A stretch of 64,000 nucleotides of DNA, from sequence record PP274704.1; one strand, written 5' to 3'. This DNA is from Escherichia phage ECp13. The position numbers and the translations under genes are program-made. How positions within the stretch are numbered: the first letter of the stretch is position 1; every line of letters starts with the position of its first letter. The notes beneath the pieces are model-generated. The model did no database searches. It had not been told where the DNA came from and saw nothing but the letters and a program-made list of their open reading frames with translations. Of the stretch, positions 1-64,000 are shown piece by piece.

Positions 1-313
1 TAGCAAAAGTTTCAAACTCTTCGGTATAAATCCAATCAGACTGCTCAAAATCTTGTGCAGCTGTAGCCACTCTAATAATGTATGATGTCAATGGGTCAGC
101 ATCGTCAAAAAAGAAGCTGTTATTTGCAGTATATCCTAAGTTAATCCAACGATATTGATCACTCGGGAGATTTTCCCCCGAGTCTGTTTTTGTCTCAGCG
201 ATTTCTACAAAATAGTAGAAATTAGCACCAACGTCATCCCAGCGTACTTGCACCTGATTTGCGGATAACTTGGAAATTCTGAGACTAGTGACTGAAGGTG
301 CTTTTACTGTCAT
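1..313 (-). CDS. 7: baseplate wedge protein gp7, N-terminal part (gene runs off window)
   Basis: Minus-strand ATG at 313 overlaps gene 6 stop; translation MTVKAPSVTSLRISKLSANQVQVRWDD matches recalled T4 gp7 N-terminus. Confidence 0.75.
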   Translation of the reverse strand, partial: MTVKAPSVTSLRISKLSANQVQVRWDDVGANFYYFVEIAETKTDSGENLPSDQYRWINLGYTANNSFFFDDADPLTSYIIRVATAAQDFEQSDWIYTEEFETFA

Positions 314-2292
314 TGTGATATAGGCTCCAAATCGATAGTTAAGTATTGTGGACGTAAGTCATTTTCAAATACAATCAGTGAACCGTCGCGAGTAAAGATA
401 ACATCATCGGTTGGGTCAGAATATAATTCAATAGTCTGAACTTCAAATTTTTCAGATGTTAAATTAATTTTAGCGATATTCCAATAAATCACATCAGCTG
501 GATAATTTATTTCACCGATAACATAGTATTTGTCGCGTCCATCAGAATTTGCTAATTTGTTAAAATCGTTGCCTGTATATGGCTGAATGTTTTCATTTTC
601 TGTAACATCGCCAGAAGCAAATGGACCAATAATAACTTTACCAATTCCTTTAGAATCTCGGTCTGTTGATACTATGCGAACGTCATATAATACATCTTCT
701 TCTAAACCAGTATCAGGATTTACAACCTTTCGTCCAGAATTAAATGAAAACGTATTAGATTCCATAGAACGGTCTTTTATTTGATTATTGTATTTAATAC
801 CTGCTTCAGGCGTTTTATAGAAGTTTTGTACTTCACGAACAATTTGAATTGTCGCTGATGAACCAATGATAGAATGATCTGCATCATCTACATATGTCAA
901 CATCTTAGATTTAGCGAAAGATGAGTTAAAAATTTCTACATCTTCGGTATAATAACGATCAATTTTATCAATTATTTGACCTTCGAGCCACTGCTCAGAT
1001 TCTTGCAGCTTATTTAAAGCATATGTGACTTTTAAATTAGTCTTAATAAAAAGATAATTAGGAGAAATAATTGATGGCGTAATAGGAGCTAAATTATAGT
1101 CTTTGAGATAATTTTTAATATCTTCGCGCTGTACAGTAGTTAAATATAGCCCTGATTTAGGTTTAGCGGCAATAAATGCATAACCAGGTTTAGTAGAATC
1201 AGTGAACGTCTGAACTGCTTGAATAATAGAACCAAATCTCTCTGAAACGAATGTATCATAATCAGTCGCAGTTACGCAGCGTTGCTGGGTTTCGCGTTTA
1301 ATAGTACCCAATTCGCGAATACGTTCAATATCTTCTGGATCGCCACCGCCATCTGCCCCAACAAAATCCGGGTCATCGTTTGGATTTTCATTAATATTGA
1401 TGACAGTTATATTTGTCAATGTATCTGCGTATGAAAATCCGACTGCGCCATTCGCATCTGCACCGTTAGTACTGATGTACTCAATAACAATCGTAGAGTT
1501 CTGGGTAGGTTTAAGACCTCCAATATAATTAGCAGTCAATGCTCCTTCTGCCGCATTAACAGAAATCTCACCTTCACCAAAATAAAACTCAGTATTTCCA
1601 TCAATAGTTTCACGCATGTAGTAAATTGTCGATGTAGAACCAGCATGAACCATTGACTTTCTTGTCCAGTTAATCCATTCTGCTCCATCAACGTATAGTT
1701 TAACTTGATTTCTATCTATATTTTTGTCATAAATGATAATAGGTGTTAATTTATCATAGATGATTTCAGTTCTTACTATACGCCCCTGGGCTAATTTTAA
1801 ACGCGGAAAATATTGGTTATTTTTATCACGAATAGCAATAACATCTTCGGTAGATACAAAGTTGTAAGGATTAACGGAAGTATCCTTTGCATATGCTAAA
1901 AAGCGAGTACCACGAGGAATAGTAATGTAATTTCTATTCAATGCGTCTGTGCAAGTTAGCATAATTTCAGTTTGAGCAGCTGATTTTGAAGTAGGTAAAT
2001 ATCCATTATCTTGTGCAGCTTGAACTACTGAACTACGCAAATTAGCAGTACGCATAAAGCTTTCGTACAAGGCAGCATTACCAAACTGCTGAATGTATAA
2101 TGTATTATAAGCCAAAAGGTCGCACAGAACGTTTAATCTTGAGCCTTCAAAATCATAATCCAAAAATTCATTTTGGCCATTAAGCCATTCAATGAGGTTT
2201 TGTTTTATTTCAGCAAATGTACCCCCGACGAATATCTCGGGAATAGCATTTGCTGTTCTTGTTAATTGATAATTTACAGGGGTATTTGCCAT
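310..2292 (-). CDS. 6: baseplate wedge protein gp6
   Basis: 660-aa ORF, same length as T4 gp6; synteny 53-5-6-7. Confidence 0.88.
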   Translation of the reverse strand: MANTPVNYQLTRTANAIPEIFVGGTFAEIKQNLIEWLNGQNEFLDYDFEGSRLNVLCDLLAYNTLYIQQFGNAALYESFMRTANLRSSVVQAAQDNGYLPTSKSAAQTEIMLTCTDALNRNYITIPRGTRFLAYAKDTSVNPYNFVSTEDVIAIRDKNNQYFPRLKLAQGRIVRTEIIYDKLTPIIIYDKNIDRNQVKLYVDGAEWINWTRKSMVHAGSTSTIYYMRETIDGNTEFYFGEGEISVNAAEGALTANYIGGLKPTQNSTIVIEYISTNGADANGAVGFSYADTLTNITVININENPNDDPDFVGADGGGDPEDIERIRELGTIKRETQQRCVTATDYDTFVSERFGSIIQAVQTFTDSTKPGYAFIAAKPKSGLYLTTVQREDIKNYLKDYNLAPITPSIISPNYLFIKTNLKVTYALNKLQESEQWLEGQIIDKIDRYYTEDVEIFNSSFAKSKMLTYVDDADHSIIGSSATIQIVREVQNFYKTPEAGIKYNNQIKDRSMESNTFSFNSGRKVVNPDTGLEEDVLYDVRIVSTDRDSKGIGKVIIGPFASGDVTENENIQPYTGNDFNKLANSDGRDKYYVIGEINYPADVIYWNIAKINLTSEKFEVQTIELYSDPTDDVIFTRDGSLIVFENDLRPQYLTIDLEPISQ

Positions 2293-2300
2293 TTTAAATC

Positions 2301-2594
2301 CTATTTAATGAATACTTTAGATGATGCCTGAGCCACAGTATCACCGCATGATATTGGATCAGCCATTTGAACAGCTTTCTTTCCAGTGACATATACCTTA
2401 GAAGTTCTAGGTTGTGTCACTCCGCCATGTGTTTCATATGGCTTTTTAATTTCTGTGTGTTCTGTAATTGGATCACCTGCTACGAGAACAGCAATTCCTC
2501 CAGTGAATACTTTACTTTGTGTAGCATTCACAACTGTTGGAGGCCATGCTTCATGGCCGGCAGTAACACACTTATCATAACTTAATCCTGACAT
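2301..2594 (-). CDS. 5.4: PAAR-like spike tip protein gp5.4
   Basis: 97-aa ORF downstream of gene 5; length and position match T4 5.4. Confidence 0.7.
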
Positions 2595-3152
2595 TTATGG
2601 CCTCTCATACACGTAGCTTCTCAATTTATTAGCCCAACGACTCCAATTTCCAACTATAGTTTTTGTGTAATTTTTAACAAGAGTTTTTCTTATTGGAGCT
2701 GGAGGATCAGTTGGTTCAGTGGTATCAGAAGATGACCTAGAATTACTGCCAGAACCTCCAGATTCACTTTGTTCTTGGTAGTCATATATTAATGTTACTT
2801 CGTAAGTGAATGTCTTCTGGAGGTTTTGAGGAGCTTTCCATAAATATAACTGAGTATTAGAATCAGTTGGAAGGCCTTCCCATGAAGCAGCAGTTTTAAA
2901 TTCATCATCTAAACGATATTTCAATGCGTCATTTCCAAATCCAAATACAGATTCATACGTTCCATATAAACGATTTTCTTCTACTAAAACCCCAGGAGTT
3001 TCTTCGTAACTAGTTATATTTATAGATACTAACGTTTCACCTGTTTCTAATTGAGCGGTAAAGGTGACGTCGATAGAAGAACCTTCCATGGATTCTCCTA
3101 AATCAGCGCTCATTGGAAGTATATTAGCCAATGTCAATCCTCGATCCATCAA
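2595..3152 (-). CDS. 5.1: gp5.1-like protein
   Basis: 185-aa ORF between genes 5 and 5.4, synteny with T4. Confidence 0.6.
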
Positions 3153-4851
3153 TTGTGTATTGACCAGATGAAATAGAACTCATAGATGCCATTTTTTCTG
3201 TCCAATCGCCACCAACGTCCCAATCAACTGTCCCAGCAACTTTCCAAGAAAGATTTCCATTTACTGTATTAGTCTGATTTCCTTCAACTAAAGTGGTAGC
3301 ATCTCCTTTAACTGTAATGTCAGCATTACCTTCAACTACAATAGTAACATTACCTTTGACTAGGATAGTTCCATTACCTTCAACCGTCTTAGTTTCATCG
3401 CCACGCACAAATATTGTATTGCTTCCATCTATTTGGTGGAGACGATTATCCATGTTGTAATAAATTTCTGATCCACCGACGTTAGTCTTTTTATCGCCAG
3501 CTACCAAAAAATTACCATCAGCATTTGTTATATCATACAAATTATCAACAGTTTTTCTTGTTCTTCTTCCTGACGGTGATACTTCCTCATATGTTCCAGT
3601 CGGATGAACTAATCTGTATCGTTCTTGCCCAGGGGTATCATCAAACTCCTGAATATGACCGCTTTCAGTTTCCATTGTATGAACATACGGATATTCGCCT
3701 TTATATGAAGAAACAGGTTCTTTAAATAAAATTCTCGAATCATTCGGAATAGGAGGGTCAGCTGGATCAGAAGACTTTGCTACAGTAGCAGCCATTGCTG
3801 ACAAAGACCTAGCCGGTGTTTTCACTTCAATACCGTATGATTCCAAATTACCCGTAAGAATAATCATGGTAACACGGGATGCACGGCCTTTTGTTTGTTG
3901 ATACCACAATGAATCACGACCAGCTTTATATGCTTTTTCCCAATCTCCGGCTAACATAGCAGTTAACATTGTGTTAAATTTAGCTACACCACCAACACCC
4001 ATCTGAAATGCCATATTTTCTAATGCCATTTGACGAGAACGATTAACTGCTTGCCAAACTGGGCCAACTTTAGAATGTGATTTAATGTCACGTTGCATAT
4101 CAGCCAAATCACGTTCAAATAAAGTTACCGCTTCTTCCATTGTAATAGAACCTGGATTTCCGGTAATTTCACGACCAACTTGTTTTGATAAAACTTTATT
4201 AATTTGAGTCATATCACGAACTGGCTGCTTCATGATAAGATGACCAATACCAATTGTCGGATATCCTTCAGTATCCCAATAAACTTTTAGTCTTAATCCT
4301 TCATCACGGCGAAGCATTTCAGCCATTGACATATTTGGATTATCATCAGTTGGAATCTCTGATAGCGGTCTATCATCGGGATTTATCGCAGTGTCTAGAT
4401 TACTGTCTTGGATAATATTAGAAGACGAATCATATCCTACTTCTCCGCCTTGGTTTAATACGTTAGTATCATTTCCTAGACGTCTAGGATACTGTCCAGT
4501 CGGGTCAGAAAATCCTTCAAGTCTATTCGGTTTTTCGCGAACTATTCCACCATACGTGCCAAGGACAATTCCGTTAGTTTTCCATTTGTCTAAAAAATGA
4601 CCATAAACTCTAGTTCCTTCTACCGGACCAGTAACGGAGCCTCCAATTCCAGACATTGCTGCAGAAGTTATAGGTTGAATAACTGACATCCATGGTAATT
4701 TATCAGTTGGAATACCCATTACATCGCCTTGTGCTCTTTGAGGTGGATGCAGACCAACTACACGAACACGAACACGACCTAATTTTAATGGGTCCATTCT
4801 ATCTTCAACAACACCAACAAACCAATTAAGGTTATTACTTATCATTTCCAT
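3124..4851 (-). CDS. 5: baseplate hub and tail lysozyme gp5
   Basis: 575 aa as in T4 gp5; internal lysozyme domain EGLRLKVYWDTEGYPTIGIGH paralogous to gene e. Confidence 0.9.
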   Translation of the reverse strand: MEMISNNLNWFVGVVEDRMDPLKLGRVRVRVVGLHPPQRAQGDVMGIPTDKLPWMSVIQPITSAAMSGIGGSVTGPVEGTRVYGHFLDKWKTNGIVLGTYGGIVREKPNRLEGFSDPTGQYPRRLGNDTNVLNQGGEVGYDSSSNIIQDSNLDTAINPDDRPLSEIPTDDNPNMSMAEMLRRDEGLRLKVYWDTEGYPTIGIGHLIMKQPVRDMTQINKVLSKQVGREITGNPGSITMEEAVTLFERDLADMQRDIKSHSKVGPVWQAVNRSRQMALENMAFQMGVGGVAKFNTMLTAMLAGDWEKAYKAGRDSLWYQQTKGRASRVTMIILTGNLESYGIEVKTPARSLSAMAATVAKSSDPADPPIPNDSRILFKEPVSSYKGEYPYVHTMETESGHIQEFDDTPGQERYRLVHPTGTYEEVSPSGRRTRKTVDNLYDITNADGNFLVAGDKKTNVGGSEIYYNMDNRLHQIDGSNTIFVRGDETKTVEGNGTILVKGNVTIVVEGNADITVKGDATTLVEGNQTNTVNGNLSWKVAGTVDWDVGGDWTEKMASMSSISSGQYTIDGSRIDIG

Positions 4852-5425
4852 AAGATTTCTCCATTATACGTATAAGGTCGTTCATAAATGAATTGATGTC
4901 TGATTTTGCTATTATTTTTATTTGACGAAGTTTTTCATTTTCAAGAACAGCAGCTTCATACGTATCGACCGCAGCAAGTGCTCCTTCATATTGAGGATAT
5001 TTTCTAGCTTTATCGCCTTTGTCATACCAAACATATGGATTATCATCATATGATACTAAATTATAAAATTTTTCACCGTTTTCATTCACATGATATACTA
5101 TTTGGTCTCCACCTACGTTTTTGTATTTTTGTATAGATGCTTGATAAGCAGCTTCTTGCGAAGTAATCCATCCATAATACGGATCATAATTATCATTACA
5201 CATCAATAAAACCCAATACAACTGTGGATTTCCATATATAGCATTTGCTAATTCTTCCGGGCGTGGTGAACCTTTAATATAATAAGTGCGTAAGCGGTAT
5301 CCCGCAAGAGCACGTTTGAAATAGTCTTTATAGTTTCTAAAAATATCTGTCATAGGAATAGTCGGCGCGTTTTTATTCACCGTTTTGGCCGCATATTCAA
5401 TCGGATCAAAAAATGTAAAGAGCAT
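4835..5425 (-). CDS. 53: baseplate wedge protein gp53
   Basis: 196 aa as in T4 gp53; divergent from gene 4 across late promoters. Confidence 0.85.
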   Translation of the reverse strand: MLFTFFDPIEYAAKTVNKNAPTIPMTDIFRNYKDYFKRALAGYRLRTYYIKGSPRPEELANAIYGNPQLYWVLLMCNDNYDPYYGWITSQEAAYQASIQKYKNVGGDQIVYHVNENGEKFYNLVSYDDNPYVWYDKGDKARKYPQYEGALAAVDTYEAAVLENEKLRQIKIIAKSDINSFMNDLIRIMEKSYGNDK

Positions 5426-5438
5426 GGGCCCTCCTGTT

Positions 5439-5446
5439 TATAAATA
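5439..5446 (+). promoter_or_regulatory. late promoter TATAAATA for gene 4
   Basis: Exact TATAAATA about 27 bp upstream of gene 4 ATG. Confidence 0.6.
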
Positions 5447-5453
5447 TATTATC

Positions 5454-5461
5454 TATTTATA
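5454..5461 (-). promoter_or_regulatory. late promoter TATAAATA for gene 53
   Basis: TATTTATA on + strand equals TATAAATA on - strand, 29 bp upstream of gene 53 start. Confidence 0.6.
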
Positions 5462-5472
5462 AGGAGAATCCA

Positions 5473-5925
5473 ATGGCATATTCTGGAAAATGGGTTCCTA
5501 AAAATATATCAAAATATAGAGGTGACCCTAAAAAAATTACGTATAGATCAAATTGGGAAAAATTCTTTTTTGAATGGTTAGATAAAAATCCAGAAATTAT
5601 TGCATGGGGTAGTGAAACAGCAGTAATTCCTTATTTTTGTAATGCAGAAGGGAAAAAACGTAGATACTTCATGGATATTTGGATGAAAGATTCTTCTGGA
5701 CAAGAATTTTTTATTGAAATAAAACCTAAAAAAGAAACACAACCACCAGTTAAACCAGCACATCTAACAACTGCAGCGAAGAAAAGATTTATGAATGAAA
5801 TTTATACATATTCCGTTAATACTGACAAATGGAAAGCAGCACAAGCTTTAGCTGAAAAGCGTGGAATAAAATTTAGAATTCTAACAGAAGATGGATTACG
5901 AGCTCTTGGCTTTAAGGGGGCATAA
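5473..5925 (+). CDS. 4: head completion protein gp4
   Basis: 150 aa; RBS AAGGAGA; synteny and length match T4 gp4. Confidence 0.85.
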
Positions 5926-6749
5926 TGGCTATTTTTCAAATAATTAATGAAAGCACTCCCCAAGTTCCAAAGGTTAAGCAATCATTAAACGAAAAGAAAT
6001 GGATTCAGATAGGTCTTGAATACAGAAAGGCCAAAGCAAAAGGAATGACAGGAAAGCAATTTGCCGAAGAAAGAGGAATCAAATACTCTACGTTTACTTC
6101 AGCAATGTCAAAATATGCTTCAGGAATTAAAACAGCTGAAAAGATTCAAAAGCTTGAATCAAAACCAATGAATAAACTCAATAAGCAAGAAAGACAACTG
6201 CTTATGATAAATTCATTCAGGCAAACATTGCGTGATAAAATTCGTAATGAAGGTGCAGCAATTAATAATAAAACCAGAAAGTGGTTTGCTGAAACTATTA
6301 AGCAAGTAAAAGGACATAAGGTTGTTCGCCCGCAGCCTGGACGAATATATGCTTTTGCTTATGATGCTAAACACAAGGAAACTCTTCCTTACTGGGATAA
6401 ATTTCCTTTGATAATTTACCTTGGTTTAGGTAAACATAATTTAATGTACGGGTTGAACTTGCACTATATTCCACCTAAAGCTCGTCAGCAATTTTTAGAA
6501 GAGCTTTTAAAGCAATATTCAAATACACCTACTATTACTAATAAAACGAAATTAAAAATTGATTGGAGTCAAGTGAAAGGATTTAGGGGTGCAGACCAAA
6601 TGATTAAGGCATATATACCCGGTAATATTATGGGTAGCCTTGTTGAAATCGCCCCGAAAGACTGGGCGAACGTTGTGTTAATGCCACTTCAGCAGTTCGT
6701 TTCAAAAGGAAAACGTTTCTCTGCAAACAAAGTCTGGTCAAATATCTAA
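5925..6749 (+). CDS. 2: DNA end protector protein gp2
   Basis: 274 aa as T4 gp2; start overlaps gene 4 stop (TAATG). Confidence 0.85.
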
Positions 6750-6767
6750 TTCTATTATCTTCCATTC

Positions 6768-6814
6768 TTTTCTATTGTTTGTTCTAATTGGAATTGAATG
6801 GAAGGGACTTAGAC
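6768..6814 (+). repeat. inverted repeat CTTCCATTC / GAATGGAAG upstream of gene 3
   Basis: Perfect 9-bp inverted repeat with about 29-nt spacer in the gene 2 - gene 3 intergenic region. Confidence 0.5.
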
Positions 6815-6855
6815 CCATTATACCACCAACATTTATAAAGCATTATGAGGAATAT

Positions 6856-7386
6856 ATGTCGCAAGCATTGCAACAAATTTTTAACCAAGCAAATACAACT
6901 AACTTTGTAGTATCAATACCACATAGTAATACTACATCTGCTTTTACTTTAAATGCTCAATCAGTTCCTATTCCGGGAATTAGAATACCTGTTACTGATA
7001 CCGTGACTGGGCCGTTTGGACTAGGCAGAGCACAACGTCCAGGAGTTACATTTGAGTACGATCCACTCATCGTGAGATTTATAGTTGACGAAGAGCTTAA
7101 GTCGTGGATAGGAATGTATGAATGGATGCTAGGAACTAGTAACTATCTTACAGGCGAAAATACTGCCCAAAAAACAGGTCCTGAATACATTACGCTTTAC
7201 ATTTTAGATAATAGTAAAACTGAAATCGTGATGTCAATAAATTTTTATAAGCCTTGGGTTTCTGACCTGTCTGAAGTAGAATTTAGCTACACGGAAGATT
7301 CAGACCCAGCTTTAGTATGCACAGCAACGATTCCTTATACGTATTTTCAAGTAGAAAAAGATGGCAAAATTATAGCAGAAGTTTAA
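6856..7386 (+). CDS. 3: tail completion / sheath stabiliser gp3
   Basis: ATG at 6856 after RBS TGAGGA gives 176 aa, the T4 gp3 length; ORF-track start at 6775 is probably too early. Confidence 0.8.
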   Translation: MSQALQQIFNQANTTNFVVSIPHSNTTSAFTLNAQSVPIPGIRIPVTDTVTGPFGLGRAQRPGVTFEYDPLIVRFIVDEELKSWIGMYEWMLGTSNYLTGENTAQKTGPEYITLYILDNSKTEIVMSINFYKPWVSDLSEVEFSYTEDSDPALVCTATIPYTYFQVEKDGKIIAEV

Positions 7387-7410
7387 TGCTTCAGTTTCAT
7401 GTGTTATAAT
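7385..7410 (+). promoter_or_regulatory. middle promoter (MotA box ATGCTTCA plus TATAAT) for gene 1
   Basis: TGCTT box about 12 bp upstream of TATAAT at 7405-7410. Confidence 0.55.
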
Positions 7411-7435
7411 CTTAACTAAATTTGAGGAGAAACAT

Positions 7436-8160
7436 ATGAAACTAATCTTTTTAAGTGGTGTAAAGCGCAGTGGAAAAGATACTACTGCAGATTTTATCAT
7501 GAATAATTATTCTGCAGTTAAATATCAACTTGCTGGTCCTATTAAAGATGCATTGGCTTATGCATGGGGTGTATTTGCAGCAAACAATGATTATCCTTGC
7601 TTAACTCGTAAAGAGTTTGAAGGAATTGATTATGATCGTGAGACTAATTTAAATCTGACTAAATTAGAAGTAATTACGATTATGGAACAAGCATTTTGCT
7701 ATCTTAATAGTAAAAGCCCAATTAAAGGTGTGTTTGTTTTTGATGACGAAGGAAAAGAATCGGTTACTTTCGTAGCATTTAACAAGATTGCTGACGTTAT
7801 AAATAATATTGAAGATCAATGGTCAGTCCGTCGTCTGATGCAAGCCCTAGGTACGGATTTGATTGTTAATAACTTCGACCGCATGTATTGGGTAAAATTA
7901 TTTGCTTTAGATTATCTTGATAAATTTAACTCAGGTTATGATTATTATATCGTTCCTGATACTCGTCAAGATCATGAAATGGATGCGGCTAGGGCGATGG
8001 GTGCTACAGTAATTCATGTAGTTCGTCCTGGTCAAAAATCCAATGATATGCATATTACAGAAGCTGGATTGCCAATTCGTGATGGCGATTTAGTAATTAC
8101 AAACGATGGTTCTCTTGAAGAACTTTTTTCTAAAATTAAAAATACACTAAAGGTACTATA

Positions 8161-8161
<1 letters not shown>
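7436..8161 (+). CDS. 1: deoxynucleoside monophosphate kinase gp1
   Basis: 241 aa; P-loop GVKRSGKDT; matches T4 gp1. Confidence 0.9.
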
Positions 8162-8905
<744 letters not shown>

Positions 8906-8929
8906 ATCAAAATTAATTAGGAAAATAAA

Positions 8930-9187
8930 ATGAAAACTTTCAAAGAGTTTGCTACAAAAACCACTATCACTGAATCTTCTCACGGTATGGAAGTAAAGCT
9001 TGGAATGGCTTTAGCTGAAGCTGAGCGTCTTTTCTCTCGTATTAAAGAACTTGCTGCTGCAGTCGATCCTTCATCTTTTAAAGGAGACCAAACTAAAGTT
9101 AAAGCACTTTTAGCATTATGCTCCGATGCAGGAGAAATTGCTAAAAATGGTTCTAAGATGAAGAAACGATTAGAAGATTTAAAATAA
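8930..9187 (+). CDS. internal protein (IP) with capsid targeting sequence, ipI locus
   Basis: 85 aa; N-terminus MKTFKEFATKTTITE resembles the T4 IP targeting sequence MKTYQEF..; position after 57B. Confidence 0.65.
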   Translation: MKTFKEFATKTTITESSHGMEVKLGMALAEAERLFSRIKELAAAVDPSSFKGDQTKVKALLALCSDAGEIAKNGSKMKKRLEDLK

Positions 9188-9235
9188 TTTCACAAAGTTG
9201 TTTACATAGGGTTTTAGTTGTGATACTATTACCCT
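9176..9235 (+). repeat. direct repeat copy B (early promoter cassette)
   Basis: Near-identical to 8846-8905. Confidence 0.75.
9200..9229 (+). promoter_or_regulatory. early promoter
   Basis: -35 GTTTACA, 17-bp spacer, -10 TACTAT. Confidence 0.65.
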
Positions 9236-9257
9236 ATCAACTACCGAGGAGAATAAA

Positions 9258-9443
9258 ATGAAACGTTGTGAATTAATTCGAAATGTTGCTATTGCAATTT
9301 CTGCTTCCGCTTTTAGTTTTTCAATGTTTGTTGGATTTATATGCGGATTATTGACTACAGCAGAAAATGTGTTTTCACTTGTAGTAGCATTTTTAATTGG
9401 TTTAATTGCTATCGTTATGGATAAAATTTCTAAAGGTGAATAG
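9258..9443 (+). CDS. small hydrophobic membrane protein
   Basis: 61-aa ORF, mostly hydrophobic; RBS GAGGAG upstream. Confidence 0.45.
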   Translation: MKRCELIRNVAIAISASAFSFSMFVGFICGLLTTAENVFSLVVAFLIGLIAIVMDKISKGE

Positions 9444-9444
9444 A

Positions 9445-9825
9445 ATGTACAAAGTGTATGCGGATTATCAGGCTAATCCATCTGAAAAGCCAGGTTGTCA
9501 AATTGGATGGGCTCATGATACTTTGCTTGAAGCAGTAGATGCTGCTCAAAAATTGGGATATAAATATGTAGAGATTGTTCAACCGTCAGGAAAAGTTATT
9601 ACTCTTGAAGAGTTCAATAACATTAAACCAAACTTTTTACTTTTTGCAGGTGATAATTATTATCCTCGTGGTGGATATGCTGATTTAATAGCGAAAGCCG
9701 CTACCGAAGATGAACTCCGTGACATTATCAAAGAAAATGAAAACAAACCGATGTATGGTTCTAATCGCTTTGATTGGTGGCAAATTGTAAATGCCAATAC
9801 GCACACTATTGTTGATGAAGGTTGA
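9445..9825 (+). CDS. hypothetical protein
   Basis: ATG at 9445 two nt after preceding stop; 126 aa. Confidence 0.5.
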   Translation: MYKVYADYQANPSEKPGCQIGWAHDTLLEAVDAAQKLGYKYVEIVQPSGKVITLEEFNNIKPNFLLFAGDNYYPRGGYADLIAKAATEDELRDIIKENENKPMYGSNRFDWWQIVNANTHTIVDEG

Positions 9826-9827
9826 TA

Positions 9828-10118
9828 ATGATTCTTTATGCGAAAGTATCATCCATTGAAAATGGATATAAATATGATCAAGAAGCAGCTAAAGCCTTGA
9901 TTGATGATTATGGCGTTTTAACATATTTTGAAGTTGAAAAGGTTTACATTGGCCGTTCATCTTCTCAAGTTAAATTAGTAAAGGAAGACCGTACATTTAA
10001 TACAGTAAATTTTGATTTCTTTATTGAAACAGAAAAAGGTCCTCTTGAATATGATATTTTCAAGAATCCTTTGGGTCTTGAATGTATTAAATATACTTAC
10101 ATTAATGCAGCGTGGTGA
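9828..10118 (+). CDS. hypothetical protein
   Basis: First in-frame ATG 2 nt after preceding stop; 96 aa. Confidence 0.5.
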   Translation: MILYAKVSSIENGYKYDQEAAKALIDDYGVLTYFEVEKVYIGRSSSQVKLVKEDRTFNTVNFDFFIETEKGPLEYDIFKNPLGLECIKYTYINAAW

Positions 10119-10120
10119 AA

Positions 10121-10636
10121 ATGAATATTTGTTTAGGTACTACAATTCCGCAGGGCTACGTAATTGATGTCACTACCTGGGAAAATGATGGTGACAACTA
10201 TAAAACTAAAACACTGTTTGACGTAGAAGAGCATGAAATCTTACAATTTCAGTATCTTTTAAAGAAGTTTAAAAGCAGATATTCTAGTACTAAAATTGAG
10301 CGCTATTGTGGTAATGGTTTGTTCAGCGAGCAATCTCTTTTTATTTATGAATACTTGGTTGAAGGACTGTTCTCAGACCAGCTTTATCCAGAATTCATTA
10401 AAAAGGTCTTTCGCATAGAAGTTGATCTTGGTAATAAATCTGAAGAAGATGAAGAACGTGTATTTGACTTATTCTTTGTGAATGGTAATAAAGTGCTTGA
10501 AGGACTTATTAATATTTTAGGTAATGCTTCTGAGTATTATGATTATGATTTTTTGCGTGTAGTTGAGAGTGTTAAATACTCTTATATAGAAGAAGAAATT
10601 GTTTTGCCGACAGTTAAAATGTTTAATTTGCTTTAA
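10121..10636 (+). CDS. hypothetical protein
   Basis: 171 aa from ATG at 10121; acidic C-terminal half. Confidence 0.5.
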   Translation: MNICLGTTIPQGYVIDVTTWENDGDNYKTKTLFDVEEHEILQFQYLLKKFKSRYSSTKIERYCGNGLFSEQSLFIYEYLVEGLFSDQLYPEFIKKVFRIEVDLGNKSEEDEERVFDLFFVNGNKVLEGLINILGNASEYYDYDFLRVVESVKYSYIEEEIVLPTVKMFNLL

Positions 10637-10721
10637 GAATTATTTGTTATTATTAACTCATATCGCACTGATTAATACCCTCTATCATCAAGGGTTCTTG
10701 TTTGAGAGCCTTTGTTAATAA

Positions 10722-10781
10722 TTTTGGTAGAGCGCCTGATTTGGGATCAGGAGGTCCAAGGTTCAAATCCTTGTATGGAGA
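10722..10781 (+). tRNA. tRNA-Pro-like fragment (anticodon UGG), 5' part not foldable
   Basis: Perfect anticodon arm CCTGA/TTTGGGA/TCAGG and T-arm CAAGG/TTCAAAT/CCTTG, but no D-stem or acceptor 5' strand upstream. Confidence 0.3.
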
Positions 10782-10783
10782 CT

Positions 10784-10883
10784 GGAGGCGTGGCAGAGTG
10801 GTTTAATGCACCGGTCTTGAAAACCGGCAGTCGCTCCGGCGACTCATACTAGGTCGTAGGTTCGATCCCTACTGCCTCGACCA
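10784..10883 (+). tRNA. tRNA-Ser-like (anticodon UGA) with encoded CCA, atypically long variable region
   Basis: Acceptor GGAGGCG, anticodon arm CCGGT/CTTGAAA/ACCGG, T-arm GTAGG/TTCGATC/CCTAC, 3' ACCA; about 10 extra nt before T-stem. Confidence 0.45.
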
Positions 10884-11195
10884 AACAAGAAACCGGGTCG
10901 CTACCGGTAAGTCGTCGGACTGATGTTCCCTGGAGTATAGTTCCTCCCACAGTTTTACTGTGTTCTGGTTCTTTACTATCACAGCTGAAACGGCGCACCG
11001 AATTATCGATTCGAGGAAATATCTTTGCCGTAAGCCGAGTAGCGTTTTTGACGGAACGTTCGGATATGGTCGAGATATGGCCTTTTAAAAATATTGAGTA
11101 GCGTCAACTGCTTAATAACCGGGTTCGAATCCCGGCGTTTCGTACAAACACTTGCCTTAGCAGGTGGAACCCCGACAAGGTTGCCGCAAGGCTTA
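10884..11195 (+). ncRNA. structured non-coding region of the tRNA cluster (possible small stable RNAs)
   Basis: No ORF; multiple hairpins; tRNA-like T-arm CCGGG/TTCGAAT/CCCGG at 11119-11135 with a pairing acceptor stem; T4 encodes small stable RNAs here. Confidence 0.25.
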
Positions 11196-11222
11196 GCCCC
11201 GACCGAAAGGTTGGGGCTTTTT
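11196..11222 (+). terminator. intrinsic terminator hairpin
   Basis: CCCCGACC-GAAA-GGTTGGGG followed by CTTTTT. Confidence 0.6.
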
Positions 11223-11224
11223 AG

Positions 11225-11232
11225 TATAAATA
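11225..11232 (+). promoter_or_regulatory. late promoter TATAAATA
   Basis: Exact TATAAATA 40 bp upstream of the IP-like gene at 11273. Confidence 0.55.
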
Positions 11233-11272
11233 TAGTAGTATATTAAATCCACGAATTAAAACAGGAAATAAG

Positions 11273-11746
11273 ATGAAATCATATGCTCAATTTTTAAATG
11301 AAGCGGTGTTAAATGAAGCATCTAGCACCGAAATTCAAGCCGTCGCAAAAGCAGCCATTGCAGCGGGTAAATATTCCTATAAAGATGCTTCTGACGAATC
11401 ACGATTCCAATTTGCTCGCGACATGAAAGCAGAAGGATTTACGGGAAATGCGGTTAGTATGGCCTGGAAAAGTCTAGTTGCTACTGGCGCTGCTTTTGCA
11501 AAGGCTTCGGGTAAACCTGCTCCTAAAGCAGATCCTAAAGCTGCACAAGAAAAAAATATCGTTAAAGGAATTATCGCTAAATATGAAGCTATCCTTAAAG
11601 AGCTTTTAGTAATCAAAACCGAAGGCCAAAAGTTAGCCCGTGCTTATAGTTTCAAAGATAATCCACATGTTCACTCTCTTGAGTATGTTGAAGACATTCA
11701 AAAAATTATTAAAGACCGCATTTGGTCTGCTAAACAAATCAAATAA
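11273..11746 (+). CDS. internal-protein-like protein with capsid targeting sequence
   Basis: 157 aa; N-terminus MKSYAQFLNEAVLNE; late promoter upstream; flanked by near-identical hairpins. Confidence 0.65.
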   Translation: MKSYAQFLNEAVLNEASSTEIQAVAKAAIAAGKYSYKDASDESRFQFARDMKAEGFTGNAVSMAWKSLVATGAAFAKASGKPAPKADPKAAQEKNIVKGIIAKYEAILKELLVIKTEGQKLARAYSFKDNPHVHSLEYVEDIQKIIKDRIWSAKQIK

Positions 11747-11754
11747 CATTCTTA

Positions 11755-11782
11755 ACCCCGACCAAAAGGTTGGGGCTTTTTG
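11755..11782 (+). terminator. intrinsic terminator hairpin (near-duplicate of 11196-11222)
   Basis: CCCCGACC-AAAA-GGTTGGGG followed by CTTTTT. Confidence 0.6.
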
Positions 11783-11914
11783 GTATCTAGGCCTTTCTGG
11801 ACCTCTCTAGGCATCATTTAGTTTATACCCTTTATAATATATTATCCTATCTTTTAATTGCCCCTCCCTGCCCTAGAATTCCCTAAAAATTTTTAAAAAT
11901 TTTTTCACAAAACT

Positions 11915-11944
11915 ATTTACATCCCTGTTCTTCCATGGTACTAT
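11915..11944 (+). promoter_or_regulatory. early promoter
   Basis: -35 ATTTACA, 17-bp spacer, -10 TACTAT; AT-rich upstream tract. Confidence 0.6.
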
Positions 11945-11988
11945 ACAACTATCAACTACTGATACAGAAAAACAACTTGGAGAATGAA

Positions 11989-12252
11989 ATGGATAATTAC
12001 GGCGAACTGTTCAACTTCTTTATGAAATGCGTTTCAGAAGATTTCGGTCGTACAGTGAATGATATTAAAGTTATCGGTCCTGACCATCCGATGTTTGAAA
12101 CTTACGCAGTAATGGGTAATGAAGACGGACAGTGGTATACTGTAAAGGTTGTGATTAACATGTTCACAGCAGAAGGTTATGTTAAACTGTCTTCTAAAGT
12201 TTACCACGATAACGACGAAATCGCAGAAGAATATTTCAATAATATGAAATAA
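11989..12252 (+). CDS. hypothetical protein
   Basis: ATG at 11989 after RBS GGAGA; 87 aa; ORF-track start 11935 lies inside the promoter. Confidence 0.55.
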   Translation: MDNYGELFNFFMKCVSEDFGRTVNDIKVIGPDHPMFETYAVMGNEDGQWYTVKVVINMFTAEGYVKLSSKVYHDNDEIAEEYFNNMK

Positions 12253-12282
12253 GTTTACATAGGCTCATGATTGAGATATTAT
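12253..12282 (+). promoter_or_regulatory. early promoter with flanking inverted repeat
   Basis: -35 GTTTACA, -10 TATTAT; 8-bp inverted repeat AGGCTCAT/ATGAGCCT brackets the -10. Confidence 0.55.
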
Positions 12283-12308
12283 GAGCCTACAATTTGAGGA
12301 AAACCGTT

Positions 12309-12839
12309 ATGTCTCTTTATACCGAACTGAATGAAACTTCCGAAAAATCTTTTGATGATATCTTATCAATAATGCAAAAACAGGTATTAGAACAGCTTAG
12401 TGAAGCCGCAAGCAATGGGCACAAGGCTTGTCGAGTCCAAAGCCCACATCGCCGCATGTATGAACGCCCTCTTATTAATTGGCTAGAAAGCGAAGGTCTT
12501 ACAGTTAAGATTTGCCCTGCTAAATTTGATGTCCCACGTATTCTTAATATTTACTGGGATAAACCGGCTGAGAAATCGGTTGAGAAAAGTGACCCTTGGG
12601 TTGTTAATGTAAAAACATGTGACAGTGGATGCTCACTTGAGGTGTCTGCTGTAATTAAAGGCACTCATGGTGAAAAATCATGGGGTTGGCCTAGTAAAGA
12701 TAAAGAAATCGTGTTAAGTGTAAAAGCTACTAGTATTAGTACTCCTATAGCTAAAAGCATTATCGCCGCCGCCGTTGAAGAAGCTGAACGAATTTGTAAA
12801 ATTAAAAATAGTTTACATCTCTTAAATAGTATGATATAA
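12309..12839 (+). CDS. hypothetical protein
   Basis: 176 aa from ATG at 12309. Confidence 0.55.
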   Translation: MSLYTELNETSEKSFDDILSIMQKQVLEQLSEAASNGHKACRVQSPHRRMYERPLINWLESEGLTVKICPAKFDVPRILNIYWDKPAEKSVEKSDPWVVNVKTCDSGCSLEVSAVIKGTHGEKSWGWPSKDKEIVLSVKATSISTPIAKSIIAAAVEEAERICKIKNSLHLLNSMI

Positions 12840-12840
12840 T
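12811..12840 (+). promoter_or_regulatory. early promoter
   Basis: -35 GTTTACA, 17 bp, -10 TATAAT. Confidence 0.6.
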
Positions 12841-12881
12841 TCTTCCACAGATTTTATTTTTAATCAACCTAAGGAAATACT

Positions 12882-13475
12882 ATGAACACACTGAAGAAAA
12901 TTGTTGAATTTATTCGCACTAAACTTGGTTCTGCTATGGCTAAAAATCTATCTGTTGAAGAACAGTATACTGCTGCAGCAGCAAAACTGCTTGATAAAAT
13001 TAAAGATCTAAAAACTGCTTCTGTTAAATCTATTAATGAAGAAAAACGTATTCGTGAACTTATTGTCGAAAAGAATCGACAGGCCGAATCAAAAGAGCGT
13101 GAAATTCGTAAACTTCTTTCCGAAGGTCAAGATGTAACAATGCATGCTAAACTCGGTTTACTATATCGTCGAACAGCTGAGCAGTTGACTACTAAGGCTG
13201 ACGGTTATGCTGAAATGCGAATTGAAATCGCCAAGAAAGTAGTTGAGTTAGATGATGCTCGCCAAGAACTTGCAGTTAAATTGGAATATATCCGTGAAAC
13301 TCGTGCAGCAAATGCCCTTGGAATTAGTACTGCCGATGATGTAGTTGAAATTGCAGCACTGACTAAGGTTGATATTGAAGATACTCTTGCTCGAGTTGAA
13401 ACCTTTAACGGTAATATTTCTGGGGTTGAAACTACCTCTGCCGATGTTCAGGAATACATTAATTCTCTGAAATAA
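12882..13475 (+). CDS. coiled-coil protein
   Basis: 197 aa, heptad-rich K/E/R sequence; RBS AAGGAAA. Confidence 0.55.
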
Positions 13476-13479
13476 TGAT

Positions 13480-13498
13480 AAGGGGCTTCGGCCCCTTA
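13480..13498 (+). terminator. GC hairpin (weak terminator)
   Basis: AAGGGGCTTCGGCCCCTT with no clear T-run. Confidence 0.4.
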
Positions 13499-13516
13499 TA
13501 CTTGGAGTAAATAGGA

Positions 13517-14131
13517 ATGAAAATGAAAATGCAAAGTGATTTCAATTCAATGTTTGAAGAGTTCCAAAGACAGGTTGATGTTCCAGATCAATTACTAAAT
13601 GCTCTTAAGCGTATGGCAGAAGGACGTAATTACTATTGGGGGTCTTCATATGAAACTGATGAAAGCCTTTCCGGAAGATTTTCTAGAGGTAAAAAGTCTT
13701 TAATACGTCCTGGAATACTCATTAACAGTATTGAATCAATTCATTCATTGACATGTGATTTTGATGTTGAATTTACTGATTTCATTTCTCCTGAATGGAC
13801 AGTTTGTTATTTAAATGACGATTATGATTATCTTGGCGTTTATAGTTTAAGTGACGCATGGTTTAAACGTAATTTACAAAAGTCAAATTTGTTCTATATT
13901 GATACTACGGTAAAATTTCAGGGAAAGAAATATTTCTTTACTCTTATAATTGATTCTGAAACAAAGCATGAAAATAAACGTATTCTTAGTAAAAAGAATA
14001 TCTTAACTATTGTTGATGATCTTTTTGATAAATTCGTGGAAAATCCCAATTTTGAAAGCGATTTATTATTAGAAAAATTTGTTAAGGAATGTAGAGAATA
14101 TGTCAAAGCCATCACTATACCTTCCAAGTAA
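13517..14131 (+). CDS. hypothetical protein, first member of a C-terminal ECR-motif paralog array
   Basis: 204 aa; C-terminus EKFVKECREY shared with the next three ORFs. Confidence 0.55.
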   Translation: MKMKMQSDFNSMFEEFQRQVDVPDQLLNALKRMAEGRNYYWGSSYETDESLSGRFSRGKKSLIRPGILINSIESIHSLTCDFDVEFTDFISPEWTVCYLNDDYDYLGVYSLSDAWFKRNLQKSNLFYIDTTVKFQGKKYFFTLIIDSETKHENKRILSKKNILTIVDDLFDKFVENPNFESDLLLEKFVKECREYVKAITIPSK

Positions 14132-14492
14132 ACCTGTGAAGTATGAATTAAAGCGTCAGATAATTTCTACTGATGTGTTAATAGGTCCTGTGGTAGCTGT
14201 ATCATTTGTGATTTTGCTGATTGCTGGAATGGTTATAGACGTTATGACTGATATTGAATCTGGTGTAATATTTGGAGCAACACTAATTCTTCCATTGGTA
14301 GTTCCGTTTTTATTAGTACCTGTAAATTGGGTAGGATACTGGTATCAAGGAAGACACTATCGTAAACGCGTACGCGAATGGAAAGCTCAGTGTAAAAAGA
14401 TTAAAAAGGAACACCAGCTTAAACTTGATATGTATGAATTTAATGAAATTATGAAATTTGTTAAGGAATCACGATGCAAAAGCCAAAACTAA
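14100..14492 (+). CDS. small two-helix membrane protein, paralog array member
   Basis: ATG at 14100; two hydrophobic helices; C-terminus KFVKESRCK. Confidence 0.55.
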   Translation: MSKPSLYLPSKPVKYELKRQIISTDVLIGPVVAVSFVILLIAGMVIDVMTDIESGVIFGATLILPLVVPFLLVPVNWVGYWYQGRHYRKRVREWKAQCKKIKKEHQLKLDMYEFNEIMKFVKESRCKSQN

Positions 14493-14836
14493 ATAAAGTT
14501 AAATATTCGTTTCCTGAGGCACTATTAATTCTTGCCGTATCAGCATTTGTAGCTCTTGCAGGTAGTCTTATTGGATTAATGATTGACTGTATTATTTTAA
14601 ACATCGACGGCCCAGTAATTATAGAAGAGGTTTGGAGTGAACTTCGTTATACTATAGCGATTTCATTATTTTCATTCTTTGGTACCATGTTATATTTTCA
14701 TTATGATAATTTTAAAATAAATTGGCAAAGAAAAAAGGATTACAAAATACAATTAAAGGAATATAATAGCTACATGTCTTATATTGAAAATGAATCAATG
14801 AAAGAGTTTGTGAGTGATTGTAGGAAAATCAAATGA
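14474..14836 (+). CDS. small two-helix membrane protein, paralog array member
   Basis: 120 aa; N-terminus MQKPKLNKVKY resembles MSKPSLYLPSKPVKY of the preceding ORF; C-terminus EFVSDCRKIK. Confidence 0.55.
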   Translation: MQKPKLNKVKYSFPEALLILAVSAFVALAGSLIGLMIDCIILNIDGPVIIEEVWSELRYTIAISLFSFFGTMLYFHYDNFKINWQRKKDYKIQLKEYNSYMSYIENESMKEFVSDCRKIK

Positions 14837-15321
14837 TTTTAAAAACTCGCTGGTATGATTTAGATGATGGGGACGATGGCATTTCATTTGATAGAGTTGA
14901 CTGGAGCGGCTGTTCTGAAGATACAAAGAAACGATTAATTAGGGAGTTTAGAATGGGATATCAAGCAGTTAAGCCATCTACTGTAACAGATGATAAATTC
15001 GTGTGTATTCAAAATGGCCGTGCTAAGTTAACGAATGCTGATTGGTTTACAGGCAAGAATATGCTTTTATGGTATATCATTAGTCTTCCTGTGTCATCAT
15101 TCGTATTTTATTTCTTTGGAAAAAATCCAATGGATAGAATAGGAGATTGGGCTCTTTTTACTCTGCTTGTTAATATTTTTATAACAGCAGTAATATCAGG
15201 AATATGGTGCGTGTTCATTGAAATGCCATGGCGGTTACGTAGGCAGCAAAAGATTTTTGATGAAAAGAAATATACCCAAAATTTAAATAACTTTATCACT
15301 GAATGCAGGAAATTAAAATGA
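14833..15321 (+). CDS. membrane protein, paralog array member
   Basis: 162 aa; soluble N-domain plus two hydrophobic helices; C-terminus NFITECRKLK. Confidence 0.55.
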   Translation: MILKTRWYDLDDGDDGISFDRVDWSGCSEDTKKRLIREFRMGYQAVKPSTVTDDKFVCIQNGRAKLTNADWFTGKNMLLWYIISLPVSSFVFYFFGKNPMDRIGDWALFTLLVNIFITAVISGIWCVFIEMPWRLRRQQKIFDEKKYTQNLNNFITECRKLK

Positions 15322-15758
15322 AAACACTATCAGCTGGTATTATCTTTATGACAGAAGATAAAGATTTATTTATGGGACGAGTTACTGGTTCTCGTAAACC
15401 TGGAATGATGGCACATCGCTGGGATATTCCAAAGGGCCGTGTAGAAAGTTCTGATTTGAATGCACTGGAAGCTGCAAAAAGAGAATGCTCAGAAGAGACT
15501 GGTTTTATCGATTATAATTCAGACCTTCTAGAAGACCTAGGTGTATTTAAATATTCTAGTAATAAAGACTTACAGTTATTTTATTATACGATTCCAGTAG
15601 AGCATGAGATGTTTAGAAATTGCCATTGCGAGTCTTATTTTGAAAATAAAGATGGTGTTATGATTCCAGAGATGGATGCTTTTGCCCTTATTCCTCGTAC
15701 TCAGTGGCAATATGTGATGGGTCCTTCACTTTACCGAATAATGAACAGCCTCTTTTAA
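15303..15758 (+). CDS. nudE: Nudix hydrolase NudE
   Basis: 151 aa; Nudix box GRVESSDLNALEAAKRECSEETGF; position upstream of e as in T4. Confidence 0.8.
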   Translation: MQEIKMKTLSAGIIFMTEDKDLFMGRVTGSRKPGMMAHRWDIPKGRVESSDLNALEAAKRECSEETGFIDYNSDLLEDLGVFKYSSNKDLQLFYYTIPVEHEMFRNCHCESYFENKDGVMIPEMDAFALIPRTQWQYVMGPSLYRIMNSLF

Positions 15759-16289
<531 letters not shown>

Positions 16290-16293
16290 AGTT

Positions 16294-16323
16294 GTTTACT
16301 TTCTCCTAGAATTGTGATAGTAT
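16294..16323 (+). promoter_or_regulatory. early promoter
   Basis: -35 GTTTACT, about 17 bp, -10 TAGTAT. Confidence 0.55.
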
Positions 16324-16348
16324 ATTAACAGTTACTTGGAGGGATAAA

Positions 16349-16765
16349 ATGACTCGTATTAATTTGACTTTAGTATCTGAACTTGCTGATCAACATTTAA
16401 TCGCAGAATACCGTGAACTGCCGCGTGTTTTTGGTATAGTTCGTAAACATGTTGCAAATGGTAAGCGGGTTAAAGATTTTAAAATATCTTCCGAGTTTAT
16501 TTTAGGTTCTGGTCATGTCACGTTCTTTTACGATAAGTTAGAATTTTTGCGAAAGCGTCAATCAGACATTATAACGGAATGCTTAAAACGTGGGTTCAGT
16601 ATAAAAGATACTGAAGTTCCTGACATCAGCGATATTCCAGCAGAATGGAAAAATGATTATAATCCATGCAAATCAGCTATTAAATTGAGCCAACAACGAC
16701 TCGATGAAAAAATTTTAATGAAGCCATACTGGTATAAATACTACGGTAAAACTATTTACATTTAA
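16349..16765 (+). CDS. denV: endonuclease V (pyrimidine dimer DNA glycosylase)
   Basis: 138 aa; [17 protein letters not shown]...YRELPRVFG clearly homologous to T4 endo V but diverged. Confidence 0.92.
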
Positions 16766-16774
16766 AGGAAACAC

Positions 16775-17248
16775 ATGAAAACATATCAAGAATTTATCAC
16801 TGAAGCAGCTATTAATTCTCAAATTATCGCTGAATCTTTTATTGATCTTTTGAAATTTAAAAAAGGTCAAAAAATCACTGCTGTATTGGATGATGGTACA
16901 GAAGTTGAGATGGATGTACAGGGATATAATTATGCAGTAGATGGAAAACTGTATAATAAATCTCATGCTAAATTTGATTCATTTGACGATTTTGTTAATA
17001 CAGTTGAAGATGAAAAAACTCGTAGATCCATTGCAACTGGCGACGCTAAGGTTCTTATGGCACATGGTCATGAACGTATCCGCGCGAAGCAGAATAAAAT
17101 GGGTGAAGATAATTTTGCATTAGTTGGTTATCAATCTGGTAAACAAACTTATGGTTATCAGCGTACTGCTACCATGTATAACAAAAATGGTAAAATCGCT
17201 TTCGTGAATAGCAAAGGTTCTATTCAGTACGTCAAATCATTCAAATAA
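16775..17248 (+). CDS. internal-protein-like protein with capsid targeting sequence
   Basis: 157 aa; N-terminus MKTYQEFITEAAINS matches the recalled T4 IP targeting sequence MKTYQEFIAEA. Confidence 0.65.
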   Translation: MKTYQEFITEAAINSQIIAESFIDLLKFKKGQKITAVLDDGTEVEMDVQGYNYAVDGKLYNKSHAKFDSFDDFVNTVEDEKTRRSIATGDAKVLMAHGHERIRAKQNKMGEDNFALVGYQSGKQTYGYQRTATMYNKNGKIAFVNSKGSIQYVKSFK

Positions 17249-17353
17249 GCAAATAAGAAATATGGGAACAAGCTGGACCTCATGATTCTATGAGGGATTC
17301 CCGCCAACCTGTAATAAGGTCGAGCCCGAGTGCGGTAATGGGTAAATACAGAA

Positions 17354-17941
17354 ATGGACAATTCATGCGCCATGGAATGGCCCAAATTTAGAGAGAATAA
17401 AATGAGAACATTTTTAACTGGTCCTTATCTATCCCTGATGAATGCTTTTACATACCATTCTGATGCTAGAGTAGAAGAAATTTGTAAAAACGATTATATC
17501 CTACCATTTGAAGACTTACTCAAACAGTATTGCACACTTCGACTAGATGGTGGACGTCAATCCGGTAAATCAACTGCTGTGACTAACTTTGCTGCTAATT
17601 GGCTGTATGATGGTGGAACAGTTATTGTTCTTTCTAATACTTCAGCTTACGCTAAAATTTCTGCAGGCCACATTAAAAAAGAATTTTCTCGTTATTCTAG
17701 TGACGATATTCGATTCCGCTTATTTACTGATTCTGTCCGTAGTTTTGTTGGTAATAGAGGCAGCAAGTTCAGAGGTTTATCGCTTTCGCGGATTTTGTAT
17801 ATAATCGATGAGCCGGTTAAATCTCCCGATATGGATAAAATTTACGATATTCATATTGAAACTGTACAATACTGTTGCAATAGTAAATGTTGCACTGGTG
17901 GTATTACTCGTCCGCAGTTTTTCGTAATCGGAATGCAATGA
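17354..17941 (+). CDS. P-loop NTPase-like protein
   Basis: Walker A-like GGRQSGKST; start uncertain (in-frame ATGs at 17354, 17372, 17402). Confidence 0.5.
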   Translation: MDNSCAMEWPKFRENKMRTFLTGPYLSLMNAFTYHSDARVEEICKNDYILPFEDLLKQYCTLRLDGGRQSGKSTAVTNFAANWLYDGGTVIVLSNTSAYAKISAGHIKKEFSRYSSDDIRFRLFTDSVRSFVGNRGSKFRGLSLSRILYIIDEPVKSPDMDKIYDIHIETVQYCCNSKCCTGGITRPQFFVIGMQ

Positions 17942-18267
17942 TGACAGACACACAGCTTTTCGAATATCTTTATTTTTCGCCAAAAACTATTAAAAATAAA
18001 TTGGTGAATCATTTTGAAATTTTGGCAAATAACAACGTCTTGAGCGAATTTTATCCTAAGCAATACAAATTACAAAAAGGTGTATTCAAAGGATGCAGAG
18101 TTTTGTGTACTGCTCCTAATGCAAGATTAATGAATAAAATTCCATATTTTACCATGGAATTTATTGATGGACCTTTTAAAGGACTAATCACCCAAAGTTT
18201 AATGGCATATGATTCTGAGCCATTTTTAATTAAAGAACAGTCTTGGATAAATTTATTTTCTAATTGA
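17938..18267 (+). CDS. hypothetical protein
   Basis: ATG overlapping preceding stop (ATGATGA); 109 aa. Confidence 0.45.
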   Translation: MMTDTQLFEYLYFSPKTIKNKLVNHFEILANNNVLSEFYPKQYKLQKGVFKGCRVLCTAPNARLMNKIPYFTMEFIDGPFKGLITQSLMAYDSEPFLIKEQSWINLFSN

Positions 18268-18273
18268 GGTTAT

Positions 18274-18636
18274 ATGAAAGCATATCAAATTCTTGAAGGC
18301 ACACATAAAGGTACTATTTATTTTGAAGATGGTATTCAAGCACGAATTATTGTTTCTAAAACCTTTAAAGAGGACTCTTTTGTAGACCCAGAAATTTTCT
18401 ACGGTTTGCACACCCGTGAAATTGAAATTGAACCACAGCCTACAGTTAAAATTGAAGGTGGTCAGCACCTGAACGTTAACGTTCTGCGTCGTGAAACTCT
18501 GGAAGATGCAGTTAAGCATCCGGAAAAATATCCGCAGCTGACCATCCGTGTATCCGGTTATGCAGTTCGCTTTAACTCTCTGACTCCGGAACAGCAGCGC
18601 GACGTTATCGCTCGTACCTTTACTGAGAGCTTGTAA
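18274..18636 (+). CDS. autonomous glycyl radical cofactor (GrcA/YfiD-like, T4 Y06I-like)
   Basis: 120 aa; C-terminal glycyl-radical motif [25 protein letters not shown]; GC-rich host-like codons in the 3' half. Confidence 0.75.
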
Positions 18637-18857
18637 TGGCAAAGATAATTATTGAAGGTTCTAAAGATGTGTTAAATGCTTTCGCCGAATGGTTTAGTAA
18701 TTCAGGCGAACAGCAATTTAATGAAGCGTGGACCATGGGTGATATTGATGGAATTTATCCTACGACAGAAATTTCTGTTCAAGGATATGGCATTCATGAA
18801 CCTATTCGTTTAGTTGAATATGATTTATGTACTGGTGAGGAAGTCAAATATGATTGA
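18636..18857 (+). CDS. hypothetical protein
   Basis: 73 aa; start overlaps preceding stop (TAATG). Confidence 0.5.
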   Translation: MAKIIIEGSKDVLNAFAEWFSNSGEQQFNEAWTMGDIDGIYPTTEISVQGYGIHEPIRLVEYDLCTGEEVKYD

Positions 18858-19116
18858 AGATATTAAAGGTTATAAGCCACATACTGAAGAGAAAATTGGT
18901 AAAGTGAATGCTATCAAAGATGCTGAAGTTCGTTTAGGACTTATCTTTGACGCTTTATACGATGAATTCTGGGAAGCACTGGATAATTGTGAAGACTGTG
19001 AATTCGCGAAGAATTATGCTGAAAGCCTCGATCAGTTAACTATTGCTAAAACGAAACTCAAAGAAGCCAGTATGTGGGCTTGTCGTGCTGTGTTCCAACC
19101 AGAGGAAAAATATTAA
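18850..19116 (+). CDS. hypothetical protein
   Basis: 88 aa from ATG at 18850, overlapping preceding stop. Confidence 0.5.
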
Positions 19117-19394
19117 TGGCTCAATTAAGCGCAGGGTTTGGTTATGAGTATTATACTGCCCCTCGTCGTGTATCTGTTGCTCCTAAGAAAATTCAAAGTC
19201 TTGATGACTTCCAGGAAGTAGTCCGTAAAGCTTTCCAGGACTATGCGCGTTATCTTAAAGAAGATTCACAGGACTGTCTAGAAGAAGATGAAATTGCTTA
19301 CTATGAGCAGCGTCTTGAACAGCTTAAAAACCTACATGAGGTTCGTGCAGAAGTTACAAAGTCTATGAATAAATTGATTAGATTTAAAGAATAA
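19116..19394 (+). CDS. hypothetical protein
   Basis: 92 aa from ATG at 19116, overlapping preceding stop. Confidence 0.5.
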
Positions 19395-19396
19395 CT

Positions 19397-19426
19397 GTTT
19401 ACTTTTCCTCTTGACTGTGGTATAAT
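19397..19426 (+). promoter_or_regulatory. early promoter
   Basis: -35 GTTTACT, 17 bp, -10 TATAAT. Confidence 0.6.
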
Positions 19427-19453
19427 TTTTCTATCAGTTAAGAGGAGAATAAC

Positions 19454-19915
19454 ATGACTATCAATACAGAAGTTTTTATCCGTCGAAATAAGCTTCGTCG
19501 TCACTTTGAGTCGGAGTTTCGTCAAATTAACAATGAGATTCGTGAGGCATCAAAAGCAGCAGGAGTCTCATCGTTTCATCTAAAATATTCTCAGCATCTT
19601 CTTGATCGTGCAATTCAACGGGAGATTGATGAGACATATGTTTTTGAATTATTCCACAAAATAAAAGACCATGTTTTAGAAGTTAATGAATTCCTGAGTA
19701 TGCCTCCGCGTCCTGATATTGACGAGGATTTTATTGATGGGGTTGAATATCGTCCTGGACGTTTAGAAATCACAGATGGAAATCTTTGGCTTGGATTTAC
19801 GGTTTGTAAACCTAATGCGAAGTTCAAAGACCCGTCGCTTCAATGTAGGATGGCAATTATCAACAGTCGTCGTTTACCAGGAAAGGCTTCTAAAGCAGTA
19901 ATTAAAACTCAATGA
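19454..19915 (+). CDS. regB: site-specific endoribonuclease RegB
   Basis: 153 aa; sequence and length match recalled T4 RegB. Confidence 0.88.
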   Translation: MTINTEVFIRRNKLRRHFESEFRQINNEIREASKAAGVSSFHLKYSQHLLDRAIQREIDETYVFELFHKIKDHVLEVNEFLSMPPRPDIDEDFIDGVEYRPGRLEITDGNLWLGFTVCKPNAKFKDPSLQCRMAIINSRRLPGKASKAVIKTQ

Positions 19916-19922
19916 GGTAAGC

Positions 19923-20468
19923 ATGAGAAAAGCACTACTCGCTGGTCTATTGGCCATTTCTATGATGGCACATAGCTCCGAGCATACTTTCAGTAATGTC
20001 CAACTCGATAACATGCGTTACGCATATCAATTCGGGGAACAATTTTCTAAGGATGGAAAATATAAAACACACAAAAATATCCACAAGAGCGGATTAGGTC
20101 ATATAATGGCTGCTATTTTATGGCAAGAAAGCTCTGCCGGAGTTAATTTAAAATCTAAACCAAAGCATCATGCCTACGGAATGTTCCAAAATTATTTGCC
20201 GACCATGCGAGCAAGAGTTAAGGAACTTGGTTATAATATGACCGATGCTGAAATAAAAAGAATGTTGAATAAACGGTCCAATTCAGCTTCCTGGGCGTAC
20301 ATTGAACTTTCTTATTGGTTAAATATACATAAGGGAGATATAAGAAAGGCGATATCCTCTTATAATTCGGGATGGAACGTTAAAGCAGGTTCTAAATATG
20401 CTTCTGAAGTCCTAGAAAAGGCTAATTACCTTAAAAATAATAAACTTTTGGAAATAGTAAATGACTAA
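19923..20468 (+). CDS. secreted lytic-transglycosylase-like (SLT-domain) protein
   Basis: N-terminal signal peptide; motif ESSAG...YGMFQ resembles the SLT catalytic ES...GLMQ. Confidence 0.55.
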   Translation: MRKALLAGLLAISMMAHSSEHTFSNVQLDNMRYAYQFGEQFSKDGKYKTHKNIHKSGLGHIMAAILWQESSAGVNLKSKPKHHAYGMFQNYLPTMRARVKELGYNMTDAEIKRMLNKRSNSASWAYIELSYWLNIHKGDIRKAISSYNSGWNVKAGSKYASEVLEKANYLKNNKLLEIVND

Positions 20469-20802
20469 AATTTTGGTTTTATGTATAGGATTAATTTCAT
20501 TTTCTGCGTTAGCAGATACATCATATACTGAAATTAGAGAGTATGTAAATCGTACTGCCGCGGATTATTGCGGGAAAAATAAAGCATGCCAAGCTGAATT
20601 TGCACAGAAATTAATATATGCATATAAAGACGGAGAAAGAGATAAATCAAGCAGATATAAAAATGATACATTGTTAAAACGATATGCTAAAAAATGGAAT
20701 ACCTTAGAATGTTCAGTTGCGGAGGAGAAAGATAAAGCCGCTTGTCATTCAATGGTTGACCGTTTGGTAGATTCTTATAATCGAGGATTGAGTACTAGAT
20801 GA
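20461..20802 (+). CDS. small secreted protein
   Basis: 113 aa; signal peptide MTKILVLCIGLISFSALA; several Cys. Confidence 0.5.
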   Translation: MTKILVLCIGLISFSALADTSYTEIREYVNRTAADYCGKNKACQAEFAQKLIYAYKDGERDKSSRYKNDTLLKRYAKKWNTLECSVAEEKDKAACHSMVDRLVDSYNRGLSTR

Positions 20803-21278
20803 TTGTAAAATATATCAAGGGCGATATTGTCGCCCTATTTCTTCAAGGTAATATTATTGCGCACGGGTGTAATTGCTTCCACACAATGGGCTCTGGCGTA
20901 GCGGGTCAATTAGCAAGAGCCTATCCCAAAATTTTAGAAATAGATAAAACTACTACCGAGTACGGTTCTCGCGATAAATTAGGCGATATGTCTGTTGTTT
21001 TTAAACATAGTCCTACGGGATTTGGTATATGCTATAATTTGTATACGCAATACGAACCGGGTCCTAATCTTGATTATGGTGCTTTAGTAAACTGCATGAT
21101 AGAATTAAATCTACAGGCAGAAACCCTTTTGTTTAAACCAGTAATTTACATTCCACGCATAGGTTGCGGTATTGCTGGTGGTGATTGGGACAAGGTTTCT
21201 AAATTAATCGACATGTTTACTCCTGATATTGATTTAATAGTGGTGGATTATGAAAGTACATTACCCGCATCCGTTTGA
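20799..21278 (+). CDS. macro domain protein (ADP-ribose binding / ADP-ribosyl hydrolase-like)
   Basis: 159 aa; KGDI...AHGCNC...MGSGVAG and later IGCGIAGG resemble macro-domain motifs. Confidence 0.65.
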   Translation: MIVKYIKGDIVALFLQGNIIAHGCNCFHTMGSGVAGQLARAYPKILEIDKTTTEYGSRDKLGDMSVVFKHSPTGFGICYNLYTQYEPGPNLDYGALVNCMIELNLQAETLLFKPVIYIPRIGCGIAGGDWDKVSKLIDMFTPDIDLIVVDYESTLPASV

Positions 21279-21462
21279 TCCTAAAAACAGAGTGGAAATT
21301 ATTCGTCAATGGGAACGCATTTGCCGTACTAAATGCCCAATTAATAGTCCACATGATGTAAATAAAGACTATATTGGAACATTCGTTGAATATACCTTTA
21401 TTGATAAGAAAGGTCGTAAACAGCACGTAGAAGAATATTGCTTAAAGGTTACATGGTTATGA
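21250..21462 (+). CDS. hypothetical small protein
   Basis: 70 aa; overlaps 3' end of macro gene in another frame. Confidence 0.4.
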   Translation: MKVHYPHPFDPKNRVEIIRQWERICRTKCPINSPHDVNKDYIGTFVEYTFIDKKGRKQHVEEYCLKVTWL

Positions 21463-21665
21463 GCCAAACTAGTATTCTTAAAAATGCACACTGCGAAAAG
21501 TGTGAATGGCCAGTTGTTTTTGCTTTATGTAATGATGAAATGGCTTGTGATTTCGATTATTGGTGCTATTGTTCTAATAAAGGATGCATCAATCATAAAG
21601 GTGAAGGATTTTATTCGGGATTTTATCCTTATCCTGATTTCGTTAAAGAAGGTAAACCGAAATGA
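21459..21665 (+). CDS. Cys-rich small protein (putative metal-binding)
   Basis: CEKCEWP...CNDEMACDFDYWCYCSNKGC. Confidence 0.45.
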   Translation: MSQTSILKNAHCEKCEWPVVFALCNDEMACDFDYWCYCSNKGCINHKGEGFYSGFYPYPDFVKEGKPK

Positions 21666-21835
21666 ATAGTTTTGAGTTACAATATGAAGTGTTACGTGAA
21701 CTTGATAATTTAATTGAACTCGCTGTTAATAAAGGTTTTGCCATTGGAATCGGTCAAAAAGATACTGATCATTTAACTATGGAAATATTTAAGCAAAAGC
21801 GAATTATTTTAAAACTCCTGGAAATTAATATATGA
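21662..21835 (+). CDS. hypothetical small protein
   Basis: 57-aa ORF, ATGA overlap with preceding and following ORFs (hand-translated). Confidence 0.35.
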   Translation: MNSFELQYEVLRELDNLIELAVNKGFAIGIGQKDTDHLTMEIFKQKRIILKLLEINI

Positions 21836-22017
21836 GTCTGAGTAAAGAACAAAAAGATAAATTGTTTGAGCTTATCCATGAACTTCTAGATGAGCATACA
21901 GAAGCAAACACCTTTTATGATGAATACGGTCCGCTATCTCCCGAACAGCAAGAAGAATTTGCTGATCGGTTTGATAAGAAAGAAAATGAATTAATAGCTT
22001 ATGTGAATACGCTTTAA
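21832..22017 (+). CDS. hypothetical small acidic protein
   Basis: 61 aa; translationally coupled. Confidence 0.45.
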   Translation: MSLSKEQKDKLFELIHELLDEHTEANTFYDEYGPLSPEQQEEFADRFDKKENELIAYVNTL

Positions 22018-22026
22018 GAAGGTGAT

Positions 22027-22608
22027 ATGGCGAGTTTAATTTTTACTTATGCAGCAATGAATGCTGGAAAATCTGCTTCTCTTTTGACTGCTGCGCATAA
22101 TTATAAAGAACGCGGAATGGGTGTATTAGTTCTTAAGCCTGCTATTGATACTCGCGATTCTGTCTGTGAAGTCGTTTCTCGCATTGGAATTAAACAGGAA
22201 GCGAATATTATTACGGATGATATGGATATTTTTGAGTTCTATAAATGGGCTGAAGCACAAAAAGATATTCATTGCGTATTTGTAGATGAAGCTCAGTTTT
22301 TAAAAACTGAACAGGTGCATCAATTAAGCCGAATTGTTGATACATATAATGTTCCTGTTATGGCTTATGGGCTAAGGACCGATTTCGCTGGAAAATTATT
22401 TGAAGGTTCTAAAGAACTTTTGGCGATTGCAGATAAACTTATTGAACTAAAAGCAGTTTGTCATTGCGGTAAAAAAGCGATTATGACAGCTCGATTAATG
22501 GAAGATGGAACACCAGTTAAAGAAGGCAATCAAATCTGTATTGGTGATGAAATTTATGTTTCTTTGTGTAGAAAACATTGGAATGAATTAACTAAAAAGC
22601 TCGGTTAG
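22027..22608 (+). CDS. tk: thymidine kinase
   Basis: 193 aa; P-loop AAMNAGKSASL; matches T4 Tk. Confidence 0.9.
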   Translation: MASLIFTYAAMNAGKSASLLTAAHNYKERGMGVLVLKPAIDTRDSVCEVVSRIGIKQEANIITDDMDIFEFYKWAEAQKDIHCVFVDEAQFLKTEQVHQLSRIVDTYNVPVMAYGLRTDFAGKLFEGSKELLAIADKLIELKAVCHCGKKAIMTARLMEDGTPVKEGNQICIGDEIYVSLCRKHWNELTKKLG

Positions 22609-22617
22609 TGCAAAAGT

Positions 22618-22625
22618 TATAAATA
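22618..22625 (+). promoter_or_regulatory. late promoter TATAAATA
   Basis: Exact TATAAATA upstream of 22651 and rI. Confidence 0.5.
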
Positions 22626-22650
22626 GGTTTATCTAACTAAAGGGGTATAT

Positions 22651-22863
22651 ATGCTACAATTAACTGAAAAGCAACTTCGCAATCTTACTGTTCTTCAATT
22701 AGATGAAATTCGTAGGGAAGTTGGAAATATCATTTCAGCTTTGCGTCGAGAAGTATCACTCAACCAATCTCCGGCAGACTATACTAGATTGCGAAATTTT
22801 GAAAAATACCTTGATAAAGTTAAGGCCGTGCATCGGCATAAAGTAAATACAGGACAAAAATGA
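22651..22863 (+). CDS. hypothetical protein (rI.1-like)
   Basis: 70 aa; RBS AAAGGGG. Confidence 0.5.
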
Positions 22864-22875
22864 TAGGAGGCCTTT

Positions 22876-23169
22876 ATGGCCTTAAAAGCAACGGCACTAT
22901 TTGCCATGCTAGGATTAGCGTTTGCTTTATCTCCACCAATTGAAGCGAATGTCGATCCTCATTTTGATAAATTTATGGAATCTGGTATTAGACACGTTTA
23001 TATGCTTTTTGAAAATAAAAGCGTAGAATCATCTGAACAGTTCTATAGTTTTATGCGAACGACTTATAAAAATGACCCGTGTTCTTCCGATTTTGAATGT
23101 ATAGAGCGAGGCGCGGAGATGGCACAATCATACGCTAGAATTATGAACATTAAATTGGAGACTGAATGA
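22876..23169 (+). CDS. rI: lysis inhibition regulator RI (antiholin)
   Basis: 97 aa; N-terminal signal-anchor; matches recalled T4 RI. Confidence 0.82.
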   Translation: MALKATALFAMLGLAFALSPPIEANVDPHFDKFMESGIRHVYMLFENKSVESSEQFYSFMRTTYKNDPCSSDFECIERGAEMAQSYARIMNIKLETE

Positions 23170-23552
23170 AATTCAGCGACTTTTCACAAAGTGGAAAACC
23201 TTCAAAGGCAGATGAATACTTAGGTTTATTAATGGCTGCACAAGCTTATTTTCATTCTGCACATTTTGAAACTAAAAGTTATGCTAGACACAAAGCATAC
23301 GATTTTATTTTCTCTGAGTTGCCAGATTTGATTGATAAATTTGGTGAGCAATATTTGGGGTATTCTGGTAGAAAATACACGCCTTCTATTCCAGATGCCA
23401 GTAAACTTCCTACCGACACAATTAAAATGATTGATCGCATACTAGACCAATCTAACAGCATTTATAAAGAAATGCCTCCAGCCATTCAAAGCACGATAGA
23501 TGATATTACTGGGATGTTTTACCAGAGTAAATATCTTCTTTCCCTCGAATAA
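23166..23552 (+). CDS. hypothetical protein (rI.-1-like)
   Basis: 128 aa; ATGA overlap with rI. Confidence 0.55.
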
Positions 23553-23556
23553 CATT

Positions 23557-23581
23557 AGTCTCCTTCGGGAGACTTTTTTCA
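23557..23581 (+). terminator. intrinsic terminator
   Basis: AGTCTCC-TTCG-GGAGACT followed by TTTTTT. Confidence 0.7.
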
Positions 23582-23589
23582 TTTTACCG

Positions 23590-23619
23590 GTTTACTTTCC
23601 ATTTGAGCTGTGATACTAT
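23590..23619 (+). promoter_or_regulatory. early promoter
   Basis: -35 GTTTACT, 17 bp, -10 TACTAT; cassette near-identical to 62747-62810. Confidence 0.6.
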
Positions 23620-23647
23620 ACAACCATCGGATAAAGAGGAGAACATC

Positions 23648-23836
23648 ATGAAAATTGAAGCACTCAATCAAGAAGGAAATATCTACGTCATCATTAATGG
23701 TGATTTTTTCGTCAACATGGATGAAGTTACTAGTGAAGAACTTGTAGAACTTCTTAAGAAACGCTATAGTATGTGTGATGAAGCTGCGACTCATATGGCG
23801 TGTGCAATATTTTCTCTTTCATATGTGGTGGAATAA
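23648..23836 (+). CDS. hypothetical small protein
   Basis: ATG at 23648 after RBS AAGAGGAG; 62 aa. Confidence 0.45.
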
Positions 23837-24018
23837 TGATTAGTATTGAACAAGCAGATAAAATTAAAGAATTGGTAGCTTTAATTCGCAAAGCAGATGA
23901 GGAACGCATTAACTTTGCCTTATCAGGTATTGAAGAATTTGAAGCTAAAGTTGATAATGCTTTAGAAGCGTTAGATATGTTTCTTGATGAAATTATCGAT
24001 CATAATACGAGAGTTTAA
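23836..24018 (+). CDS. small helical protein, tandem paralog family member
   Basis: 60 aa; N-terminus [17 protein letters not shown] shares pattern with next three ORFs. Confidence 0.45.
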   Translation: MISIEQADKIKELVALIRKADEERINFALSGIEEFEAKVDNALEALDMFLDEIIDHNTRV

Positions 24019-24020
24019 GT

Positions 24021-24215
24021 ATGCTAACACGTGAACAGTTTGAAAAAATCATTAAATTAGCACGTGATGTTGAAATAGATTCATACCAATTGGCAGTTGA
24101 GCATTGTGAAGGATACTCATACGATGGTATAGAAGCAGCTAAAAAGGATTTGGATAAATCCAAAGCTAAGTTAGTTCAATATCTTGAAATGATTAGGTGG
24201 AATAATGAAAACTGA
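24021..24215 (+). CDS. small helical protein, tandem paralog family member
   Basis: 64 aa; MLTREQFEKIIKLARDV. Confidence 0.45.
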   Translation: MLTREQFEKIIKLARDVEIDSYQLAVEHCEGYSYDGIEAAKKDLDKSKAKLVQYLEMIRWNNEN

Positions 24216-24378
24216 AAAGCAGATGTTTTTAATGAAGCTAATTGAAGAATATGCTAATGCAGTTTCTGACTATGAGTATTCTGCTAGGGAAAGAGGTACA
24301 GCTTTCGCAAAGGAAGAAATGAAAATCATGGTTGATGCTCACACAAAGCTTCAGAATTTTATTGAAAACGTCATTTAA
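24205..24378 (+). CDS. small helical protein, tandem paralog family member
   Basis: 57 aa hand-translated; MKTEKQMFLMKLIEEYANAV. Confidence 0.4.
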   Translation: MKTEKQMFLMKLIEEYANAVSDYEYSARERGTAFAKEEMKIMVDAHTKLQNFIENVI

Positions 24379-24380
24379 TT

Positions 24381-24410
24381 GTTTACAAGTTGGCAAGGTT
24401 ATGGTATAGT
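24381..24410 (+). promoter_or_regulatory. early promoter
   Basis: -35 GTTTACA, 17 bp, -10 TATAGT; imperfect inverted repeat around the -10. Confidence 0.55.
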
Positions 24411-24542
24411 AATCTTGTCAACTGCCAAGGAGAAGAGAATGAAAGTTTTGTTTGTTGTGTATGTGATGATTCAATATAATTATCCAATGTTTACTTATAA
24501 TCTGGTGAACAACATTATTGATATTATTCAAAGGAGTATGTA

Positions 24543-24728
24543 ATGACAAGTGAGCAGGCTTTTAAATTAAGAGAATTAATTGAGATGTATAGTAAAGCTG
24601 TTCATACATCAACAGTTATTGATGAATCAGCTTTCTCTGGATATGCTAACAAGATTAAATATAAAACTCTTATGGAAGAAGCTAAAGTAAATCTTGATTC
24701 TTATATTGAAACTTTAATTGGTGAATAA
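24543..24728 (+). CDS. small helical protein, tandem paralog family member
   Basis: 61 aa; MTSEQAFKLRELIEMYSKAV. Confidence 0.45.
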   Translation: MTSEQAFKLRELIEMYSKAVHTSTVIDESAFSGYANKIKYKTLMEEAKVNLDSYIETLIGE

Positions 24729-24996
24729 TGTGAGCTTTCCGAAATTAGAAGTAGGTGATTTAGTCTTAACAAAATTGTGGAATGATGCTCAATCAGTAGA
24801 AATCTGCCAATATCGTGGAGCAACAGGTAATTTGATGTACACGATTTATAATCCAGAAATTTTGTTAGAGTGTCATTTGGAACGCTTTATAAAAGACACT
24901 GATAGTATGCCTTATAGTGTATCGATTGTGCGTAAATCTGATACAAAGGAATACTCTAAAATTTTAGAACAAATTTATGTCAGTAAAAAGGATTAA
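24718..24996 (+). CDS. hypothetical protein (start codon uncertain)
   Basis: ORF-track start is TTG; in-frame GTG at 24721 and 24730; about 90 aa. Confidence 0.4.
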   Translation: MVNNVSFPKLEVGDLVLTKLWNDAQSVEICQYRGATGNLMYTIYNPEILLECHLERFIKDTDSMPYSVSIVRKSDTKEYSKILEQIYVSKKD

Positions 24997-24997
24997 T

Positions 24998-25531
24998 ATG
25001 AAACGATTAGTATTAGAAGTTAGTCCACTTTTTGGCGAATTGGCTATAGAAAAAGTAAATAATATGTATCGTTTGACGCAAGAAGACGATATGCTATATT
25101 TTACGCCCAGTGAAATCATTCATTTAACCCAAATTGAATATCCTTATACTGATAAAATAGTAAGCATTAATGATGAGCACAAAATTCATTTTTATTCTTC
25201 ATGCCCAGGATTTAATATTAAAAGTGAGTCAATGTGTTTATCAGTTATCCATTGGGATAGTTTTATAGATAAGATTAAATATTTTTATTATTCTAATGAA
25301 AGAAAACATAGTTTAAAATGGTTTAAAAATTGCAATGCTATTATTACTAACGCTTGCAATCAGAATGATGAAACTGTTTTAAATGTGTCAAAATGCTATG
25401 AAGATGGAGATGTCTTAACTATTCGTCAAATTGACGATTTTCGATCGCATATTGTCACATTTACCAAAGACGAAGCTATTGCGCTAAAGACTTATCTTGA
25501 TTCTGTCATTCCAACTATGATTTCAAAGTGA
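24998..25531 (+). CDS. hypothetical protein, paralog of 25538-26059
   Basis: 177 aa; C-terminus AIALKTYLDSVIPTMISK resembles AMIKYLTTVTPSMKG of the next ORF. Confidence 0.55.
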   Translation: MKRLVLEVSPLFGELAIEKVNNMYRLTQEDDMLYFTPSEIIHLTQIEYPYTDKIVSINDEHKIHFYSSCPGFNIKSESMCLSVIHWDSFIDKIKYFYYSNERKHSLKWFKNCNAIITNACNQNDETVLNVSKCYEDGDVLTIRQIDDFRSHIVTFTKDEAIALKTYLDSVIPTMISK

Positions 25532-25537
25532 GGAAAT

Positions 25538-26059
25538 ATGTTTATTTCAAGTGGAAGTGGTTTAATTCGCGTTGAATTTAAAAATGACATCTTCTTTATT
25601 CAAGGAGATGATATTATTAAAATGAGTTATGATGAAATTAAGAAAATTTGTAATGCTCTTGAAAATCATGGAAAGGTGAATGCTGTCATTGATATTGGCG
25701 ATTTATGGGTGACACTTTATGAAGTATCCGAAGGATTTAACATTGAAGATGAAAATAACATTTTAGCTATTGATAAAAGAAGTGATTTGTTTGATGTGTT
25801 AAAAGTTTATGAACAGTCAAACGGTGGAAGAAAAGCTGCATTGATTTATCAAAAACCACATTCATGTGGAACTGCTTCAATCATTTCAGATATTGAAGAT
25901 GAAACTGATACTTATATGTGTGTTTTAAAAGCTGGTGGTGACCGTCATCCGGATTTTATTTCTATTCGTCAAAACAATGGAGAAATTTCATTATCAAAAT
26001 CAGAAGCTGAAGCTATGATTAAGTATTTAACAACTGTTACACCTTCAATGAAAGGATGA
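25538..26059 (+). CDS. hypothetical protein, paralog of 24998-25531
   Basis: 173 aa; shared C-terminal motif. Confidence 0.55.
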   Translation: MFISSGSGLIRVEFKNDIFFIQGDDIIKMSYDEIKKICNALENHGKVNAVIDIGDLWVTLYEVSEGFNIEDENNILAIDKRSDLFDVLKVYEQSNGGRKAALIYQKPHSCGTASIISDIEDETDTYMCVLKAGGDRHPDFISIRQNNGEISLSKSEAEAMIKYLTTVTPSMKG

Positions 26060-26541
26060 TTATAACTATGGTTATTAATGAAAACTCTTGGCACTTTAAA
26101 ATTTACTCGGCATTTAATAGCACATGGAATCGTCCAAAAACGTTATGTGCTTATTTTTGGAAAACGTTTCTCCCGGTATTAGCGGTTTCAATTGTTGGAT
26201 TTGCAACTTTAACAGGTGCTGCAATCATTGGCCAAGAAATTTTAATTAAATTCTTTGTCTTTAGTAGTCTATGGACATTAGTTCCGGCTTCAATTGGTAT
26301 AGGTATTTTAGCATTATCGGTCATGGTTCTTATTGCTGTCGGGGCGGTAATTGGTCCTTCTTGGTTGTTAGACAAATATAACGACCGAAAGCTCAATAAA
26401 GAAATTGAGCTCATTGTACAAAACGAAGAACGAATCAAAAATGGACTTGAGCCTATTCAACCCAAGAAATCTATTATCGTCGAATTTTTAAAAGCGCGTA
26501 AAGCTAAAGTATGTCCTGTTATTGAATATAAGGCTGAATGA
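26056..26541 (+). CDS. multi-pass membrane protein
   Basis: 161 aa with about four hydrophobic helices. Confidence 0.55.
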   Translation: MIITMVINENSWHFKIYSAFNSTWNRPKTLCAYFWKTFLPVLAVSIVGFATLTGAAIIGQEILIKFFVFSSLWTLVPASIGIGILALSVMVLIAVGAVIGPSWLLDKYNDRKLNKEIELIVQNEERIKNGLEPIQPKKSIIVEFLKARKAKVCPVIEYKAE

Positions 26542-27551
26542 TGAAAACAGTAATGAAAAGCTATTTTGGTAGTCATCTTTATGGAACTTCTACTCCAGAA
26601 TCTGATGTAGATTTTAAAGAAATCTTTGTTCCTCCTGCTCGCGATATTCTTATCGGAAATGTTAAAGAGCATATGAGTAAAAACACTAACAACACATCAT
26701 CTAAAAACACTAAAGATGATATTGACCATGAACTATACAGTCTTAAATATTTCTTTAAATTAGCTGCAGATGGTGAAACTGTAGCATTGGATATGCTCCA
26801 TACTCCACCTGAACTAGTGGTTAAATCAGATTTGCCTGATGTATGGAAGTTTATTCAAGACAATCGTTCTCGTTTTTATACGACTAACATGAAATCCTAT
26901 TTAGGATATGTCCGCAAGCAAGCTTCTAAATACGGTGTTAAGGGTTCTCGTTTGGCCGCATTGCGTGATGTATTGAAAGTAGTTAATCAAATCCCCGATC
27001 AGTGGGTTGATTATCAAGAAGGAATCCCTGATAGACTTCGTCGTACTAAGGTAGAAGATATCAAACACAGACTCCCTGAAAATGAGTTCTGTGAATGGGT
27101 ATTCCATAATCATGAGAAAACAGGCCCACAAACGTTCTACACTGTGTTGGGTCGTAAATATCAGACAACACTTTCTCTTATTGAACTTAAGCAGTCACTG
27201 AACAAATTAGATGCTGAATACGGCGAACGCGCTCGTAAGGCTGAAGCGAATGAGGGCATTGACTGGAAAGCTCTGAGTCATGCTTGTCGTGGTGGACTCC
27301 AACTATTGGAAATTTACAAAACAGGTGACTTAGTTTATCCACTTCAAGACGCTCCATTTATTCTCGACGTGAAGCTGGGTAAACACCCATTTAAAACTGT
27401 TCAAGAGTTTTTGGAAGATGTGGTCGATCAAGTAGAAGCAGCATCCATTGAAGCTTCTAAGAACGGTATGCAGCAAAAAGTAGACATGGGTTTCTGGGAT
27501 GACTTCCTTGAGAGGGTTTATCTTGAAAACCATCGAAGTTATTATAAATGA
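26538..27551 (+). CDS. nucleotidyltransferase-fold protein (Pol-beta superfamily-like)
   Basis: 337 aa; N-terminal G-S-x9-D-x-D signature FGSHLYGTSTPESDVDF. Confidence 0.6.
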   Translation: MMKTVMKSYFGSHLYGTSTPESDVDFKEIFVPPARDILIGNVKEHMSKNTNNTSSKNTKDDIDHELYSLKYFFKLAADGETVALDMLHTPPELVVKSDLPDVWKFIQDNRSRFYTTNMKSYLGYVRKQASKYGVKGSRLAALRDVLKVVNQIPDQWVDYQEGIPDRLRRTKVEDIKHRLPENEFCEWVFHNHEKTGPQTFYTVLGRKYQTTLSLIELKQSLNKLDAEYGERARKAEANEGIDWKALSHACRGGLQLLEIYKTGDLVYPLQDAPFILDVKLGKHPFKTVQEFLEDVVDQVEAASIEASKNGMQQKVDMGFWDDFLERVYLENHRSYYK

Positions 27552-27553
27552 TA

Positions 27554-27580
27554 GGGAGCCTTCGGGCTCCCTTTTTATTT
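27554..27580 (+). terminator. intrinsic terminator
   Basis: GGGAGCC-TTCG-GGCTCCC followed by TTTTTATTT. Confidence 0.7.
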
Positions 27581-27600
27581 CAAAATTTTTTCACAAAACG

Positions 27601-27630
27601 GTTTACAAGCATAAAGCTTTATGGTACTAT
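27601..27630 (+). promoter_or_regulatory. early promoter
   Basis: -35 GTTTACA, 17 bp, -10 TACTAT; shares leader with the 11.9k, 29.0k and 53.7k promoters. Confidence 0.6.
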
Positions 27631-27664
27631 ACAACTATCAACTGATACGGATTTGGAGAATAAA

Positions 27665-28633
27665 ATGAAAACTGTAACTATCAATAAGGGTATCTACTTC
27701 GGTAAAGAAATCTCTGGAACTTTTGAGCTCTTAGGCGAATGGTTCCCAGATAATGCTCCGGTAGATGCACAAGGAGATGGTAAAGTTTTTGTTGAAATTG
27801 ACGGTAAACGTCGCGGTGTTTGGGTTTACAAATCAGATATTTCATATGATGGTGTAAAGGTTGAAGAAGTTAAAGAATCGTATGAAGATATGAAAACCCG
27901 CATTAATAAAAGATTTAATGTTATGGGAATGATGACGAATGGTATTATTAATGGAAATATTCGTTCATTGATTATCTCTGGTGCAGCAGGTATTGGTAAA
28001 ACGTATTCTTTAGATAAAGCTTTAAATAAAGCAAATGATATTGGATACATTGAATATAAAAGTATTAATGGTAAAATCTCTGGTATTGGTCTTTATGAGC
28101 AGCTTTGGAATAATCGTGAAGAGAATTCTGTCCTTTTGATTGATGATGTGGATGTTTTCTCTGATATGGACATTCTTAATCTTCTAAAAGCCGCTCTGGA
28201 CACCGGAGAGACCCGTAAAGTCTGCTGGAGCACTGCGTCTTCTTACTTAGAAGAAAAAGGCATTGAGCGTGAGTTTGAATTTAAAGGAACGATTGTTTTT
28301 ATCACAAACGTTGACATTGACCGCGAATTAGACCGTGGTACTAAACTTGCTCCACATTTACAAGCATTAGTGTCCCGCTCGGTTTATTTGGATTTGGGTG
28401 TTCACACTAATGAAGAAATTATGGTCAGGGTTGAAGATGTTATTCTTTCAACTGACATGATGCAAAAGCGCGGTCTTTCTGATGAAGAAACTTATAAAGC
28501 ATTATCATGGATGAAAGTTAATGTTAATCGTTTACGCAATGTTTCACTGCGTACTGCTCTTTATCTTGCTGACTTTATTATGACCGACAAAAACGGTTGG
28601 GAAGAAATCGCTGAGGTTACTCTTCTGAAATAA
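27665..28633 (+). CDS. P-loop ATPase (AAA-like)
   Basis: 322 aa from ATG at 27665; Walker A GAAGIGKTYS, Walker B VLLIDDVD. Confidence 0.65.
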   Translation: MKTVTINKGIYFGKEISGTFELLGEWFPDNAPVDAQGDGKVFVEIDGKRRGVWVYKSDISYDGVKVEEVKESYEDMKTRINKRFNVMGMMTNGIINGNIRSLIISGAAGIGKTYSLDKALNKANDIGYIEYKSINGKISGIGLYEQLWNNREENSVLLIDDVDVFSDMDILNLLKAALDTGETRKVCWSTASSYLEEKGIEREFEFKGTIVFITNVDIDRELDRGTKLAPHLQALVSRSVYLDLGVHTNEEIMVRVEDVILSTDMMQKRGLSDEETYKALSWMKVNVNRLRNVSLRTALYLADFIMTDKNGWEEIAEVTLLK

Positions 28634-28734
28634 TTCATAAGAGGACTTCTATGACAAAAAGGCAGTTCAGAAATAGATTATATGGACTGCCATTAAAAAG
28701 ATGACTAGAATTAAACTGGTGAATGGAGGTAGTG

Positions 28735-29037
28735 ATGTTATACTCAAAGGCTCGTGAAATTTACGAAACTAAAATTAAAGAAGCAGTATTTCAGTTCGCA
28801 ACAACGATGCGATGGACAAATGATTGGGAGTATTCAAAAAATCATAAGAAGCCCATGGTGGCAAGAAAGGCTCATATGTTAGTGTTAATAGACCGTGAGC
28901 AGATTAAAGCCCGAGAAGCCCTCCAGAATCACAAAAAGGCTGCCTTTGAATGGTTTATGGATAACACTGCTCCTGAGACCAAGAAAGCAGTGAGCGCCTG
29001 GTTCAGTGGAAAAAATTGTGAAAGAAGTTTCTTTTAG
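28735..29037 (+). CDS. hypothetical protein
   Basis: ATG at 28735 after RBS GGAGGT; 100 aa. Confidence 0.5.
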   Translation: MLYSKAREIYETKIKEAVFQFATTMRWTNDWEYSKNHKKPMVARKAHMLVLIDREQIKAREALQNHKKAAFEWFMDNTAPETKKAVSAWFSGKNCERSFF

Positions 29038-29039
29038 TG

Positions 29040-29069
29040 GTTTACAAGACTATTCCTCTGTGGTACTAT
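29040..29069 (+). promoter_or_regulatory. early promoter
   Basis: -35 GTTTACA, 17 bp, -10 TACTAT. Confidence 0.6.
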
Positions 29070-29097
29070 ACAACTATCAACTACGGAGGAACAGAAA

Positions 29098-29625
29098 ATG
29101 AACGCTAAAGATATTTTCAACTTGGTAAATTATAACGATGGTAAATTTAAATCTGAAGCACAAAGCAAGTTCTTTAATGACATCTCAATCGGAGGTGAAA
29201 TCACTGTTGATGGAGGACAAATTTACAAATCCCGTTGGAATTGGATCGTTATTATCGATGAGATCGGTATTGTAGAAATTTACAAGAATACGAATAAAAA
29301 TCGTACATTACACTGGTCTCGTGATACTAACGAACAGCACAAAAAGGATAAAGCATCTAAATTATCTCGTGTAACTCAAGAAGATATTGAGTTCATCAAG
29401 AAAGATATTTTAATGTATGATAACTTAATTGCTGAAGAGCAAGCTGTTATTGATAAATTTGACGAGATTAAAGCTTCTCGTGAAATTCCTGATTTTATGA
29501 AAGAATCAGTAAATGAACGATACTCTCTCATTTCAGAGCGTATTGAAACTTACAAAAAGCAAAGAGCTGAACGCCAAAATACTCTTCGGAAGTTTGAAGA
29601 ACGGTTAAAGACGGTACTCGCATAA
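29098..29625 (+). CDS. protein with C-terminal coiled coil
   Basis: 175 aa; RBS GGAGGA; C-terminal heptad-rich segment. Confidence 0.55.
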   Translation: MNAKDIFNLVNYNDGKFKSEAQSKFFNDISIGGEITVDGGQIYKSRWNWIVIIDEIGIVEIYKNTNKNRTLHWSRDTNEQHKKDKASKLSRVTQEDIEFIKKDILMYDNLIAEEQAVIDKFDEIKASREIPDFMKESVNERYSLISERIETYKKQRAERQNTLRKFEERLKTVLA

Positions 29626-29680
29626 CCGCTTTATACCAAGGATGGTATAATGGTTCTAAGCCCTTATAATTGAGATTATT

Positions 29681-30082
29681 ATGAAACAGTTGATAATTAA
29701 AAGATTGAATTTATTGATATGTTGTTTATGTGTAGTAGTTGCATATGGTTATTACGCAATTAATGATTATATGCACTATAAAGATTATGATGTTACTGTA
29801 GTTAATACCATTACAGGAATACAAGGAAAAGGGTCTAGTTTATCGTTTATTGCCGTATATGAACTTAAAGACGGCTATAGATTTAGTGAATATATTTCCC
29901 CAGAGATGTATTCTTCAATAGAAAAAGGTGATAATATTACTGTAAGTTTACGTCCTTTCGACGTAAAACAGACGTGGTTTGATAATATTGTTTGGTTCTT
30001 TGGAATGGCATTAGTTCAGTCTATATGCGGTACTTATATAGTCTGTTCAATCTTATTTAGTGTAATTAGTAAAATTGAGTGA
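29681..30082 (+). CDS. membrane protein
   Basis: 133 aa with N- and C-terminal hydrophobic helices. Confidence 0.5.
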   Translation: MKQLIIKRLNLLICCLCVVVAYGYYAINDYMHYKDYDVTVVNTITGIQGKGSSLSFIAVYELKDGYRFSEYISPEMYSSIEKGDNITVSLRPFDVKQTWFDNIVWFFGMALVQSICGTYIVCSILFSVISKIE

Positions 30083-30089
30083 GGAAAAT

Positions 30090-30980
30090 ATGTCAGTAGT
30101 AATTAATAATGTCAATGCAGTAATTAAATCTTTAGTTAATAAAAAAATGATGAATGAATGGACTGTATTTCGCAGTGCAGAGCCAGATAAATTTTTTCAT
30201 AGATTTAACCCAACTTTGGATTTGAATGTTATCGACAGAGATGTTCATGCTGAAATTTTAGATAAGTTTAAAGTTGATATTGGATTTGGATTAGAAAAAC
30301 ATTTACAGCGAACAAATGGATCTGGAATGAGTTTATCTAATCGCATTATGAAAGCCCTTAATAAAATTGGAGCATTGTCTCGTATTAATGCAAGTGAAAT
30401 CCTTCGTAATTATAATAAAGGATATGACCTTTATGGTCGACTGATGCCAAAATTATCATTCGATCAAATGATTACGGATTTGTGGGAAAATCAAAGACGA
30501 TTATTAGCATTAGGCGCTCGATTAGCTAAAGGTCTAGATAAACAAATGATTTTTAAGACCAATAATACAGAAGACCTTAAATGCTTTAAATTTAGTACTC
30601 GTGGCATTGATTATTATATCAGAGCTCACTCTACAGATTATGTCAATATGGGGCATCATCTCTGTTTAGCTTTTGAAGTTTTAAAAGAAGCTGGAACATT
30701 AGAATATTCATCTGGGGCAAAATGTCCTATTGGTTCAAGTTGTATTTTAATTTATCGCCCGGATGAATCCAGTTCAACTACATTGCCTACGAAACCTGTA
30801 CCAGTTCGTAGTAACGAAAAACATTCTGAACAAATTGATTATTTTAATAAACAGATTGAAGAGCTGAATATTTCTATTCAACAATATGATGATGAAATTT
30901 TCAGACTATCTGGACTGAGTAGTAAAGCTAAATCTGAGCGTGAAAAGTTAATTAAAATTGTCGATTTACTTAAATCTTAA
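30090..30980 (+). CDS. hypothetical protein, member of C-terminal coiled-coil paralog family
   Basis: 296 aa from ATG at 30090 after RBS GAGG; coiled-coil C-terminus. Confidence 0.55.
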   Translation: MSVVINNVNAVIKSLVNKKMMNEWTVFRSAEPDKFFHRFNPTLDLNVIDRDVHAEILDKFKVDIGFGLEKHLQRTNGSGMSLSNRIMKALNKIGALSRINASEILRNYNKGYDLYGRLMPKLSFDQMITDLWENQRRLLALGARLAKGLDKQMIFKTNNTEDLKCFKFSTRGIDYYIRAHSTDYVNMGHHLCLAFEVLKEAGTLEYSSGAKCPIGSSCILIYRPDESSSTTLPTKPVPVRSNEKHSEQIDYFNKQIEELNISIQQYDDEIFRLSGLSSKAKSEREKLIKIVDLLKS

Positions 30981-30988
30981 GGAATACC

Positions 30989-32011
30989 ATGAAAACTCGT
31001 TCTCAAATTGAAGATATGGTTCGTACTGCCAGCGATACTCGTAATGTTATGACATTTTTGTGCGAAAATAATTTAGACCCTGATAAAGTTAATCGTGCTA
31101 TTCATCACTTTAAATATCTAAATAGCAGTGAATGGGTGAGTAATTTTAGTAAAGCGGGGTATATTACACAAATGACGGCTCGTGAGCAGCTCACAGATTT
31201 TTGTAAAACTATTGATTATAAAAATCCTCTATTTGTTCAAGGCGTTGGTCAAAGTAAGGTCGATTTATCGTCTGGATTTTTTAATCCAAATCATTATCGT
31301 ATTGAATGGAGATTTATTGCTCTATTCCGTAAACAATTAAAGCAAATTTTATCAACTGCGAGTCGATTAAAAGGTTCTGATATTAACTTAAAGAACCTGA
31401 AATTTGATGGTTATACTCTTCAGATGGAAGTAAGACCATTAAAAGAAAATAACAGAACTGCGCGAATTAGCTTTAAACCTAATACAAAAAATTCTCTTTC
31501 AATTTGCGAATGCCTTAAATCACAGTTGACAGAAGCATTTAAGTATATGGATGTTGTTGCCGCTGTTCAGTCTAAGATTTTACCTCGTTTTGAGCGATTT
31601 AAATTAGACACAACAACGTATGAACTTGATATGTTCGTTTCATTTAAATACGATTTTTTGAGAAAGGACGAAATCCCGCAAGAGAAAAAGCAGGAAGTGC
31701 AAGATATCTTAAATTTATCCAATTACTCATCAAACGATCCTAAATTTTGGATGTATAGCTCAGGTAATAAGGATGCATGGAAATTCAATAAAGCGAATTT
31801 TCTTCCTATTGAAAATCCGAGTCTTAAACCTGTTGAAAAATGGCACGCCGATGCGATTGAGAATTCTCTTAAAGCAGTAGATGATGAACTCGTTAAAGCA
31901 ACTAATGAAGTGTTAGAAGCTGAAAAGATGCTAGAACAAGCTCAGTCAAGGGTTCAAAATCTGACAAAGCAACGTTCTAAACTGAACAATGCACTAAATG
32001 CACTGAACTAG
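30989..32011 (+). CDS. hypothetical protein, member of C-terminal coiled-coil paralog family
   Basis: 340 aa; N-terminus MKTRSQIEDM; coiled-coil C-terminus. Confidence 0.55.
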   Translation: MKTRSQIEDMVRTASDTRNVMTFLCENNLDPDKVNRAIHHFKYLNSSEWVSNFSKAGYITQMTAREQLTDFCKTIDYKNPLFVQGVGQSKVDLSSGFFNPNHYRIEWRFIALFRKQLKQILSTASRLKGSDINLKNLKFDGYTLQMEVRPLKENNRTARISFKPNTKNSLSICECLKSQLTEAFKYMDVVAAVQSKILPRFERFKLDTTTYELDMFVSFKYDFLRKDEIPQEKKQEVQDILNLSNYSSNDPKFWMYSSGNKDAWKFNKANFLPIENPSLKPVEKWHADAIENSLKAVDDELVKATNEVLEAEKMLEQAQSRVQNLTKQRSKLNNALNALN

Positions 32012-32040
32012 TTTACTTTGCCACAAGGATGTGGTATAAT
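32011..32040 (+). promoter_or_regulatory. early promoter
   Basis: -35 GTTTACT, 17 bp, -10 TATAAT. Confidence 0.6.
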
Positions 32041-32068
32041 GTTCTTACTTTCTACTGAGGAGATTAAT

Positions 32069-33070
32069 ATGACTCGTAACGAATATATCAAATCGTTCAA
32101 TAGCGTTATTGATGATAAAGTTAAACCTATGTCTAGTCAGAATAGTGTGATTTCTATTATCAATCAATGGATCAATAATACTAGTGCAAGTATTGTTTCT
32201 TCCGACAAATTTATTTATGAAGTTTGTGAAATTTCTAGTCGTACATATAAAGATGACATTAAGGAAACCTTTAAAGGTTCTCGTCTTCTTTCATACTTAG
32301 TCAACAGAGATATTCTTAGTAAATTTGGGAAAGAAATTAAACGAACTAAAGATGTAGTAGGATATAATTGGTTCGGTGATGTTAATTCTTATCATCTTAA
32401 TAATAAAGAAGACCCTGAGAATATTTTTACTCGTCGTTGGATTAGTAATTTCAGACTTTTCAAAGGACAAATTCTAAAATCAGCTTCTAAATTATGTTAT
32501 GGCGATTATCGTCAAATTCATCCTTTGGCTTCTGATATGATTATCGTAAAAGAAAATGAGCTTGATAAAAATAAAGTAGCTATTTTTGTGAATTATGGAT
32601 TTTTTACACCAAACGCTAACCAAAAGAATATTAATAAATTTTTCTCAATTGCTAGCACTATAACTTATCAATTAGAGGCGGCTTTGGGCTGTATGGAAAC
32701 TGTAAAAAGTATTCATACATATCCTTTCAAAAATATGTGTGGTTGGGAAGGATATAAAATTATAATTAGCCTTCGTGAAGTGAAATGTGCGTACTCACCG
32801 ACTGATAAAGAAATTTACCAACAAAAATGTGAAGAAATTGTGAATACTCCTAAAGAAGAAACTACCCTTGAGGAACTAATGGATAATCTTGATGATTCAC
32901 CTGAACCGGTAGAAATTCGTCCAGAAGTTATTGCATTAGAAAAAGCTTATAAGGAAGTTCTAGAAATTTCTAATAAAGCGCAGAAAGAATATGAGCAGGC
33001 TAAAAGGATTTGGGAAGAATCTGTTAATCGCCTGGATCGTCTTGAACAAGCTTTACAATTAATTAAGTAA
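32069..33070 (+). CDS. hypothetical protein, member of C-terminal coiled-coil paralog family
   Basis: 333 aa from ATG at 32069 after RBS GAGGAG; coiled-coil C-terminus. Confidence 0.55.
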   Translation: MTRNEYIKSFNSVIDDKVKPMSSQNSVISIINQWINNTSASIVSSDKFIYEVCEISSRTYKDDIKETFKGSRLLSYLVNRDILSKFGKEIKRTKDVVGYNWFGDVNSYHLNNKEDPENIFTRRWISNFRLFKGQILKSASKLCYGDYRQIHPLASDMIIVKENELDKNKVAIFVNYGFFTPNANQKNINKFFSIASTITYQLEAALGCMETVKSIHTYPFKNMCGWEGYKIIISLREVKCAYSPTDKEIYQQKCEEIVNTPKEETTLEELMDNLDDSPEPVEIRPEVIALEKAYKEVLEISNKAQKEYEQAKRIWEESVNRLDRLEQALQLIK

Positions 33071-33122
33071 TTTAAAGCCAAGGATGGCTCGGAGTATAAA
33101 TCATTAACCAAGTGAGAAGAAC

Positions 33123-34052
33123 ATGAAAACTCGTAAACATTATATTGATTATTTTGACAGTCTTATTACTAAACACCGTAATTATCAGATCGGACACAGA
33201 GCAGTAATCAATAATATTCTTCGTGATTTCCTTCAATATGTTGGCCAGGAAAATCATATCTGTAAAGATACTCAAAACGCTTATTCTCATTCGTTAGGCA
33301 ATTTGCTTGAATGGTTTAAACGTTCTCGTATGTTATCTTCTACTGTAGCTCGCGATAACATTAAAAACTTTATGAAGCCGAGCTTCATTAAATCTGCAAC
33401 ATCTATAACCGATTTGGTTGAATTTACTATTGTTAACGATGTTAAAAAGACCCACTTGGCTGATTGGTTATCTACCATTCCTGAAACTAAATTTGCTGAT
33501 AAATTTGCTTGTCAATTCAATGACCAAGTGAATATGCTTTTTAAGCATGCTCGCAAACTATTTACCGCTGGTGATGACCGTACAAATACAGTTCATGTTA
33601 AGGACTGGGTTATTGCTGATGAAGTAACACATAAGCCAGGTGGTTCATCAGTGTTAATTAATATCCAGGTTCCTTATTATTACTCACGTAATCTCGGCAC
33701 CATGAACTCTAGAGAAATTAATAAGCACAACAAAACTATTCGTTCGTTGTCTTATAAACTCCGCATGATGTTAAAAATCATGGACGTAGTAGAAATGTAT
33801 GACGAAACCGAAGATAATGGTTCAATGTTATACAGTTCACGCATTCTAATTAAACTGAAGAACCCTAATACATATAAGACAGTTTTAAAAGAGCCTAAAG
33901 TAGAAAAGGTTGATAACCTGAGCGAAGAACGTGAATATCTCAATGCTCGTTTAATTGAAGTTGAAGCTCAGATTGCCGAACACACCAAATCGTTAAAAGT
34001 TCTTAATGCAAAAGCAAATGGTTTACGTAATGCTATTGAGGTGCTGAAATGA
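33123..34052 (+). CDS. hypothetical protein, member of C-terminal coiled-coil paralog family
   Basis: 309 aa; N-terminus MKTRKHYIDY; coiled-coil C-terminus. Confidence 0.55.
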   Translation: MKTRKHYIDYFDSLITKHRNYQIGHRAVINNILRDFLQYVGQENHICKDTQNAYSHSLGNLLEWFKRSRMLSSTVARDNIKNFMKPSFIKSATSITDLVEFTIVNDVKKTHLADWLSTIPETKFADKFACQFNDQVNMLFKHARKLFTAGDDRTNTVHVKDWVIADEVTHKPGGSSVLINIQVPYYYSRNLGTMNSREINKHNKTIRSLSYKLRMMLKIMDVVEMYDETEDNGSMLYSSRILIKLKNPNTYKTVLKEPKVEKVDNLSEEREYLNARLIEVEAQIAEHTKSLKVLNAKANGLRNAIEVLK

Positions 34053-34366
34053 AAAAGCGTCTATTAGAAGATATTGCGGCTTCAAGTAATTCCAGTCTAA
34101 TTAAAATTATTATGGATGGTGAAGAAGACGATCTGGAAATGCGTGGAAAGATTCATGGTTGTGACGATTTAGATTTTAAACCTCCAGCCTGGGATGCTAT
34201 TATGGCTATGGTTGAACGTCGCGAAAGGGCTTCTAAAAACGTTCCTAATTGTCCTGAATGTGGTACTGAACAGGTTCAATTAATTCATTGGCAGACTAGT
34301 ATTCTTCGTTATAAATGCCGTCATTGCAAACACCGATTTAACCGAGAAGAAAATGACAAAGCGTAA
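34049..34366 (+). CDS. zinc-ribbon protein
   Basis: 105 aa; CPECGTEQ...CRHCKHRF two CxxC pairs. Confidence 0.5.
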
Positions 34367-34595
34367 AGAATATATGGAGACTGCTGAAAAGGCAGTCCGT
34401 GAATTAGCAATAGCGTATTATAATGAACATGGTAAATTTCCTGATAGATACAGCGTGCTTAAATCTGCTTTAACTCGTTCATATAAAAATATGCTATCAG
34501 AAGTAAGTGATATTATATACAAACATAAAGAACAAACGGGCCAAAGTCTTGATTACGACGAGACTTTTAAACAAGTACTAGGAATTAAGGAATAA
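34353..34595 (+). CDS. hypothetical protein
   Basis: 80 aa; translationally coupled upstream of nrdC. Confidence 0.5.
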
Positions 34596-34596
34596 T

Positions 34597-34860
34597 ATGT
34601 TTAAAGTATATGGTTATGATAGCAACATCCATAAATGCGTGTATTGCGATAATGCAAAACGTCTTTTGACTGTAAAGAAACAGCCATTTGAATTTATCAA
34701 CATTATGCCGGAAAAAGGTGTTTTTGATGATGAGAAAATCGCTGAGCTTCTGACGAAACTAGGTCGTGATACTCAAATTGGTTTGACGATGCCACAAGTA
34801 TTTGCTCCTGATGGAAGTCATATTGGCGGATTTGACCAATTGCGGGAATACTTTAAATGA
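34597..34860 (+). CDS. nrdC: thioredoxin/glutaredoxin NrdC
   Basis: 87 aa; MFKVYGYDSNIHKCVYCDNAKRLL... matches recalled T4 thioredoxin. Confidence 0.92.
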   Translation: MFKVYGYDSNIHKCVYCDNAKRLLTVKKQPFEFINIMPEKGVFDDEKIAELLTKLGRDTQIGLTMPQVFAPDGSHIGGFDQLREYFK

Positions 34861-35072
34861 TGCTCGAAGGAACTGATTATATCCATGACTACCGCGGAAG
34901 CGCGGTATATGTAGGTGATGAAGTTGCAGTTTACTATGGGTATGGAACTTTGATGACAGCCAAGGTTATTCAAATTAAAAATAACCGTGCTAAACTTGAA
35001 GTTTATTATTCTAATGGTGAAAAGTCTATTTCTAAATGGAAATATGGCGATTGTATGGTCAAATTGGGGTAA
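34857..35072 (+). CDS. hypothetical small protein
   Basis: 71 aa; ATGA overlap with nrdC. Confidence 0.5.
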   Translation: MMLEGTDYIHDYRGSAVYVGDEVAVYYGYGTLMTAKVIQIKNNRAKLEVYYSNGEKSISKWKYGDCMVKLG

Positions 35073-35074
35073 AT

Positions 35075-35245
35075 ATGATTTACGATATTAGTGCATCAAG
35101 AACTCCGTCAATGGTTACTATTCCTGCTGAAGAATTAGATCGTCTTCAGAAAATTGAAGAACTTCTTTGGGAAATTGAATCTGATTTGCCATCAGGACTA
35201 GAATCCTGGATTGATTATGAAGAACTTAATAAATTGCGAAATTAA
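35075..35245 (+). CDS. hypothetical small acidic protein
   Basis: 56 aa from ATG at 35075. Confidence 0.4.
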   Translation: MIYDISASRTPSMVTIPAEELDRLQKIEELLWEIESDLPSGLESWIDYEELNKLRN

Positions 35246-35255
35246 TTGGTGAAAA

Positions 35256-35576
35256 ATGACTATTGAAAATAAATTAGATGTTGATGCAGTTCTGAGTGAA
35301 ATCATCGAAGACCATGATGCATTTTCAGAAAATTATGATTTCGATTTTTCGGATTATCTTAAACCTATCGAAATAGAAGACTGGGTGCAAGATGGTAAAT
35401 GCCAATATCGTCAGTGCATTTATTTTAGTCCAAAACATAACGTTCATGTGTCTGTAAATGAAACTCGCTCAGGTTCTTACCATTCTGACTGGTATTATGC
35501 AGTTCCGACTGTTGAACTAGTCGAGCCCCGTGAACGTGTAGTAACTCAGACAGTACGAGAATGGATTACGCTATAA
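35256..35576 (+). CDS. hypothetical protein
   Basis: 106 aa. Confidence 0.5.
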   Translation: MTIENKLDVDAVLSEIIEDHDAFSENYDFDFSDYLKPIEIEDWVQDGKCQYRQCIYFSPKHNVHVSVNETRSGSYHSDWYYAVPTVELVEPRERVVTQTVREWITL

Positions 35577-35716
35577 AACCTTGGTGGGCGGCTAGATGGG
35601 AAACAGTAGAGCCAGAGCCGGAAGAACCGGTTTACACTGATGAAGAAACAGTATATAATGAACCAACGATAAATGACTTAATTGATATGGAGATGGGACA
35701 TGATTACAGTAGATAA
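35561..35716 (+). CDS. possible small overlapping ORF
   Basis: 51-aa acidic ORF in alternate frame bridging two genes (hand-translated). Confidence 0.25.
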   Translation: MDYAIKPWWAARWETVEPEPEEPVYTDEETVYNEPTINDLIDMEMGHDYSR

Positions 35717-36146
35717 GTGGTTTAGAATTAATCGTGCTGATAAAGGGCTGTGTAATTATTGGCCGGAACTTAGTGCAGGTACTGTCTTTAAAGTTCGTGA
35801 ACTTGCAAAAGAATGCGAAGATGATATAGAACCTGATACTGGAATTATTGAAATTGAACTTTCTGATGGAAAGATTATTAACATCTATGATAAGCCAATT
35901 ACGTATTGGTGCTTGTGGAATACTGAATCAGTAGAAAATGGCGAAATTGAAGAGGTCGTAGAACGAGTTGATCAAGTTATTCATAAACCTGAAGCCGCTT
36001 TTCAAGGTGAACGCATTTCATATGCATTAGCTAAATTAGCTGCACAAGAAAATAACGATGGTTATGAAGGAAATTTAATGCAAGCTGCGGCAGAATATAT
36101 TGAATGGCTTGAAACTCAAAATTCTTTTTCTGACCGAGCGTTTTAA
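35700..36146 (+). CDS. hypothetical protein
   Basis: 148 aa from ATG at 35700; ORF-track start at 35682 is TTG. Confidence 0.5.
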   Translation: MITVDKWFRINRADKGLCNYWPELSAGTVFKVRELAKECEDDIEPDTGIIEIELSDGKIINIYDKPITYWCLWNTESVENGEIEEVVERVDQVIHKPEAAFQGERISYALAKLAAQENNDGYEGNLMQAAAEYIEWLETQNSFSDRAF

Positions 36147-36166
36147 TACTTGAAAATAATAAATAC

Positions 36167-36196
36167 CCTTATCTATTCAAGGTAAGGGTTTTATTA
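36167..36196 (+). promoter_or_regulatory. hairpin over the gene 49 translation initiation region
   Basis: CCCTTA / TAAGGG 6-bp stem overlapping the RBS just before the ATG at 36196. Confidence 0.4.
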
Positions 36197-36669
36197 TGTT
36201 ATTGACTGGCAAATTATACAAAGAAGAAAAACAAAAATTTTATAATGCACAAAATGGTAAATGCTTAATTTGCCAACGAGAACTAAATCCTGATGTTCAA
36301 GCTAATCACCTTGACCATGACCATGAATTAAATGGACCAAAAGCAGGAAAGGTACGTGGATTGCTCTGTAATCTTTGCAATGCAGCGGAAGGTCAAATGA
36401 AGCATAAATTTAATCGTTCTGGCTTAAAGGGACAAGGTGTTGATTATCTTGAATGGTTAGAAAATTTACTTACTTATTTAAAATCCGATTACACCCAAAA
36501 TAATATTCACCCTAACTTCGTTGGAGATAAATCAAAGGAATTTTCTCGTTTAGGAAAAGAGGAAATGATGGCTGAGATGCTTCAAAGAGGATTTGAATAT
36601 AATGAATCTGACACCAAAACACAATTAATAGCTTCATTTAAGAAGCAGCTTAGAAAGAGTTTAAAATGA
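36196..36669 (+). CDS. 49: endonuclease VII (Holliday junction resolvase)
   Basis: 157 aa; MLLTGKLYKEEKQKFYNAQNGKCLICQREL... matches recalled T4 gp49. Confidence 0.92.
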   Translation: MLLTGKLYKEEKQKFYNAQNGKCLICQRELNPDVQANHLDHDHELNGPKAGKVRGLLCNLCNAAEGQMKHKFNRSGLKGQGVDYLEWLENLLTYLKSDYTQNNIHPNFVGDKSKEFSRLGKEEMMAEMLQRGFEYNESDTKTQLIASFKKQLRKSLK

Positions 36670-38483
36670 CAATTGAAAAAGAAATTGAAGGATTGATTCA
36701 TAAAACTAATAAAGACCTTTTAAACGAGAATGCTAATAAAGATTCTCGTGTTTTTCCAACTCAACGGGACCTTATGGCTGGTATTGTGTCTAAACACATT
36801 GCCAAAAATATGGTCCCGTCTTTTATTATGAAAGCGCATGAAAGCGGAATTATTCATTTCCATGATATTGATTATTCCCCTGCTCTTCCATTTACTAATT
36901 GCTGTTTAGTAGATTTAAAAGGAATGCTTGAGAACGGATTTAAGCTCGGTAATGCGCAGATTGAAACTCCTAAATCAATCGGCGTTGCTACTGCAATTAT
37001 GGCACAAATTACTGCGCAGGTTGCTTCTCATCAATATGGCGGAACGACTTTTGCGAATGTAGATAAAGTACTTTCTCCTTATGTTAAACGCACCTATGCA
37101 AAACATATTGAGGATGCAGAAAAATGGCAAATCGCTGATGCGTTGAATTACGCCCAGTCTAAAACAGAAAAAGACGTATACGATGCATTCCAAGCTTATG
37201 AATATGAAGTAAATACTCTCTTTAGTTCAAACGGACAAACACCTTTTGTAACAATTACGTTTGGTACGGGAACTGACTGGACTGAACGAATGATTCAGAA
37301 AGCAATTCTGAAAAATCGTATTAAAGGCCTTGGTCGCGATGGGATAACTCCTATTTTCCCTAAGCTTGTTATGTTCGTTGAAGAGGGCGTCAATCTTTAT
37401 AAAGATGATCCGAACTATGATATTAAGCAGCTTGCTCTAGAGTGTGCAAGCAAAAGAATGTATCCTGATATTATTTCAGCTAAGAATAATAAAGCTATCA
37501 CCGGTTCATCTGTTCCTGTTTCTCCAATGGGTTGCCGCAGTTTCTTGAGTGTATGGAAAGATTCGACTGGTAATGAAATTCTTGATGGACGTAATAATCT
37601 TGGCGTTGTAACACTGAATCTTCCTCGCATTGCACTAGATTCTTATATTGGAACACAGTTCAATGAACAGAAATTTGCCGAATTGTTCAATGAACGAATG
37701 GATTTGTGTTTTGAAGCTTTGATGTGTAGAATTAGTTCCTTAAAAGGAGTTAAAGCGACTGTTGCTCCTATTCTTTACCAAGAAGGTGCATTCGGGGTTC
37801 GTCTTAAACCTGATGATGACATAATTGAGTTATTTAAAAACGGTAGAAGTTCAGTGTCTTTAGGATACATTGGTATTCACGAATTGAATATTCTTGTCGG
37901 TCGTGATATTGGACAGGAAATTTTAACTAAAATGAATGCTCGTCTTAAGCAGTGGACTGAAAGAACCGGTTTTGCTTTTAGCTTGTATTCTACTCCTGCT
38001 GAAAACCTTTGCTATCGCTTCTGTAAACTTGATACTGAAAAATATGGAAGTGTAAAAGATGTTACTGATAAAGGCTGGTACACTAATAGTTTCCATGTTT
38101 CAGTAGAAGAAAATATTACTCCATTTGAAAAGATTTCCCGCGAAGCTCCATATCATTTCATTGCGACAGGTGGTCACATTTCTTATGTTGAACTTCCTGA
38201 TATGAAAAATAACCTAAAAGGTCTTGAGGCTGTATGGGATTATGCTGCACAGCATTTAGATTATTTTGGCGTTAATATGCCAGTAGATAAGTGTTTTACA
38301 TGCGGAAGTACACATGAAATGACTCCTACTGAAAACGGATTTGTTTGTTCTATTTGTGGAGAAACTGATCCTAAAAAGATGAACACAATAAGAAGAACTT
38401 GTGGTTATTTGGGAAATCCGAATGAACGCGGATTTAATCTCGGCAAAAATAAAGAAATCATGCATAGGGTTAAACACCAATGA
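36666..38483 (+). CDS. nrdD: anaerobic ribonucleotide reductase NrdD (intronless)
   Basis: Continuous 605-aa ORF; length matches spliced T4 NrdD. Confidence 0.92.
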   Translation: MTIEKEIEGLIHKTNKDLLNENANKDSRVFPTQRDLMAGIVSKHIAKNMVPSFIMKAHESGIIHFHDIDYSPALPFTNCCLVDLKGMLENGFKLGNAQIETPKSIGVATAIMAQITAQVASHQYGGTTFANVDKVLSPYVKRTYAKHIEDAEKWQIADALNYAQSKTEKDVYDAFQAYEYEVNTLFSSNGQTPFVTITFGTGTDWTERMIQKAILKNRIKGLGRDGITPIFPKLVMFVEEGVNLYKDDPNYDIKQLALECASKRMYPDIISAKNNKAITGSSVPVSPMGCRSFLSVWKDSTGNEILDGRNNLGVVTLNLPRIALDSYIGTQFNEQKFAELFNERMDLCFEALMCRISSLKGVKATVAPILYQEGAFGVRLKPDDDIIELFKNGRSSVSLGYIGIHELNILVGRDIGQEILTKMNARLKQWTERTGFAFSLYSTPAENLCYRFCKLDTEKYGSVKDVTDKGWYTNSFHVSVEENITPFEKISREAPYHFIATGGHISYVELPDMKNNLKGLEAVWDYAAQHLDYFGVNMPVDKCFTCGSTHEMTPTENGFVCSICGETDPKKMNTIRRTCGYLGNPNERGFNLGKNKEIMHRVKHQ

Positions 38484-38950
38484 ATTATGATAGATTTTAT
38501 CCTTGCGATTTTGTGAATGGCCCTGGATGCAGGGTCGTTCTTTTCGTTACGGGGTGTTTGCATAAATGCGAAGGGTGTTATAATAAATCAACATGGAATG
38601 CTAGAAATGGCGTTCCATTCACTGGTGAAACACTAGAACAATTAATTGAATGTTTGAATAATGATTATATAGAAGGATTAACTATAACTGGAGGAGACCC
38701 TCTCTATCCTGATAACCGAGATGCTGTTCATTGCATTGTTCAAACAGTAAAAAATCTTTATCCAAATAAAAGCATTTGGTTGTGGACAGGATATAAGTTT
38801 GAAGATATTAAACAACTAGAAATGCTTAAATATGTTGATGTTATTATTGATGGGAAGTATGAGAAAAATCTTCCGACCAAAAAGCTGTGGCGAGGATCAG
38901 ATAATCAGCGACTTTGGTCAAATACCGATGGGGTGTGGAAACATGATTAA
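38480..38950 (+). CDS. nrdG: anaerobic RNR activating protein NrdG
   Basis: 156 aa; radical-SAM-like Cys cluster CLHKCEGC; ATGA overlap with nrdD. Confidence 0.9.
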   Translation: MNYDRFYPCDFVNGPGCRVVLFVTGCLHKCEGCYNKSTWNARNGVPFTGETLEQLIECLNNDYIEGLTITGGDPLYPDNRDAVHCIVQTVKNLYPNKSIWLWTGYKFEDIKQLEMLKYVDVIIDGKYEKNLPTKKLWRGSDNQRLWSNTDGVWKHD

Positions 38951-39056
38951 ATTGAATTATATTATGGACACTATAAATGATATGATTTTTCATTTTGGTC
39001 CAGAATTTTATTCGCAATATAGTTTAGTGCTTATCAATGCTTGGTTAATCAATTAA
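38943..39056 (+). CDS. possible small ORF
   Basis: 37 aa from ATG overlapping nrdG stop. Confidence 0.25.
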   Translation: MIKLNYIMDTINDMIFHFGPEFYSQYSLVLINAWLIN

Positions 39057-39065
39057 GGGTAAAAT

Positions 39066-39278
39066 ATGTATAAATTTCGCAAAGGTTTAGCTGATTTTCT
39101 TACAACTGTAACATTCTTTCTGTTTATGGCAGTTGGAGCTATTTTCCTTATTCCTTTTATTGCTATATTTTTCGTGATTAGTTTGATTTCTCCAGAAAAA
39201 GGACTGTCTTCTAGCGAGTTCAATGAGCGTCTGGATAAAATTACTAATAAGCTGAATTCTGCTCTTAGTAAGGAATAG
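39066..39278 (+). CDS. small membrane protein
   Basis: 70 aa; hydrophobic core FLFMAVGAIFLIPFIAIFFVISLI. Confidence 0.45.
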   Translation: MYKFRKGLADFLTTVTFFLFMAVGAIFLIPFIAIFFVISLISPEKGLSSSEFNERLDKITNKLNSALSKE

Positions 39279-39280
39279 TT

Positions 39281-39589
39281 GTGAAACAGAACAAGATTGA
39301 AGTCTATGGAATTCCAGATGAAGTAGGTCGTTGTCCTGGATGTCAATCAGTTACAAAACTTCTAAAGGAGCTCAATGCTCCTTTTACTTTCTATAAAGTT
39401 CTTACAAATAATGGTAAGATTGAGTATGATCGTCCACTGATTGTATCTCTTGCTAAACGCGCTGGATTCACATCTCTTAACATTCGTTATCCAGTCATTT
39501 TCATCAATGATTCTAGACAAAAGAATATTAAACACTTCAAAGAAACTCTCATTTCACTTGGATATGATAGAGATATCATAGAAGATTAA
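39281..39589 (+). CDS. nrdH: glutaredoxin-like NrdH
   Basis: 102 aa; CPGC redox motif; GTG start after RBS AAGGAA. Confidence 0.75.
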   Translation: MKQNKIEVYGIPDEVGRCPGCQSVTKLLKELNAPFTFYKVLTNNGKIEYDRPLIVSLAKRAGFTSLNIRYPVIFINDSRQKNIKHFKETLISLGYDRDIIED

Positions 39590-39592
39590 GAC

Positions 39593-39615
39593 GGGCCCTC
39601 TGGGCCTTTCTTTCT
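39593..39615 (+). terminator. terminator-like hairpin
   Basis: GGCCC-TCT-GGGCC followed by TTTCTTTCTC. Confidence 0.5.
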
Positions 39616-39642
39616 CACATTCTGTATATTACCATTCTAAGC

Positions 39643-39680
39643 TATCGTTCCCTTCTTATCGTTCCCTTCTTATCGTTCCC
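39643..39680 (+). repeat. 14-bp tandem repeat TATCGTTCCCTTCT, about 2.7 copies
   Basis: Two perfect 14-bp units plus a 10-bp partial unit, between the nrdH terminator and an early promoter. Confidence 0.85.
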
Positions 39681-39701
39681 TAAAATAATTTTCACAAAGT
39701 T

Positions 39702-39731
39702 GTTTACAACAAGTTCAAACTGTGGTATTAT
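39702..39731 (+). promoter_or_regulatory. early promoter
   Basis: -35 GTTTACA, 17 bp, -10 TATTAT; upstream TTTCACAAAG box. Confidence 0.6.
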
Positions 39732-39761
39732 TAACATATGAATTGCCTTTGAGGATTTGAT

Positions 39762-39938
39762 ATGGTTGATAAAGAGATTAAAAGAGATCAGTATTATCGT
39801 GTTAACGGACATATTGTTATTGTTACAGCAGTAGATGATCTAGATGTTCATTATACTGTACTTAAATGGAATAAACAGATGATTTGCGATCGTGCTGTAT
39901 TTAGTTCAGTTGCTAAGGAAATTAAACTCCATGGGTAA
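39762..39938 (+). CDS. hypothetical small protein
   Basis: 58 aa hand-translated; RBS GAGGA. Confidence 0.35.
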   Translation: MVDKEIKRDQYYRVNGHIVIVTAVDDLDVHYTVLKWNKQMICDRAVFSSVAKEIKLHG

Positions 39939-40224
39939 AACGTATCGTCGTAAAGATTTAAAAGTACGTGATTATGACTATTTCGGAAAGCGTAAAGCTC
40001 CTGATGGTGTAAGTCATAAAGATATGGTTGAAAACATTTTTCGCTCTGATAAATGGCGTAGAATGAAAGGCATTGATTCAGAAGTTAAAGATGAGCTAAA
40101 TCGCCAATTACGTGGTGAAGTAAGAAAGTTGAAAAAATCAGTTTACATTGATGATGATTTTGATTATAATACTTCTCAACGAGTTGCTAAGCGCAAATCA
40201 AACGAGTGCTATCGTTACAGCTGA
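39931..40224 (+). CDS. small basic protein
   Basis: 97 aa, Lys/Arg-rich; ATG overlaps preceding stop. Confidence 0.45.
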   Translation: MGKTYRRKDLKVRDYDYFGKRKAPDGVSHKDMVENIFRSDKWRRMKGIDSEVKDELNRQLRGEVRKLKKSVYIDDDFDYNTSQRVAKRKSNECYRYS

Positions 40225-40231
40225 GGAAAAT

Positions 40232-40363
40232 ATGAATATCAAACGCATGCTTTTTAAACAAGGATTATACACTTTAAATGTTGCTCCAAAAGGCGATACG
40301 ACCAAGTGGTCAGTAAATGATTGGATTAAATTTATTGATGAAAATGGTAACTGGAAAATTTAA
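40232..40363 (+). CDS. possible small ORF
   Basis: 43 aa; RBS GAGGAA. Confidence 0.3.
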   Translation: MNIKRMLFKQGLYTLNVAPKGDTTKWSVNDWIKFIDENGNWKI

Positions 40364-40564
40364 ATGAATCCTGAATCTAAATTATCGCAACGAATTGCTG
40401 AAGCTCGTCGTCAGTTCTTTGAAAATATGATAGCCCAAGGTATTGATGACGAAGTTTTTCTAAATTGGTTTTGGAATCACAAATATTCAAGTTGCTCAGG
40501 AGCAATATTAATATCAGCTGCAATGATGTACGAAGGCTGGAAGGGTGCCAAACAGTTTAGCTAA
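40364..40564 (+). CDS. hypothetical small protein
   Basis: 66 aa. Confidence 0.4.
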   Translation: MNPESKLSQRIAEARRQFFENMIAQGIDDEVFLNWFWNHKYSSCSGAILISAAMMYEGWKGAKQFS

Positions 40565-40582
40565 GGGCTTCGGCCCTTTTTG
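40564..40582 (+). terminator. intrinsic terminator
   Basis: AGGGC-TTCG-GCCCT followed by TTTTT. Confidence 0.65.
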
Positions 40583-40616
40583 GATAATAAAATTTTAATG
40601 AAATTGAGGATAATGT

Positions 40617-40943
40617 ATGACTATTCAAATTAAAAACGCCATCAATTCTTACGCATATGATAAAGTAGTTTCTTTGCTAGAAAAAGGCAATATTGTAACT
40701 CCTCAAATTTTGGATAAATGGGAAAAAGAGCTTCATCAGACGATGAAACAGAATGATCAGAAAATTGGTCGCAATACTGTCCGTGAATTGTTGGTTCAAT
40801 ATATCTTGTCAGAATTTGATGTTAAAGCTTTTGGCGTAGAATCTAAAGCTTATCAAAAGCATGAAATTTCTGATAAAACTATTCGTCGTATGAAAAATCA
40901 ACGCAAGAAAAAATTTGCTGATCTGAAAATTGCTAAGGTATGA
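40617..40943 (+). CDS. hypothetical protein
   Basis: 108 aa; RBS GAGGA. Confidence 0.5.
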   Translation: MTIQIKNAINSYAYDKVVSLLEKGNIVTPQILDKWEKELHQTMKQNDQKIGRNTVRELLVQYILSEFDVKAFGVESKAYQKHEISDKTIRRMKNQRKKKFADLKIAKV

Positions 40944-41161
40944 ATATGAACGAAGCTCTTATTAACGATTTACGTCTTGCCGGATATGAAGTAAATACAA
41001 ATGGCATTGGTTTAACTCAAATTGAAGGAAATGGATTCATCCTTGAGTATGAATTTAGCCAATGGTGGTTATATGCTAATTATGGCGAATTGATTGAATA
41101 CGTTGACCAGTTTGATTCACTAGATGCAGCTCTTGAAGCGGCTAAGTTGATGAATGTATGA
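40940..41161 (+). CDS. hypothetical small protein
   Basis: 73 aa; ATGA overlap. Confidence 0.45.
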   Translation: MNMNEALINDLRLAGYEVNTNGIGLTQIEGNGFILEYEFSQWWLYANYGELIEYVDQFDSLDAALEAAKLMNV

Positions 41162-41427
41162 AATTTATTAATATTTCTATTACTATTGAAAATTATGGCA
41201 TTTTCTATGTTGATCAATATATGAAAATTTCATTTTTCCCAAATAAGACTGGGGTTGGATATTGGGAAAGCCATGTTTCTGAATTAAATGAAAGTGAATA
41301 TGTTAGCACGCATGAAAAGTTTTTAGACTTTTTATATCACGCTGATTTAACTAGTCATTATATAGATATTCATGAATTTAAAAAGATGATGGAGAAAGTG
41401 TTCCAAGCATACTGCTTACTTAGATAA
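41158..41427 (+). CDS. hypothetical small protein
   Basis: 89 aa; ATGA overlap. Confidence 0.45.
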   Translation: MKFINISITIENYGIFYVDQYMKISFFPNKTGVGYWESHVSELNESEYVSTHEKFLDFLYHADLTSHYIDIHEFKKMMEKVFQAYCLLR

Positions 41428-41505
41428 TTGATATCCTCTATGCTTTAAGATAGATCTTCAAATATTATGATATAATAGATCTATGAATTGAGCTAAGAGG
41501 TGAAA

Positions 41506-42063
41506 ATGTCAGAAACTAAGCCTAAATATAATTACGTAAACAATAAAGAGCTTTTACAAGCTATTATTGATTGGAAAACAGAATTAGCAAATAATAAAGA
41601 CCCAAATAAAGTAGTTCGTCAGAATGATACTATCGGATTAGCCATTATGCTTATTGCAGAAGGCTTATCTAAACGTTTCAACTTTTCAGGATACACCCAA
41701 TCCTGGAAACAAGAAATGATTGCAGATGGTATAGAAGCTTCTATTAAGGGGCTTCATAATTTTGATGAAACGAAATATAAAAACCCACATGCATATATAA
41801 CTCAAGCTTGTTTTAATGCATTCGTCCAACGTATTAAAAAAGAACGTAAGGAAGTTGCAAAGAAATACAGTTACTTCGTTCACAATGTCTATGACAGTCG
41901 TGACGACGATATGGTTGCGTTAGTGGATGAAACTTTTATTCAAGACATCTACGATAAAATGACGCATTACGAAGAATCAACCTATAGAACACCGGGGGCT
42001 GAAAAGAAAAGTGTTGTAGACGATTCTCCTAGTTTGGATTTTTTATATGAGGCTAACGATTAA
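41506..42063 (+). CDS. 55: late transcription sigma factor gp55
   Basis: 185 aa from ATG at 41506 ([20 protein letters not shown]...); matches recalled T4 gp55. Confidence 0.88.
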
Positions 42064-42265
42064 CCTCTCCGGATTCTTGGAAGAAATACCTGAAGTTGAA
42101 GCTATTCCCTATTTACTTAAAATGTATCTCAGGGAAGTTTTAGCTCTTGACATTGATATTGATCCAGAAAATCCGTATGATACCGCTTTTAAATCTAATG
42201 GTGTAGAATTAAACTATCGGTATCATTTAACAGATGATGATTTTTATTTTATATTAGAGAAATAA
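42047..42265 (+). CDS. hypothetical small protein
   Basis: 72 aa; overlaps 3' end of gene 55. Confidence 0.4.
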
Positions 42266-42266
42266 T

Positions 42267-42584
42267 ATGACTGATAAACCCGAAATTAATGATGAAGTGG
42301 AAAAGCTTATTTCTTCTATTGAAGAAAAGAACCGTCTTGAAGCAGAAAGAAAAGCAAATAAGTTATTGTCTAAAAACAAACGCGAACTGAACCGTCTTTA
42401 TAAGCACGCTCAGATTGCAGCTGAAAACAATAATTTTGCTCAATACGAATATGCTATCAAGAAAAGTCGGGATATTCTAAAACAGCCATATAACGATGAA
42501 CTCATTAGTATTCTTTGGAAGACTACTAGATCGCAGATTGAGGATATGATTGATGCTTACACACGTAAAATTCAAGCGTCTTAA
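42267..42584 (+). CDS. hypothetical protein
   Basis: 105 aa. Confidence 0.45.
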   Translation: MTDKPEINDEVEKLISSIEEKNRLEAERKANKLLSKNKRELNRLYKHAQIAAENNNFAQYEYAIKKSRDILKQPYNDELISILWKTTRSQIEDMIDAYTRKIQAS

Positions 42585-42756
42585 AATTAATGCAGGATTT
42601 ACTGAATCTTTGAATGGTCATCTTTGCGTGAAAATTTCTGAAAAAGAATACCATGATAGTTCAATTAAAGAAGTTAATCCTCCTATTGTAAGAGCAGACC
42701 CTAATATGAAAGTGTGGGTTGATTCCTATCAAGTCAAAAAATGGTGGCAACTGTGA
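42550..42756 (+). CDS. hypothetical small protein
   Basis: 68 aa. Confidence 0.4.
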   Translation: MMLTHVKFKRLKINAGFTESLNGHLCVKISEKEYHDSSIKEVNPPIVRADPNMKVWVDSYQVKKWWQL

Positions 42757-42759
42757 AAG

Positions 42760-42933
42760 ATGAACACCCAGACTTCTGAAATAGATTATAATAAAATTCG
42801 TTCCTCTAAAGTAGAAATGATGAGACGCTTTAAAGAGTCTCATGATAAAGCTAAAGCAGAAGGAACTATAACATATAAGCGTATAAAATTTAGAAGCTCT
42901 AATGAGCCTCTGTATGGTGTATTATGCGGATAG
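42760..42933 (+). CDS. possible small basic protein
   Basis: 57 aa hand-translated. Confidence 0.3.
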   Translation: MNTQTSEIDYNKIRSSKVEMMRRFKESHDKAKAEGTITYKRIKFRSSNEPLYGVLCG

Positions 42934-42948
42934 GAGCTTCGGCTCCTA
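42931..42948 (+). terminator. GC hairpin
   Basis: TAGGAGC-TTCG-GCTCCTA. Confidence 0.45.
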
Positions 42949-42949
42949 T

Positions 42950-42975
42950 ATTGCTTTATAAATTTTTGGTAAAAT
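42950..42975 (+). promoter_or_regulatory. middle promoter (MotA box TTGCTTTA) for a-gt
   Basis: TGCTTTA box about 11 bp upstream of TAAAAT. Confidence 0.5.
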
Positions 42976-42999
42976 AAACCAAAACAATGAGGATATTAA

Positions 43000-44202
43000 A
43001 TGAAAGTATGCATTTTTATGGCTCGAGGTCTTGAAGGTTGCGGCGTAACTAAATTTTCTCTCGAGCAGCGTGATTGGTTTATTAAAAATGGTCATGAAGT
43101 AACTTTGGTTTATGCTAAAGATAAATCATTTACCCGTAATTGCGCGCATGATTATAAATCATTTTCAATTCCGGTTTTATTGGCAAAAGAATACGATAAA
43201 ACACTTAAGCTGGTAAATGATTGTGATATTCTAATTATCAATTCAGTTCCTGCTACTTCAGTCGAAGAAGACACTATTAATAACTATAAAAAAATTATTG
43301 ATAACATTAAACCTTCAGTTCGTGTTGTAGTTTATCAACATGACCATTCTTCTCTTTCTTTGCGCCGAAATTTGGGATTAGAAGAAACTGTTCGTCGAGC
43401 TGATGTTATTTTTAGTCATTCTGATAATGGCGATTTTAATAAAGTTTTGATGAAAGAATGGTATCCAGAAACAGTTTCTCTGTTTGATGATATTGAAGAA
43501 GCACCGACTGTATACAACTTTCAGCCTCCTATGGATATTGCGAAGGTTCGATCAACCTACTGGAAAGATGTTTCTGAAATTAATATGAATGTCAACCGTT
43601 GGATCGGTCGTACGACTACATGGAAAGGTTTTTATCAGATGTTTGATTTTCACGAAAAACATCTTAAACCTGCGGGATTAAGTACTATTATGGAAGGTCT
43701 GGAACGTTCTCCTGCGTTCATTCCTATTAAAGAAAAAGGAATTCCATACGAATATTATCGTCTTCATCAAGTAGACCAAATTAAAATTGCTCCTAATTTG
43801 CCGACGCAAATTCTCGACCGTTATGTAAATAGCGAAATGCTTGAACGCATGAGTAAATCCGGATTTGGTTATCAGCTGAGTAAGTTGGATAAAAAATATC
43901 TACAACGTTCTTTAGAATATACTCATCTCGAGCTTGGTGCGTGTGGAACAATTCCAGTATTTTGGAAATCTACTGGCGAAAATTTAAAATTCCGTGTTGA
44001 TAATACTCCGTTAATTTCTCATGATAGCGGTATCGTTTGGTTTGATGAAAATGACATGGAATCAACATTTGAGCGTATTAAAGAACTGTCATCTGACCGA
44101 AATCTTTATGACCGTGAACGCGAAAAAGCTTATGAATTTTTGTATCAGCATCAAGATTCAAGCTTCTGCTTTAAAGAACAGTTTGACATTATTACAAAAT
44201 AA
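43000..44202 (+). CDS. a-gt: DNA alpha-glucosyltransferase
   Basis: 400 aa; ...CIFMARGLEGCGVTKFSLEQRDWFIKNGHEVTLVYAKDKSF... matches recalled T4 alpha-gt. Confidence 0.92.
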   Translation: MKVCIFMARGLEGCGVTKFSLEQRDWFIKNGHEVTLVYAKDKSFTRNCAHDYKSFSIPVLLAKEYDKTLKLVNDCDILIINSVPATSVEEDTINNYKKIIDNIKPSVRVVVYQHDHSSLSLRRNLGLEETVRRADVIFSHSDNGDFNKVLMKEWYPETVSLFDDIEEAPTVYNFQPPMDIAKVRSTYWKDVSEINMNVNRWIGRTTTWKGFYQMFDFHEKHLKPAGLSTIMEGLERSPAFIPIKEKGIPYEYYRLHQVDQIKIAPNLPTQILDRYVNSEMLERMSKSGFGYQLSKLDKKYLQRSLEYTHLELGACGTIPVFWKSTGENLKFRVDNTPLISHDSGIVWFDENDMESTFERIKELSSDRNLYDREREKAYEFLYQHQDSSFCFKEQFDIITK

Positions 44203-44219
44203 AGGGCTTCGGCCCTTTA
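44202..44219 (+). terminator. GC hairpin terminator
   Basis: AAGGGC-TTCG-GCCCTT. Confidence 0.5.
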
Positions 44220-44241
44220 GCTTTATACGGAGTTTGATATA

Positions 44242-44382
44242 ATGATATTTCTTGGATATGTGATACTTTTTCTCGCGTTTTATCTATTCACTAGAGCATG
44301 TTGGATTGGGTTCTTTAGCACTCCAGATGGATTTATTTCAATAATTTTATTTTGCATTTCAATGACGGTTCTTGATATATGA
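44242..44382 (+). CDS. possible small membrane peptide
   Basis: 46 aa, very hydrophobic; stop overlaps gene 47 start. Confidence 0.35.
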   Translation: MIFLGYVILFLAFYLFTRACWIGFFSTPDGFISIILFCISMTVLDI

Positions 44383-45398
44383 AAATTTTAAATTTAGGTG
44401 ATTGGCATTTAGGTGTTAAAGCCGACGACGAGTGGGTTCAATCCATTCAGTTGGATGGAATTAAACAAGCAATAGAATATTCTAAGAAAAACGGAATTAC
44501 TACATGGATTCAATACGGCGATATTTTTGATGTGCGAAAAGCAATCACGCATAAAACTATGGAGTTCGCTCGTGAAATAGTTCAAATGCTTGATGATGCT
44601 GGTATTATCCTACATACTGTTGTAGGAAACCATGATATGCACTTTAAAAATACTTTAACTCCAAATGCTTCTACTGAGCTTTTGGCTAAATATCCTAATG
44701 TTAAAGTATATGATAAGCCTACTACAGTAGATTTTGACGGATGTTTGATTGATTTAATTCCTTGGATGTGTGAAGAAAATACTGGTGAAATTCTTGAACA
44801 CATCAAAACTTCATCTGCTTCTTTTTGTGTTGGTCACTGGGAGCTGAATGGATTTTATTTTTATAAAGGAATGAAATCTCACGGTCTTGAACCTGATTTC
44901 CTTAAGACTTATAAAGAAGTGTGGTCTGGTCACTTCCATACTATCTCTGAGGCTGCTAACGTCAGATATATTGGGACACCATGGACACTAACTGCGGGTG
45001 ACGAGAATGACCCTCGCGGGTTCTGGATGTTTGATACAGAAACAGAACGAATGGAATTTATTCCAAACAACACTACCTGGCATCGTCGAATTCAATATCC
45101 ATTTAAGGGAAAAATTGACTATAAAGATTTTACAAATCTATCAGTGCGTGTTATAGTAACTGAAGTAGACAAAAATCTAACGAAGTTCGAATCTGAACTA
45201 GAAAAAGTTGTGCATTCATTACGAGTTGTGTCAAAGATTGATAACTCTGTTGAGTCAGATGATAGTGAAGAAGTTGAAGTTCAATCTCTTCAGACGTTAA
45301 TGGAAGAATACATTAATGCAATTCCAGACATCACTGATTCTGATCGCGAAGCACTTATTCAATATGCAAACCAGTTATATGTAGAGGCAACACAATGA
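44379..45398 (+). CDS. 47: recombination nuclease subunit gp47 (Mre11-like)
   Basis: 339 aa; phosphoesterase motifs GDWH / GNHD. Confidence 0.9.
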   Translation: MKILNLGDWHLGVKADDEWVQSIQLDGIKQAIEYSKKNGITTWIQYGDIFDVRKAITHKTMEFAREIVQMLDDAGIILHTVVGNHDMHFKNTLTPNASTELLAKYPNVKVYDKPTTVDFDGCLIDLIPWMCEENTGEILEHIKTSSASFCVGHWELNGFYFYKGMKSHGLEPDFLKTYKEVWSGHFHTISEAANVRYIGTPWTLTAGDENDPRGFWMFDTETERMEFIPNNTTWHRRIQYPFKGKIDYKDFTNLSVRVIVTEVDKNLTKFESELEKVVHSLRVVSKIDNSVESDDSEEVEVQSLQTLMEEYINAIPDITDSDREALIQYANQLYVEATQ

Positions 45399-45658
45399 CT
45401 TTTGATGAATTTAAAAATGTTATGATGAGTCAGCATTTTGAATGCGAAGTAAAAGATGATATTGGGCATAAAGAAATTATTGAATATTGGTTTGAACCGC
45501 TAGAGGTTGAAGATAATTGTATTAAAAAGGTTACGGTCTGCACTGACTGGGCTGTATCTTTTAACTTCAACATTTTAGATAATGACACACCTAAATCATT
45601 ACAAGATATGGCTGTATCTTGTATTAAGGATGCATATTGTGAAGTTTTCGACATTTGA
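45395..45658 (+). CDS. hypothetical protein
   Basis: 87 aa; ATGA overlap with gene 47. Confidence 0.5.
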   Translation: MTFDEFKNVMMSQHFECEVKDDIGHKEIIEYWFEPLEVEDNCIKKVTVCTDWAVSFNFNILDNDTPKSLQDMAVSCIKDAYCEVFDI

Positions 45659-45845
45659 CATTAACGATGAATTCATAGCAAATATTGATTACACCGAAGA
45701 AGATTCTAGATATGTTGGAATAATTTATATCACATCAAAAGCAGCGCAAGGTGTTGTTTGCATGGCTGAATTTGATGAATACTTTTTAGATTATGATGAT
45801 ATGATAGAATGGTCTAAAAGATACATTAAAAGGAATCTTTTGTGA
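45630..45845 (+). CDS. hypothetical small protein (start uncertain)
   Basis: In-frame ATG at 45630; overlaps preceding ORF by about 29 nt; ends overlapping gene 46 start. Confidence 0.35.
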   Translation: MHIVKFSTFDINDEFIANIDYTEEDSRYVGIIYITSKAAQGVVCMAEFDEYFLDYDDMIEWSKRYIKRNLL

Positions 45846-47524
45846 AGAATTTTAAACTAAACCGAGTTAGGTATCAAAATATAATGTCAGTAGGTGGAAA
45901 TCCTATTGACATTCAACTAGATAAGGTTCAAAAAACTCTTATTACTGGACGAAATGGCGGTGGTAAGTCTACTATGTTAGAAGCCATCACATTTGGGCTT
46001 TTTGGCAAGCCATTCCGTGATGTAAAGAAAGGCCAATTAATAAACAGCACAAATAAGAAAGAACTTTTAGTTGAACTGTGGATGGAATATGATGAGAAAA
46101 AGTACTATATCAAAAGAGGACAAAAACCAAATGTTTTCGAAATCACCGTTAACGGTACACGTCTTAATGAATCTGCCAGCAGTAAAGATTTCCAAGCAGA
46201 ATTTGAACAGCTTATCGGAATGTCATATGCCAGTTTCAAGCAGATTGTTGTCCTTGGTACAGCAGGGTATACCCCTTTCATGGGTTTGTCGACCCCTGCA
46301 CGAAGAAAGCTTGTGGAAGACCTGCTCGAGGTAGGAACATTAGCTGAAATGGATAAGCTTAATAAAGCACTAATACGTGAATTAAATTCACAAAACCAAG
46401 TGCTTGATGTTAAAAAAGATAGTATTATCCAACAAATTAAAATATATAATGATAACGTTGAACGCCAGAAAAAATTAACTGGTGATAACCTTACTCGTCT
46501 ACAGAATATGTATGATGATTTGGCAAAAGAAGCCAGAACGTTAAAATCGGAAATAGAAGAAGCTAATGAAAGATTAGTTAATATTGTTTTGGATGAAGAC
46601 CCGACTGATGCATTTAATAAAATCGGTCAAGAAGCATTTTTAATTAAATCAAAAATTGACTCGTATAATAAAGTCATTAATATGTATCACGAAGGTGGAT
46701 TATGTCCAACCTGTTTGTCACAATTAAGTTCCGGTGATAAAGTTGTTTCTAAAATTAAAGATAAAGTTTCTGAATGCACGCATTCGTTTGAACAGCTTTC
46801 AACACATCGTGATAATTTAAAAGTTCTCGTTGATGAATACCGAGATAATATTAAAACCCAACAGACGTTGGCAAATGATATTCGCAATAAAAAGCAATCT
46901 CTAATCACGACTGTAGATAAAGCTAAAAAAGTTAAAGCAGCTATAGAAAAAGCATCATCTGAGTTTATTGACCATGCTGATGAAATAGCACTGCTTCAAG
47001 AAGAACTTGATAAAATTGTTAAGACAAAAACTAATTTAGTAATGGAAAAATACCACAGAGGAATTTTGACTGATATGCTCAAAGATTCTGGTATTAAAGG
47101 TGCTATTATTAAAAAGTACATTCCATTATTTAATAAGCAGATTAACCATTATCTTAAAATAATGGAAGCGGATTATGTGTTTACATTAGATGAAGAATTT
47201 AATGAGACAATTAAATCCCGCGGTCGTGAAGATTTTAGTTATGCTTCATTTAGTCAAGGCGAAAAAGCACGAATTGATATTGCTCTTTTATTTACTTGGC
47301 GTGATATTGCTGAAAAAGTTTCAGGTGTTAAAATAAACACATTAATTCTTGACGAAGTTTTTGATTCAGCAACTGATGTTGAAGGTGTAAAAGCTATTTC
47401 AACTATTTTAGATAGTTTAAAAAATACTAATGTTTTTGTTATTTCGCATAGAGACCATGATCCACAAGCATACGGTCAGCATCTTCAAATGAAGAAAGTT
47501 GGTCGATTTACTGTAATGGTTTAA
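45842..47524 (+). CDS. 46: recombination ATPase subunit gp46 (Rad50-like)
   Basis: 560 aa; Walker A GRNGGGKST. Confidence 0.92.
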   Translation: MKNFKLNRVRYQNIMSVGGNPIDIQLDKVQKTLITGRNGGGKSTMLEAITFGLFGKPFRDVKKGQLINSTNKKELLVELWMEYDEKKYYIKRGQKPNVFEITVNGTRLNESASSKDFQAEFEQLIGMSYASFKQIVVLGTAGYTPFMGLSTPARRKLVEDLLEVGTLAEMDKLNKALIRELNSQNQVLDVKKDSIIQQIKIYNDNVERQKKLTGDNLTRLQNMYDDLAKEARTLKSEIEEANERLVNIVLDEDPTDAFNKIGQEAFLIKSKIDSYNKVINMYHEGGLCPTCLSQLSSGDKVVSKIKDKVSECTHSFEQLSTHRDNLKVLVDEYRDNIKTQQTLANDIRNKKQSLITTVDKAKKVKAAIEKASSEFIDHADEIALLQEELDKIVKTKTNLVMEKYHRGILTDMLKDSGIKGAIIKKYIPLFNKQINHYLKIMEADYVFTLDEEFNETIKSRGREDFSYASFSQGEKARIDIALLFTWRDIAEKVSGVKINTLILDEVFDSATDVEGVKAISTILDSLKNTNVFVISHRDHDPQAYGQHLQMKKVGRFTVMV

Positions 47525-47535
47525 TTTATAAGAGA

Positions 47536-47562
47536 TTATGCTTTAATTTATTAGAGTATAAT
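47536..47562 (+). promoter_or_regulatory. middle promoter (MotA box ATGCTTTA plus TATAAT)
   Basis: TGCTTTA box 11 bp upstream of TATAAT. Confidence 0.5.
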
Positions 47563-47579
47563 CTCTATGGAGGAAAAAC

Positions 47580-47768
47580 ATGGAATATTCAACTGGACAG
47601 CATCTATTAACTATTCCTGAAATAAAACGATATATTCTGAGAAATAATTTTTCTAATGAAGAGCATATAGTTACTGAATCTATGCTTAAGAATGCATTTA
47701 AAGCAGAATATACGAAAATAATGTCCAACAGAAATGAAGCTTGGACTGTTACTGATTATTATGACTAA
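47580..47768 (+). CDS. hypothetical small protein
   Basis: 62 aa; RBS GGAGGA. Confidence 0.5.
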   Translation: MEYSTGQHLLTIPEIKRYILRNNFSNEEHIVTESMLKNAFKAEYTKIMSNRNEAWTVTDYYD

Positions 47769-47777
47769 AGGTGTATT

Positions 47778-48167
47778 ATGACTAAAATTACTGTGAATTA
47801 TACTGTTGATGTAAAAGATATTCAGCCAAAACACGTGCGTTCTGAATCAAATCCACAAAACCAAAATAAAATTCGTCGAGCATGGGTTTTGTCTCTTTCT
47901 GATAACGCGATGGAAGTTATTCAGAGCAAAATTAAATCTGCACCTGCTCGTCATGCGTATTATGAAGCTATCGATCGTGAAGTAAGCAATAAATGGATTG
48001 AACTAATGCGCAAACATACGGCAGAATCTCTAAATGCTGGTGCTAAATTTATTATGACTTCATGTGGTGAACGCCTTGAAGACGATTATTGTGGTAATGC
48101 AGATGAACGTCTAATTGTTGCTGCTCAAATTGTTGCAGAAACAATTGCTGCCGATTTTAATCGTTAA
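47778..48167 (+). CDS. rpbA: RNA polymerase binding protein RpbA
   Basis: 129 aa as T4 RpbA; position between 46 and 45. Confidence 0.78.
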
Positions 48168-48193
48168 TTGCTTTATTAAATTAGTTATAAAAT
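48166..48193 (+). promoter_or_regulatory. middle promoter (MotA box TTGCTTTA) for gene 45
   Basis: TGCTTTA box upstream of TATAAA/TAAAAT. Confidence 0.5.
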
Positions 48194-48222
48194 TAAATCT
48201 CATTTGAATTGAAGGAAATTAC

Positions 48223-48909
48223 ATGAAACTGTCTAAAGATACTACTGCTCTGCTTAAAAATTTCGCTACTATTAACTCTGGTATTATGCTTAAATCTGGT
48301 CAATTTATTATGACTCGCGCAGTTAATGGTACAACTTATGCGGAAGCAAATATTTCTGACACTATTGATTTTGATGTAGCGATTTACGATTTGAACGGTT
48401 TTCTCGGTATTCTGTCTCTAGTTAATGATGATGCAGAAATTTCCCAGTCAGAAGATGGTAATATTAAAATTGCTGATGCCCGTTCAACAATTTTTTGGCC
48501 AGCAGCCGATCCGAGTACAGTAGTTGCTCCTAATAAACCAATTCCATTCCCGGTAGCATCTGTTGTTACCGAAATTAAAGCTGAAGACCTTCAACAGCTG
48601 TTGCGTGTATCTCGCGGTCTGCAGATTGATACAATTGCTATCACAGTAAAAGAAGGTAAAATCGTAATTAACGGTTTTAATAAAGTAGAAGATTCTGCTT
48701 TGACTCGTGTTAAATATTCTTTGACTCTTGGTGATTATGATGGTGAAAATACATTTAATTTCATTATCAATATGGCAAATATGAAAATGCAACCAGGAAA
48801 TTATAAACTTCTGCTCTGGGCAAAAGGTAAACAGGGTGCTGCTAAATTTGAAGGTGAACACGCGAATTATGTAGTAGCTCTTGAAGCTGATTCTACCCAC
48901 GACTTTTAA
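48223..48909 (+). CDS. 45: sliding clamp gp45
   Basis: 228 aa; MKLSKDTTALLKNFATINSGIMLKSGQFIMTRAVNGTTYAEANISD... matches recalled T4 gp45. Confidence 0.93.
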   Translation: MKLSKDTTALLKNFATINSGIMLKSGQFIMTRAVNGTTYAEANISDTIDFDVAIYDLNGFLGILSLVNDDAEISQSEDGNIKIADARSTIFWPAADPSTVVAPNKPIPFPVASVVTEIKAEDLQQLLRVSRGLQIDTIAITVKEGKIVINGFNKVEDSALTRVKYSLTLGDYDGENTFNFIINMANMKMQPGNYKLLLWAKGKQGAAKFEGEHANYVVALEADSTHDF

Positions 48910-48911
48910 TA

Positions 48912-48928
48912 AAGGGCTTCGGCCCTTA
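48912..48928 (+). terminator. GC hairpin terminator
   Basis: AAGGGC-TTCG-GCCCTT. Confidence 0.55.
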
Positions 48929-48958
48929 AATTTACACTAAAACTTGAATGAGGAAATT

Positions 48959-49918
48959 ATGATTACTGTAAATGAAAAAGAACACATTCTTGAACAGAAA
49001 TATCGTCCATCTACTATCGATGAATGTATTCTTCCCGCCTTTGATAAAGAAACCTTTAAATCTATTACAAGTAAAGGTAAAATTCCACATATTATTCTTC
49101 ATTCTCCTTCTCCAGGAACAGGTAAAACAACTGTAGCAAAAGCATTGTGTCATGATGTAAATGCTGATATGATGTTTGTGAATGGATCAGATTGTAAAAT
49201 TGATTTCGTTCGTGGTCCTTTGACTAATTTTGCTAGTGCAGCTTCATTTGATGGTCGTCAAAAAGTAATCGTTATTGATGAATTTGACCGTTCAGGGTTA
49301 GCAGAGTCTCAGCGACATCTTCGTTCCTTTATGGAAGCTTATAGTTCAAACTGTAGTATTATTATTACTGCTAACAATATTGATGGTATTATTAAACCGC
49401 TTCAGTCACGCTGCCGAGTTATTACATTCGGTCAACCGACCGATGAAGATAAAATTGAAATGATGAAGCAGATGATTCGTCGATTGACTGAAATCTGCAA
49501 GCATGAAGGAATTGCTATAGCTGATATGAAAGTTGTAGCAGCTTTGGTTAAAAAGAATTTTCCTGATTTTCGTAAAACTATTGGTGAGCTCGATAGTTAT
49601 TCATCTAAAGGTGTTTTGGATGCTGGTATTTTATCACTGGTTACTAACGATCGTGGTGCTATTGATGATGTTCTTGAGTCTCTCAAAAATAAAGATGTTA
49701 AACAGCTCAGAGCTTTAGCACCAAAATATGCAGCTGATTATTCGTGGTTCGTAGGTAAACTTGCCGAAGAAATCTATACACGTGTAACTCCGCAAAGTAT
49801 TATTCGTATGTATGAAATTGTTGGTGAAAATAACCAGTATCATGGAATTGCGGCTAATACGGAATTACATTTAGCATATCTTTTCATTCAATTAGCATGC
49901 GAAATGCAGTGGAAGTGA
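48959..49918 (+). CDS. 44: clamp loader large subunit gp44
   Basis: 319 aa from ATG at 48959; Walker A SPGTGKTT. Confidence 0.92.
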
Positions 49919-49919
49919 T

Positions 49920-50483
49920 ATGAGCTTATTTGAAGATGATATTCAATTAAACGAGCATCAAGTTGCTTGGTATTCAAAAGATTGGACAGCTGTCCAATCT
50001 GCTGCTGATTCTTTTAAGGAAAAAGCTGAAAATGAATTTTTTGAAATAATTGGAGCTATTAATAATAAAACTAAATGCTCTATTGCTCAAAAAGATTATT
50101 CAAAATACATGGTTGAGAATGCATTATCACAATTTCCTGAATGCATGCCAGCTGTATATGCTATGAATTTAATTGGATCAGGTTTAAGCGATGAAGCCCA
50201 TTTTAATTATCTGATGGCTGCTGTTCCTCGTGGTAAAAGATATAGTAAATGGGCAAAACTGGTTGAAGATTCTACCGAAGTATTGATTATTAAGTTACTT
50301 GCTAAGCGGTATCAAGTTAATACAAATGATGCAATTAACTATAAATCAATTCTTACTAAAAATGGAAAACTACCTTTAGTATTAAAAGAACTAAAAGGTT
50401 TAGTCACGGATGATTTTTTGAAAGAAGTGACTAAGAACGTAAAAGAACAGAAACAACTCAAAAAACTAGCATTGGAATGGTAA
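49920..50483 (+). CDS. 62: clamp loader small subunit gp62
   Basis: 187 aa as T4 gp62. Confidence 0.9.
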
Positions 50484-50484
50484 A

Positions 50485-50853
50485 ATGATTGAAATTACTC
50501 TTAAAAAACCTGAAGATTTTCTGAAAGTAAAAGAAACTTTGACTCGTATGGGAATTGCTAATAATAAAGATAAAGTTCTGTATCAGTCCTGCCACATTCT
50601 TCAGAAAAAAGGACTATACTATATCGTCCATTTTAAAGAAATGCTTCGTATGGATGGTCGCCAGGTTGAAATGACAGAAGAAGATGAAGTTCGCCGTGAT
50701 TCGATTGCGTGGCTGTTAGAAGATTGGGGGCTGATTGAAATCGTTCCTGGTCAAAGAACTTTTATGAAAGATTTAACTAATAACTTCCGAGTTATTTCTT
50801 TTAAACAAAAACACGAATGGAAACTCGTTCCTAAATATACGATTGGTAATTAA
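50485..50853 (+). CDS. regA: translational repressor RegA
   Basis: 122 aa; matches recalled T4 RegA. Confidence 0.9.
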   Translation: MIEITLKKPEDFLKVKETLTRMGIANNKDKVLYQSCHILQKKGLYYIVHFKEMLRMDGRQVEMTEEDEVRRDSIAWLLEDWGLIEIVPGQRTFMKDLTNNFRVISFKQKHEWKLVPKYTIGN

Positions 50854-50855
50854 GC

Positions 50856-50876
50856 AAGGGGCTTCGGCCCCTTATT
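50856..50876 (+). terminator. GC hairpin terminator
   Basis: AAGGGGC-TTCG-GCCCCTT. Confidence 0.55.
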
Positions 50877-50931
50877 TGGAGTATAATATATCAAGAGCCT
50901 AATAACTCGGGCTATAAACTAAGGAATATCT

Positions 50932-53628
50932 ATGAAAGAATTTTATATCTCTATCGAAACAGTCGGAAATAACATTGTTGAGCGTTATATTGATGAAAAT
51001 GGAAAGGAACGTACTCGTGAAGTAGAATATCTTCCGACTATGTTTAGGCATTGTAAGGAAGAGTCAAAATACAAAGACATTTATGGTAAAAATTGTGCTC
51101 CTCAAAAATTTCCATCAATGAAAGATGCACGAGACTGGATGAAGCGAATGGAAGACATCGGTCTCGAAGCTCTTGGTATGAACGATTTTAAACTCGCTTA
51201 TATCAGTGATACATATGGTTCAGAAATTGTTTATGACCGAAAATTTGTTCGTGTAGCTAACTGTGACATTGAGGTTACTGGCGATAAATTTCCTGACCCA
51301 ATGAAAGCAGAATATGAAATTGATGCTATCACTCATTACGATTCAATTGACGACCGTTTTTACGTCTTTGATTTGTTGAATTCAATGTACGGTTCAGTAT
51401 CAAAATGGGATGCAAAGTTAGCTGCTAAGCTTGACTGTGAAGGTGGTGATGAAGTTCCTCAAGAAATTCTTGACCGAGTAATTTATATGCCATTCGATAA
51501 TGAGCGTGATATGCTCATGGAATATATTAATCTCTGGGAACAGAAACGACCTGCTATTTTTACCGGTTGGAATATTGAGGGATTTGACGTTCCGTATATT
51601 ATGAATCGCGTTAAAATGGTTCTCGGTGAACGCAGTATGAAACGCTTCTCTCCAATCGGTCGAGTAAAATCTAAACTAATTCAAAATATGTACGGTAGCA
51701 AAGAAATTTATTCTATTGATGGCGTATCTATTCTTGATTATTTAGATTTGTACAAGAAATTCGCATTTACTAATTTGCCATCGTTCTCTTTGGAATCAGT
51801 TGCTCAACATGAAACCAAAAAAGGTAAATTGCCGTACGATGGTCCTATTAATAAACTTCGTGAAACTAATCATCAACGATACATTAGTTATAACATCATT
51901 GACGTAGAATCAGTTCAAGCAATTGATAAAATTCGTGGGTTTATCGATCTAGTTTTAAGTATGTCTTATTACGCTAAAATGCCTTTTTCTGGTGTAATGA
52001 GTCCTATTAAAACTTGGGATGCTATTATTTTTAACTCACTGAAAGGTGAACATAAGGTTATTCCTCAACAAGGTTCGCACGTTAAACAGAGTTTTCCAGG
52101 TGCATTTGTGTTTGAACCTAAACCGATTGCTCGTCGATACATTATGAGTTTTGACTTGACGTCTCTGTATCCTAGCATTATTCGTCAGGTTAACATTAGT
52201 CCTGAGACTATTCGCGGGCAGTTTAAAGTTCATCCAATTCATGAATATATCGCAGGAACAGCTCCTAAGCCAAGTGATGAATATTCTTGCTCTCCGAATG
52301 GATGGATGTATGATAAGCACCAAGAAGGTATCATTCCAAAGGAAATCGCTAAAGTATTTTTCCAGCGTAAAGATTGGAAAAAGAAAATGTTCGCGGAAGA
52401 AATGAATGCCGAAGCTATTAAAAAGATTATTATGAAAGGTGCAGGGTCTTGCTCAACTAAACCAGAAGTTGAACGATATGTTAAGTTCAGTGATGATTTC
52501 TTAAACGAATTATCGAATTACACCGAATCTGTTCTTAATAGTCTGATCGAAGAATGTGAAAAAGCAGCTACACTTGCTAACACAAATCAGCTGAACCGTA
52601 AAATTCTTATTAACAGTCTTTATGGTGCTCTTGGTAATATTCATTTCCGTTACTATGATTTGCGAAATGCTACTGCTATCACAATTTTCGGTCAAGTCGG
52701 TATTCAGTGGATTGCTCGCAAAATTAATGAATATCTGAATAAAGTATGTGGAACTAATGGTGAAGATTTCATCGCAGCAGGTGATACTGATTCGGTATAT
52801 GTTTGTGTAGATAAAGTTATTGAAAAAGTAGGTCTTGATCGCTTTAAAGAACAAAATGATTTAGTTGAATTCATGAATCAGTTTGGTAAGAAAAAGATGG
52901 AACCTATGATTGATGTTGCATATCGTGAGTTATGTGATTATATGAATAACCGCGAGCATCTGATGCATATGGACCGTGAAGCTATTTCTTGCCCTCCGCT
53001 TGGTTCAAAGGGTGTTGGTGGATTTTGGAAAGCGAAAAAACGTTATGCTCTGAACGTTTATGATATGGAAGATAAGCGATTTGCCGAACCGCATCTAAAA
53101 ATCATGGGTATGGAAACTCAGCAGAGCTCAACACCAAAAGCAGTACAAGAAGCTCTCGAAGAAAGTATTCGTCGTATTCTTCAGGAAGGCGAAGAGTCTG
53201 TCCAAGAATACTACAAGAACTTTGAGAAAGAATATCGTCAACTTGACTATAAAGTTATTGCTGAAGTAAAAACTGCGAACGATATAGCGAAATATGATGA
53301 TAAAGGTTGGCCAGGATTTAAATGCCCGTTCCATATTCGTGGCGTACTAACTTATCGTCGAGCTGTTAGCGGTTTAGGTGTAGCTCCAATTTTGGATGGA
53401 AATAAGGTAATGGTTCTTCCATTACGTGAAGGAAATCCATTTGGTGATAAGTGCATTGCTTGGCCATCAGGCACAGAACTTCCAAAAGAAATTCGTTCTG
53501 ACGTACTGTCTTGGATTGACTACTCAACTTTGTTCCAAAAATCGTTTGTTAAACCGCTTGCGGGTATGTGTGAATCGGCAGGTATGGACTATGAGGAAAA
53601 AGCTTCGTTAGACTTCCTGTTTGGCTGA
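50932..53628 (+). CDS. 43: DNA polymerase gp43
   Basis: 898 aa as T4 gp43; family B polymerase and exonuclease motifs. Confidence 0.95.
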   Translation: MKEFYISIETVGNNIVERYIDENGKERTREVEYLPTMFRHCKEESKYKDIYGKNCAPQKFPSMKDARDWMKRMEDIGLEALGMNDFKLAYISDTYGSEIVYDRKFVRVANCDIEVTGDKFPDPMKAEYEIDAITHYDSIDDRFYVFDLLNSMYGSVSKWDAKLAAKLDCEGGDEVPQEILDRVIYMPFDNERDMLMEYINLWEQKRPAIFTGWNIEGFDVPYIMNRVKMVLGERSMKRFSPIGRVKSKLIQNMYGSKEIYSIDGVSILDYLDLYKKFAFTNLPSFSLESVAQHETKKGKLPYDGPINKLRETNHQRYISYNIIDVESVQAIDKIRGFIDLVLSMSYYAKMPFSGVMSPIKTWDAIIFNSLKGEHKVIPQQGSHVKQSFPGAFVFEPKPIARRYIMSFDLTSLYPSIIRQVNISPETIRGQFKVHPIHEYIAGTAPKPSDEYSCSPNGWMYDKHQEGIIPKEIAKVFFQRKDWKKKMFAEEMNAEAIKKIIMKGAGSCSTKPEVERYVKFSDDFLNELSNYTESVLNSLIEECEKAATLANTNQLNRKILINSLYGALGNIHFRYYDLRNATAITIFGQVGIQWIARKINEYLNKVCGTNGEDFIAAGDTDSVYVCVDKVIEKVGLDRFKEQNDLVEFMNQFGKKKMEPMIDVAYRELCDYMNNREHLMHMDREAISCPPLGSKGVGGFWKAKKRYALNVYDMEDKRFAEPHLKIMGMETQQSSTPKAVQEALEESIRRILQEGEESVQEYYKNFEKEYRQLDYKVIAEVKTANDIAKYDDKGWPGFKCPFHIRGVLTYRRAVSGLGVAPILDGNKVMVLPLREGNPFGDKCIAWPSGTELPKEIRSDVLSWIDYSTLFQKSFVKPLAGMCESAGMDYEEKASLDFLFG

Positions 53629-53640
53629 TAGAAAAAATCT

Positions 53641-53662
53641 AGGGACCTCCGGGTCCCTTTTT
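53641..53662 (+). terminator. intrinsic terminator
   Basis: AGGGACC-TCCG-GGTCCCT followed by TTTTT. Confidence 0.7.
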
Positions 53663-53745
53663 CATACAAGTAATATAAATCTATACTTAGGAAAAATAGA
53701 TGATTCTAGGTCCTGTAAATTCATTAAAAATTTTTTCACAAAACT

Positions 53746-53775
53746 GTTTACAAGACTGTTCCTCTGTGGTACTAT
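53746..53775 (+). promoter_or_regulatory. early promoter
   Basis: -35 GTTTACA, 17 bp, -10 TACTAT; near-identical to the 29040 cassette. Confidence 0.6.
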
Positions 53776-53809
53776 TACTCTATCAACCAATACAAATTTG
53801 GAGAATGAA

Positions 53810-54190
53810 ATGAAAATTGCTATTTTGGTTATTGCATTGGGTCTTACTGGTTGTGTAGCTCAAGGACCAGTAGTAAATCAGTCTGATGCAGGAAAAATTG
53901 TAAACTGTTCAAGCAAATTTTATAATCCTAACGTCAAGTGTTATAAAGAAGCTCCAAAACAGACAGTAGAACAAATGCAGGCGAATTTTGACGAAGCTAT
54001 TCGTCCAGATGAATCTGCTCAAGCATATCGTAATTCAGATGTAATTACACGCGAAGAAAAAATTGAAAACTACTGCGCCGAACTTTGGGCTAATTGGGCT
54101 AATAATTACCAATGGCGAACTGGTAAAAATGCTCCAATGGAGTATGTAGTGAATTCTTATAATTCATGTGTAAAAAATTTGACTAAGTGA
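53810..54190 (+). CDS. putative lipoprotein
   Basis: 126 aa from ATG at 53810; lipobox LTGC after hydrophobic signal. Confidence 0.55.
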   Translation: MKIAILVIALGLTGCVAQGPVVNQSDAGKIVNCSSKFYNPNVKCYKEAPKQTVEQMQANFDEAIRPDESAQAYRNSDVITREEKIENYCAELWANWANNYQWRTGKNAPMEYVVNSYNSCVKNLTK

Positions 54191-54197
54191 GGAAAAG

Positions 54198-54449
54198 ATG
54201 GAAACTTTAGTAGCAGGTTCAATTTTTATGGTTTTAGTTTCATGCGTGTTGGCTATTATTATATACATGCTTCCATGGTTCATCGCCTTGATGCGCGGGT
54301 CAAAATCGACAGTAGGAATCTTTTTCACATCTTTACTGTTTAACTGGTCAATTATTGGTTGGTTTATTACATTTATTTGGTCAATTGCGGGTGAAACTAA
54401 AAAATCTGTGCAGCAAAATCAAGTAATTATCATCAGAGAGAAGGAATGA
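54198..54449 (+). CDS. imm: superinfection immunity protein Imm
   Basis: 83 aa, two hydrophobic helices; length and position match T4 Imm. Confidence 0.75.
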   Translation: METLVAGSIFMVLVSCVLAIIIYMLPWFIALMRGSKSTVGIFFTSLLFNWSIIGWFITFIWSIAGETKKSVQQNQVIIIREKE

Positions 54450-54577
54450 AAAGCAAAATTTTAACAGTATTGCTTTTAATCTTGATGATTATAATAAGTA
54501 TATACTATAGCGTAACGGTTCCTTGTATGATTCCAACGCTTATTATAGGGTGGAGTTTATTACTGTTACAAGTTAAA
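54446..54577 (+). CDS. possible small membrane peptide
   Basis: 43 aa hand-translated, hydrophobic; ATGA overlap with imm. Confidence 0.3.
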
Positions 54578-54602
54578 TATGAATGTATCAATTGAGGTTT
54601 AA

Positions 54603-55343
54603 ATGATTAATGACTCTTTGACAGTTGAAGAAACTCGTCTTCATTTGGGAATTGCGTTAAAGGAAAAAGATTTCGTAATTGATAAAACTGGCGTTAAAAC
54701 TATTGAAATTATTGGCGCATCATTTGTAGCAGATGAACCGTTTATTTTTGGCGCTCTTAATGATGAATACATTCAGCGTGAACTTGAATGGTATAAATCT
54801 AAAAGTTTGTTTGTTAAAGATATTCCGGGTGAAACACCGAAGATTTGGCAACAGGTAGCATCTTCTAAAGGCGAAATTAACTCGAATTATGGTTGGGCCA
54901 TCTGGTCAGAAGATAACTATGCCCAGTATGATATGTGTTTAGCTGAACTTGGTCAAAATCCTGATTCTCGACGTGGTATCATGATTTATACTCGTCCATC
55001 CATGCAGTTTGACTACAATAAAGATGGTATGTCAGATTTCATGTGTACGAATACAGTACAGTACCTGATTCGTGATAAGAAAGTCAATGCAGTAGTAAGC
55101 ATGCGTTCAAATGACGTGGTCTTCGGATTCCGTAATGATTATGCATGGCAAAAATACGTACTAGATAAATTAGTATCTGATTTGAATGCAGGTGATTCAA
55201 CTCGTCAGTATAAAGCAGGTTCCATTATATGGAATGTCGGGAGCCTTCATGTGTATTCCCGTCATTTTTATTTGGTTGACCATTGGTGGAAAACTGGCGA
55301 AACTCATATTGCGAAAAAAGATTATAACGGTGAGTGGAAATGA
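54603..55343 (+). CDS. 42: dCMP hydroxymethylase gp42
   Basis: 246 aa as T4 gp42. Confidence 0.92.
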   Translation: MINDSLTVEETRLHLGIALKEKDFVIDKTGVKTIEIIGASFVADEPFIFGALNDEYIQRELEWYKSKSLFVKDIPGETPKIWQQVASSKGEINSNYGWAIWSEDNYAQYDMCLAELGQNPDSRRGIMIYTRPSMQFDYNKDGMSDFMCTNTVQYLIRDKKVNAVVSMRSNDVVFGFRNDYAWQKYVLDKLVSDLNAGDSTRQYKAGSIIWNVGSLHVYSRHFYLVDHWWKTGETHIAKKDYNGEWK

Positions 55344-56182
55344 TTCAATTCGTAATTCCAAGCTATCAACGCGTAGGGGCAGTTTCTGCCCTTGATATGT
55401 TTCCGACTGATTATGAACCTCATATTGTAGTACGTGAACACGAAGAAAAAGCTTATTATGACGCTTACGGGTCTAGAGCTAAAATTATAACTATTCCTGA
55501 TGATGTTAATGGAATTGCTGGTACTCGTAAAGCAATTACTGATATGTATGCAGGTCAACGAATTTGGATGATTGATGATGATACTACTATTCGTATGAGT
55601 TCAATGCGAAAGAAAGATGATCGTCGCTGCGTAGATAAAATTAATCAGTTAACTCGTGAACAGTTCTATGAATTGATTCAATACGTTGAAGATGCCATGG
55701 ATTGCGGGTATTATCACGGTCATGCTCGTCTACCTATTTTTAAAATTACTTCATCTTGGGGTAATTATCGTGAAAATTCATATGGATTCACGAATACTTG
55801 GTATGACCTCGGGAAACTTACAACAGAACAAATTGGGTATGGAAAAATTGATTTATGCGAAGATATGTATGCATTTCTCAATTTAATTAATCAAGGTTAT
55901 CCGCATTTGGCCTTGTTCAAATATCTGGTTGTGTCTGGAAAAGCACAGGCTCCTGGCGGATGTAGTTCAATTCGTAGTAATTCAAAACATAATAGAGCTC
56001 TTGAGCAAATCAATAGAGAGTTTCCAGAGCAAGCTCGTTGGAAAACATCGAATATCGAAAAGAGAAAATCGTTGGGTGAAGAAGACGAGCCATTAAAAGT
56101 TCTTCGCATGTGTGTTTCGCGCAAAGAAAAATCAGAAGCATTTCATAAGTTTAATGCTATTCATCCAATAGCAGTTGATTAA
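55340..56182 (+). CDS. DNA glycosyltransferase with DXD motif at the beta-gt locus (not T4-type beta-gt)
   Basis: 280 aa from ATG at 55340; DXD-like RIWMIDDDTTIR; unrelated to the recalled 351-aa T4 beta-gt. Confidence 0.7.
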   Translation: MIQFVIPSYQRVGAVSALDMFPTDYEPHIVVREHEEKAYYDAYGSRAKIITIPDDVNGIAGTRKAITDMYAGQRIWMIDDDTTIRMSSMRKKDDRRCVDKINQLTREQFYELIQYVEDAMDCGYYHGHARLPIFKITSSWGNYRENSYGFTNTWYDLGKLTTEQIGYGKIDLCEDMYAFLNLINQGYPHLALFKYLVVSGKAQAPGGCSSIRSNSKHNRALEQINREFPEQARWKTSNIEKRKSLGEEDEPLKVLRMCVSRKEKSEAFHKFNAIHPIAVD

Positions 56183-56259
56183 TGCCTAAATTTATTGTGT
56201 TATAATTACTCTATCTTTAACCAGTGAGGAAAATATAATGTTGCCTATGGAAAAAATGA

Positions 56260-57441
56260 ATGTCTATTGCAGATTTAAAATCCCGTTTGATTAAAGCTTC
56301 CACTTCTAAAATGACTGCTGAACTGACTACATCTAAATTCTTTAATGAAAAGGATGTAATCCGTACAAAAATTCCAATGCTTAATATCGCTATTTCTGGT
56401 GCGATTGATGGTGGTATGCAGTCTGGTTTAACCATTTTTGCAGGTCCTTCTAAACACTTTAAATCAAATATGTCTTTGACTATGGTTGCGGCGTATTTGA
56501 ACAAATATCCTGACGCGGTATGTCTATTCTATGATAGCGAATTTGGTATTACTCCAGCTTATTTGCGATCCATGGGAGTTGACCCGGAACGAGTAATTCA
56601 TACACCAATCCAGTCAGTTGAACAGCTGAAAATTGATATGGTGAATCAGCTTGAAGCTATTGAGCGTGGTGAAAAAGTTATTGTATTCATCGACTCAATT
56701 GGTAATATGGCTTCTAAGAAAGAAACGGAAGATGCCTTGAATGAAAAATCTGTGGCAGATATGACTCGTGCTAAATCACTGAAGTCATTATTCCGTATTG
56801 TTACTCCTTATTTTAGTATTAAAAACATTCCATGCGTTGCGGTTAACCATACAATTGAAACAATTGAAATGTTTAGTAAAACCGTGATGACAGGTGGTAC
56901 AGGCGTAATGTATTCGGCTGATACCGTATTCATTATCGGTAAGCGCCAGATTAAAGATGGTTCTGATCTTCAGGGGTATCAATTTGTTCTAAATGTAGAA
57001 AAATCTCGTACCGTTAAAGAAAAAAGTAAATTCTTTATTGATGTTAAATTTGACGGTGGTATCGATCCTTATTCTGGATTGTTAGATATGGCTCTTGAAT
57101 TAGGATTTGTGGTAAAACCTAAAAATGGCTGGTATGCTCGTGAATTTCTTGACGAAGAAACCGGCGAGATGATTCGCGAAGAAAAATCTTGGCGTGCAAA
57201 AGATACCAACTGCACTACATTCTGGGGTCCTTTATTTAAGCATCAGCCATTCCGAGACGCTATTAAACGTGCTTATCAGTTAGGTGCTATTGATAGTAAT
57301 GAAATTGTTGAAGCTGAAGTTGATGAATTGATTAACTCAAAGGTTGAAAAATTTAAATCTCCAGAAAGTAAAAGTAAATCAGCAGCTGATTTAGAAACTG
57401 ACCTAGATCAGTTAAGTGATATGGAAGAATTTAATGAATAA
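56260..57441 (+). CDS. uvsX: RecA-like recombinase UvsX
   Basis: 393 aa; Walker A GPSKHFKS; matches recalled T4 UvsX. Confidence 0.93.
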   Translation: MSIADLKSRLIKASTSKMTAELTTSKFFNEKDVIRTKIPMLNIAISGAIDGGMQSGLTIFAGPSKHFKSNMSLTMVAAYLNKYPDAVCLFYDSEFGITPAYLRSMGVDPERVIHTPIQSVEQLKIDMVNQLEAIERGEKVIVFIDSIGNMASKKETEDALNEKSVADMTRAKSLKSLFRIVTPYFSIKNIPCVAVNHTIETIEMFSKTVMTGGTGVMYSADTVFIIGKRQIKDGSDLQGYQFVLNVEKSRTVKEKSKFFIDVKFDGGIDPYSGLLDMALELGFVVKPKNGWYAREFLDEETGEMIREEKSWRAKDTNCTTFWGPLFKHQPFRDAIKRAYQLGAIDSNEIVEAEVDELINSKVEKFKSPESKSKSAADLETDLDQLSDMEEFNE

Positions 57442-57778
57442 AGATGATTTAGATTTAGATCTAGAAATTATCGATGAATCCCCCTCTTCGGAGGGGGAAG
57501 AAGAAAGAAAAGAACGTCTTTTTAATGAATCTCTTAAGATAATTAAATCTGCCATGGAAAATGTTATCCAGGAGATTGTTATTAAACTAGAAGACGGTTC
57601 TACACACATTGTGTATGTGACAAAATTAGATTGGGTTGATGGAAAAGTCGTAATGGACTTTGCTGTTCTTGACCAAGAAAGAAAAGCTGAGTTAGCTCCT
57701 CATGTAGAAAAATGTATTACAATGCAACTACAAGATGCATTTAATAAAAGGTCAAAGAAAAAATTTAAATTCTTTTAA
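57434..57778 (+). CDS. 40: head vertex assembly chaperone gp40
   Basis: First in-frame ATG at 57434 overlapping uvsX stop; about 114 aa. Confidence 0.7.
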   Translation: MNKDDLDLDLEIIDESPSSEGEEERKERLFNESLKIIKSAMENVIQEIVIKLEDGSTHIVYVTKLDWVDGKVVMDFAVLDQERKAELAPHVEKCITMQLQDAFNKRSKKKFKFF

Positions 57779-57787
57779 GGAGTAAGT

Positions 57788-59215
57788 GTGGTAGAAATTA
57801 TTCTTTCTCATCTCATATTTGATCAAGCTTATTTTTCAAAAGTTTGGCCATATATGGATTCAGAATATTTTGAAAGTGGTCCAGCTAAAAATACATTCAA
57901 ATTAATTAAATCTCATGTTAATGAGTACCATAGCGTTCCATCTATTAATGCGTTAAATGTTGCATTAGAAAATAGTTCATTTACTGAAACAGAATATTCT
58001 GGTGTAAAAACACTTATTTCGAAACTAGCCGATTCTCCAGAAGACCACAGCTGGTTAGTAAAAGAAACAGAAAAATATGTTCAGCAAAGGGCGATGTTTA
58101 ATGCTACGTCTAAAATAATTGAAATTCAAACCAATGCTGAGCTTCCTCCGGAAAAACGAAATAAGAAAATGCCGGATGTTGGTGCTATTCCTGACATTAT
58201 GCGCCAAGCATTATCAATTTCATTTGATAGCTACGTTGGTCATGATTGGATGGATGACTACGAAGCACGTTGGCTATCTTATATGAATAAAGCTCGTAAG
58301 GTTCCATTTAAACTCAAAATTCTAAATAAAATTACTAAAGGCGGAGCTGAAACTGGAACACTAAACGTTTTAATGGCTGGTGTTAACGTTGGTAAGTCAT
58401 TAGGTCTGTGTTCATTGGCAGCAGATTATTTACAGCTCGGTCATAATGTTCTTTACATTTCAATGGAAATGGCAGAAGAAGTCTGTGCTAAGCGTATTGA
58501 CGCTAATATGCTTGATGTTTCTCTTGATGACATTGATGACGGGCATATTTCTTACGCTGAGTATAAAGGAAAAATGGAAAAATGGCGTGAGAAATCTACT
58601 CTCGGCCGTTTAATCGTTAAGCAATATCCTACTGGTGGAGCAGACGCTAACACATTTCGATCGCTTTTAAACGAATTGAAGCTCAAGAAGAATTTTGTTC
58701 CAACAATCATTATTGTTGACTATCTGGGTATTTGTAAATCTTGCCGCATTAGAGTTTATTCAGAAAATAGTTACACAACTGTTAAAGCTATCGCAGAGGA
58801 ATTGCGTGCTCTGGCTGTTGAAACTGAAACTGTTCTTTGGACTGCAGCACAGGTTGGTAAACAAGCTTGGGATTCTTCTGATGTTAACATGAGCGATATC
58901 GCAGAATCTGCCGGTCTTCCAGCAACAGCCGATTTTATGCTTGCGGTCATTGAAACCGAGGAGTTAGCAGCTGCTGAACAACAACTCATTAAGCAAATCA
59001 AATCACGATATGGTGATAAGAATAAATGGAATAAGTTTTTGATGGGTGTTCAAAAAGGAAATCAGAAATGGGTAGAAATTGAACAAGATTCTACTCCAAC
59101 TGAAGTGAACGAAGTAGCAGGTTCACAGCAGATTCAGGCTGAACAGAATCGCTATCAAAGAAACGAATCTGCTCGAGCTCAGTTAGATGCTTTGGCAAAT
59201 GAATTAAAATTTTAG
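57788..59215 (+). CDS. 41: replicative DNA helicase gp41
   Basis: 475 aa; GTG start as recalled for T4 gene 41; Walker A GVNVGKS. Confidence 0.93.
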   Translation: MVEIILSHLIFDQAYFSKVWPYMDSEYFESGPAKNTFKLIKSHVNEYHSVPSINALNVALENSSFTETEYSGVKTLISKLADSPEDHSWLVKETEKYVQQRAMFNATSKIIEIQTNAELPPEKRNKKMPDVGAIPDIMRQALSISFDSYVGHDWMDDYEARWLSYMNKARKVPFKLKILNKITKGGAETGTLNVLMAGVNVGKSLGLCSLAADYLQLGHNVLYISMEMAEEVCAKRIDANMLDVSLDDIDDGHISYAEYKGKMEKWREKSTLGRLIVKQYPTGGADANTFRSLLNELKLKKNFVPTIIIVDYLGICKSCRIRVYSENSYTTVKAIAEELRALAVETETVLWTAAQVGKQAWDSSDVNMSDIAESAGLPATADFMLAVIETEELAAAEQQLIKQIKSRYGDKNKWNKFLMGVQKGNQKWVEIEQDSTPTEVNEVAGSQQIQAEQNRYQRNESARAQLDALANELKF

Positions 59216-59244
59216 TTTACAAGCTGACAAGACTATGGTATAGT
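59215..59244 (+). promoter_or_regulatory. early promoter with inverted repeat around -10
   Basis: -35 GTTTACA overlapping gene 41 stop; 9-bp inverted repeat ACAAGACTA/TAGTCTTGT brackets the -10. Confidence 0.55.
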
Positions 59245-59273
59245 AGTCTTGTTGGTTAAATGAGGAGATTGTT

Positions 59274-59456
59274 ATGGAATTGGTAAAGGTAGTTTTTATG
59301 GGGTGGTTTAAGAACGAAAGCATATTTGCTAAAGAAATCACAATGATGAAAGATGACGTTCAATGGGCTACTACTCAATATGCTGAAGTTAATAAAGCGC
59401 TAGTTAAAGCTTTCATTGATGACAAGAAAGTATGTGAAGTGGATTGCCGAGGATAA
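59274..59456 (+). CDS. dmd: antitoxin Dmd (inhibitor of RnlA/LsoA toxins)
   Basis: 60 aa; MELVKVVFMGWFKNES... matches recalled T4 Dmd. Confidence 0.8.
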   Translation: MELVKVVFMGWFKNESIFAKEITMMKDDVQWATTQYAEVNKALVKAFIDDKKVCEVDCRG

Positions 59457-59457
59457 T

Positions 59458-59715
59458 ATGCATATTGTTTTATTTAAACCTACTCCGTATAATGTCAGGA
59501 AAAATACTCAATTCAAAGCACTTATTGCAGATACGTGGGAATTAGTATTAGATATTCCAGCAGAAGAAAGTCCTCCATTTGGTCGAGTGGAATTTATTAA
59601 GTTTGCTGTGCGCCCTACGAAGCGACAGATTCGTCAATGCAAAAGATACTTTCGTAAAATCGTCAAGTTAGAGAAACAGTTTGTAACATGTGATTATACA
59701 GAAGTTTTAAAATAA
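59458..59715 (+). CDS. hypothetical protein (61.4-like)
   Basis: 85 aa from ATG at 59458 after RBS GAGGA. Confidence 0.5.
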   Translation: MHIVLFKPTPYNVRKNTQFKALIADTWELVLDIPAEESPPFGRVEFIKFAVRPTKRQIRQCKRYFRKIVKLEKQFVTCDYTEVLK

Positions 59716-59717
59716 TT

Positions 59718-59747
59718 GTTTACTTTTATTGGAAATTGAGATACTAT
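59718..59747 (+). promoter_or_regulatory. early promoter
   Basis: -35 GTTTACT, 17 bp, -10 TACTAT. Confidence 0.6.
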
Positions 59748-59773
59748 AAACATAAACTACTGAGGAGATTATC

Positions 59774-60067
59774 ATGAAAAAATTTATCTTTGCTGCAATT
59801 TTTGCTTTATCTTCTTGCGCTGCTCAGCCTGCTATGGCGGGTTATGACAAAGATTTGTGTGAATGGTCTATGACTGCAGATCAGACTGAAGTTGAAACTC
59901 AAATTGAAGCGGATATTATGAATATCGTTGAGCGTGATCATCCTGAAATGAAAGCTGAAGTGCAAAAACAACTTAAGTCTGGTGGTGTAATGCAGTATAA
60001 TTACGTTCTGTATTGCGATAAAAACTTTAATAATAAAAATATCATCGCTGAAGTGGTAGGTGAGTAA
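59774..60067 (+). CDS. sp: periplasmic spackle protein Sp
   Basis: 97 aa with signal peptide; matches recalled T4 Sp. Confidence 0.75.
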   Translation: MKKFIFAAIFALSSCAAQPAMAGYDKDLCEWSMTADQTEVETQIEADIMNIVERDHPEMKAEVQKQLKSGGVMQYNYVLYCDKNFNNKNIIAEVVGE

Positions 60068-60079
60068 TTAGAGGTTAGT

Positions 60080-60436
60080 ATGTACAGTTCTGAATTTTCA
60101 TATTTAAAAATGGAAAAAATTTCATACGATTTCATAGATGAAAAGATTTATTACAGCTTCCATGAACCGCGTTTTAATAGTGAGGTTGGGTTTATTGTAG
60201 TAAAAGACAATTTCATTTTAAAGATATATTCGGCATTAAAGGATTTTCATTACGAAAATATTAACCTAAAATTTGATAAAGAAAACGTTCGTAATTGTGC
60301 AGTAACAATTACAGGAAATAAAGGTACATGTGTTATGCTATCTGATGAAATTAATGATTTGTTAAATGATGTAGAAAAGGTTGCTATTCCATCTATTGAT
60401 GACCAAATTTTTAATGCTTTTATGAATAGAGGTTAA
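60080..60436 (+). CDS. hypothetical protein (61.2-like)
   Basis: 118 aa; RBS GAGG. Confidence 0.5.
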   Translation: MYSSEFSYLKMEKISYDFIDEKIYYSFHEPRFNSEVGFIVVKDNFILKIYSALKDFHYENINLKFDKENVRNCAVTITGNKGTCVMLSDEINDLLNDVEKVAIPSIDDQIFNAFMNRG

Positions 60437-60437
60437 T

Positions 60438-60602
60438 ATGAAAACATATAAAGAATTTATTAAAGAAGATATGGTAGCTGGAGATTCAGGTGGTAATCCT
60501 GAAAATATCTCCACTGGAACAACGTCAGGTGCTGTAGTAAATAAAGGTCCTGAACAGATTCCTAAAAAGAAAAAAGAGGAATCTAAAGAAAAAGAAGAGT
60601 AA
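60438..60602 (+). CDS. small peptide with capsid-targeting-like N-terminus
   Basis: 54 aa hand-translated; MKTYKEFIKEDMVAG... then Gly/Ser-rich and KKKKEESKEKEE tail. Confidence 0.45.
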   Translation: MKTYKEFIKEDMVAGDSGGNPENISTGTTSGAVVNKGPEQIPKKKKEESKEKEE

Positions 60603-60604
60603 AA

Positions 60605-61633
60605 ATGTCATCAATACCTTGGATTGATAATGAGTTTGCATACCGTGCATTAGCTCATTTACCTAAATTCACACAAGTAAATAATAGTTCAACTTTTAAA
60701 TTGCGGTTTAGATGCCCTGTTTGTGGAGATTCAAAAACCGACCAAAATAAAGCCCGTGGATGGTATTATGGTGATAATAATGAAGGAAATATTCATTGTT
60801 ATAACTGCAACTATCATGCACCAATCGGAATATATTTAAAGGAGTTTGAACCTGATTTATATCGTGAGTATATCTTTGAAATAAGAAAAGAAAAAGGTAA
60901 AAGTCGTCCAGTAGAAAAACCTAAAGAACTTCCTAAACAACCTGAGAAGAAAATAATTAAATCTCTTCCGTCATGCATTAGATTAGATAAACTGGCGGAA
61001 GACCATCCAATTATAAAATATGTAAAAGCTCGTTGTATTCCAAAGAATAAATGGAAATATCTTTGGTTTACAACCGAATGGCCTAAATTAGTTAATAGTA
61101 TAGCGCCAGGAACATATAAAAAGGAAATACCTGAGCCTCGTCTTGTTATTCCAATTTATAATGCTAACGGAAAAGCTGAGTCTTTTCAAGGACGTGCATT
61201 AAAGAAAGATGCTCCTCAAAAATATATCACCATCAAAGCTTATCCTGAGGCAACAAAAATTTATGGAGTTGAACGGGTTAAAGATGGTGATGTATATGTT
61301 CTAGAAGGACCTATAGATTCACTTTTTATTGAAAATGGTATAGCTATTACGGGCGGTCAATTAGACCTAGAAATTGTTCCATTTAAAGATAGACGTGTAT
61401 GGGTTTTAGATAATGAACCTCGTCATCCTGACACTATTAAACGAATGACTAAATTGGTCGATGCAGGAGAAAGGGTTATGTTTTGGGACAAATCTCCCTG
61501 GAAATCAAAAGATGTTAATGATATGATTAGAAAGGAAGGTGCAACCCCTAAACAAATTATGGAATATATGAAAAATAATATTGCCCAAGGGTTGATGGCT
61601 AAAATGCGGCTATCTAAATATGCTAAGATTTAA
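60605..61633 (+). CDS. 61: DNA primase gp61
   Basis: 342 aa; zinc ribbon CPVCGDS...CYNCNYH; matches T4 gp61. Confidence 0.92.
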   Translation: MSSIPWIDNEFAYRALAHLPKFTQVNNSSTFKLRFRCPVCGDSKTDQNKARGWYYGDNNEGNIHCYNCNYHAPIGIYLKEFEPDLYREYIFEIRKEKGKSRPVEKPKELPKQPEKKIIKSLPSCIRLDKLAEDHPIIKYVKARCIPKNKWKYLWFTTEWPKLVNSIAPGTYKKEIPEPRLVIPIYNANGKAESFQGRALKKDAPQKYITIKAYPEATKIYGVERVKDGDVYVLEGPIDSLFIENGIAITGGQLDLEIVPFKDRRVWVLDNEPRHPDTIKRMTKLVDAGERVMFWDKSPWKSKDVNDMIRKEGATPKQIMEYMKNNIAQGLMAKMRLSKYAKI

Positions 61634-61830
61634 ATTAACCCAACTAAAGCAAATGCTAAATCTACGAATGTATCAAGAGTAATTACTGGAATATTAACGC
61701 CATGAGCAATAGCAATTGGCGATAAAACAAAATTCCAGAGTAAAATTCCTACCATAGCAGAAATAGTAAAAGCTATACGTTTTTTATTACCTTTTATGGC
61801 ATTAACAAGTGCCATTAATTTTTGTACCAT
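61630..61830 (-). CDS. small membrane protein encoded antisense between 61 and 56
   Basis: 66 aa, two hydrophobic helices; strong SD AAGGAGG just upstream of the ATG on the minus strand. Confidence 0.4.
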   Translation of the reverse strand: MVQKLMALVNAIKGNKKRIAFTISAMVGILLWNFVLSPIAIAHGVNIPVITLDTFVDLAFALVGLI

Positions 61831-61901
61831 ATGTCCTCCTTATTGCTTTATATATTTATTGTATAATTAATCTACTAACCCATGAATTGAAAGGAAAAAT
61901 A

Positions 61902-62419
61902 ATGGCTTACTTTAATGAATGTAGTCAACTGATTGAAGGCGCTGATAAAGCTCAAAATGAATACTGGGATATTCTCGGCGATGAAAAAGACCCGCTGCAG
62001 GTTATGCTTGATATGCAGAAATCTCTGCAGGTTCGTTTAGCTAAAGATAAACCTGAATATAACCGTCATCCTGATGATTTGGCTACTGCAGGTGAAGTTG
62101 TTGATTGGCTGCGTAATCAGAAAGATTATATTGATGATGAATTCCGCGAACTTCTGACTTCTCTTGGTGGTATGAGCAATGGCGAAAAAGATGCATCTGC
62201 TGTATGGAAGCTTGGAAGTCGCAACACGGTGAACGTCGTGAAACTCTGATTACTGACTTATCTCCACAAGACCAGTTGGAAATTAAATTCGAAATGATTG
62301 ATATTCTTCATTTCGTTCTGAACATGTTCCAAGGTCTCGGTCTTACGGCTGAAGAAATCTTTAAACTTTATTATCTGAAAAATGCTGAAAACTTCGCTCG
62401 TCAAGACCGAGGTTATTAA
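61902..62419 (+). pseudogene. 56: dCTPase gene 56 disrupted by a frameshift (two overlapping ORFs)
   Basis: N-part from ATG 61902 stops at 62249; C-part (..SPQDQLEIKFEMIDILHF..RQDRGY) is in another frame to 62419; removing 8 bp at 62211-62218 gives about 169 aa. Confidence 0.7.
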
Positions 62420-62453
62420 TATAAACGACGGCTTAAAAGCTGTGAGAATTTAT

Positions 62454-62461
62454 TATAAATA
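62454..62461 (+). promoter_or_regulatory. late promoter TATAAATA for soc
   Basis: Exact TATAAATA about 30 bp upstream of soc. Confidence 0.6.
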
Positions 62462-62491
62462 GTCATGTAATTTAAATAAAAGGAGAATTAC

Positions 62492-62737
62492 ATGGCTAGT
62501 ACTCGCGGTTATGTTAATATTAAAACATTTGAGCAGAAATTAGATGGAAATAAGAAAATTGAAGGAAAGGAAATTTCTGTAGCTTTCCCTCTTTATTCTG
62601 ACGTTCACAAAATTTCTGGTGCTCATTACCAGACATTCCCTTCAGAAAAAGCAGCATATACTACTGTATACGAAGAAAATCAACGTGATGCATGGATTGC
62701 TGCAAACGAAGATCTGTGGAAAGTAACTGGTGGTTAA
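62492..62737 (+). CDS. soc: small outer capsid protein Soc
   Basis: 81 aa; MASTRGYVNIKTFEQKLDGNKKIEGKEISVAFPLY... matches recalled T4 Soc. Confidence 0.9.
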   Translation: MASTRGYVNIKTFEQKLDGNKKIEGKEISVAFPLYSDVHKISGAHYQTFPSEKAAYTTVYEENQRDAWIAANEDLWKVTGG

Positions 62738-62746
62738 TAAATTCAA

Positions 62747-62771
62747 GGACTCCTTCGGGAGTCCTTTTTTC
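62747..62771 (+). terminator. intrinsic terminator
   Basis: GGACTCC-TTCG-GGAGTCC followed by TTTTTT. Confidence 0.7.
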
Positions 62772-62780
62772 ATTTTACCG

Positions 62781-62810
62781 GTTTACTTTCCAAAACAAGT
62801 ATGGTATAAT
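62781..62810 (+). promoter_or_regulatory. early promoter
   Basis: -35 GTTTACT, 17 bp, -10 TATAAT. Confidence 0.6.
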
Positions 62811-62836
62811 AAAATTATCTTATAGAGGAGAGCACT

Positions 62837-63049
62837 ATGTTAAATCGTTGGATTAAACCAAATGAAGACCTCCAGAAGGTTCTTGATAAAGCTATCTCTG
62901 ATAAATGGGGTATGAAAAGCTGGGATTGTGATATCGTCACGCATTCATTCATGATGCATGCAGATGGTTCAGTCGAGTTCAATGCTGAAATGCGATACAC
63001 TGACTGGGGTGGATTTCAAAGAGTCGAATTTCAAAGAGGCTTTTTGTAA
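62837..63049 (+). CDS. hypothetical protein
   Basis: 70 aa; RBS GAGGAGAG. Confidence 0.5.
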   Translation: MLNRWIKPNEDLQKVLDKAISDKWGMKSWDCDIVTHSFMMHADGSVEFNAEMRYTDWGGFQRVEFQRGFL

Positions 63050-63169
63050 TGTTTATCTTTAATTGGTTTAAAAGTTTCTTTACGGATTTTTTTCTCTACA
63101 ACTCCCGGAGAAGGTGTAGTTCCTATTTCAAATGACTACCTTCCTTTAACTGTAGTTGAATATGTTTAT

Positions 63170-63388
63170 ATGGGAGATGGAACAGTAGAAGCGGTTACTA
63201 TGACTTATGAAGAAGCCCAGGAATATTATAAAAATCCTTGGCGCTGGTCAACACCTACATCATCTAATGCGCAGAATACACAGTCTAGTTCTGATTCATA
63301 TGACACTAATGTTCCTGTTCATGTATGGACGGGCGATTCATGTGGAAGTTCTTGTGATTCTAGTTGTTCATCTACATCTTGTGATTGA
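63170..63388 (+). CDS. hypothetical Ser/Cys-rich small protein
   Basis: 72 aa; C-terminal [15 protein letters not shown]. Confidence 0.45.
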
Positions 63389-63396
63389 GGAAAATT

Positions 63397-63882
63397 ATGG
63401 AAGCGATTTTGTTTGAAATGTATATTAGCAGTAATAGTTTGTCGTTTGCTAAAGACGTTCCAATTACCGTAGCAGTAATGATTGATAAGGGTTATTGTGA
63501 CCCAATGTATCTTGTAGAAAATTTCGTTTCAATGCCAGTTCCAGAAGATGCTGAAATAAAACTTAAAAAGATTGGTATTATTGAAACTGTACCAAATATT
63601 CCATTTAGAGCAATTGAAGCATTTACTAAATCAGAATACATTAATGTTAGCGCAGAACAATATAATGATAATCCTTTATCTTTCTATTCGTATGATTCAG
63701 TATATAGTTGGAAAATAGATAAAGGAAATAAATTTATAATTGCGAGTGAAGATGCTTTATCATACTTTATTTCTTCTGTATGGAATAGTTTACATCCAAA
63801 TTTGCTAAAAATTCATGAATTTGATGATGCTCCTACTGTTATTTTAGGTAAAACAAATGAAAGTTCTGAAGAAGATGCTTGA
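63397..63882 (+). CDS. mrh: Mrh-like protein
   Basis: 161 aa from ATG at 63397; position downstream of soc as in T4. Confidence 0.6.
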
Positions 63883-64000
63883 ATGGTTCAATAGACCAAA
63901 CTCAATGTATATTGACGATGGTTGGGTTGAACAAGCAAATAAAGAAATGCAGAACGAATCGGAAGAATGGATGAAATCAATGATTAGTGCTGAGAAAGAA
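63875..64000 (+). CDS. hypothetical protein, N-terminal part (runs off window)
   Basis: ATG at 63875 overlapping mrh stop; open to the window end. Confidence 0.35.

Follow-up and report, generated by a model that had tools for sequence, protein, structure and literature searches.

Practically all Tequatrovirus genomes sequenced so far contain a tRNA cluster. In clusters of the pSs-1/Sfk20/RB type a middle promoter is followed by a leader, ten tRNA genes in the order Gln, Leu, Gly, Pro, Ser, Thr, Met, Tyr, Asn and Arg, the rnaD and rnaC genes and a terminator. The T4 tRNA region lies at the same genome position and is transcribed in the same direction, but it has eight intact tRNAs, with Ile and segB in the place of Met-Tyr-Asn. 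Classical deletions of the T4 tRNA genes were reportedly described by Wilson, Kim and Abelson in 1972. T6 remains viable when its tRNA-rich region is deleted by engineering, and the cluster helps phages to withstand Septu and other host defences that cleave tRNAs (PMC13096335). In T-even phages the tRNA region is non-essential; nearly all tRNA genes in the T2L-type cluster contain the motif GGTTCRANTCC ... CCAR that is recognised by the homing endonuclease SegB, which cleaves close to the 3' end of the tRNA (PMC2330249). The number of tRNAs in T4-like phages ranges from 0 to 24, and tRNA pseudogenes have been predicted in Aeh1 (three) and 44RR (one) (PMC1524935).

The stretch analysed here (the window, 64 kb of Escherichia phage ECp13) belongs to Tequatrovirus and to the pSs-1/Sfk20 type, with relatives that carry ten tRNA genes at the same locus. 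It shares with the pSs-1/Sfk20/RB3–RB6-type clusters the leader, the promoter-like element, rnaD, rnaC, the terminator and the flanking ORFs. These clusters keep intact tRNA genes whereas ECp13 has none, although the pieces that it retains are 100% identical to theirs. All features described below lie on the plus strand.

Two internal segments of the RNA cluster are missing

The stop of the upstream ORF (10636) and the start of the next ORF (11273) are separated by 636 bp, in agreement with the figure of about 600 bp given in the first-pass annotation. Using default settings, ARAGORN finds 0 tRNAs in the whole 64 kb window, compared with 8–11 in each of 14 related loci. The recovery of several intact tRNAs by such software had been named as the outcome that would overturn the idea of a degenerate cluster, and the result leaves that idea standing.

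In a blastn comparison with Sfk20 the flanks are colinear, while internal segments of the intact cluster are missing and the breakpoints fall within genes. The remainder of the region is colinear with the relatives and 99–100% identical. Relative to an Sfk20-type cluster 666 bp are absent in two blocks, such that the leader-to-rnaC interval is 283 bp here versus about 950 bp at full length. Deletion 1 (264 bp) removes the Gln, Leu and Gly genes together with nucleotides 1–15 of tRNA-Pro, and at junction 1 (10722/10723) the final base of the leader is joined to nucleotide 16 of tRNA-Pro. Deletion 2 (402 bp) removes nucleotides 66–87 of tRNA-Ser, the Thr, Met, Tyr and Asn genes and nucleotides 1–41 of tRNA-Arg, and at junction 2 (10848/10849) nucleotide 65 of tRNA-Ser is joined to nucleotide 42 of tRNA-Arg. 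Both junctions are blunt, with 0–1 nt of shared sequence, and enclose a 126 bp island. The retained blocks of 126 and 36 nt match real tRNA genes with E values of 4e-64 and 4e-14, respectively, so that their resemblance to tRNAs is not due to chance.

This base-level alignment to intact relatives bears out the proposal, made from the window's sequence in isolation, that deletions in the tRNA region had left pseudo-tRNAs. The reduction itself is real, but the eight tRNAs of T4 against which it was first measured are not the right reference: the proper ancestor is the ten-tRNA cluster of the pSs-1/Sfk20/RB type. We regard the locus as very probably a standard Tequatrovirus RNA cluster minus two internal segments, in a phage that would draw all its tRNAs from the host. 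The arrangement is unusual for this well-known and dispensable locus without being a new kind of element. Since the tRNA region of T-even phages is dispensable, a phage living on host tRNAs alone would be expected to be viable. The laboratory T-even deletions likewise remove tRNA genes from this dispensable locus and leave viable phage, but ECp13 differs from them in having two separate blunt deletions, in being left with a fusion tRNA and in the sparing of rnaD and rnaC. ECp13 is in effect a ready-made knockout for the contribution of the tRNAs to host range, defence evasion and codon supply.

A third apparent deletion relative to Sfk20 (L001 2653–3016, with a 116-aa ORF, phrog_3355) was dropped. 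The arrangement at 10884–10887 of the window is the common natural one, found in 189 records (16 of them identical, pSs-1 included), and hence there are only two deletions. Translocation of the deleted tRNA segments was also ruled out, as a search for them across the 64 kb window returned chance-level matches only.

The wide variation in tRNA number among T4-like phages (PMC1524935) would in principle suit a small ancestral locus to which the relatives added tRNA genes. All 14 relatives examined have intact tRNAs, however, and in none of 718 related records do the leader and rnaC lie close together or is the cluster this small. The retained pieces are moreover partial genes, cut at Pro nucleotide 16, Ser nucleotide 65 and Arg nucleotide 42, and 100% identical to the intact ones. 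This refutes the ancestral-locus reading, to which we assign next to no probability.

Neither junction occurs among 50,697 phage records, IMG/VR, metagenome collections or GTDB genomes, and the same deletions are absent from ten assemblies that encode an identical downstream protein. Junctions without a counterpart in any public data set searched, in two clean blunt deletions close together, could point to an assembly or consensus error or to a deliberate laboratory edit. Such a non-biological origin is nevertheless highly improbable. Collapse of repeats during assembly was rejected together with repeat-mediated deletion, as both require shared sequence and the junctions share only 0–1 nt. The microhomologies that are available, TTGGTA (Gln/Pro) and TAGGTTC (Ser/Arg), are unused. 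A designed deletion would normally take whole genes in one piece, without leaving a 126 bp island or cutting into four tRNA bodies, and the near-perfect colinearity of the flanking region with the relatives (99–100% identity) likewise argues against an error. Spontaneous deletions in T4 usually make use of short repeats; two independent blunt ones separated by 126 bp would be out of the ordinary, a point that weighs against the two-deletion reading.

The tRNA remnants

The first remnant (10723–10781) is a 3' fragment of tRNA-Pro(UGG) comprising nucleotides 16–74 of 74 and is 100% identical to Sfk20 (L001 2089–2147). This headless pseudo-tRNA of 59 nt is fused directly to the conserved leader, the sequence of which takes the place of the missing 5' strands of the acceptor stem and the D stem. 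Opposite the acceptor 3' strand the leader would offer the pairs C–G, U–A, U·G, U·G, G·U, U–A and U·U, and the substitute stem (10710/10723–10781) therefore consists of three Watson–Crick pairs, three G·U pairs and one U·U; a seven-pair stem formed by the fragment's own ends is absent. The D arm is also absent, with non-canonical pairs in its position in the Rfam alignment and no D arm in the minimum free-energy (MFE) fold. The anticodon and T arms are identical to those of intact tRNA-Pro(UGG). The element thus matches its original description as Pro-like, with intact anticodon and T arms but no D arm or acceptor 5' strand, and the deletion of its 5' parts explains what is missing. With the Rfam tRNA model (RF00005) it scores 30.3 bits, compared with 66.8 for the intact gene and a gathering score of 29, and ARAGORN reports it only when the thresholds are lowered (-ps) and not at default. 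The transcribed fragment is probably degraded.

The second remnant is a chimera of two tRNAs. Its first part (10784–10848) is tRNA-Ser(UGA) nucleotides 1–65, 100% identical to Sfk20 (L001 2150–2214), and contains the acceptor 5' strand, the D arm, the anticodon arm, the variable stem-loop and nucleotides 1–3 of the T stem. It ends at junction 2, where tRNA-Arg(UCU) nucleotides 42–73 with the encoded CCA follow (10849–10883; 100% identical to Sfk20 L001 2617–2651), contributing the last 2 nt of the anticodon stem, the variable loop, the T arm and the acceptor 3' strand. The product is 97 nt long (10784–10880), or 100 nt with the CCA (10881–10883), and has the anticodon UGA.

The acceptor stem of the chimera has a G1·G72 mismatch, five Watson–Crick pairs and G7·U66. 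The acceptor stems of tRNA-Ser and tRNA-Arg are identical at pairs 2–6, and as a consequence six of the seven pairs can still form. The discriminator is A, versus G in the intact Ser gene. The variable stem and the T stem are separated by 11 unpaired nucleotides, compared with one in intact tRNA-Ser, and the geometry is not that of a class II tRNA. The first-pass annotation had seen here a Ser-like tRNA with anticodon UGA, an encoded CCA, an overlong segment before the T stem and a G–G clash. All of these features are present; the plain serine identity is not, as the molecule is a fusion of Ser 1–65 with Arg 42–73, and it is this fusion that produces both the overlong segment and the G1·G72 clash.

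Several observations would be compatible with a working tRNA, either a UCA-reading serine acceptor whose variable region is enlarged or a stable decoy resembling a tRNA. The Rfam score of 49.4 bits (62.6 for intact Ser, 68.1 for intact Arg) is far over the threshold of 29. The anticodon arm, the variable stem-loop and the T arm are intact, the CCA is encoded, and the acceptor pairs that form include G2–C71 and A3–U70. The cloverleaf (−32.9 kcal/mol) is only 0.9 kcal/mol above the MFE structure (−33.8 kcal/mol), and with introns allowed ARAGORN calls the chimera as tRNA-Ser, with a 12 nt 'intron'. On the other hand, ARAGORN rejects it at default settings, and pair probabilities are only about 0.18 for the D stem and about 0.42 for the T stem. 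To the G1·G72 mismatch and the A in place of the discriminator G is added the displacement of the long variable arm by about 10 extra nucleotides. Recognition by SerRS depends on this arm. The junction of the chimera is found in no collection searched (phage records, IMG/VR, metagenomes and genomes), and a unique sequence offers no conservation that would argue for selection. We therefore consider a functional tRNA or decoy very unlikely. Instead, the chimera would be at best a poorly folded, tRNA-like RNA that is probably uncharged, despite its Rfam score and a cloverleaf within 1 kcal/mol of the MFE.

The two remnants resemble the Aeh1 and 44RR pseudogenes in being tRNA-like, non-canonical and located within the cluster; they differ in that the origin of each can be followed at single-base level to a specific deletion of genes that are intact in the relatives. 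The Rfam tRNA model calls both of them tRNAs, whereas ARAGORN at default correctly does not, which is relevant for annotation. The defined Ser/Arg fusion may be of use in studies of tRNA processing.

Possible origin of the deletions

The exclusion of the T2L cluster by SegB (PMC2330249) concerns the same locus and the same T-arm and CCAR motifs, and close relatives of ECp13 carry SegB-like and HNH genes within the cluster. The two deletions might be scars of homing-endonuclease attack, a tentative suggestion on their origin that we infer only and rate as doubtful, although it is compatible with the two-deletion explanation. According to this suggestion, SegB-like GIY-YIG and HNH nucleases of a co-infecting relative would have cut a cluster devoid of homing-endonuclease genes at several tRNA genes. 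The ends would have been resected by 24–73 nt, and the left arm, the 126 bp island and the right arm would have been joined illegitimately. The resulting genome would be without preferred cleavage sites and immune to further marker exclusion. Multiple cuts would explain why there are two deletions with a retained island.

The distribution of target sites is consistent with such a history. Eight of the nine tRNA T-arm sites that have a correctly spaced CCAR are deleted (Gln, Leu, Gly, Ser, Thr, Met, Tyr and Asn, the last being the major site). The T-arm motifs that are left are those of Pro (without CCAR), Arg (with CCAR but an imperfect motif) and rnaC (without CCAR). The left breakpoint of deletion 2 coincides exactly with the start of the Ser motif. 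Two relatives that encode the identical downstream protein (L009 and L006) have an HNH gene in place of Gln nucleotides 8–71, and the left end of deletion 1 is 6 nt away. The right end of this deletion falls in tRNA-Pro, which in L009 has given way to a GIY-YIG gene with 83% identity to T4 SegB over its N-terminal 117 aa. The cluster is so dense that any breakpoint lies less than 90 nt from a site, and the association is consequently weak in statistical terms (roughly p = 0.05–0.1 by an informal estimate).

In homing, breaks are as a rule mended by copying from the donor and not by end joining, and the donor allele takes the place of the target; ECp13 has lost the targets and acquired no nuclease gene. 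The locus itself contains no nuclease gene, and SegB has no homologue anywhere in the 64 kb. A SegB-type nuclease encoded by the window was rejected as a candidate: the best tblastn match of T4 SegB has an E value of 0.23, and the weak matches lie inside large ORFs of 246, 282 and 660 aa, which we take to be dCMP hydroxymethylase, beta-glucosyltransferase and baseplate gp6.

Taken one step further, the collapse of the cluster could represent an escape from homing-endonuclease attack, in which the targets were deleted instead of nuclease genes being acquired. We consider this unlikely. If true, all tRNAs and their anti-defence value would have been traded for immunity to marker exclusion, and ECp13 would show how, in nature, a T-even phage can counter free-standing homing endonucleases by losing the target sites. 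Should the deletions indeed be scars of this kind, they would illustrate a cost-bearing route to homing-endonuclease resistance; otherwise, ECp13 is an ordinary deletion variant at a locus that is dispensable.

Retained promoter, leader and stable RNA genes

On both sides of the deletions the elements of the cluster are intact. The promoter-like element at 10626–10653 consists of TTTTGCTTTA followed after 12 nt by TATTAT, and it matches the published MotA consensus (a/t)(a/t)(a/t)TGCTTtA at 12 ± 1 bp from the −10 element (PMC2988021). The MotA-type pattern has 13 matches in the window versus 2.35 expected, and its sequence at this position is invariant in T4, RB6, pSs-1 and Sfk20. A sigma-70 promoter scan returned nothing on the plus strand in the leader. 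The promoter relevant to the RNA cluster is, as predicted from these motifs, a MotA-dependent middle promoter and not a sigma-70 promoter, and the shortened locus is likely still to be transcribed from it. The leader that normally precedes tRNA-Gln (10637–10722) is likewise intact and nearly invariant in T4, RB6, pSs-1 and Sfk20, and its end abuts junction 1. At the other end of the cluster, a structured trailer (11145–11225; fold z = −4.17) is conserved in T4, RB6 and pSs-1 and contains an intrinsic terminator, for which the terminator scan gives a hairpin at 11195–11218 followed by a T run.

The homologue of rnaD (species 2 RNA) at 10885–11000 begins 1 nt past the CCA of tRNA-Arg, as in RB6. 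It corresponds to the Sfk20-type allele (about 99% identity to Sfk20), and 87 of 121 alignment columns are identical to the annotated RB6 rnaD (L004 2506–2626), with conserved ends and a replaced centre. The rnaC gene (species 1 RNA, 11006–11144) comes last among the RNA genes, ahead of the conserved terminator, and is identical to the annotated RB6 rnaC at 139 of 139 positions and to T4 rnaC at 137 of 139. With rnaC intact and rnaD present, the two small stable RNAs are retained and only the tRNAs are lost. Their retention in a locus devoid of tRNAs is consistent with a separate role for both RNAs but does not establish it. RNase P may still release rnaD and rnaC from the shortened transcript.

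A search of the rest of the locus against Rfam gave no other family approaching threshold, and Rfam has no family for rnaC or rnaD. In 489 records the best match is at least 99% identical, this match being to the rnaC portion of the query. The predicted fold of rnaC has an energy of −50.2 kcal/mol (z = −4.55). Its 3' domain (11052–11143) is tRNA-like, with an acceptor-like stem formed by 11052–11058 and 11135–11141 and the T arm GGTTCGAATCC at 11122. This domain is the third T-arm-containing element of the first-pass annotation, which is present as described but belongs to the intact rnaC gene and is not a product of decay.

The deletions in the tRNA locus

The region is 95–99.5% identical to many Tequatrovirus genomes, with Shigella phage Sfk20 (pSs-1 species) as the top match, and 1,101 bases of the window align in several pieces over ∼2.1 kb of the genomes of these relatives. 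At this locus Sfk20, pSs-1 and RB6 have ten tRNA genes apiece (Gln, Leu, Gly, Pro, Ser, Thr, Met, Tyr, Asn and Arg), while T4 has eight. No record in the phage collection exceeds 98.2% identity to the window over its first 25 kb, and the window therefore represents a distinct mosaic genome that is absent from that collection.

With its default settings, ARAGORN reports no tRNA genes across the whole 64 kb window. The first-pass annotation had described a reduced and partly degenerate cluster squeezed into about 600 bp; the upstream ORF stops at 10636 and its downstream neighbour starts at 11273, leaving 636 bp, and the ARAGORN check that it asked for recovers no intact canonical tRNA.

The deletions were mapped by comparing the window directly with the intact Sfk20 locus (L001) using blastn, which gives four colinear blocks. 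Window 10001–10723 matches L001 1102–1824 (99.4% identity), 10723–10848 matches 2089–2214 (100%), 10849–10884 matches 2617–2652 (100%) and 10887–11781 matches 3017–3911 (99.0%). The first deletion removes 264 bp (L001 1825–2088) and joins the final leader base to nucleotide 16 of tRNA-Pro at 10722/10723. The second removes 402 bp (L001 2215–2616) and joins nucleotide 65 of tRNA-Ser to nucleotide 42 of tRNA-Arg at 10848/10849. Both junctions are blunt, sharing 1 nt and 0 nt, respectively, and neither uses the short homologies that exist among the tRNA genes. This structure argues against the deletions being an artefact. The missing tRNA sequences were not found elsewhere in the 64 kb window. 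With breakpoints inside tRNA genes, the alignment supports the earlier proposal of deletions that left pseudo-tRNAs behind.

A third deletion (L001 2653–3016) was considered and rejected, as window 10884–10887 corresponds to a common natural arrangement (189 records, 16 identical, including pSs-1). The gap lies opposite an extra 116-amino-acid ORF (phrog_3355) in Sfk20. This ORF, located between tRNA-Arg and the small stable RNA rnaD, is polymorphic, being present in Sfk20 and many other phages and missing from the window, pSs-1, T4 and RB6. An ORF of 171–174 amino acids just 5′ of the leader (phrog_2290, window 10112–10636) is found in Sfk20-type phages and missing from pSs-1, RB6 and T4, where Trna.2 directly adjoins the leader.

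Remnants of tRNA-Pro and tRNA-Ser

Two matches to the Rfam tRNA model (gathering score 29 bits) remain, at 10710–10781 (30.3 bits) and 10784–10880 (49.4 bits). The first contains nucleotides 16–74 of tRNA-Pro(UGG) and, as described previously, has sound anticodon and T arms without a D arm or a proper acceptor 5′ strand. The leader pairs weakly with the Pro acceptor 3′ strand (C-G, U-A, U.G, U.G, G.U, U-A, U.U), for which reason the fragment scores just above the threshold, compared with 66.8 bits for the intact gene. ARAGORN calls it only with lowered thresholds. The score alone does not separate real phage tRNAs from remnants, since the intact tRNA-Tyr of Sfk20 (L001 2406–2489) reaches only 30.2 bits.

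The second element (10784–10883) is a fusion of Ser(1–65) and Arg(42–73) followed by CCA, and this origin explains two oddities noted before, the over-long segment before the T stem and the G1.G72 clash, which are both present, as is the encoded CCA. Pairs 2–6 of the acceptor stem are the same in Ser and Arg, so six of the seven acceptor pairs form, and the clash arises because the first pair is C1-G72 in Arg and G1-C72 in Ser. The long segment consists of Ser T-stem bases 1–3, the last two anticodon-stem bases of Arg and the Arg variable loop, leaving 11 unpaired nucleotides before the T stem compared with one in intact Ser. The predicted cloverleaf lies 0.9 kcal/mol above the minimum free energy, with predicted pair probabilities of ∼0.18 for the D stem and ∼0.42 for the T stem. 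ARAGORN calls the chimera only by treating 12 nt as an intron.

Origin of the deletions

The locus derives by deletion from a classical, well characterized one, and deletions in the tRNA region of T4 are textbook knowledge. T4-like phages carry from 0 to 24 tRNAs, and pseudo-tRNAs have been reported (PMC1524935). As the T-even tRNA region is dispensable (PMC2330249) and a T6 mutant without its tRNA-rich region is viable, if more sensitive to Septu (PMC13096335), plain loss of non-essential DNA suffices as an explanation.

The deletions could instead be scars of cutting by SegB-like and HNH endonucleases followed by resection and illegitimate joining, which we consider rather unlikely. Three observations speak for such an origin. 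The target of the T4 homing endonuclease SegB, GGTTCRANTCC ... CCAR, occurs in nearly all tRNA genes of such clusters and is cut near the tRNA 3′ end (PMC2330249). Of the nine tRNA T-arm sites that have CCAR at the proper spacing, eight have been lost (Gln, Leu, Gly, Ser, Thr, Met, Tyr and Asn), and the T-arm motifs left are those of Pro (no CCAR), Arg (CCAR, imperfect motif) and the small stable RNA rnaC (no CCAR). Deletion 2 starts on the first base of the Ser motif; however, the cluster is so dense that any breakpoint falls near a site, which makes these statistics weak. An HNH gene in the related loci L006 and L009 replaces nucleotides 8–71 of tRNA-Gln, its left boundary lying 6 nt from where deletion 1 begins, and a GIY-YIG/NUMOD3 gene in L009 stands in place of tRNA-Pro, where deletion 1 ends. 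Several cuts would also account for two deletions flanking a 126 bp island, but gene conversion is the normal repair in homing and the window contains no SegB homologue.

The HNH gene (phrog_14736, E = 2.5e-123; L009 663–1271 and L006 683–1291) leaves both phages without tRNA-Gln. The GIY-YIG/NUMOD3 homing endonuclease gene (L009 1448–2098; ENA ERZ27246296 k119_1208) replaces tRNA-Pro exactly. The N-terminal catalytic 117 residues of its product are 83% identical to T4 SegB and the C-terminal DNA-binding half is unrelated; the sequence suggests a SegB relative with an exchanged target-recognition domain.

Occurrence among public sequences

Probes of 60 nt over the two junctions have no match in 50,697 phage records, and neither exact junction string occurs in IMG/VR, the metagenome collection or the GTDB genomes. 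A query of the leader fused to rnaC matched 718 records, in none of which the two lie within ∼600 bp of each other; their spacing in the window is 283 bp. Ten public assemblies encoding an identical downstream 157-amino-acid protein all carry 8–11 intact tRNAs and neither junction. What is new here is the configuration: a Tequatrovirus without an intact tRNA in the window, with a traceable Ser/Arg fusion and with both rnaD and rnaC still in place. Within the collections searched, no other sequenced relative shares it. Cluster content is fluid even among phages with the identical downstream protein, and in some close relatives a gene for tRNA-His(GUG), the eleventh tRNA, lies between Asn and Arg (L006 2090–2165, with equivalents in L010, L013 and L014).

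The spared small RNAs and expression signals

Aligned with the annotated records of RB6 and T4, the window has rnaD (species 2 RNA) at 10885–11000 and rnaC (species 1 RNA) at 11006–11144. Their functions are given as unknown (PMC3014915). rnaC is identical to RB6 at 139/139 positions and to T4 at 137/139, and in 489 phage records the leader–rnaC query has a best match, to its rnaC portion, of at least 99% identity; at the sequence level it is extraordinarily conserved. The first-pass annotation, whose observation is otherwise confirmed and whose reading is supported, needs correction here: the third T-arm element that it placed near 11052–11143 exists, not as a remnant but as the tRNA-like 3′ domain of intact rnaC. 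This domain has a GGTTCGAATCC T arm and a stem resembling an acceptor stem, and looks alike in every T4-type phage. Relaxed ARAGORN modes call the 3′ two-thirds of rnaC a 'tRNA-??? (4-nt anticodon)' or a 'tRNA-Leu with a 5-nt intron', and Rfam has no family for rnaC.

In rnaD the ends are conserved and the centre is replaced by the Sfk20 type. At least two alleles exist, sharing the first ∼48 nt and the last ∼25 nt; the central ∼45–50 nt of the window/Sfk20 type (window 10932–10985) are not alignable to the T4/RB6/pSs-1 type. In structure prediction, the window allele folds no better than shuffled sequence (z = −0.68).

The 94 nt leader, near-invariant from T4 to pSs-1, is intact. A predicted promoter in it at 10626–10653 (TTTTGCTTTA, 12 nt, TATTAT) fits the published MotA-box middle-promoter consensus (PMC2988021), and a strong terminator hairpin is predicted at 11195–11218. 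We infer continued transcription of the shortened locus and continued production of rnaD and rnaC. Between rnaC and the terminator, 11145–11194 is conserved through T4 and strongly structured, with two or three predicted hairpins (z = −4.17 for the whole 11145–11225 fold) and may be part of an rnaC precursor or a separate element. The window has 13 sites with the MotA-box pattern (TGCTTYA, 11–13 nt, TANNNT), compared with 2.35 expected, among them those at 7387, 21080, 36578, 47539 and 61844, and the 13 can be used to map where middle transcription units lie in this phage.

Follow-up and report, generated by a model that had tools for sequence, protein, structure and literature searches.

A candidate internal-protein gene between twin terminator hairpins at a variable slot of T4-like phages

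The gene between rnaC and e.8 and its flanking hairpins

The window analyzed here is a stretch of 64 kb from Escherichia phage ECp13. Between the tRNA/stable-RNA unit and the e.8 gene it contains a cassette in which a 157-aa ORF, termed gene A in the following, is enclosed by two closely similar hairpins. The product begins with MKSYAQFLNEAVLNEA (ORF 11273-11746). The features of the cassette, and the two other internal-protein genes of the window, are as follows.

8930-9187, + strand: internal-protein gene at the classical ipI locus, with 100% identity to IpV of PST, between the copies of a 69-nt repeat
11006-11144, + strand: homologue of rnaC (species 1 RNA), final gene of the tRNA/stable-RNA unit that precedes the cassette
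11192-11227, + strand: repeat copy 1 (stem-loop 11195-11218, T-run to 11222), terminator-like, predicted end of the rnaC unit
11225-11232, + strand: T4 late-promoter motif TATAAATA, 3 nt past the T-run of the hairpin, 41 nt upstream of the ATG
11263-11266, + strand: putative Shine-Dalgarno motif AGGA of gene A, 6 nt upstream of the ATG, read from the sequence
11273-11746 (stop codon included), + strand: gene A, candidate internal protein, 157 aa, phrog_2280, no Pfam match
11273-11317, + strand: leader of gene A, MKSYAQFLNE-AVLNE, resembling a capsid-targeting propeptide; the first of its two L-x-E sites ends at residue 10 and the second at residue 15
11751-11786, + strand: repeat copy 2 (stem-loop 11756-11775, T-run to 11781), terminator-like, predicted end of the gene A transcript
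11916-11944, + strand: early promoter-like site of e.8 (TTTACA-17-TACTAT), right border of the slot
16775-17248, + strand: internal-protein gene after denV, 99% identical to PST IpIV; phrog_3155 'internal virion protein', DUF7412

A first-pass annotation, made from the letters alone, had described a 157-aa gene at 11273-11746 that adjoins the tRNA region, is flanked by twin 26-bp hairpins, and carries a late promoter at 11225. The ORF was re-found at the same coordinates, and rnaD/rnaC homologues as well as two tRNA-like genes precede it. The rnaD/rnaC stretch aligns nearly base for base with the T4 annotation (NC_000866), and the rnaC coordinates were transferred by hand from this alignment. 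The tRNA calls in the window differed between programs, with none from ARAGORN and two from Rfam. On the other side of the slot, the ATG of e.8 is located at 11989, and its start, MDNYGELF, matches that of T4 e.8.

Exactly two copies of the 26-mer CCCCGACC(G/A)AAAGGTTGGGGCTTTTT were found in the window, both on the + strand (11197-11222 and 11756-11781) and within 1 nt of the positions given in the first-pass annotation; 100 dinucleotide-preserving shuffles gave 0 matches. As a direct repeat, the copies can be followed over 36 nt (11192-11227 and 11751-11786), with 92% identity and a spacing of 559 nt. Copy 1 is predicted to fold into a 10-bp stem with a GAAA loop (-20.3 kcal/mol, z -3.6) and copy 2 into an 8-bp stem (-15.1 kcal/mol, z -2.6). 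A T-run (4-5 U) lies directly 3' of each stem, such that both hairpins have the GC-rich stem-loop and the following U-run of an intrinsic terminator. Both were detected by a terminator scan and are predicted terminators, and both were marked as terminators by the independent annotators of G28 and Lutter.

The motif TATAAATA is indeed present at 11225-11232. In the AT-rich window it occurs 12 times, with 10.9 occurrences expected, which is not above chance, and its weight at this locus therefore comes from its position and its conservation in relatives. It is the sole promoter-like site in the gap, where a promoter scan revealed no sigma-70-like site between the hairpin and the ATG of gene A. 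Every Tequatrovirus locus examined has kept it at this place, as have one Dhakavirus and Jiaodavirus KpV477; in Mosigvirus and at the remaining two Dhakavirus loci it is replaced by AATAAATA. Terminator, late promoter, gene, and terminator form a self-contained unit. Transcription of the tRNA/stable-RNA unit would end at hairpin 1, and a gp55-type late promoter, TATAAATA, would give rise to an mRNA of about 540 nt that ends at hairpin 2, so that late transcription would be kept out of the early e.8 unit.

The same arrangement, with a terminator, (T/A)ATAAATA, and a leader-bearing gene after the tRNA cluster, was found in Tequatro-, Mosig-, Dhaka-, and Jiaodavirus. The hairpin sequences differ among these four Tevenvirinae genera. 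In Dhakavirus the downstream terminator is a different one, and twin hairpins are thus not universal.

Comparison with seven orthologues yielded dN/dS values of 0.06-0.18 for gene A, which is therefore a real gene and is under strong purifying selection. It is present in 511 phage records and annotated as 'hypothetical protein' in all of them. This label has persisted in about 500 sequenced phages because the site is empty in T4 and T2. A homology search, which the first-pass annotation had proposed, revealed a distinct family, phrog_2280, which is listed as 'unknown function' in PHROGs, and a Pfam search gave no match. A search of 5.8 billion proteins returned 14 relatives, unnamed or 'hypothetical', and an exhaustive profile search just 13 cluster representatives among 1.8 billion clusters. 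Assignment of a function by homology was rejected, as Pfam, PHROGs, and the protein search gave no named match.

The other two internal-protein genes of the window differ in their surroundings. The 69-nt repeat around the gene at 8930-9187 holds an early promoter and a stem-loop and is PeSL-like. The gene at 16775-17248 begins with MKTYQEFITEAAINS, and TATAAATA is found at 16733, inside the end of denV; a repeat search detected no flanking direct repeat. The first-pass annotation had recognized this third gene after denV, had contrasted the T4 order e-ipIII-ipII-denV with the order e-denV-ip present here, and had proposed that the repertoire and placement of internal proteins differ from those of T4. 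The gene was confirmed, the T4 annotation bears out the difference in order, and the match of the two genes to IpV and IpIV of PST agrees with a different repertoire. The order e-denV-ip was found in about 164 of 655 related records.

Four states of the slot

The occupancy of the slot between rnaC and e.8 was determined with junction-specific queries. Four states were found: the slot was empty in 78 of 577 records, contained gene A in about 277, gene A together with an unrelated gene B in 128, and gene B alone in about 37. The underlying junction counts were 277 for A|e.8 and 128 for A|B, and 165 records contained gene B. About 85% of the slots were occupied; occupancy is the common state, and T4 is the exception. 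A survey of the slot by span with a long T4 query was dropped, as variation of e.7 confounded the results. The allelic series (empty, A, A and B, B) supports the flanked cassette that had been proposed from the window alone. The first-pass annotation had also implied that its three genes are not all fixed across the T-even phages, and gene A proved to be a presence/absence polymorphism. It is non-essential and variable, being absent from T4, T2, and PST.

The product of gene B has 187 aa. With BLASTP and hhalign, A and B could be aligned at residues 1-11 only. At the DNA level, the two genes share in pSs-1 a repeat of 42 nt with 76% identity, which reaches from the ribosome-binding site into the leader. 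The idea that A and B are tandem paralogues was rejected: both score on phrog_2280, but the alignment is limited to the 11-residue leader, and homology of the mature parts is thus not supported. The resemblance of the C-terminus of B to that of the Klebsiella or Yersinia members was not significant.

The empty sites of T4, T2, and PST have a single hairpin, which is preceded by the left flank of copy 1 and followed by the right flank of copy 2. Three hairpins accompany A and B in pSs-1, SH-1, and two IMG/VR contigs, and gene B alone occupies the slot in RB69 and ESh27. The breakpoints lie within the hairpin or its T-run in every state examined (alignment of T4, the window, and pSs-1; RB69, ESh27, and T2). 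The best reading of these results is that the gene A family, which has no members in T4 and T2, is gained and lost by recombination between the repeated terminators. The breakpoints are observed, and the mechanism of exchange is proposed: the terminator copies of 26-36 nt would serve as substrates for the phage recombination system, and exchange among the two copies and the third hairpin behind B would add or remove whole units and thereby generate the four states. Hairpin 2 and the hairpin behind B overlap by just 9-10 nt, GGGCTTTTT, and loss of B would therefore need exchange at the level of microhomology. T4 deletes and duplicates segments via microhomologies of 6-10 bp (PMC9391042), and recombination between flanking regulatory repeats has been demonstrated experimentally for PeSLs (PMC2839356).

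Alternatively, the hairpins could be alike because a strong terminator is needed at both places or because of one old local duplication, and the insertions and deletions could be unrelated illegitimate events or replacements of the region. In accordance with this, gene A occurs in Dhakavirus with a different downstream terminator, and the SegB homing site of T4-type tRNA regions is about 0.4-1 kb away from the slot, such that co-conversion could move a whole slot state from phage to phage, as may be deduced from the SegB reference listed in PMC4122927. Convergence is also conceivable, as the 26-mer is found in two unrelated viral contigs (of six IMG/VR matches to the hairpin, the other four are at the same slot). 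However, the breakpoints fall exactly in the hairpin or T-run in every state examined, and an empty site with exactly one copy and chimeric flanks is what exchange between direct repeats should leave. Furthermore, the copies continue to match outside the stem-loop, in flanking sequence that is not part of the structure (left, CTTAG; right, AGTATAAAT and AGTTTGAAT). In the two lineages compared, both copies also share lineage-specific stem variants, CCCCGACC in Tequatrovirus and CCCCTTCC in Mosigvirus; these weaken the Mosigvirus stem, and selection for terminator strength thus does not explain the likeness of the copies. Taken together, we regard this alternative as unlikely. It is most improbable that the unit is a strict mobile element, inserted by a nuclease or transposase, with the hairpin as target-site duplication. 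A direct repeat around a single gene and a clean empty site would fit, but the 559-nt insert has neither a nuclease or transposase ORF nor inverted ends, and a 'duplication' of 31-36 nt that is itself a terminator is far longer than usual target duplications. In addition, T4-like genomes have the hairpin at this slot only, and gene A occupies the slot in four genera, which speaks for a long-standing resident and against a jumper. A role of the hairpin as a dispersed cassette end was likewise rejected, based on the two copies in the window and on T4-like IMG/VR contigs that have it only at the slot.

Recombination between the repeated terminators would make the slot similar to PeSLs (PMC2839356; PMC4122927), in which a composite of stem-loop and promoter is repeated around a single non-essential gene and a relative lacking the gene retains one chimeric copy, as is the case in T4, RB69, ESh27, and T2. 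For PeSLs, exchange between the flanking copies, possibly via a small circle, has been proposed, and the same may hold for the slot. In contrast to PeSLs, the slot has the stem-loop followed by the promoter, which is the late motif TATAAATA, and the repeat contains no sigma-70-like early promoter. Also, the repeat is confined to one slot and is not dispersed through hyperplastic regions.

A T4-type leader on a distinct protein

Genetic analysis of T4 IPIII has mapped head targeting to residues 4 and 7 and cleavage by gp21 to residues 8 and 10, and the gp21 cleavage motif is L/I-x-E (PMC9026906). As a check, the L/I-x-E rule was applied to IPI and gave the known mature protein of 76 aa. The gene A leader, MKSYAQFLNE, contains the targeting residues Y4 and F7, which are kept in all homologues, and two gp21-type sites, L8-N-E10 and L13-N-E15. 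All four positions mapped in IPIII are therefore matched by gene A (Y4, F7, L8, and E10). In comparison with MKTYQEFIAE, the leader differs at positions 3, 5, 6, and 9. It is kept in all family members, down to 38-43% identity and in more distant profile-only matches, and in shorter leader variants or leaders with indels one L-x-E was retained each time. A start of this type, MKTYKEFIKE, is also found in a 54-aa ORF of the early region (60438-60602).

The mature protein would have 142 aa, a mass of 15.5 kDa, and a pI of 9.6. The full-length protein contains 21 Lys and 4 Arg (pI 9.5), and its basic, lysine-rich character is that of T4 IPI-III, which have pI values of 9.0-9.7. An AlphaFold model of moderate quality (pLDDT 73, pTM 0.45) is all-helical, and its pLDDT falls below 50 at residues 1-15 and nowhere else. 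Foldseek searches against PDB (IPI* included) and BFVD yielded nothing below E = 1 beyond the own family, and deducing a function from the structure was rejected, as there was no PDB or BFVD neighbor outside it. The first-pass designation as internal-protein-like thus applies in that a T4-type capsid-targeting leader is present, and the mature part differs from IPI-III.

The layout of the leader is that of T4 IPI-III, Ip4-13, and IpIV-VI (Repoila et al. 1994, cited in PMC12373910; PST KF208315): 10-15 residues, of which number 4 is aromatic and number 7 is Phe, with L/I-x-E at positions 8-10. Gene A also resembles T4-type internal proteins in having a late promoter motif, in encoding a small, basic, lysine-rich product, and in being dispensable and polymorphic among relatives. 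As with Ip1-3, only the leader is common with other internal proteins, which is their stated hallmark (PMC12373910). In contrast to T4-type internal proteins, the mature sequence of gene A belongs to a distinct family, its packaging is predicted from sequence, and terminator repeats instead of early-promoter repeats flank the gene. Gene A lies outside the two recognized Ip loci (ipI and ipII/ipIII; PMC12373910), which is a difference in location, not in mechanism.

Gene A probably encodes an internal protein of the T4 type, from a monocistronic late transcript. Proteins of this type are packaged in the head and enter the host together with the DNA. The slot of gene A, bounded by the rnaC terminator and e.8, would be a third one for internal proteins. 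The leader MKSYAQFLNE would direct the protein to the prohead core, gp21 would cut after LNE10 and/or LNE15, and the resulting 15.5-kDa, basic, lysine-rich, all-helical protein would be injected with the DNA. The steps of packaging and cleavage are proposed because of the exact agreement with the determinants mapped in IPIII.

It is quite unlikely that gene A encodes an ordinary late protein that stays in the cytoplasm and escapes packaging. The leader-like N-terminus would then be a passenger, inherited as new genes recombine onto an existing promoter, ribosome-binding site, and leader. The 5' DNA common to A and B (42 nt, 76%) makes such a common descent plausible, and the MKTYKEFIKE start of the ORF at 60438-60602 places the motif outside known head genes. 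Furthermore, neither virion proteomics nor N-terminal sequencing nor a name for the gene A family was found in the literature searched, and the gene A leader is absent from the supplements of PMC12373910. On the other hand, the leader has been retained under selection in four genera, in which the identity of the mature part drops to 38-43% or less and its C-terminal domain is even a different one. Leader indels always spare an L-x-E site, and the four functionally mapped positions are all correct. Predicted late timing, lysine-rich basic composition, and dispensability also match packaged internal proteins.

A possible role of the third slot

Internal proteins are the first phage products that meet the host. 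To our knowledge, all small leader-bearing internal proteins that have been characterized so far are inhibitors of type IV restriction enzymes. GmrSD variants are the targets of Ip1, Ip2, and Ip3 (PMC12373910), and McrBC is that of Bas37_0260 (bioRxiv 10.1101/2025.11.20.689424). In the years 2022-2025, Ip2, Ip3, and a new leader-bearing protein were recognized as specific type IV restriction inhibitors. By analogy, gene A would most likely encode a protein that disarms a host defence acting on incoming DNA. Neither Pfam nor the fold search against PDB and BFVD revealed a likeness of gene A to known type IV restriction inhibitors. The known inhibitors are mutually unrelated, and the missing similarity is thus no argument against a function as inhibitor. 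Like gene A, Bas37_0260 is 'internal' by its N-terminal signal only and has no homology to IPI-III; unlike gene A, it lies at the ipI locus and its function was shown by knockout (10.1101/2025.11.20.689424). This precedent indicates that unannotated leader-bearing genes can be real anti-restriction factors.

A packaged protein could instead have a structural role in DNA condensation or as a help in head assembly, as reported for IPIII, which we consider rather unlikely, albeit the most serious of the alternatives. The mature protein is lysine-rich with a pI of about 9.6, the lysines of internal proteins contact DNA phosphates in T4 heads (PMC3012670), and IPIII mutants are slower in head assembly (PMC9026906). 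The occupancy of about 85% of the slots, the strong purifying selection on gene A, and the lack of structural similarity to known inhibitors also fit a structural protein. However, T4, T2, and PST are viable without gene A, it is frameshifted in several relatives, and a polymorphism with four states is typical of accessory genes in an arms race. Moreover, IPIII itself is a GmrSD inhibitor (PMC12373910).

The gap between rnaC and e.8 may be a third internal-protein locus of the T-even phages, overlooked since the site is empty in the reference phages T4 and T2. Genes A and B would then encode injected inhibitors of host defences against which no phage counter-measure is known so far, and the terminator with the late promoter would be the late counterpart of a PeSL cassette, by which entire genes for injected proteins could be exchanged through recombination; for this reading as a whole, we place the chances slightly below even. 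If it is true, the targets of A and B might be, for example, GmrSD variants that are not inhibited by ip1-10.

The third slot adds two further candidate families of leader-bearing proteins. Among sequenced phages, A occurs in about 500 and B in 165, and the carriers include therapy candidates and phages of the public BASEL collection, such as Bas39 (FriedrichMiescher) with bas39_0255 as gene A. A and B could account for host-range differences among near-identical T4-like phages. The series of four states points to short regulatory repeats as exchange points for single genes, and the slot may offer an engineering handle, as an insulated late expression site that would bring foreign proteins into T4 heads.

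A terminator-flanked gene between rnaC and e.8

The window is a T4-like Tequatrovirus segment, the + strand of which runs antiparallel to the T4 map, with the gene order gene 1, 57A/57B, ipI locus, tRNA region, e.8 to e.2, nudE, e, and denV. The slot between rnaC and e.8 and its right border contain the following elements:

11197-11222: hairpin copy 1
11225-11232 (+): late-promoter motif TATAAATA, read from the sequence
11273-11746 (+): gene A, ORF call, 157 aa, N-terminus MKSYAQFLNEAVLNEA
11756-11781: hairpin copy 2
11916-11944: early e.8 promoter, to the right of the gene A unit

The 26-mer CCCCGACC(G/A)AAAGGTTGGGGCTTTTT is present in exactly these two copies in the window and was not matched once in 100 shuffles of it. 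The surrounding direct repeat comprises 36 nt with 92% identity (11192-11227 and 11751-11786). Folding yielded a GC-rich stem-loop followed by a U-run for both copies (-20.3 kcal/mol for copy 1, -15.1 kcal/mol for copy 2), and a terminator scan also picked up both. The motif TATAAATA alone was not above chance in the AT-rich window (12 observed versus 10.9 expected); before gene A, its position and the fact that relatives conserve it give it weight. The hairpin-gene-hairpin unit with a late motif, as described in the first-pass annotation, is real and was correctly read.

The regions bordering the slot also vary. Upstream of the rnaD/rnaC homologues (10710-10880, +), Rfam recognized two tRNA genes and ARAGORN none. 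The near-identical phage ESh16 has nine, T4 eight, and PST nine, the latter two plus segB. Because two tRNAs stand against eight or nine in relatives, the ECp13 cluster appears strongly reduced and devoid of segB. On the other side, a 181-aa ORF (12294-12839, +) takes the place of the 111-aa e.7 of T4; this position is occupied by ORF146c, ORF145c, and frd.3 in RB69, and by a 58-aa ORF in PST and G28.

Slot states and proposed exchange at the hairpins

Between rnaC and e.8, T4 has one hairpin, the left flank of which is that of copy 1 in the window; junction alignment showed that its right flank (GGTATCTA...) is that of copy 2. The single T4 hairpin is thus chimeric. Relative to T4, the window contains 559 extra bases, comprising the late-promoter motif, the gene, and the second copy of the terminator hairpin. 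T2 and Yersinia phage PST are arranged like T4. In Shigella phage pSs-1, gene A and hairpin copy 2 are followed by gene B, a leader-bearing gene of 187 aa (MKTYAEFLTEAAKL...), and by a third hairpin with a different stem (CCCTATC/GATAGGG) and an unchanged T-run and right flank. SH-1 and two IMG/VR contigs share this A+B arrangement, and the Mosigviruses RB69 and ESh27 contain B without A. The sequence AGTTTGAAT after the front hairpin of B is a decayed copy of AGTATAAAT after hairpin 1, and A and B repeat each other from the ribosome-binding site into the leader. Therefore, the two cassettes have common 5' ends and different cargo.

To count the slot states, 50,697 phage records were searched with junction-specific queries. 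A contiguous empty site was found in 78 of the 577 records with this flank, A was directly joined to the e.8 upstream region in 277, and A was followed by B in 128. B was present in any arrangement in 165 records, leaving about 37 with B alone. Thus, the slot is usually occupied, and T4 and T2 are exceptional in this respect. Gene A was found in 511 records in total, and all 511 annotate it as "hypothetical protein". Several copies in relatives are truncated or frameshifted: gene A of G28 (97 aa; locus L002, 2670-2963), gene B of RB69 (146 aa plus a second ORF; L008, 736-1298), and the slot gene of KpV477 (78 aa; L016, 2495-2731); in phage 04086 (L023) the start is partly duplicated beside a run of N. 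Dispensability of the gene would account for such copies, as would sequencing errors.

A terminator hairpin, then (T/A)ATAAATA, then a leader-bearing gene are again found directly 3' of the tRNA/stable-RNA cluster in Mosigvirus (JK36, RPN187), Dhakavirus (EcoM_005, IME341, 04086), and Jiaodavirus (Klebsiella phage KpV477). In KpV477 the hairpin sequence differs (CCCTGTC-TTCG-GACGGGG), but TATAAATA lies 10 nt beyond it, and MKFKEFLAEASS is the N-terminus of the gene. The twin hairpin variants are lineage-specific, both copies being CCCCGACC in Tequatrovirus and CCCCTTCC in Mosigvirus; the latter forms a weaker stem, yet is present in both copies. The downstream terminator of Dhakavirus is unrelated, so twin copies are not universal. 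No hairpin copy was found outside the slot in the window or in T4-like IMG/VR contigs. The identical 26-nt hairpin with a T-run was detected in two unrelated IMG/VR contigs (L013, 8609-8634; L014, 5-30) with flanks unlike the slot, one contig being 251 kb long and the other having a similar second hairpin 30 nt upstream. These two occurrences probably reflect convergent evolution of a strong terminator.

All breakpoints between slot states lie within the hairpin and T-run, and the empty allele retains a single chimeric copy. Gene units are probably gained or lost by recombination between the repeated terminators. T4 is known to undergo deletion and duplication via 6-10-bp microhomologies (PMC9391042), and for the PeSLs of RB49 and phi1 exchange between flanking regulatory repeats has been shown, including excised circles (PMC2839356). 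That the likeness of the hairpins plays no part in rearrangement is argued against by the exactness of the breakpoints, by an identity that runs past the stem, and by stem-weakening variants common to both copies. The gene A repeats bracket the indel in the same way as those of PeSL cassettes; however, the unit is not a PeSL, because its promoter motif is of the late type and 3' of the stem-loop, and its repeat is local instead of dispersed. A true mobile element is very unlikely, as the unit has neither an enzyme gene nor a second site in T4-like genomes.

The gene A protein and the internal proteins

Gene A is under strong purifying selection (dN/dS 0.06-0.18 versus seven orthologues, dS up to 1.65). 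Its family is very small and restricted to T4-like phages, with 14 relatives in an indexed search and 13 representatives when 1.8 billion clusters were searched exhaustively; it had no match in Pfam, and its PHROGs entry, phrog_2280, is of unknown function. All members begin with M-x-x-(Y/F)-x-x-F-(L/V) and then have an L/I-x-E site, even where the mature part is only 38-43% identical or the C-terminal domain differs, and leader indels always leave one L-x-E. In T4 IPIII, genetics mapped head targeting to positions 4 and 7 of the leader and processing to positions 8 and 10, and the gp21 protease cleaves after L/I-x-E (PMC9026906), a rule that yields the known 76-residue mature form of T4 IPI. 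The gene A leader has Y4, F7, L8, and E10, and a second LNE ends at residue 15. The predicted mature protein (15.5 kDa, pI 9.6) is basic and, like IPI-III, prefers Lys over Arg (21 versus 4 in the full-length protein). In an AlphaFold model (pLDDT 73), the leader is disordered and four helices form the N-domain, which a Lys/Pro/Ala linker connects to a helical hairpin at the C-terminus. The model had no structural neighbours in PDB, nor in BFVD beyond its own family. BLASTP and profile comparison aligned A and B over the first 11 residues only, which is exactly the relation among Ip1-3 (PMC12373910).

A late, non-packaged protein carrying its leader as a passenger is unlikely, given the selection acting on the leader in different genera. 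A structural role, or one in DNA condensation, is possible and compatible with packaging. Gene A shares every sequence-level characteristic of the T4 internal-protein genes, but it lies in neither of the two Ip loci recognized in the literature (PMC12373910).

The other two genes of the window that had been proposed to encode internal proteins could be confirmed by their PST counterparts: the product of 8930-9187 is 100% identical to IpV, and that of 16775-17248 shares 99% identity with IpIV (phrog_3155, "internal virion protein"). The order e-denV-ip is a common alternative (about 164 of 655 records). The IpV gene is flanked by a PeSL-type 69-nt direct repeat (83%; 8842-8910 and 9172-9240, +) with an early promoter (TTTACA-17-TACTAT) and an embedded stem-loop. 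Although not the same in the two copies, the stem arms are complementary in each, as in PeSLs (GATGAG/CTCATC versus TAGGGT/ACCCTA), and the repeat begins within the last codons of 57B and IpV, both of which end in DLK. For the IpIV gene, TATAAATA is located within the 3' end of denV (16733-16740, +); in contrast to the other two genes, this gene is not flanked by a direct repeat, nor does an obvious terminator hairpin follow it directly. The capsid-targeting pattern also fits the N-terminus MKTYKEFIKE (Y4, F7, I8, E10) of a 54-aa ORF (60438-60602, +; phrog_1823, unknown function) directly upstream of primase gene 61, at the T4 61.1 position. This ORF is surrounded by early genes, however, and the remainder of the protein is acidic.

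Proposed function and significance

Hairpin 1 would terminate the rnaC unit, and the late promoter would produce an mRNA of about 540 nt ending at hairpin 2 and insulated from the early e.8 promoter. The leader would direct the protein to the prohead core, gp21 would shorten it by 10 or 15 residues, and it would then enter the host in its mature form together with the DNA. By analogy, it may counter host defence: wherever a role is known for a small leader-bearing internal protein, that role is inhibition of a type IV restriction enzyme (PMC12373910; bioRxiv 10.1101/2025.11.20.689424), Ip1, Ip2, and Ip3 acting on distinct GmrSD variants (PMC12373910) and Bas37_0260 on McrBC (bioRxiv 10.1101/2025.11.20.689424). 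We consider it probable that gene A encodes a packaged internal protein with an anti-defence role that is gained and lost by exchange at the hairpins; we place greater confidence in packaging itself, and less in a specific anti-restriction role.

Judged from its sequence, gene A probably represents a family of internal proteins that has escaped annotation, at a third slot not listed before, where the cassette polymorphism has four states. Its biology follows established themes, but with anti-restriction targets now being assigned to internal proteins, the A/B slot supplies specific candidates that are widespread and easy to test.

Follow-up and report, generated by a model that had tools for sequence, protein, structure and literature searches.

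Four copies of an early promoter and leader unit

The window that we analysed, a stretch of 64,000 nucleotides from Escherichia phage ECp13 (PP274704.1), was 90-98% identical to Tequatrovirus (T4-like) genomes as a whole, and the region around the four copies described below was 96-98% identical to many of them. Roughly 550 Tequatrovirus genomes gave matches. In reverse orientation the window ran colinear with T4, from ~83.4 kb to 14 kb of the T4 map, and by these comparisons it is a T4-like (Tequatrovirus) genome. An earlier note on this DNA had described a promoter and 5′ leader that recur at 11936-11991, 27623-27667, 29063-29100 and 53768-53812, and all four copies were found there. The genes that lie directly downstream are the orthologues of T4 e.8 (ATG at 11989), nrdC.10 (27665), nrdC.8 (29098) and imm.1 (53810), all on the + strand. 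In T4 these four genes are all early at the RNA and protein levels, as determined by time-resolved omics (PMC9697503 supplement). By analogy with these orthologues, the four copies would drive immediate-early genes with the host polymerase alone. The window also carries the regB gene (19454-19915, + strand; Pfam REGB_T4, E = 1.4e-68).

The first copy, in front of the e.8 homologue, opens with an A/T-rich UP-element region (11885-11914) that includes TTTTTTCACAAAAC, a string common to three copies upstream of the -35 hexamer. The core promoter (11915-11944) consists of the -35 hexamer ATTTAC (11915-11920), in which A replaces the G at -36, an 18-nt spacer that ends in TGG (extended -10) and the -10 hexamer TACTAT (11939-11944). 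It is followed by a start-site box, ACAACTATCAAC (11945-11956), with the predicted +1 at the A in position 11951, and by the Shine-Dalgarno (SD) sequence GGAGAATGAAA, which is at the same time a RegB/S1-type site (10/11) and occupies 11979-11991 together with the ATG. The second copy, in front of the nrdC.10 homologue, has its UP region, -35 GTTTAC (27601-27606), spacer, TGG and -10 TACTAT (27625-27630) at 27574-27630, the same box ACAACTATCAAC at 27631-27642 (predicted +1 at 27637), and the SD and RegB/S1 site GGAGAATAAAA (11/11) with the ATG at 27655-27667. An intrinsic terminator, formed by a UUCG-loop hairpin and a T run (27553-27582), lies directly upstream of it. The third copy, in front of the nrdC.8 homologue, comprises -35 GTTTAC, spacer, TGG and -10 TACTAT (29064-29069) at 29040-29069, its upstream region lying within the 3′ end of the nrdC.9 homologue; the box ACAACTATCAAC follows at 29070-29081 (predicted +1 at 29076), and the SD GGAGGAACAGA, with 8/11 positions of the RegB/S1 consensus, extends with the ATG over 29085-29100. 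In the fourth copy, in front of the imm.1 homologue, the UP region, -35 GTTTAC (53746-53751), a spacer of the nrdC.8 type, TGG and -10 TACTAT (53770-53775) occupy 53724-53775, a variant box TACTCTATCAAC lies at 53776-53787 (predicted +1 at 53782), and the SD and RegB/S1 site is again GGAGAATGAAA (10/11), at 53800-53812 with the ATG. A terminator-like hairpin read from the sequence, AGGGACC-TCCG-GGTCCCT with a T run (53641-53662), stands 3′ of gene 43 and 5′ of this copy. All these elements are on the + strand.

Three of the copies share the 20-mer GGTACTATACAACTATCAAC, which occurs exactly at 11937, 27623 and 29062 on the + strand, against an expectation of 0.02 in shuffled sequence. The fourth copy (53768) differs from it at 4/20 positions (GGTACTATTACTCTATCAAC) with its architecture unchanged. 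Copies 1, 2 and 4 contain the 3′ motif TTGGAGAAT(G/A)AAATG, and copy 3 carries ACGGAGGAACAGAAAATG in its place, so that the small changes reported between copies understate its divergence. A shorter string, CTATCAAC, occurs six times in the window, and five of these occurrences are placed exactly 5 nt past the -10 hexamer of an early promoter. This position revealed a fifth, partial copy at 9200-9260 (+ strand), on the trna.4 side of the ipI locus, which reads GTTTAC-N18-TACTAT-TACCCTATCAAC, then GGAGAATAAAA (11/11) and an ATG. The sixth occurrence (55363) is within a coding sequence, has no promoter and was treated as chance.

A single class of early-type promoters

A scan of the window returned 19 early-type promoters, all of them on the + strand and of a single geometry, GTTTAC-N18-TAnnAT; a count of four or more loci was thus right. 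A weight matrix trained on positions -42 to -7 likewise gave 19 matches on the + strand and none on the - strand. Downstream of nearly all 19 promoters there was an SD sequence and an ATG. The four copies are near-consensus members of these predicted early-type promoters. The -35 hexamer GTTTAC at -36 to -31 is exact in copies 2, 3 and 4 and in 18/19 members of the class, and the N18 spacing and the TGG-TACTAT arrangement (an extended -10 of the TGn type) are found in all four copies. Copies 1, 2 and 4 have the UP element AAAATTTTTTCACAAAAC, and in copy 3 the end of nrdC.9 supplies another A/T-rich stretch. Across the class, position -40 is an A in 18/19 members, and positions -57 to -41 follow an A/T pattern. 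With ATTTAC for GTTTAC, the promoter of copy 1 may be weaker than the others.

This organization is that of T4 early promoters, described as of the 'UP/-35/TGn/-10' type with 'additional regions of consensus' (Hinton 2010, PMC2988021) and as having an extended consensus (Pe; Liebig & Rüger 1989, J Mol Biol 208:517). The promoters analysed here are like Pe in the UP element, the -35 GTTTAC, the TGn, the -10 and the extra consensus, as well as in their site 5′ of early genes on the early strand, and the four loci are direct orthologues of the T4 e.8, nrdC.10, nrdC.8 and imm.1 promoters. Nothing essential differs; copy 1 has A for G at -36, and the imm.1 copy carries another spacer and leader allele. 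The extended consensus of T4 early promoters was reportedly also treated by Wilkens and Rüger in 1994 and 1996.

The promoter consensus continues through the predicted start site

A per-column information profile of the class displayed the A at -40, GTTTAC, T-G-T-G at -17 to -14 and the -10 hexamer, followed by a weaker signal from -3 to +7. In the 15 promoters outside the four copies, this residual signal consisted of C at -3, C at -2, T at -1 (10/15), A at +1 (11/15) and T at +7. As the earlier note had proposed, conservation is therefore not limited to the hexamers and extends past the -10. The +1 was predicted by rule, as the A located 7 nt past the -10; the same 7-nt rule agrees with the 34 mapped T4 middle-promoter starts when the list of Hinton 2010 is laid on the T4 sequence. 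Transcripts from the predicted +1 would begin 5′-AUCAAC.

The C of the box is always 5 nt past the -10 hexamer, and the distance between box and ATG at the five CTATCAAC sites is 24, 40, 30, 24 and 30 nt. A fixed register to the -10 and a variable distance to the ATG indicate that the register is set by the promoter and not by the ribosome binding site. The proposal that the 'ACTATCAAC box' is a separate operator in the leader does not fit this arrangement, since the box is fixed to the -10, lies 24-40 nt from the ATG and is found class-wide in T4 and RB69.

We then compared promoter classes for the ATCA tetranucleotide at +1 to +4. It was present in 7/19 early promoters of the window, in 4/6 T4 early promoters outside the region orthologous to the window (140-169 kb; denB, ndd.4, motA and the frd region) and in 5/15 RB69 promoters, a count that allows for the N17 spacer of many of them. 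In contrast, only one of the 34 mapped T4 middle promoters had ATCA (Fisher p = 0.002 and 0.0008 for the early versus middle contrasts). Downstream of the -10, middle promoters displayed only a purine at +1, with polymerase and -10 contacts as in the early class. In distant (RB69-type) e.8 orthologues, TACTAT-agacCTATCAAA was kept, with a spacer and a distal leader unrelated to the T4 type, and RB69 early promoters of other, unrelated genes had the box in the same register. Judged by this distribution, the 'ACTATCAAC box' belongs to the early class alone and forms the start-site part of its extended promoter consensus.

The box could act either at the DNA, in start selection or escape, or as the RNA 5′ end. 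If AUCAAC... were an RNA element of early mRNAs, it could influence stability, capping status or the loading of ribosomes or S1. All transcripts made from these promoters would carry the box as their 5′ end (+1 to +6), the box is restricted to the early class, and early mRNAs are under special decay control (PMC3014915). The conserved stretch, however, includes the untranscribed positions -3 to -1, and the box involves no structure or known RNA motif. The fixed register to the -10 is what a DNA start-site element predicts, although an RNA 5′-end element would give the same register. On balance we consider an RNA function of this kind improbable. An optimisation for NAD capping was also considered and was rejected; at -2, -1 and +2 the box goes against the published capping consensus.

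The box is confined to early promoters, and middle promoters lack it although sigma-70 contacts their -10 in the same way. It might therefore serve regulation as a handle of its own, as the target of the rapid shut-off of early promoters or as the selector for their stimulation by Alt-modified polymerase. Shut-off and Alt stimulation of T4 early promoters stand without a sequence-level explanation in the reviews (Hinton 2010, PMC2988021; Uzan & Miller 2010, PMC3014915), and the DksA paper reported no discriminator motif for early promoters. We regard such a handle as a long shot. A literature search for the box motif string returned only primer matches, and a search for an RNA-seq 5′-end map of T4 found none. 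The preferred reading is that of a start-site part of the early-promoter consensus.

The Shine-Dalgarno sequences match the RegB/S1 consensus

The earlier note had suggested RegB cleavage at the GGAG of the leaders. According to Durand 2006 (PMC1702504), efficient cleavage by RegB with S1 requires an 11-nt single-stranded site, GGAGRAYARAA, in which an A-rich tract comes after an invariant GGA and G4, with GGAGAAUAAAA as the T4 optimum, and the leader motif GGAGAAT[AG]AAA agrees with both. Copy 2 fits the consensus at 11/11 positions, copies 1 and 4 at 10/11 and copy 3 at 8/11, and with regB itself in the window the suggestion of RegB sites gains strength for copies 1, 2 and 4. Matches of at least 10/11 were found in 5/13 promoter-proximal GGAG SD sequences against 0/14 others (Fisher p = 0.016); all the SD sequences of the window that match to this extent have the same offset to the ATG and serve the gene that an early promoter transcribes first. 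The SD of regB, GGAGAATAACA (19444), is among them and is near-identical to the motif of the cassettes. In T4, the SD of regB is a known autoregulatory cut site (Uzan & Miller 2010, PMC3014915).

When folded from the predicted +1, the leaders had minimum free energies of 0 to -2.6 kcal/mol (z >= -0.3) and their SD an unpaired probability of 0.41-0.84, and are thus unstructured, as a single-stranded RegB site requires. In agreement with T4 RegB/S1 sites, the predicted sites of the cassettes have GGAG and an A-rich tract, are intergenic and single-stranded and lie in early transcripts. Each is the SD of the gene that directly follows an early promoter, and the phage encodes regB. Copy 3 differs from the T4 sites, with its weaker fit (8/11) and with a hairpin that masks it in read-through RNA. 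Of the four loci, nrdC.8, the orthologue of copy 3, is the one confirmed by name as a mapped T4 site; Durand 2006 (PMC1702504) gives it as 'moderately cleaved', which is consistent with the weaker match of copy 3 and with its masking by a hairpin. The GGAG sites of the copies are well supported as predicted RegB targets, and a link between such cassettes and RegB is already textbook T4 biology.

The earlier note had also considered a translational operator, for which nothing spoke. A RegA operator around the AUG would have in its favour that the AUG surroundings are A/U-rich with a 5′ A-tract (GAAUAAAAUGAAA), in loose likeness to the description of RegA sites. When leaders and RegA sequences were compared by eye, A-richness was the sole likeness and UUGUU was absent; the RegA SELEX sequence AAAAUUGUUAUGUAA and the listed natural sites had no match in the leaders. 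Moreover, the leader motif is wholly explained by the RegB/S1 consensus, the distance from box to AUG varies over 24-40 nt, and e.8, nrdC.10, nrdC.8 and imm.1 are not among the RegA targets named in the available part of PMC3014915. A RegA operator is therefore highly improbable, and we read the leader motif as a predicted RegB/S1 site.

Promoter spacers as arms of predicted hairpins in read-through transcripts

In a separate observation, the spacer between -35 and -10 was complementary to the start or leader region, leaving the -10 in the loop, at approximately 8 of 18 early promoters (about 40%). Cognate spacer/leader duplexes were stronger than non-cognate ones both in the window (means of -9.9 versus -7.2 kcal/mol; permutation p = 4.5e-4) and in RB69 (-10.4 versus -7.0; p = 5e-5). 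Folding placed the SD in the 3′ arm at regB, nrdC.8, denV and gene 1, where it would be masked in read-through transcripts; at regB, the unpaired probability of the SD dropped from 0.94 to 0.00 when the transcript started upstream. Among the four copies only nrdC.8 behaved in this way, and no SD masking was found at copies 2 and 4. The hairpin predicted in read-through RNA of copy 3 (29053-29091, + strand) has the spacer segment UUCCUCUGUGGU (29053-29064) as its 5′ arm and ACUACGGAGGAA (29080-29091), with the SD, as its 3′ arm. Its stem of 12 bp (z = -4.7) leaves the -10 and the box in the loop, and with an upstream start the unpaired probability of the SD fell from 0.77 to 0.15. Since one copy out of four has the hairpin, hairpins do not explain the repeat.

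At regB, three lineages retained the hairpin, each with a stem sequence of its own. Single-sequence folds masked the SD of nrdC.8 in two lineages whose 5′ arms differ in register, and this difference in register accounts for the fact that RNAalifold returned no consensus hairpin on the nrdC.8 orthologues. A DNA cruciform was considered as well, but G·U pairs occur in the stems, and the differences between the window and T4 give G·U and not mismatches, which makes a cruciform less likely; the G·U pairs argue for the predicted promoter-enclosing hairpins being RNA structures. Masking of initiation by structure is known for T4 e, soc, 49 and I-TevI (PMC3014915), and stem-loops are known for PeSL (PMC2839356). 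As in e, soc, 49 and I-TevI, the SD at nrdC.8, regB, denV and gene 1 is paired in transcripts started upstream and free in those from the promoter inside the hairpin. In those known cases, however, the promoter in the hairpin is late (or middle), whereas here it is early and the 5′ arm is the -35/-10 spacer itself. The reviewed T4 and PeSL literature does not mention early-promoter spacers as hairpin arms at these four loci. At masked loci, translation and RegB sensitivity would depend on the promoter from which the transcript originates.

Exchange between cassettes

The exact 20-mer stands 5′ of at least nine genes across T4-like contigs: e.8, nrdC.10, nrdC.8, imm.1, an extra ORF, genes of the denB locus, ndd.4, motA and others. 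These contigs join spacer types to leader types in different combinations. Unlike the imm.1 copy of the window, the T4 imm.1 promoter is of the e.8 type in its spacer end and start region and of the nrdC.10 type in its distal leader. Several related contigs lack a cassette at imm.1, where it is carried instead by an extra ORF upstream. In one phage (L045) the core of nrdC.8 is replaced by a core of the trna.4 type with flanks that remain nrdC.8-type. The cassettes of RB69 share their own core variant across loci, AGACC rather than ACAAC, which is a pattern expected of concerted evolution. Homology breakpoints between the window and T4 fell within cassettes in 5/42 cases, compared with 2.7% of the sequence (p = 0.005, under a null without a breakpoint preference for intergenic DNA), and cassettes flank the variable genes at 8930-9180 and 12309-12840. 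To a large extent, the long identity thus reflects exchange between paralogous cassettes rather than a shared control element.

These data bear on whether the box is functional at all. It could be an accident of ancestry, recent duplicates or gene conversion having left too little time to diverge, with only the UP element, -35, TGn and -10 functional. Long identical runs do cover positions without consensus value: T4 frd.3 equals nrdC.10 from about -58 to +3, the whole non-consensus spacer included, and diverges at +4. Leader segments are likewise common to e.8 and motA, and to nrdC.10, denB and imm.1, and the cassette alleles are mosaic. Against this, RB69-type orthologues still carry the box after complete divergence of their spacers and distal leaders, early promoters without other flanking similarity are enriched in it, and it is absent from middle promoters (ATCA in 1/34). 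We therefore judge an accident of ancestry to be unlikely. Conservation of the box could stem from selection or from gene conversion; among close orthologues in IMG/VR, with few T4-like contigs and 5-11 loci per gene, per-site constraint has no power to separate positions. A start-site part of the early-promoter consensus, in cassettes that also exchange, remains the reading that we favour.

Mobile units of this kind have been described. The PeSL cassettes of RB49 and phi1 (Arbiol 2010, PMC2839356) are, like the cassettes here, units of ~100 bp that reach from an A/T region to the start codon. They share with the T-even internal-protein elements (Repoila 1994, as cited in Arbiol 2010, PMC2839356) the properties of being repeated in plastic regions, serving as recombination substrates and bounding variable genes. 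PeSL stem-loops are integral to the cassette, act as terminators or attenuators and often lie between or across -35 and -10; the hairpin of copy 3 has a similar position. The cassettes of ECp13 nonetheless use a promoter of the T4 early type and are probably unrelated in sequence to the RB49 PeSLs, whose consensus is of the sigma-70-like TTGACA type with GGGG...CCCC stems (Arbiol 2010, PMC2839356); the same paper treats the T-even elements as analogues, not homologues, of PeSLs. In addition, the promoter contains a stem-loop in only one of the four copies, and copies 2 and 4 each have a separate terminator upstream. Copy 3 alone has a strong hairpin across its promoter, and the pairing in copy 1 is weak.

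A repeated unit, probably for immediate-early expression

Taken together, these results make it very probable that the copies in this T4-like phage are complete immediate-early expression units of ~100 bp, each of which joins an early promoter to a RegB-type ribosome binding site, and that selection and exchange keep them alike. Unmodified host sigma-70 RNA polymerase would read the promoter through its A/T-rich UP element, -35 GTTTAC, fixed spacer, TGG and TACTAT, in a consensus that would run on through the start site as C-2 T-1 A+1 T+2 C+3 A+4 A+5. The resulting leader would be short (22-38 nt) and unstructured, and its ribosome binding site, GGAG and an A-rich tract 6 nt before the AUG, would also be an optimal 11-nt RegB target in the presence of ribosomal protein S1. 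Right after infection, the first gene would be transcribed and translated in a burst; as RegB, itself expressed from a similar cassette, accumulates, a cut at GG^AG would inactivate the message. The likeness of the copies would have two causes, selection for the extended consensus and repeated recombination or gene conversion, the latter reassorting spacer, core and leader modules and moving cassettes to other genes.

The repetition is genuine, but it is an ordinary feature that has long been described (Liebig & Rüger 1989; Durand 2006; Repoila 1994; Arbiol 2010). The earlier reading of the locus is partly supported, being right about RegB and wrong about a leader operator. Current understanding is unchanged, with the promoter and ribosome binding site consensus dating from 1989, the RegB/S1 site from 2006 and the recombination modules from 1994 and 2010. 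Two smaller points may be of specialist value, a start-site box specific to the early class and promoter spacers that often double as the 5′ arm of conserved hairpins. For the annotation of T4-like genomes, the cassettes mark immediate-early transcription starts, predict the first cistrons that RegB would inactivate and flag the places where genes are swapped.

Gene content relative to T4

Compared with T4, the phage lacks ipII, ipIII, the nrdD intron with I-TevII, mobC, mobB, the dam methylase gene and segF, and the sites of T4 genes missing from the phage were placed at 16338-16345, 37201-37204, 38480-38500, 42984-43009, 61841-61862 and 62382-62454 of the window. At 55325-56272, a different sequence stands where T4 has beta-gt and segA.

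A 157-aa ORF on the + strand (11273-11746) has no T4 counterpart at the same site. Its N-terminus, MKSYAQFLNEA, is similar to MKTYQEFIAEA, the capsid-targeting sequence with which T4 IPII and IPIII begin. The ORF is preceded by the late-promoter motif TATAAATA at 11224-11231 and lies between the two copies of a 36-nt direct repeat that comprises a terminator hairpin (11192-11227 and 11751-11786). The ORF may represent an internal-protein-like gene beyond the two classical IP loci.

Variation and apparent exchange at early-promoter cassettes

Two genes, at the ipI locus (8930-9180) and at e.7 (12309-12840), were found to be wholly unlike their T4 counterparts. Early-promoter cassettes lie on both flanks of each of these regions, and the breakpoints of homology with T4 fall within the cassettes.

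Variation was also seen in single cassettes. The T4 frd.3 promoter (NC_000866, around position 146875; locus L060 of the comparison) is identical to the nrdC.10 promoter (window 27574-27640) from about -58 to +3, an identity that takes in the non-consensus spacer AAGCATAAAGCTTTATGG, and the two sequences diverge from +4. The pattern suggests that a tract ending at the start site was cleanly duplicated or converted. In the nrdC.8 cassette of locus L045 (IMGVR_UViG_2974787500_000001), the -10 element and start-site core have been swapped for TATTATTACCCTATCAAC, the type of core found at window 9200, and the spacer and leader are still of the nrdC.8 type; the swap resembles a short conversion patch. 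The e.8 copy (window 11915) carries ATTTAC in place of GTTTAC. The other 18 promoters of the window all have G at -36, as do the e.8 cassettes examined in T4 and in related contigs. The ATTTAC has the appearance of a private change, possibly a weakening one.

From gene 43 to imm.1, the intervening sequence is polymorphic (window 53620-53812; loci L004, L006, L007, L008, L028, L029 and L031). In several related phages, the cassette belongs to an additional small membrane-protein ORF (MKIVMGCLAV...), which is followed by a promoterless imm.1 with an ordinary GAGGAAATTATTATG start. The same additional stretch, of about 250 bp, is present in many GenBank records.

Hairpins enclosing early promoters

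Early promoters were also seen enclosed by hairpins, in which the spacer between the -35 and -10 elements is paired to sequence of the start or leader region, leaving the -10 element in the loop (window 7393-7443, 8880-8909, 12260-12289, 16300-16344, 19403-19449, 24388-24423, 29053-29091 and 59222-59257). Pairing of cognate arms exceeded non-cognate pairing in the window (p = 4.5e-4) and likewise among the early promoters of RB69 (p = 5e-5), and a comparison of three lineages revealed covariation in the regB stem. At regB, nrdC.8, denV and gene 1, the stem contains the Shine-Dalgarno sequence; because of this location, translation of these four genes, or access of RegB to their RNA, would be confined to transcripts that start at the proximal promoter.
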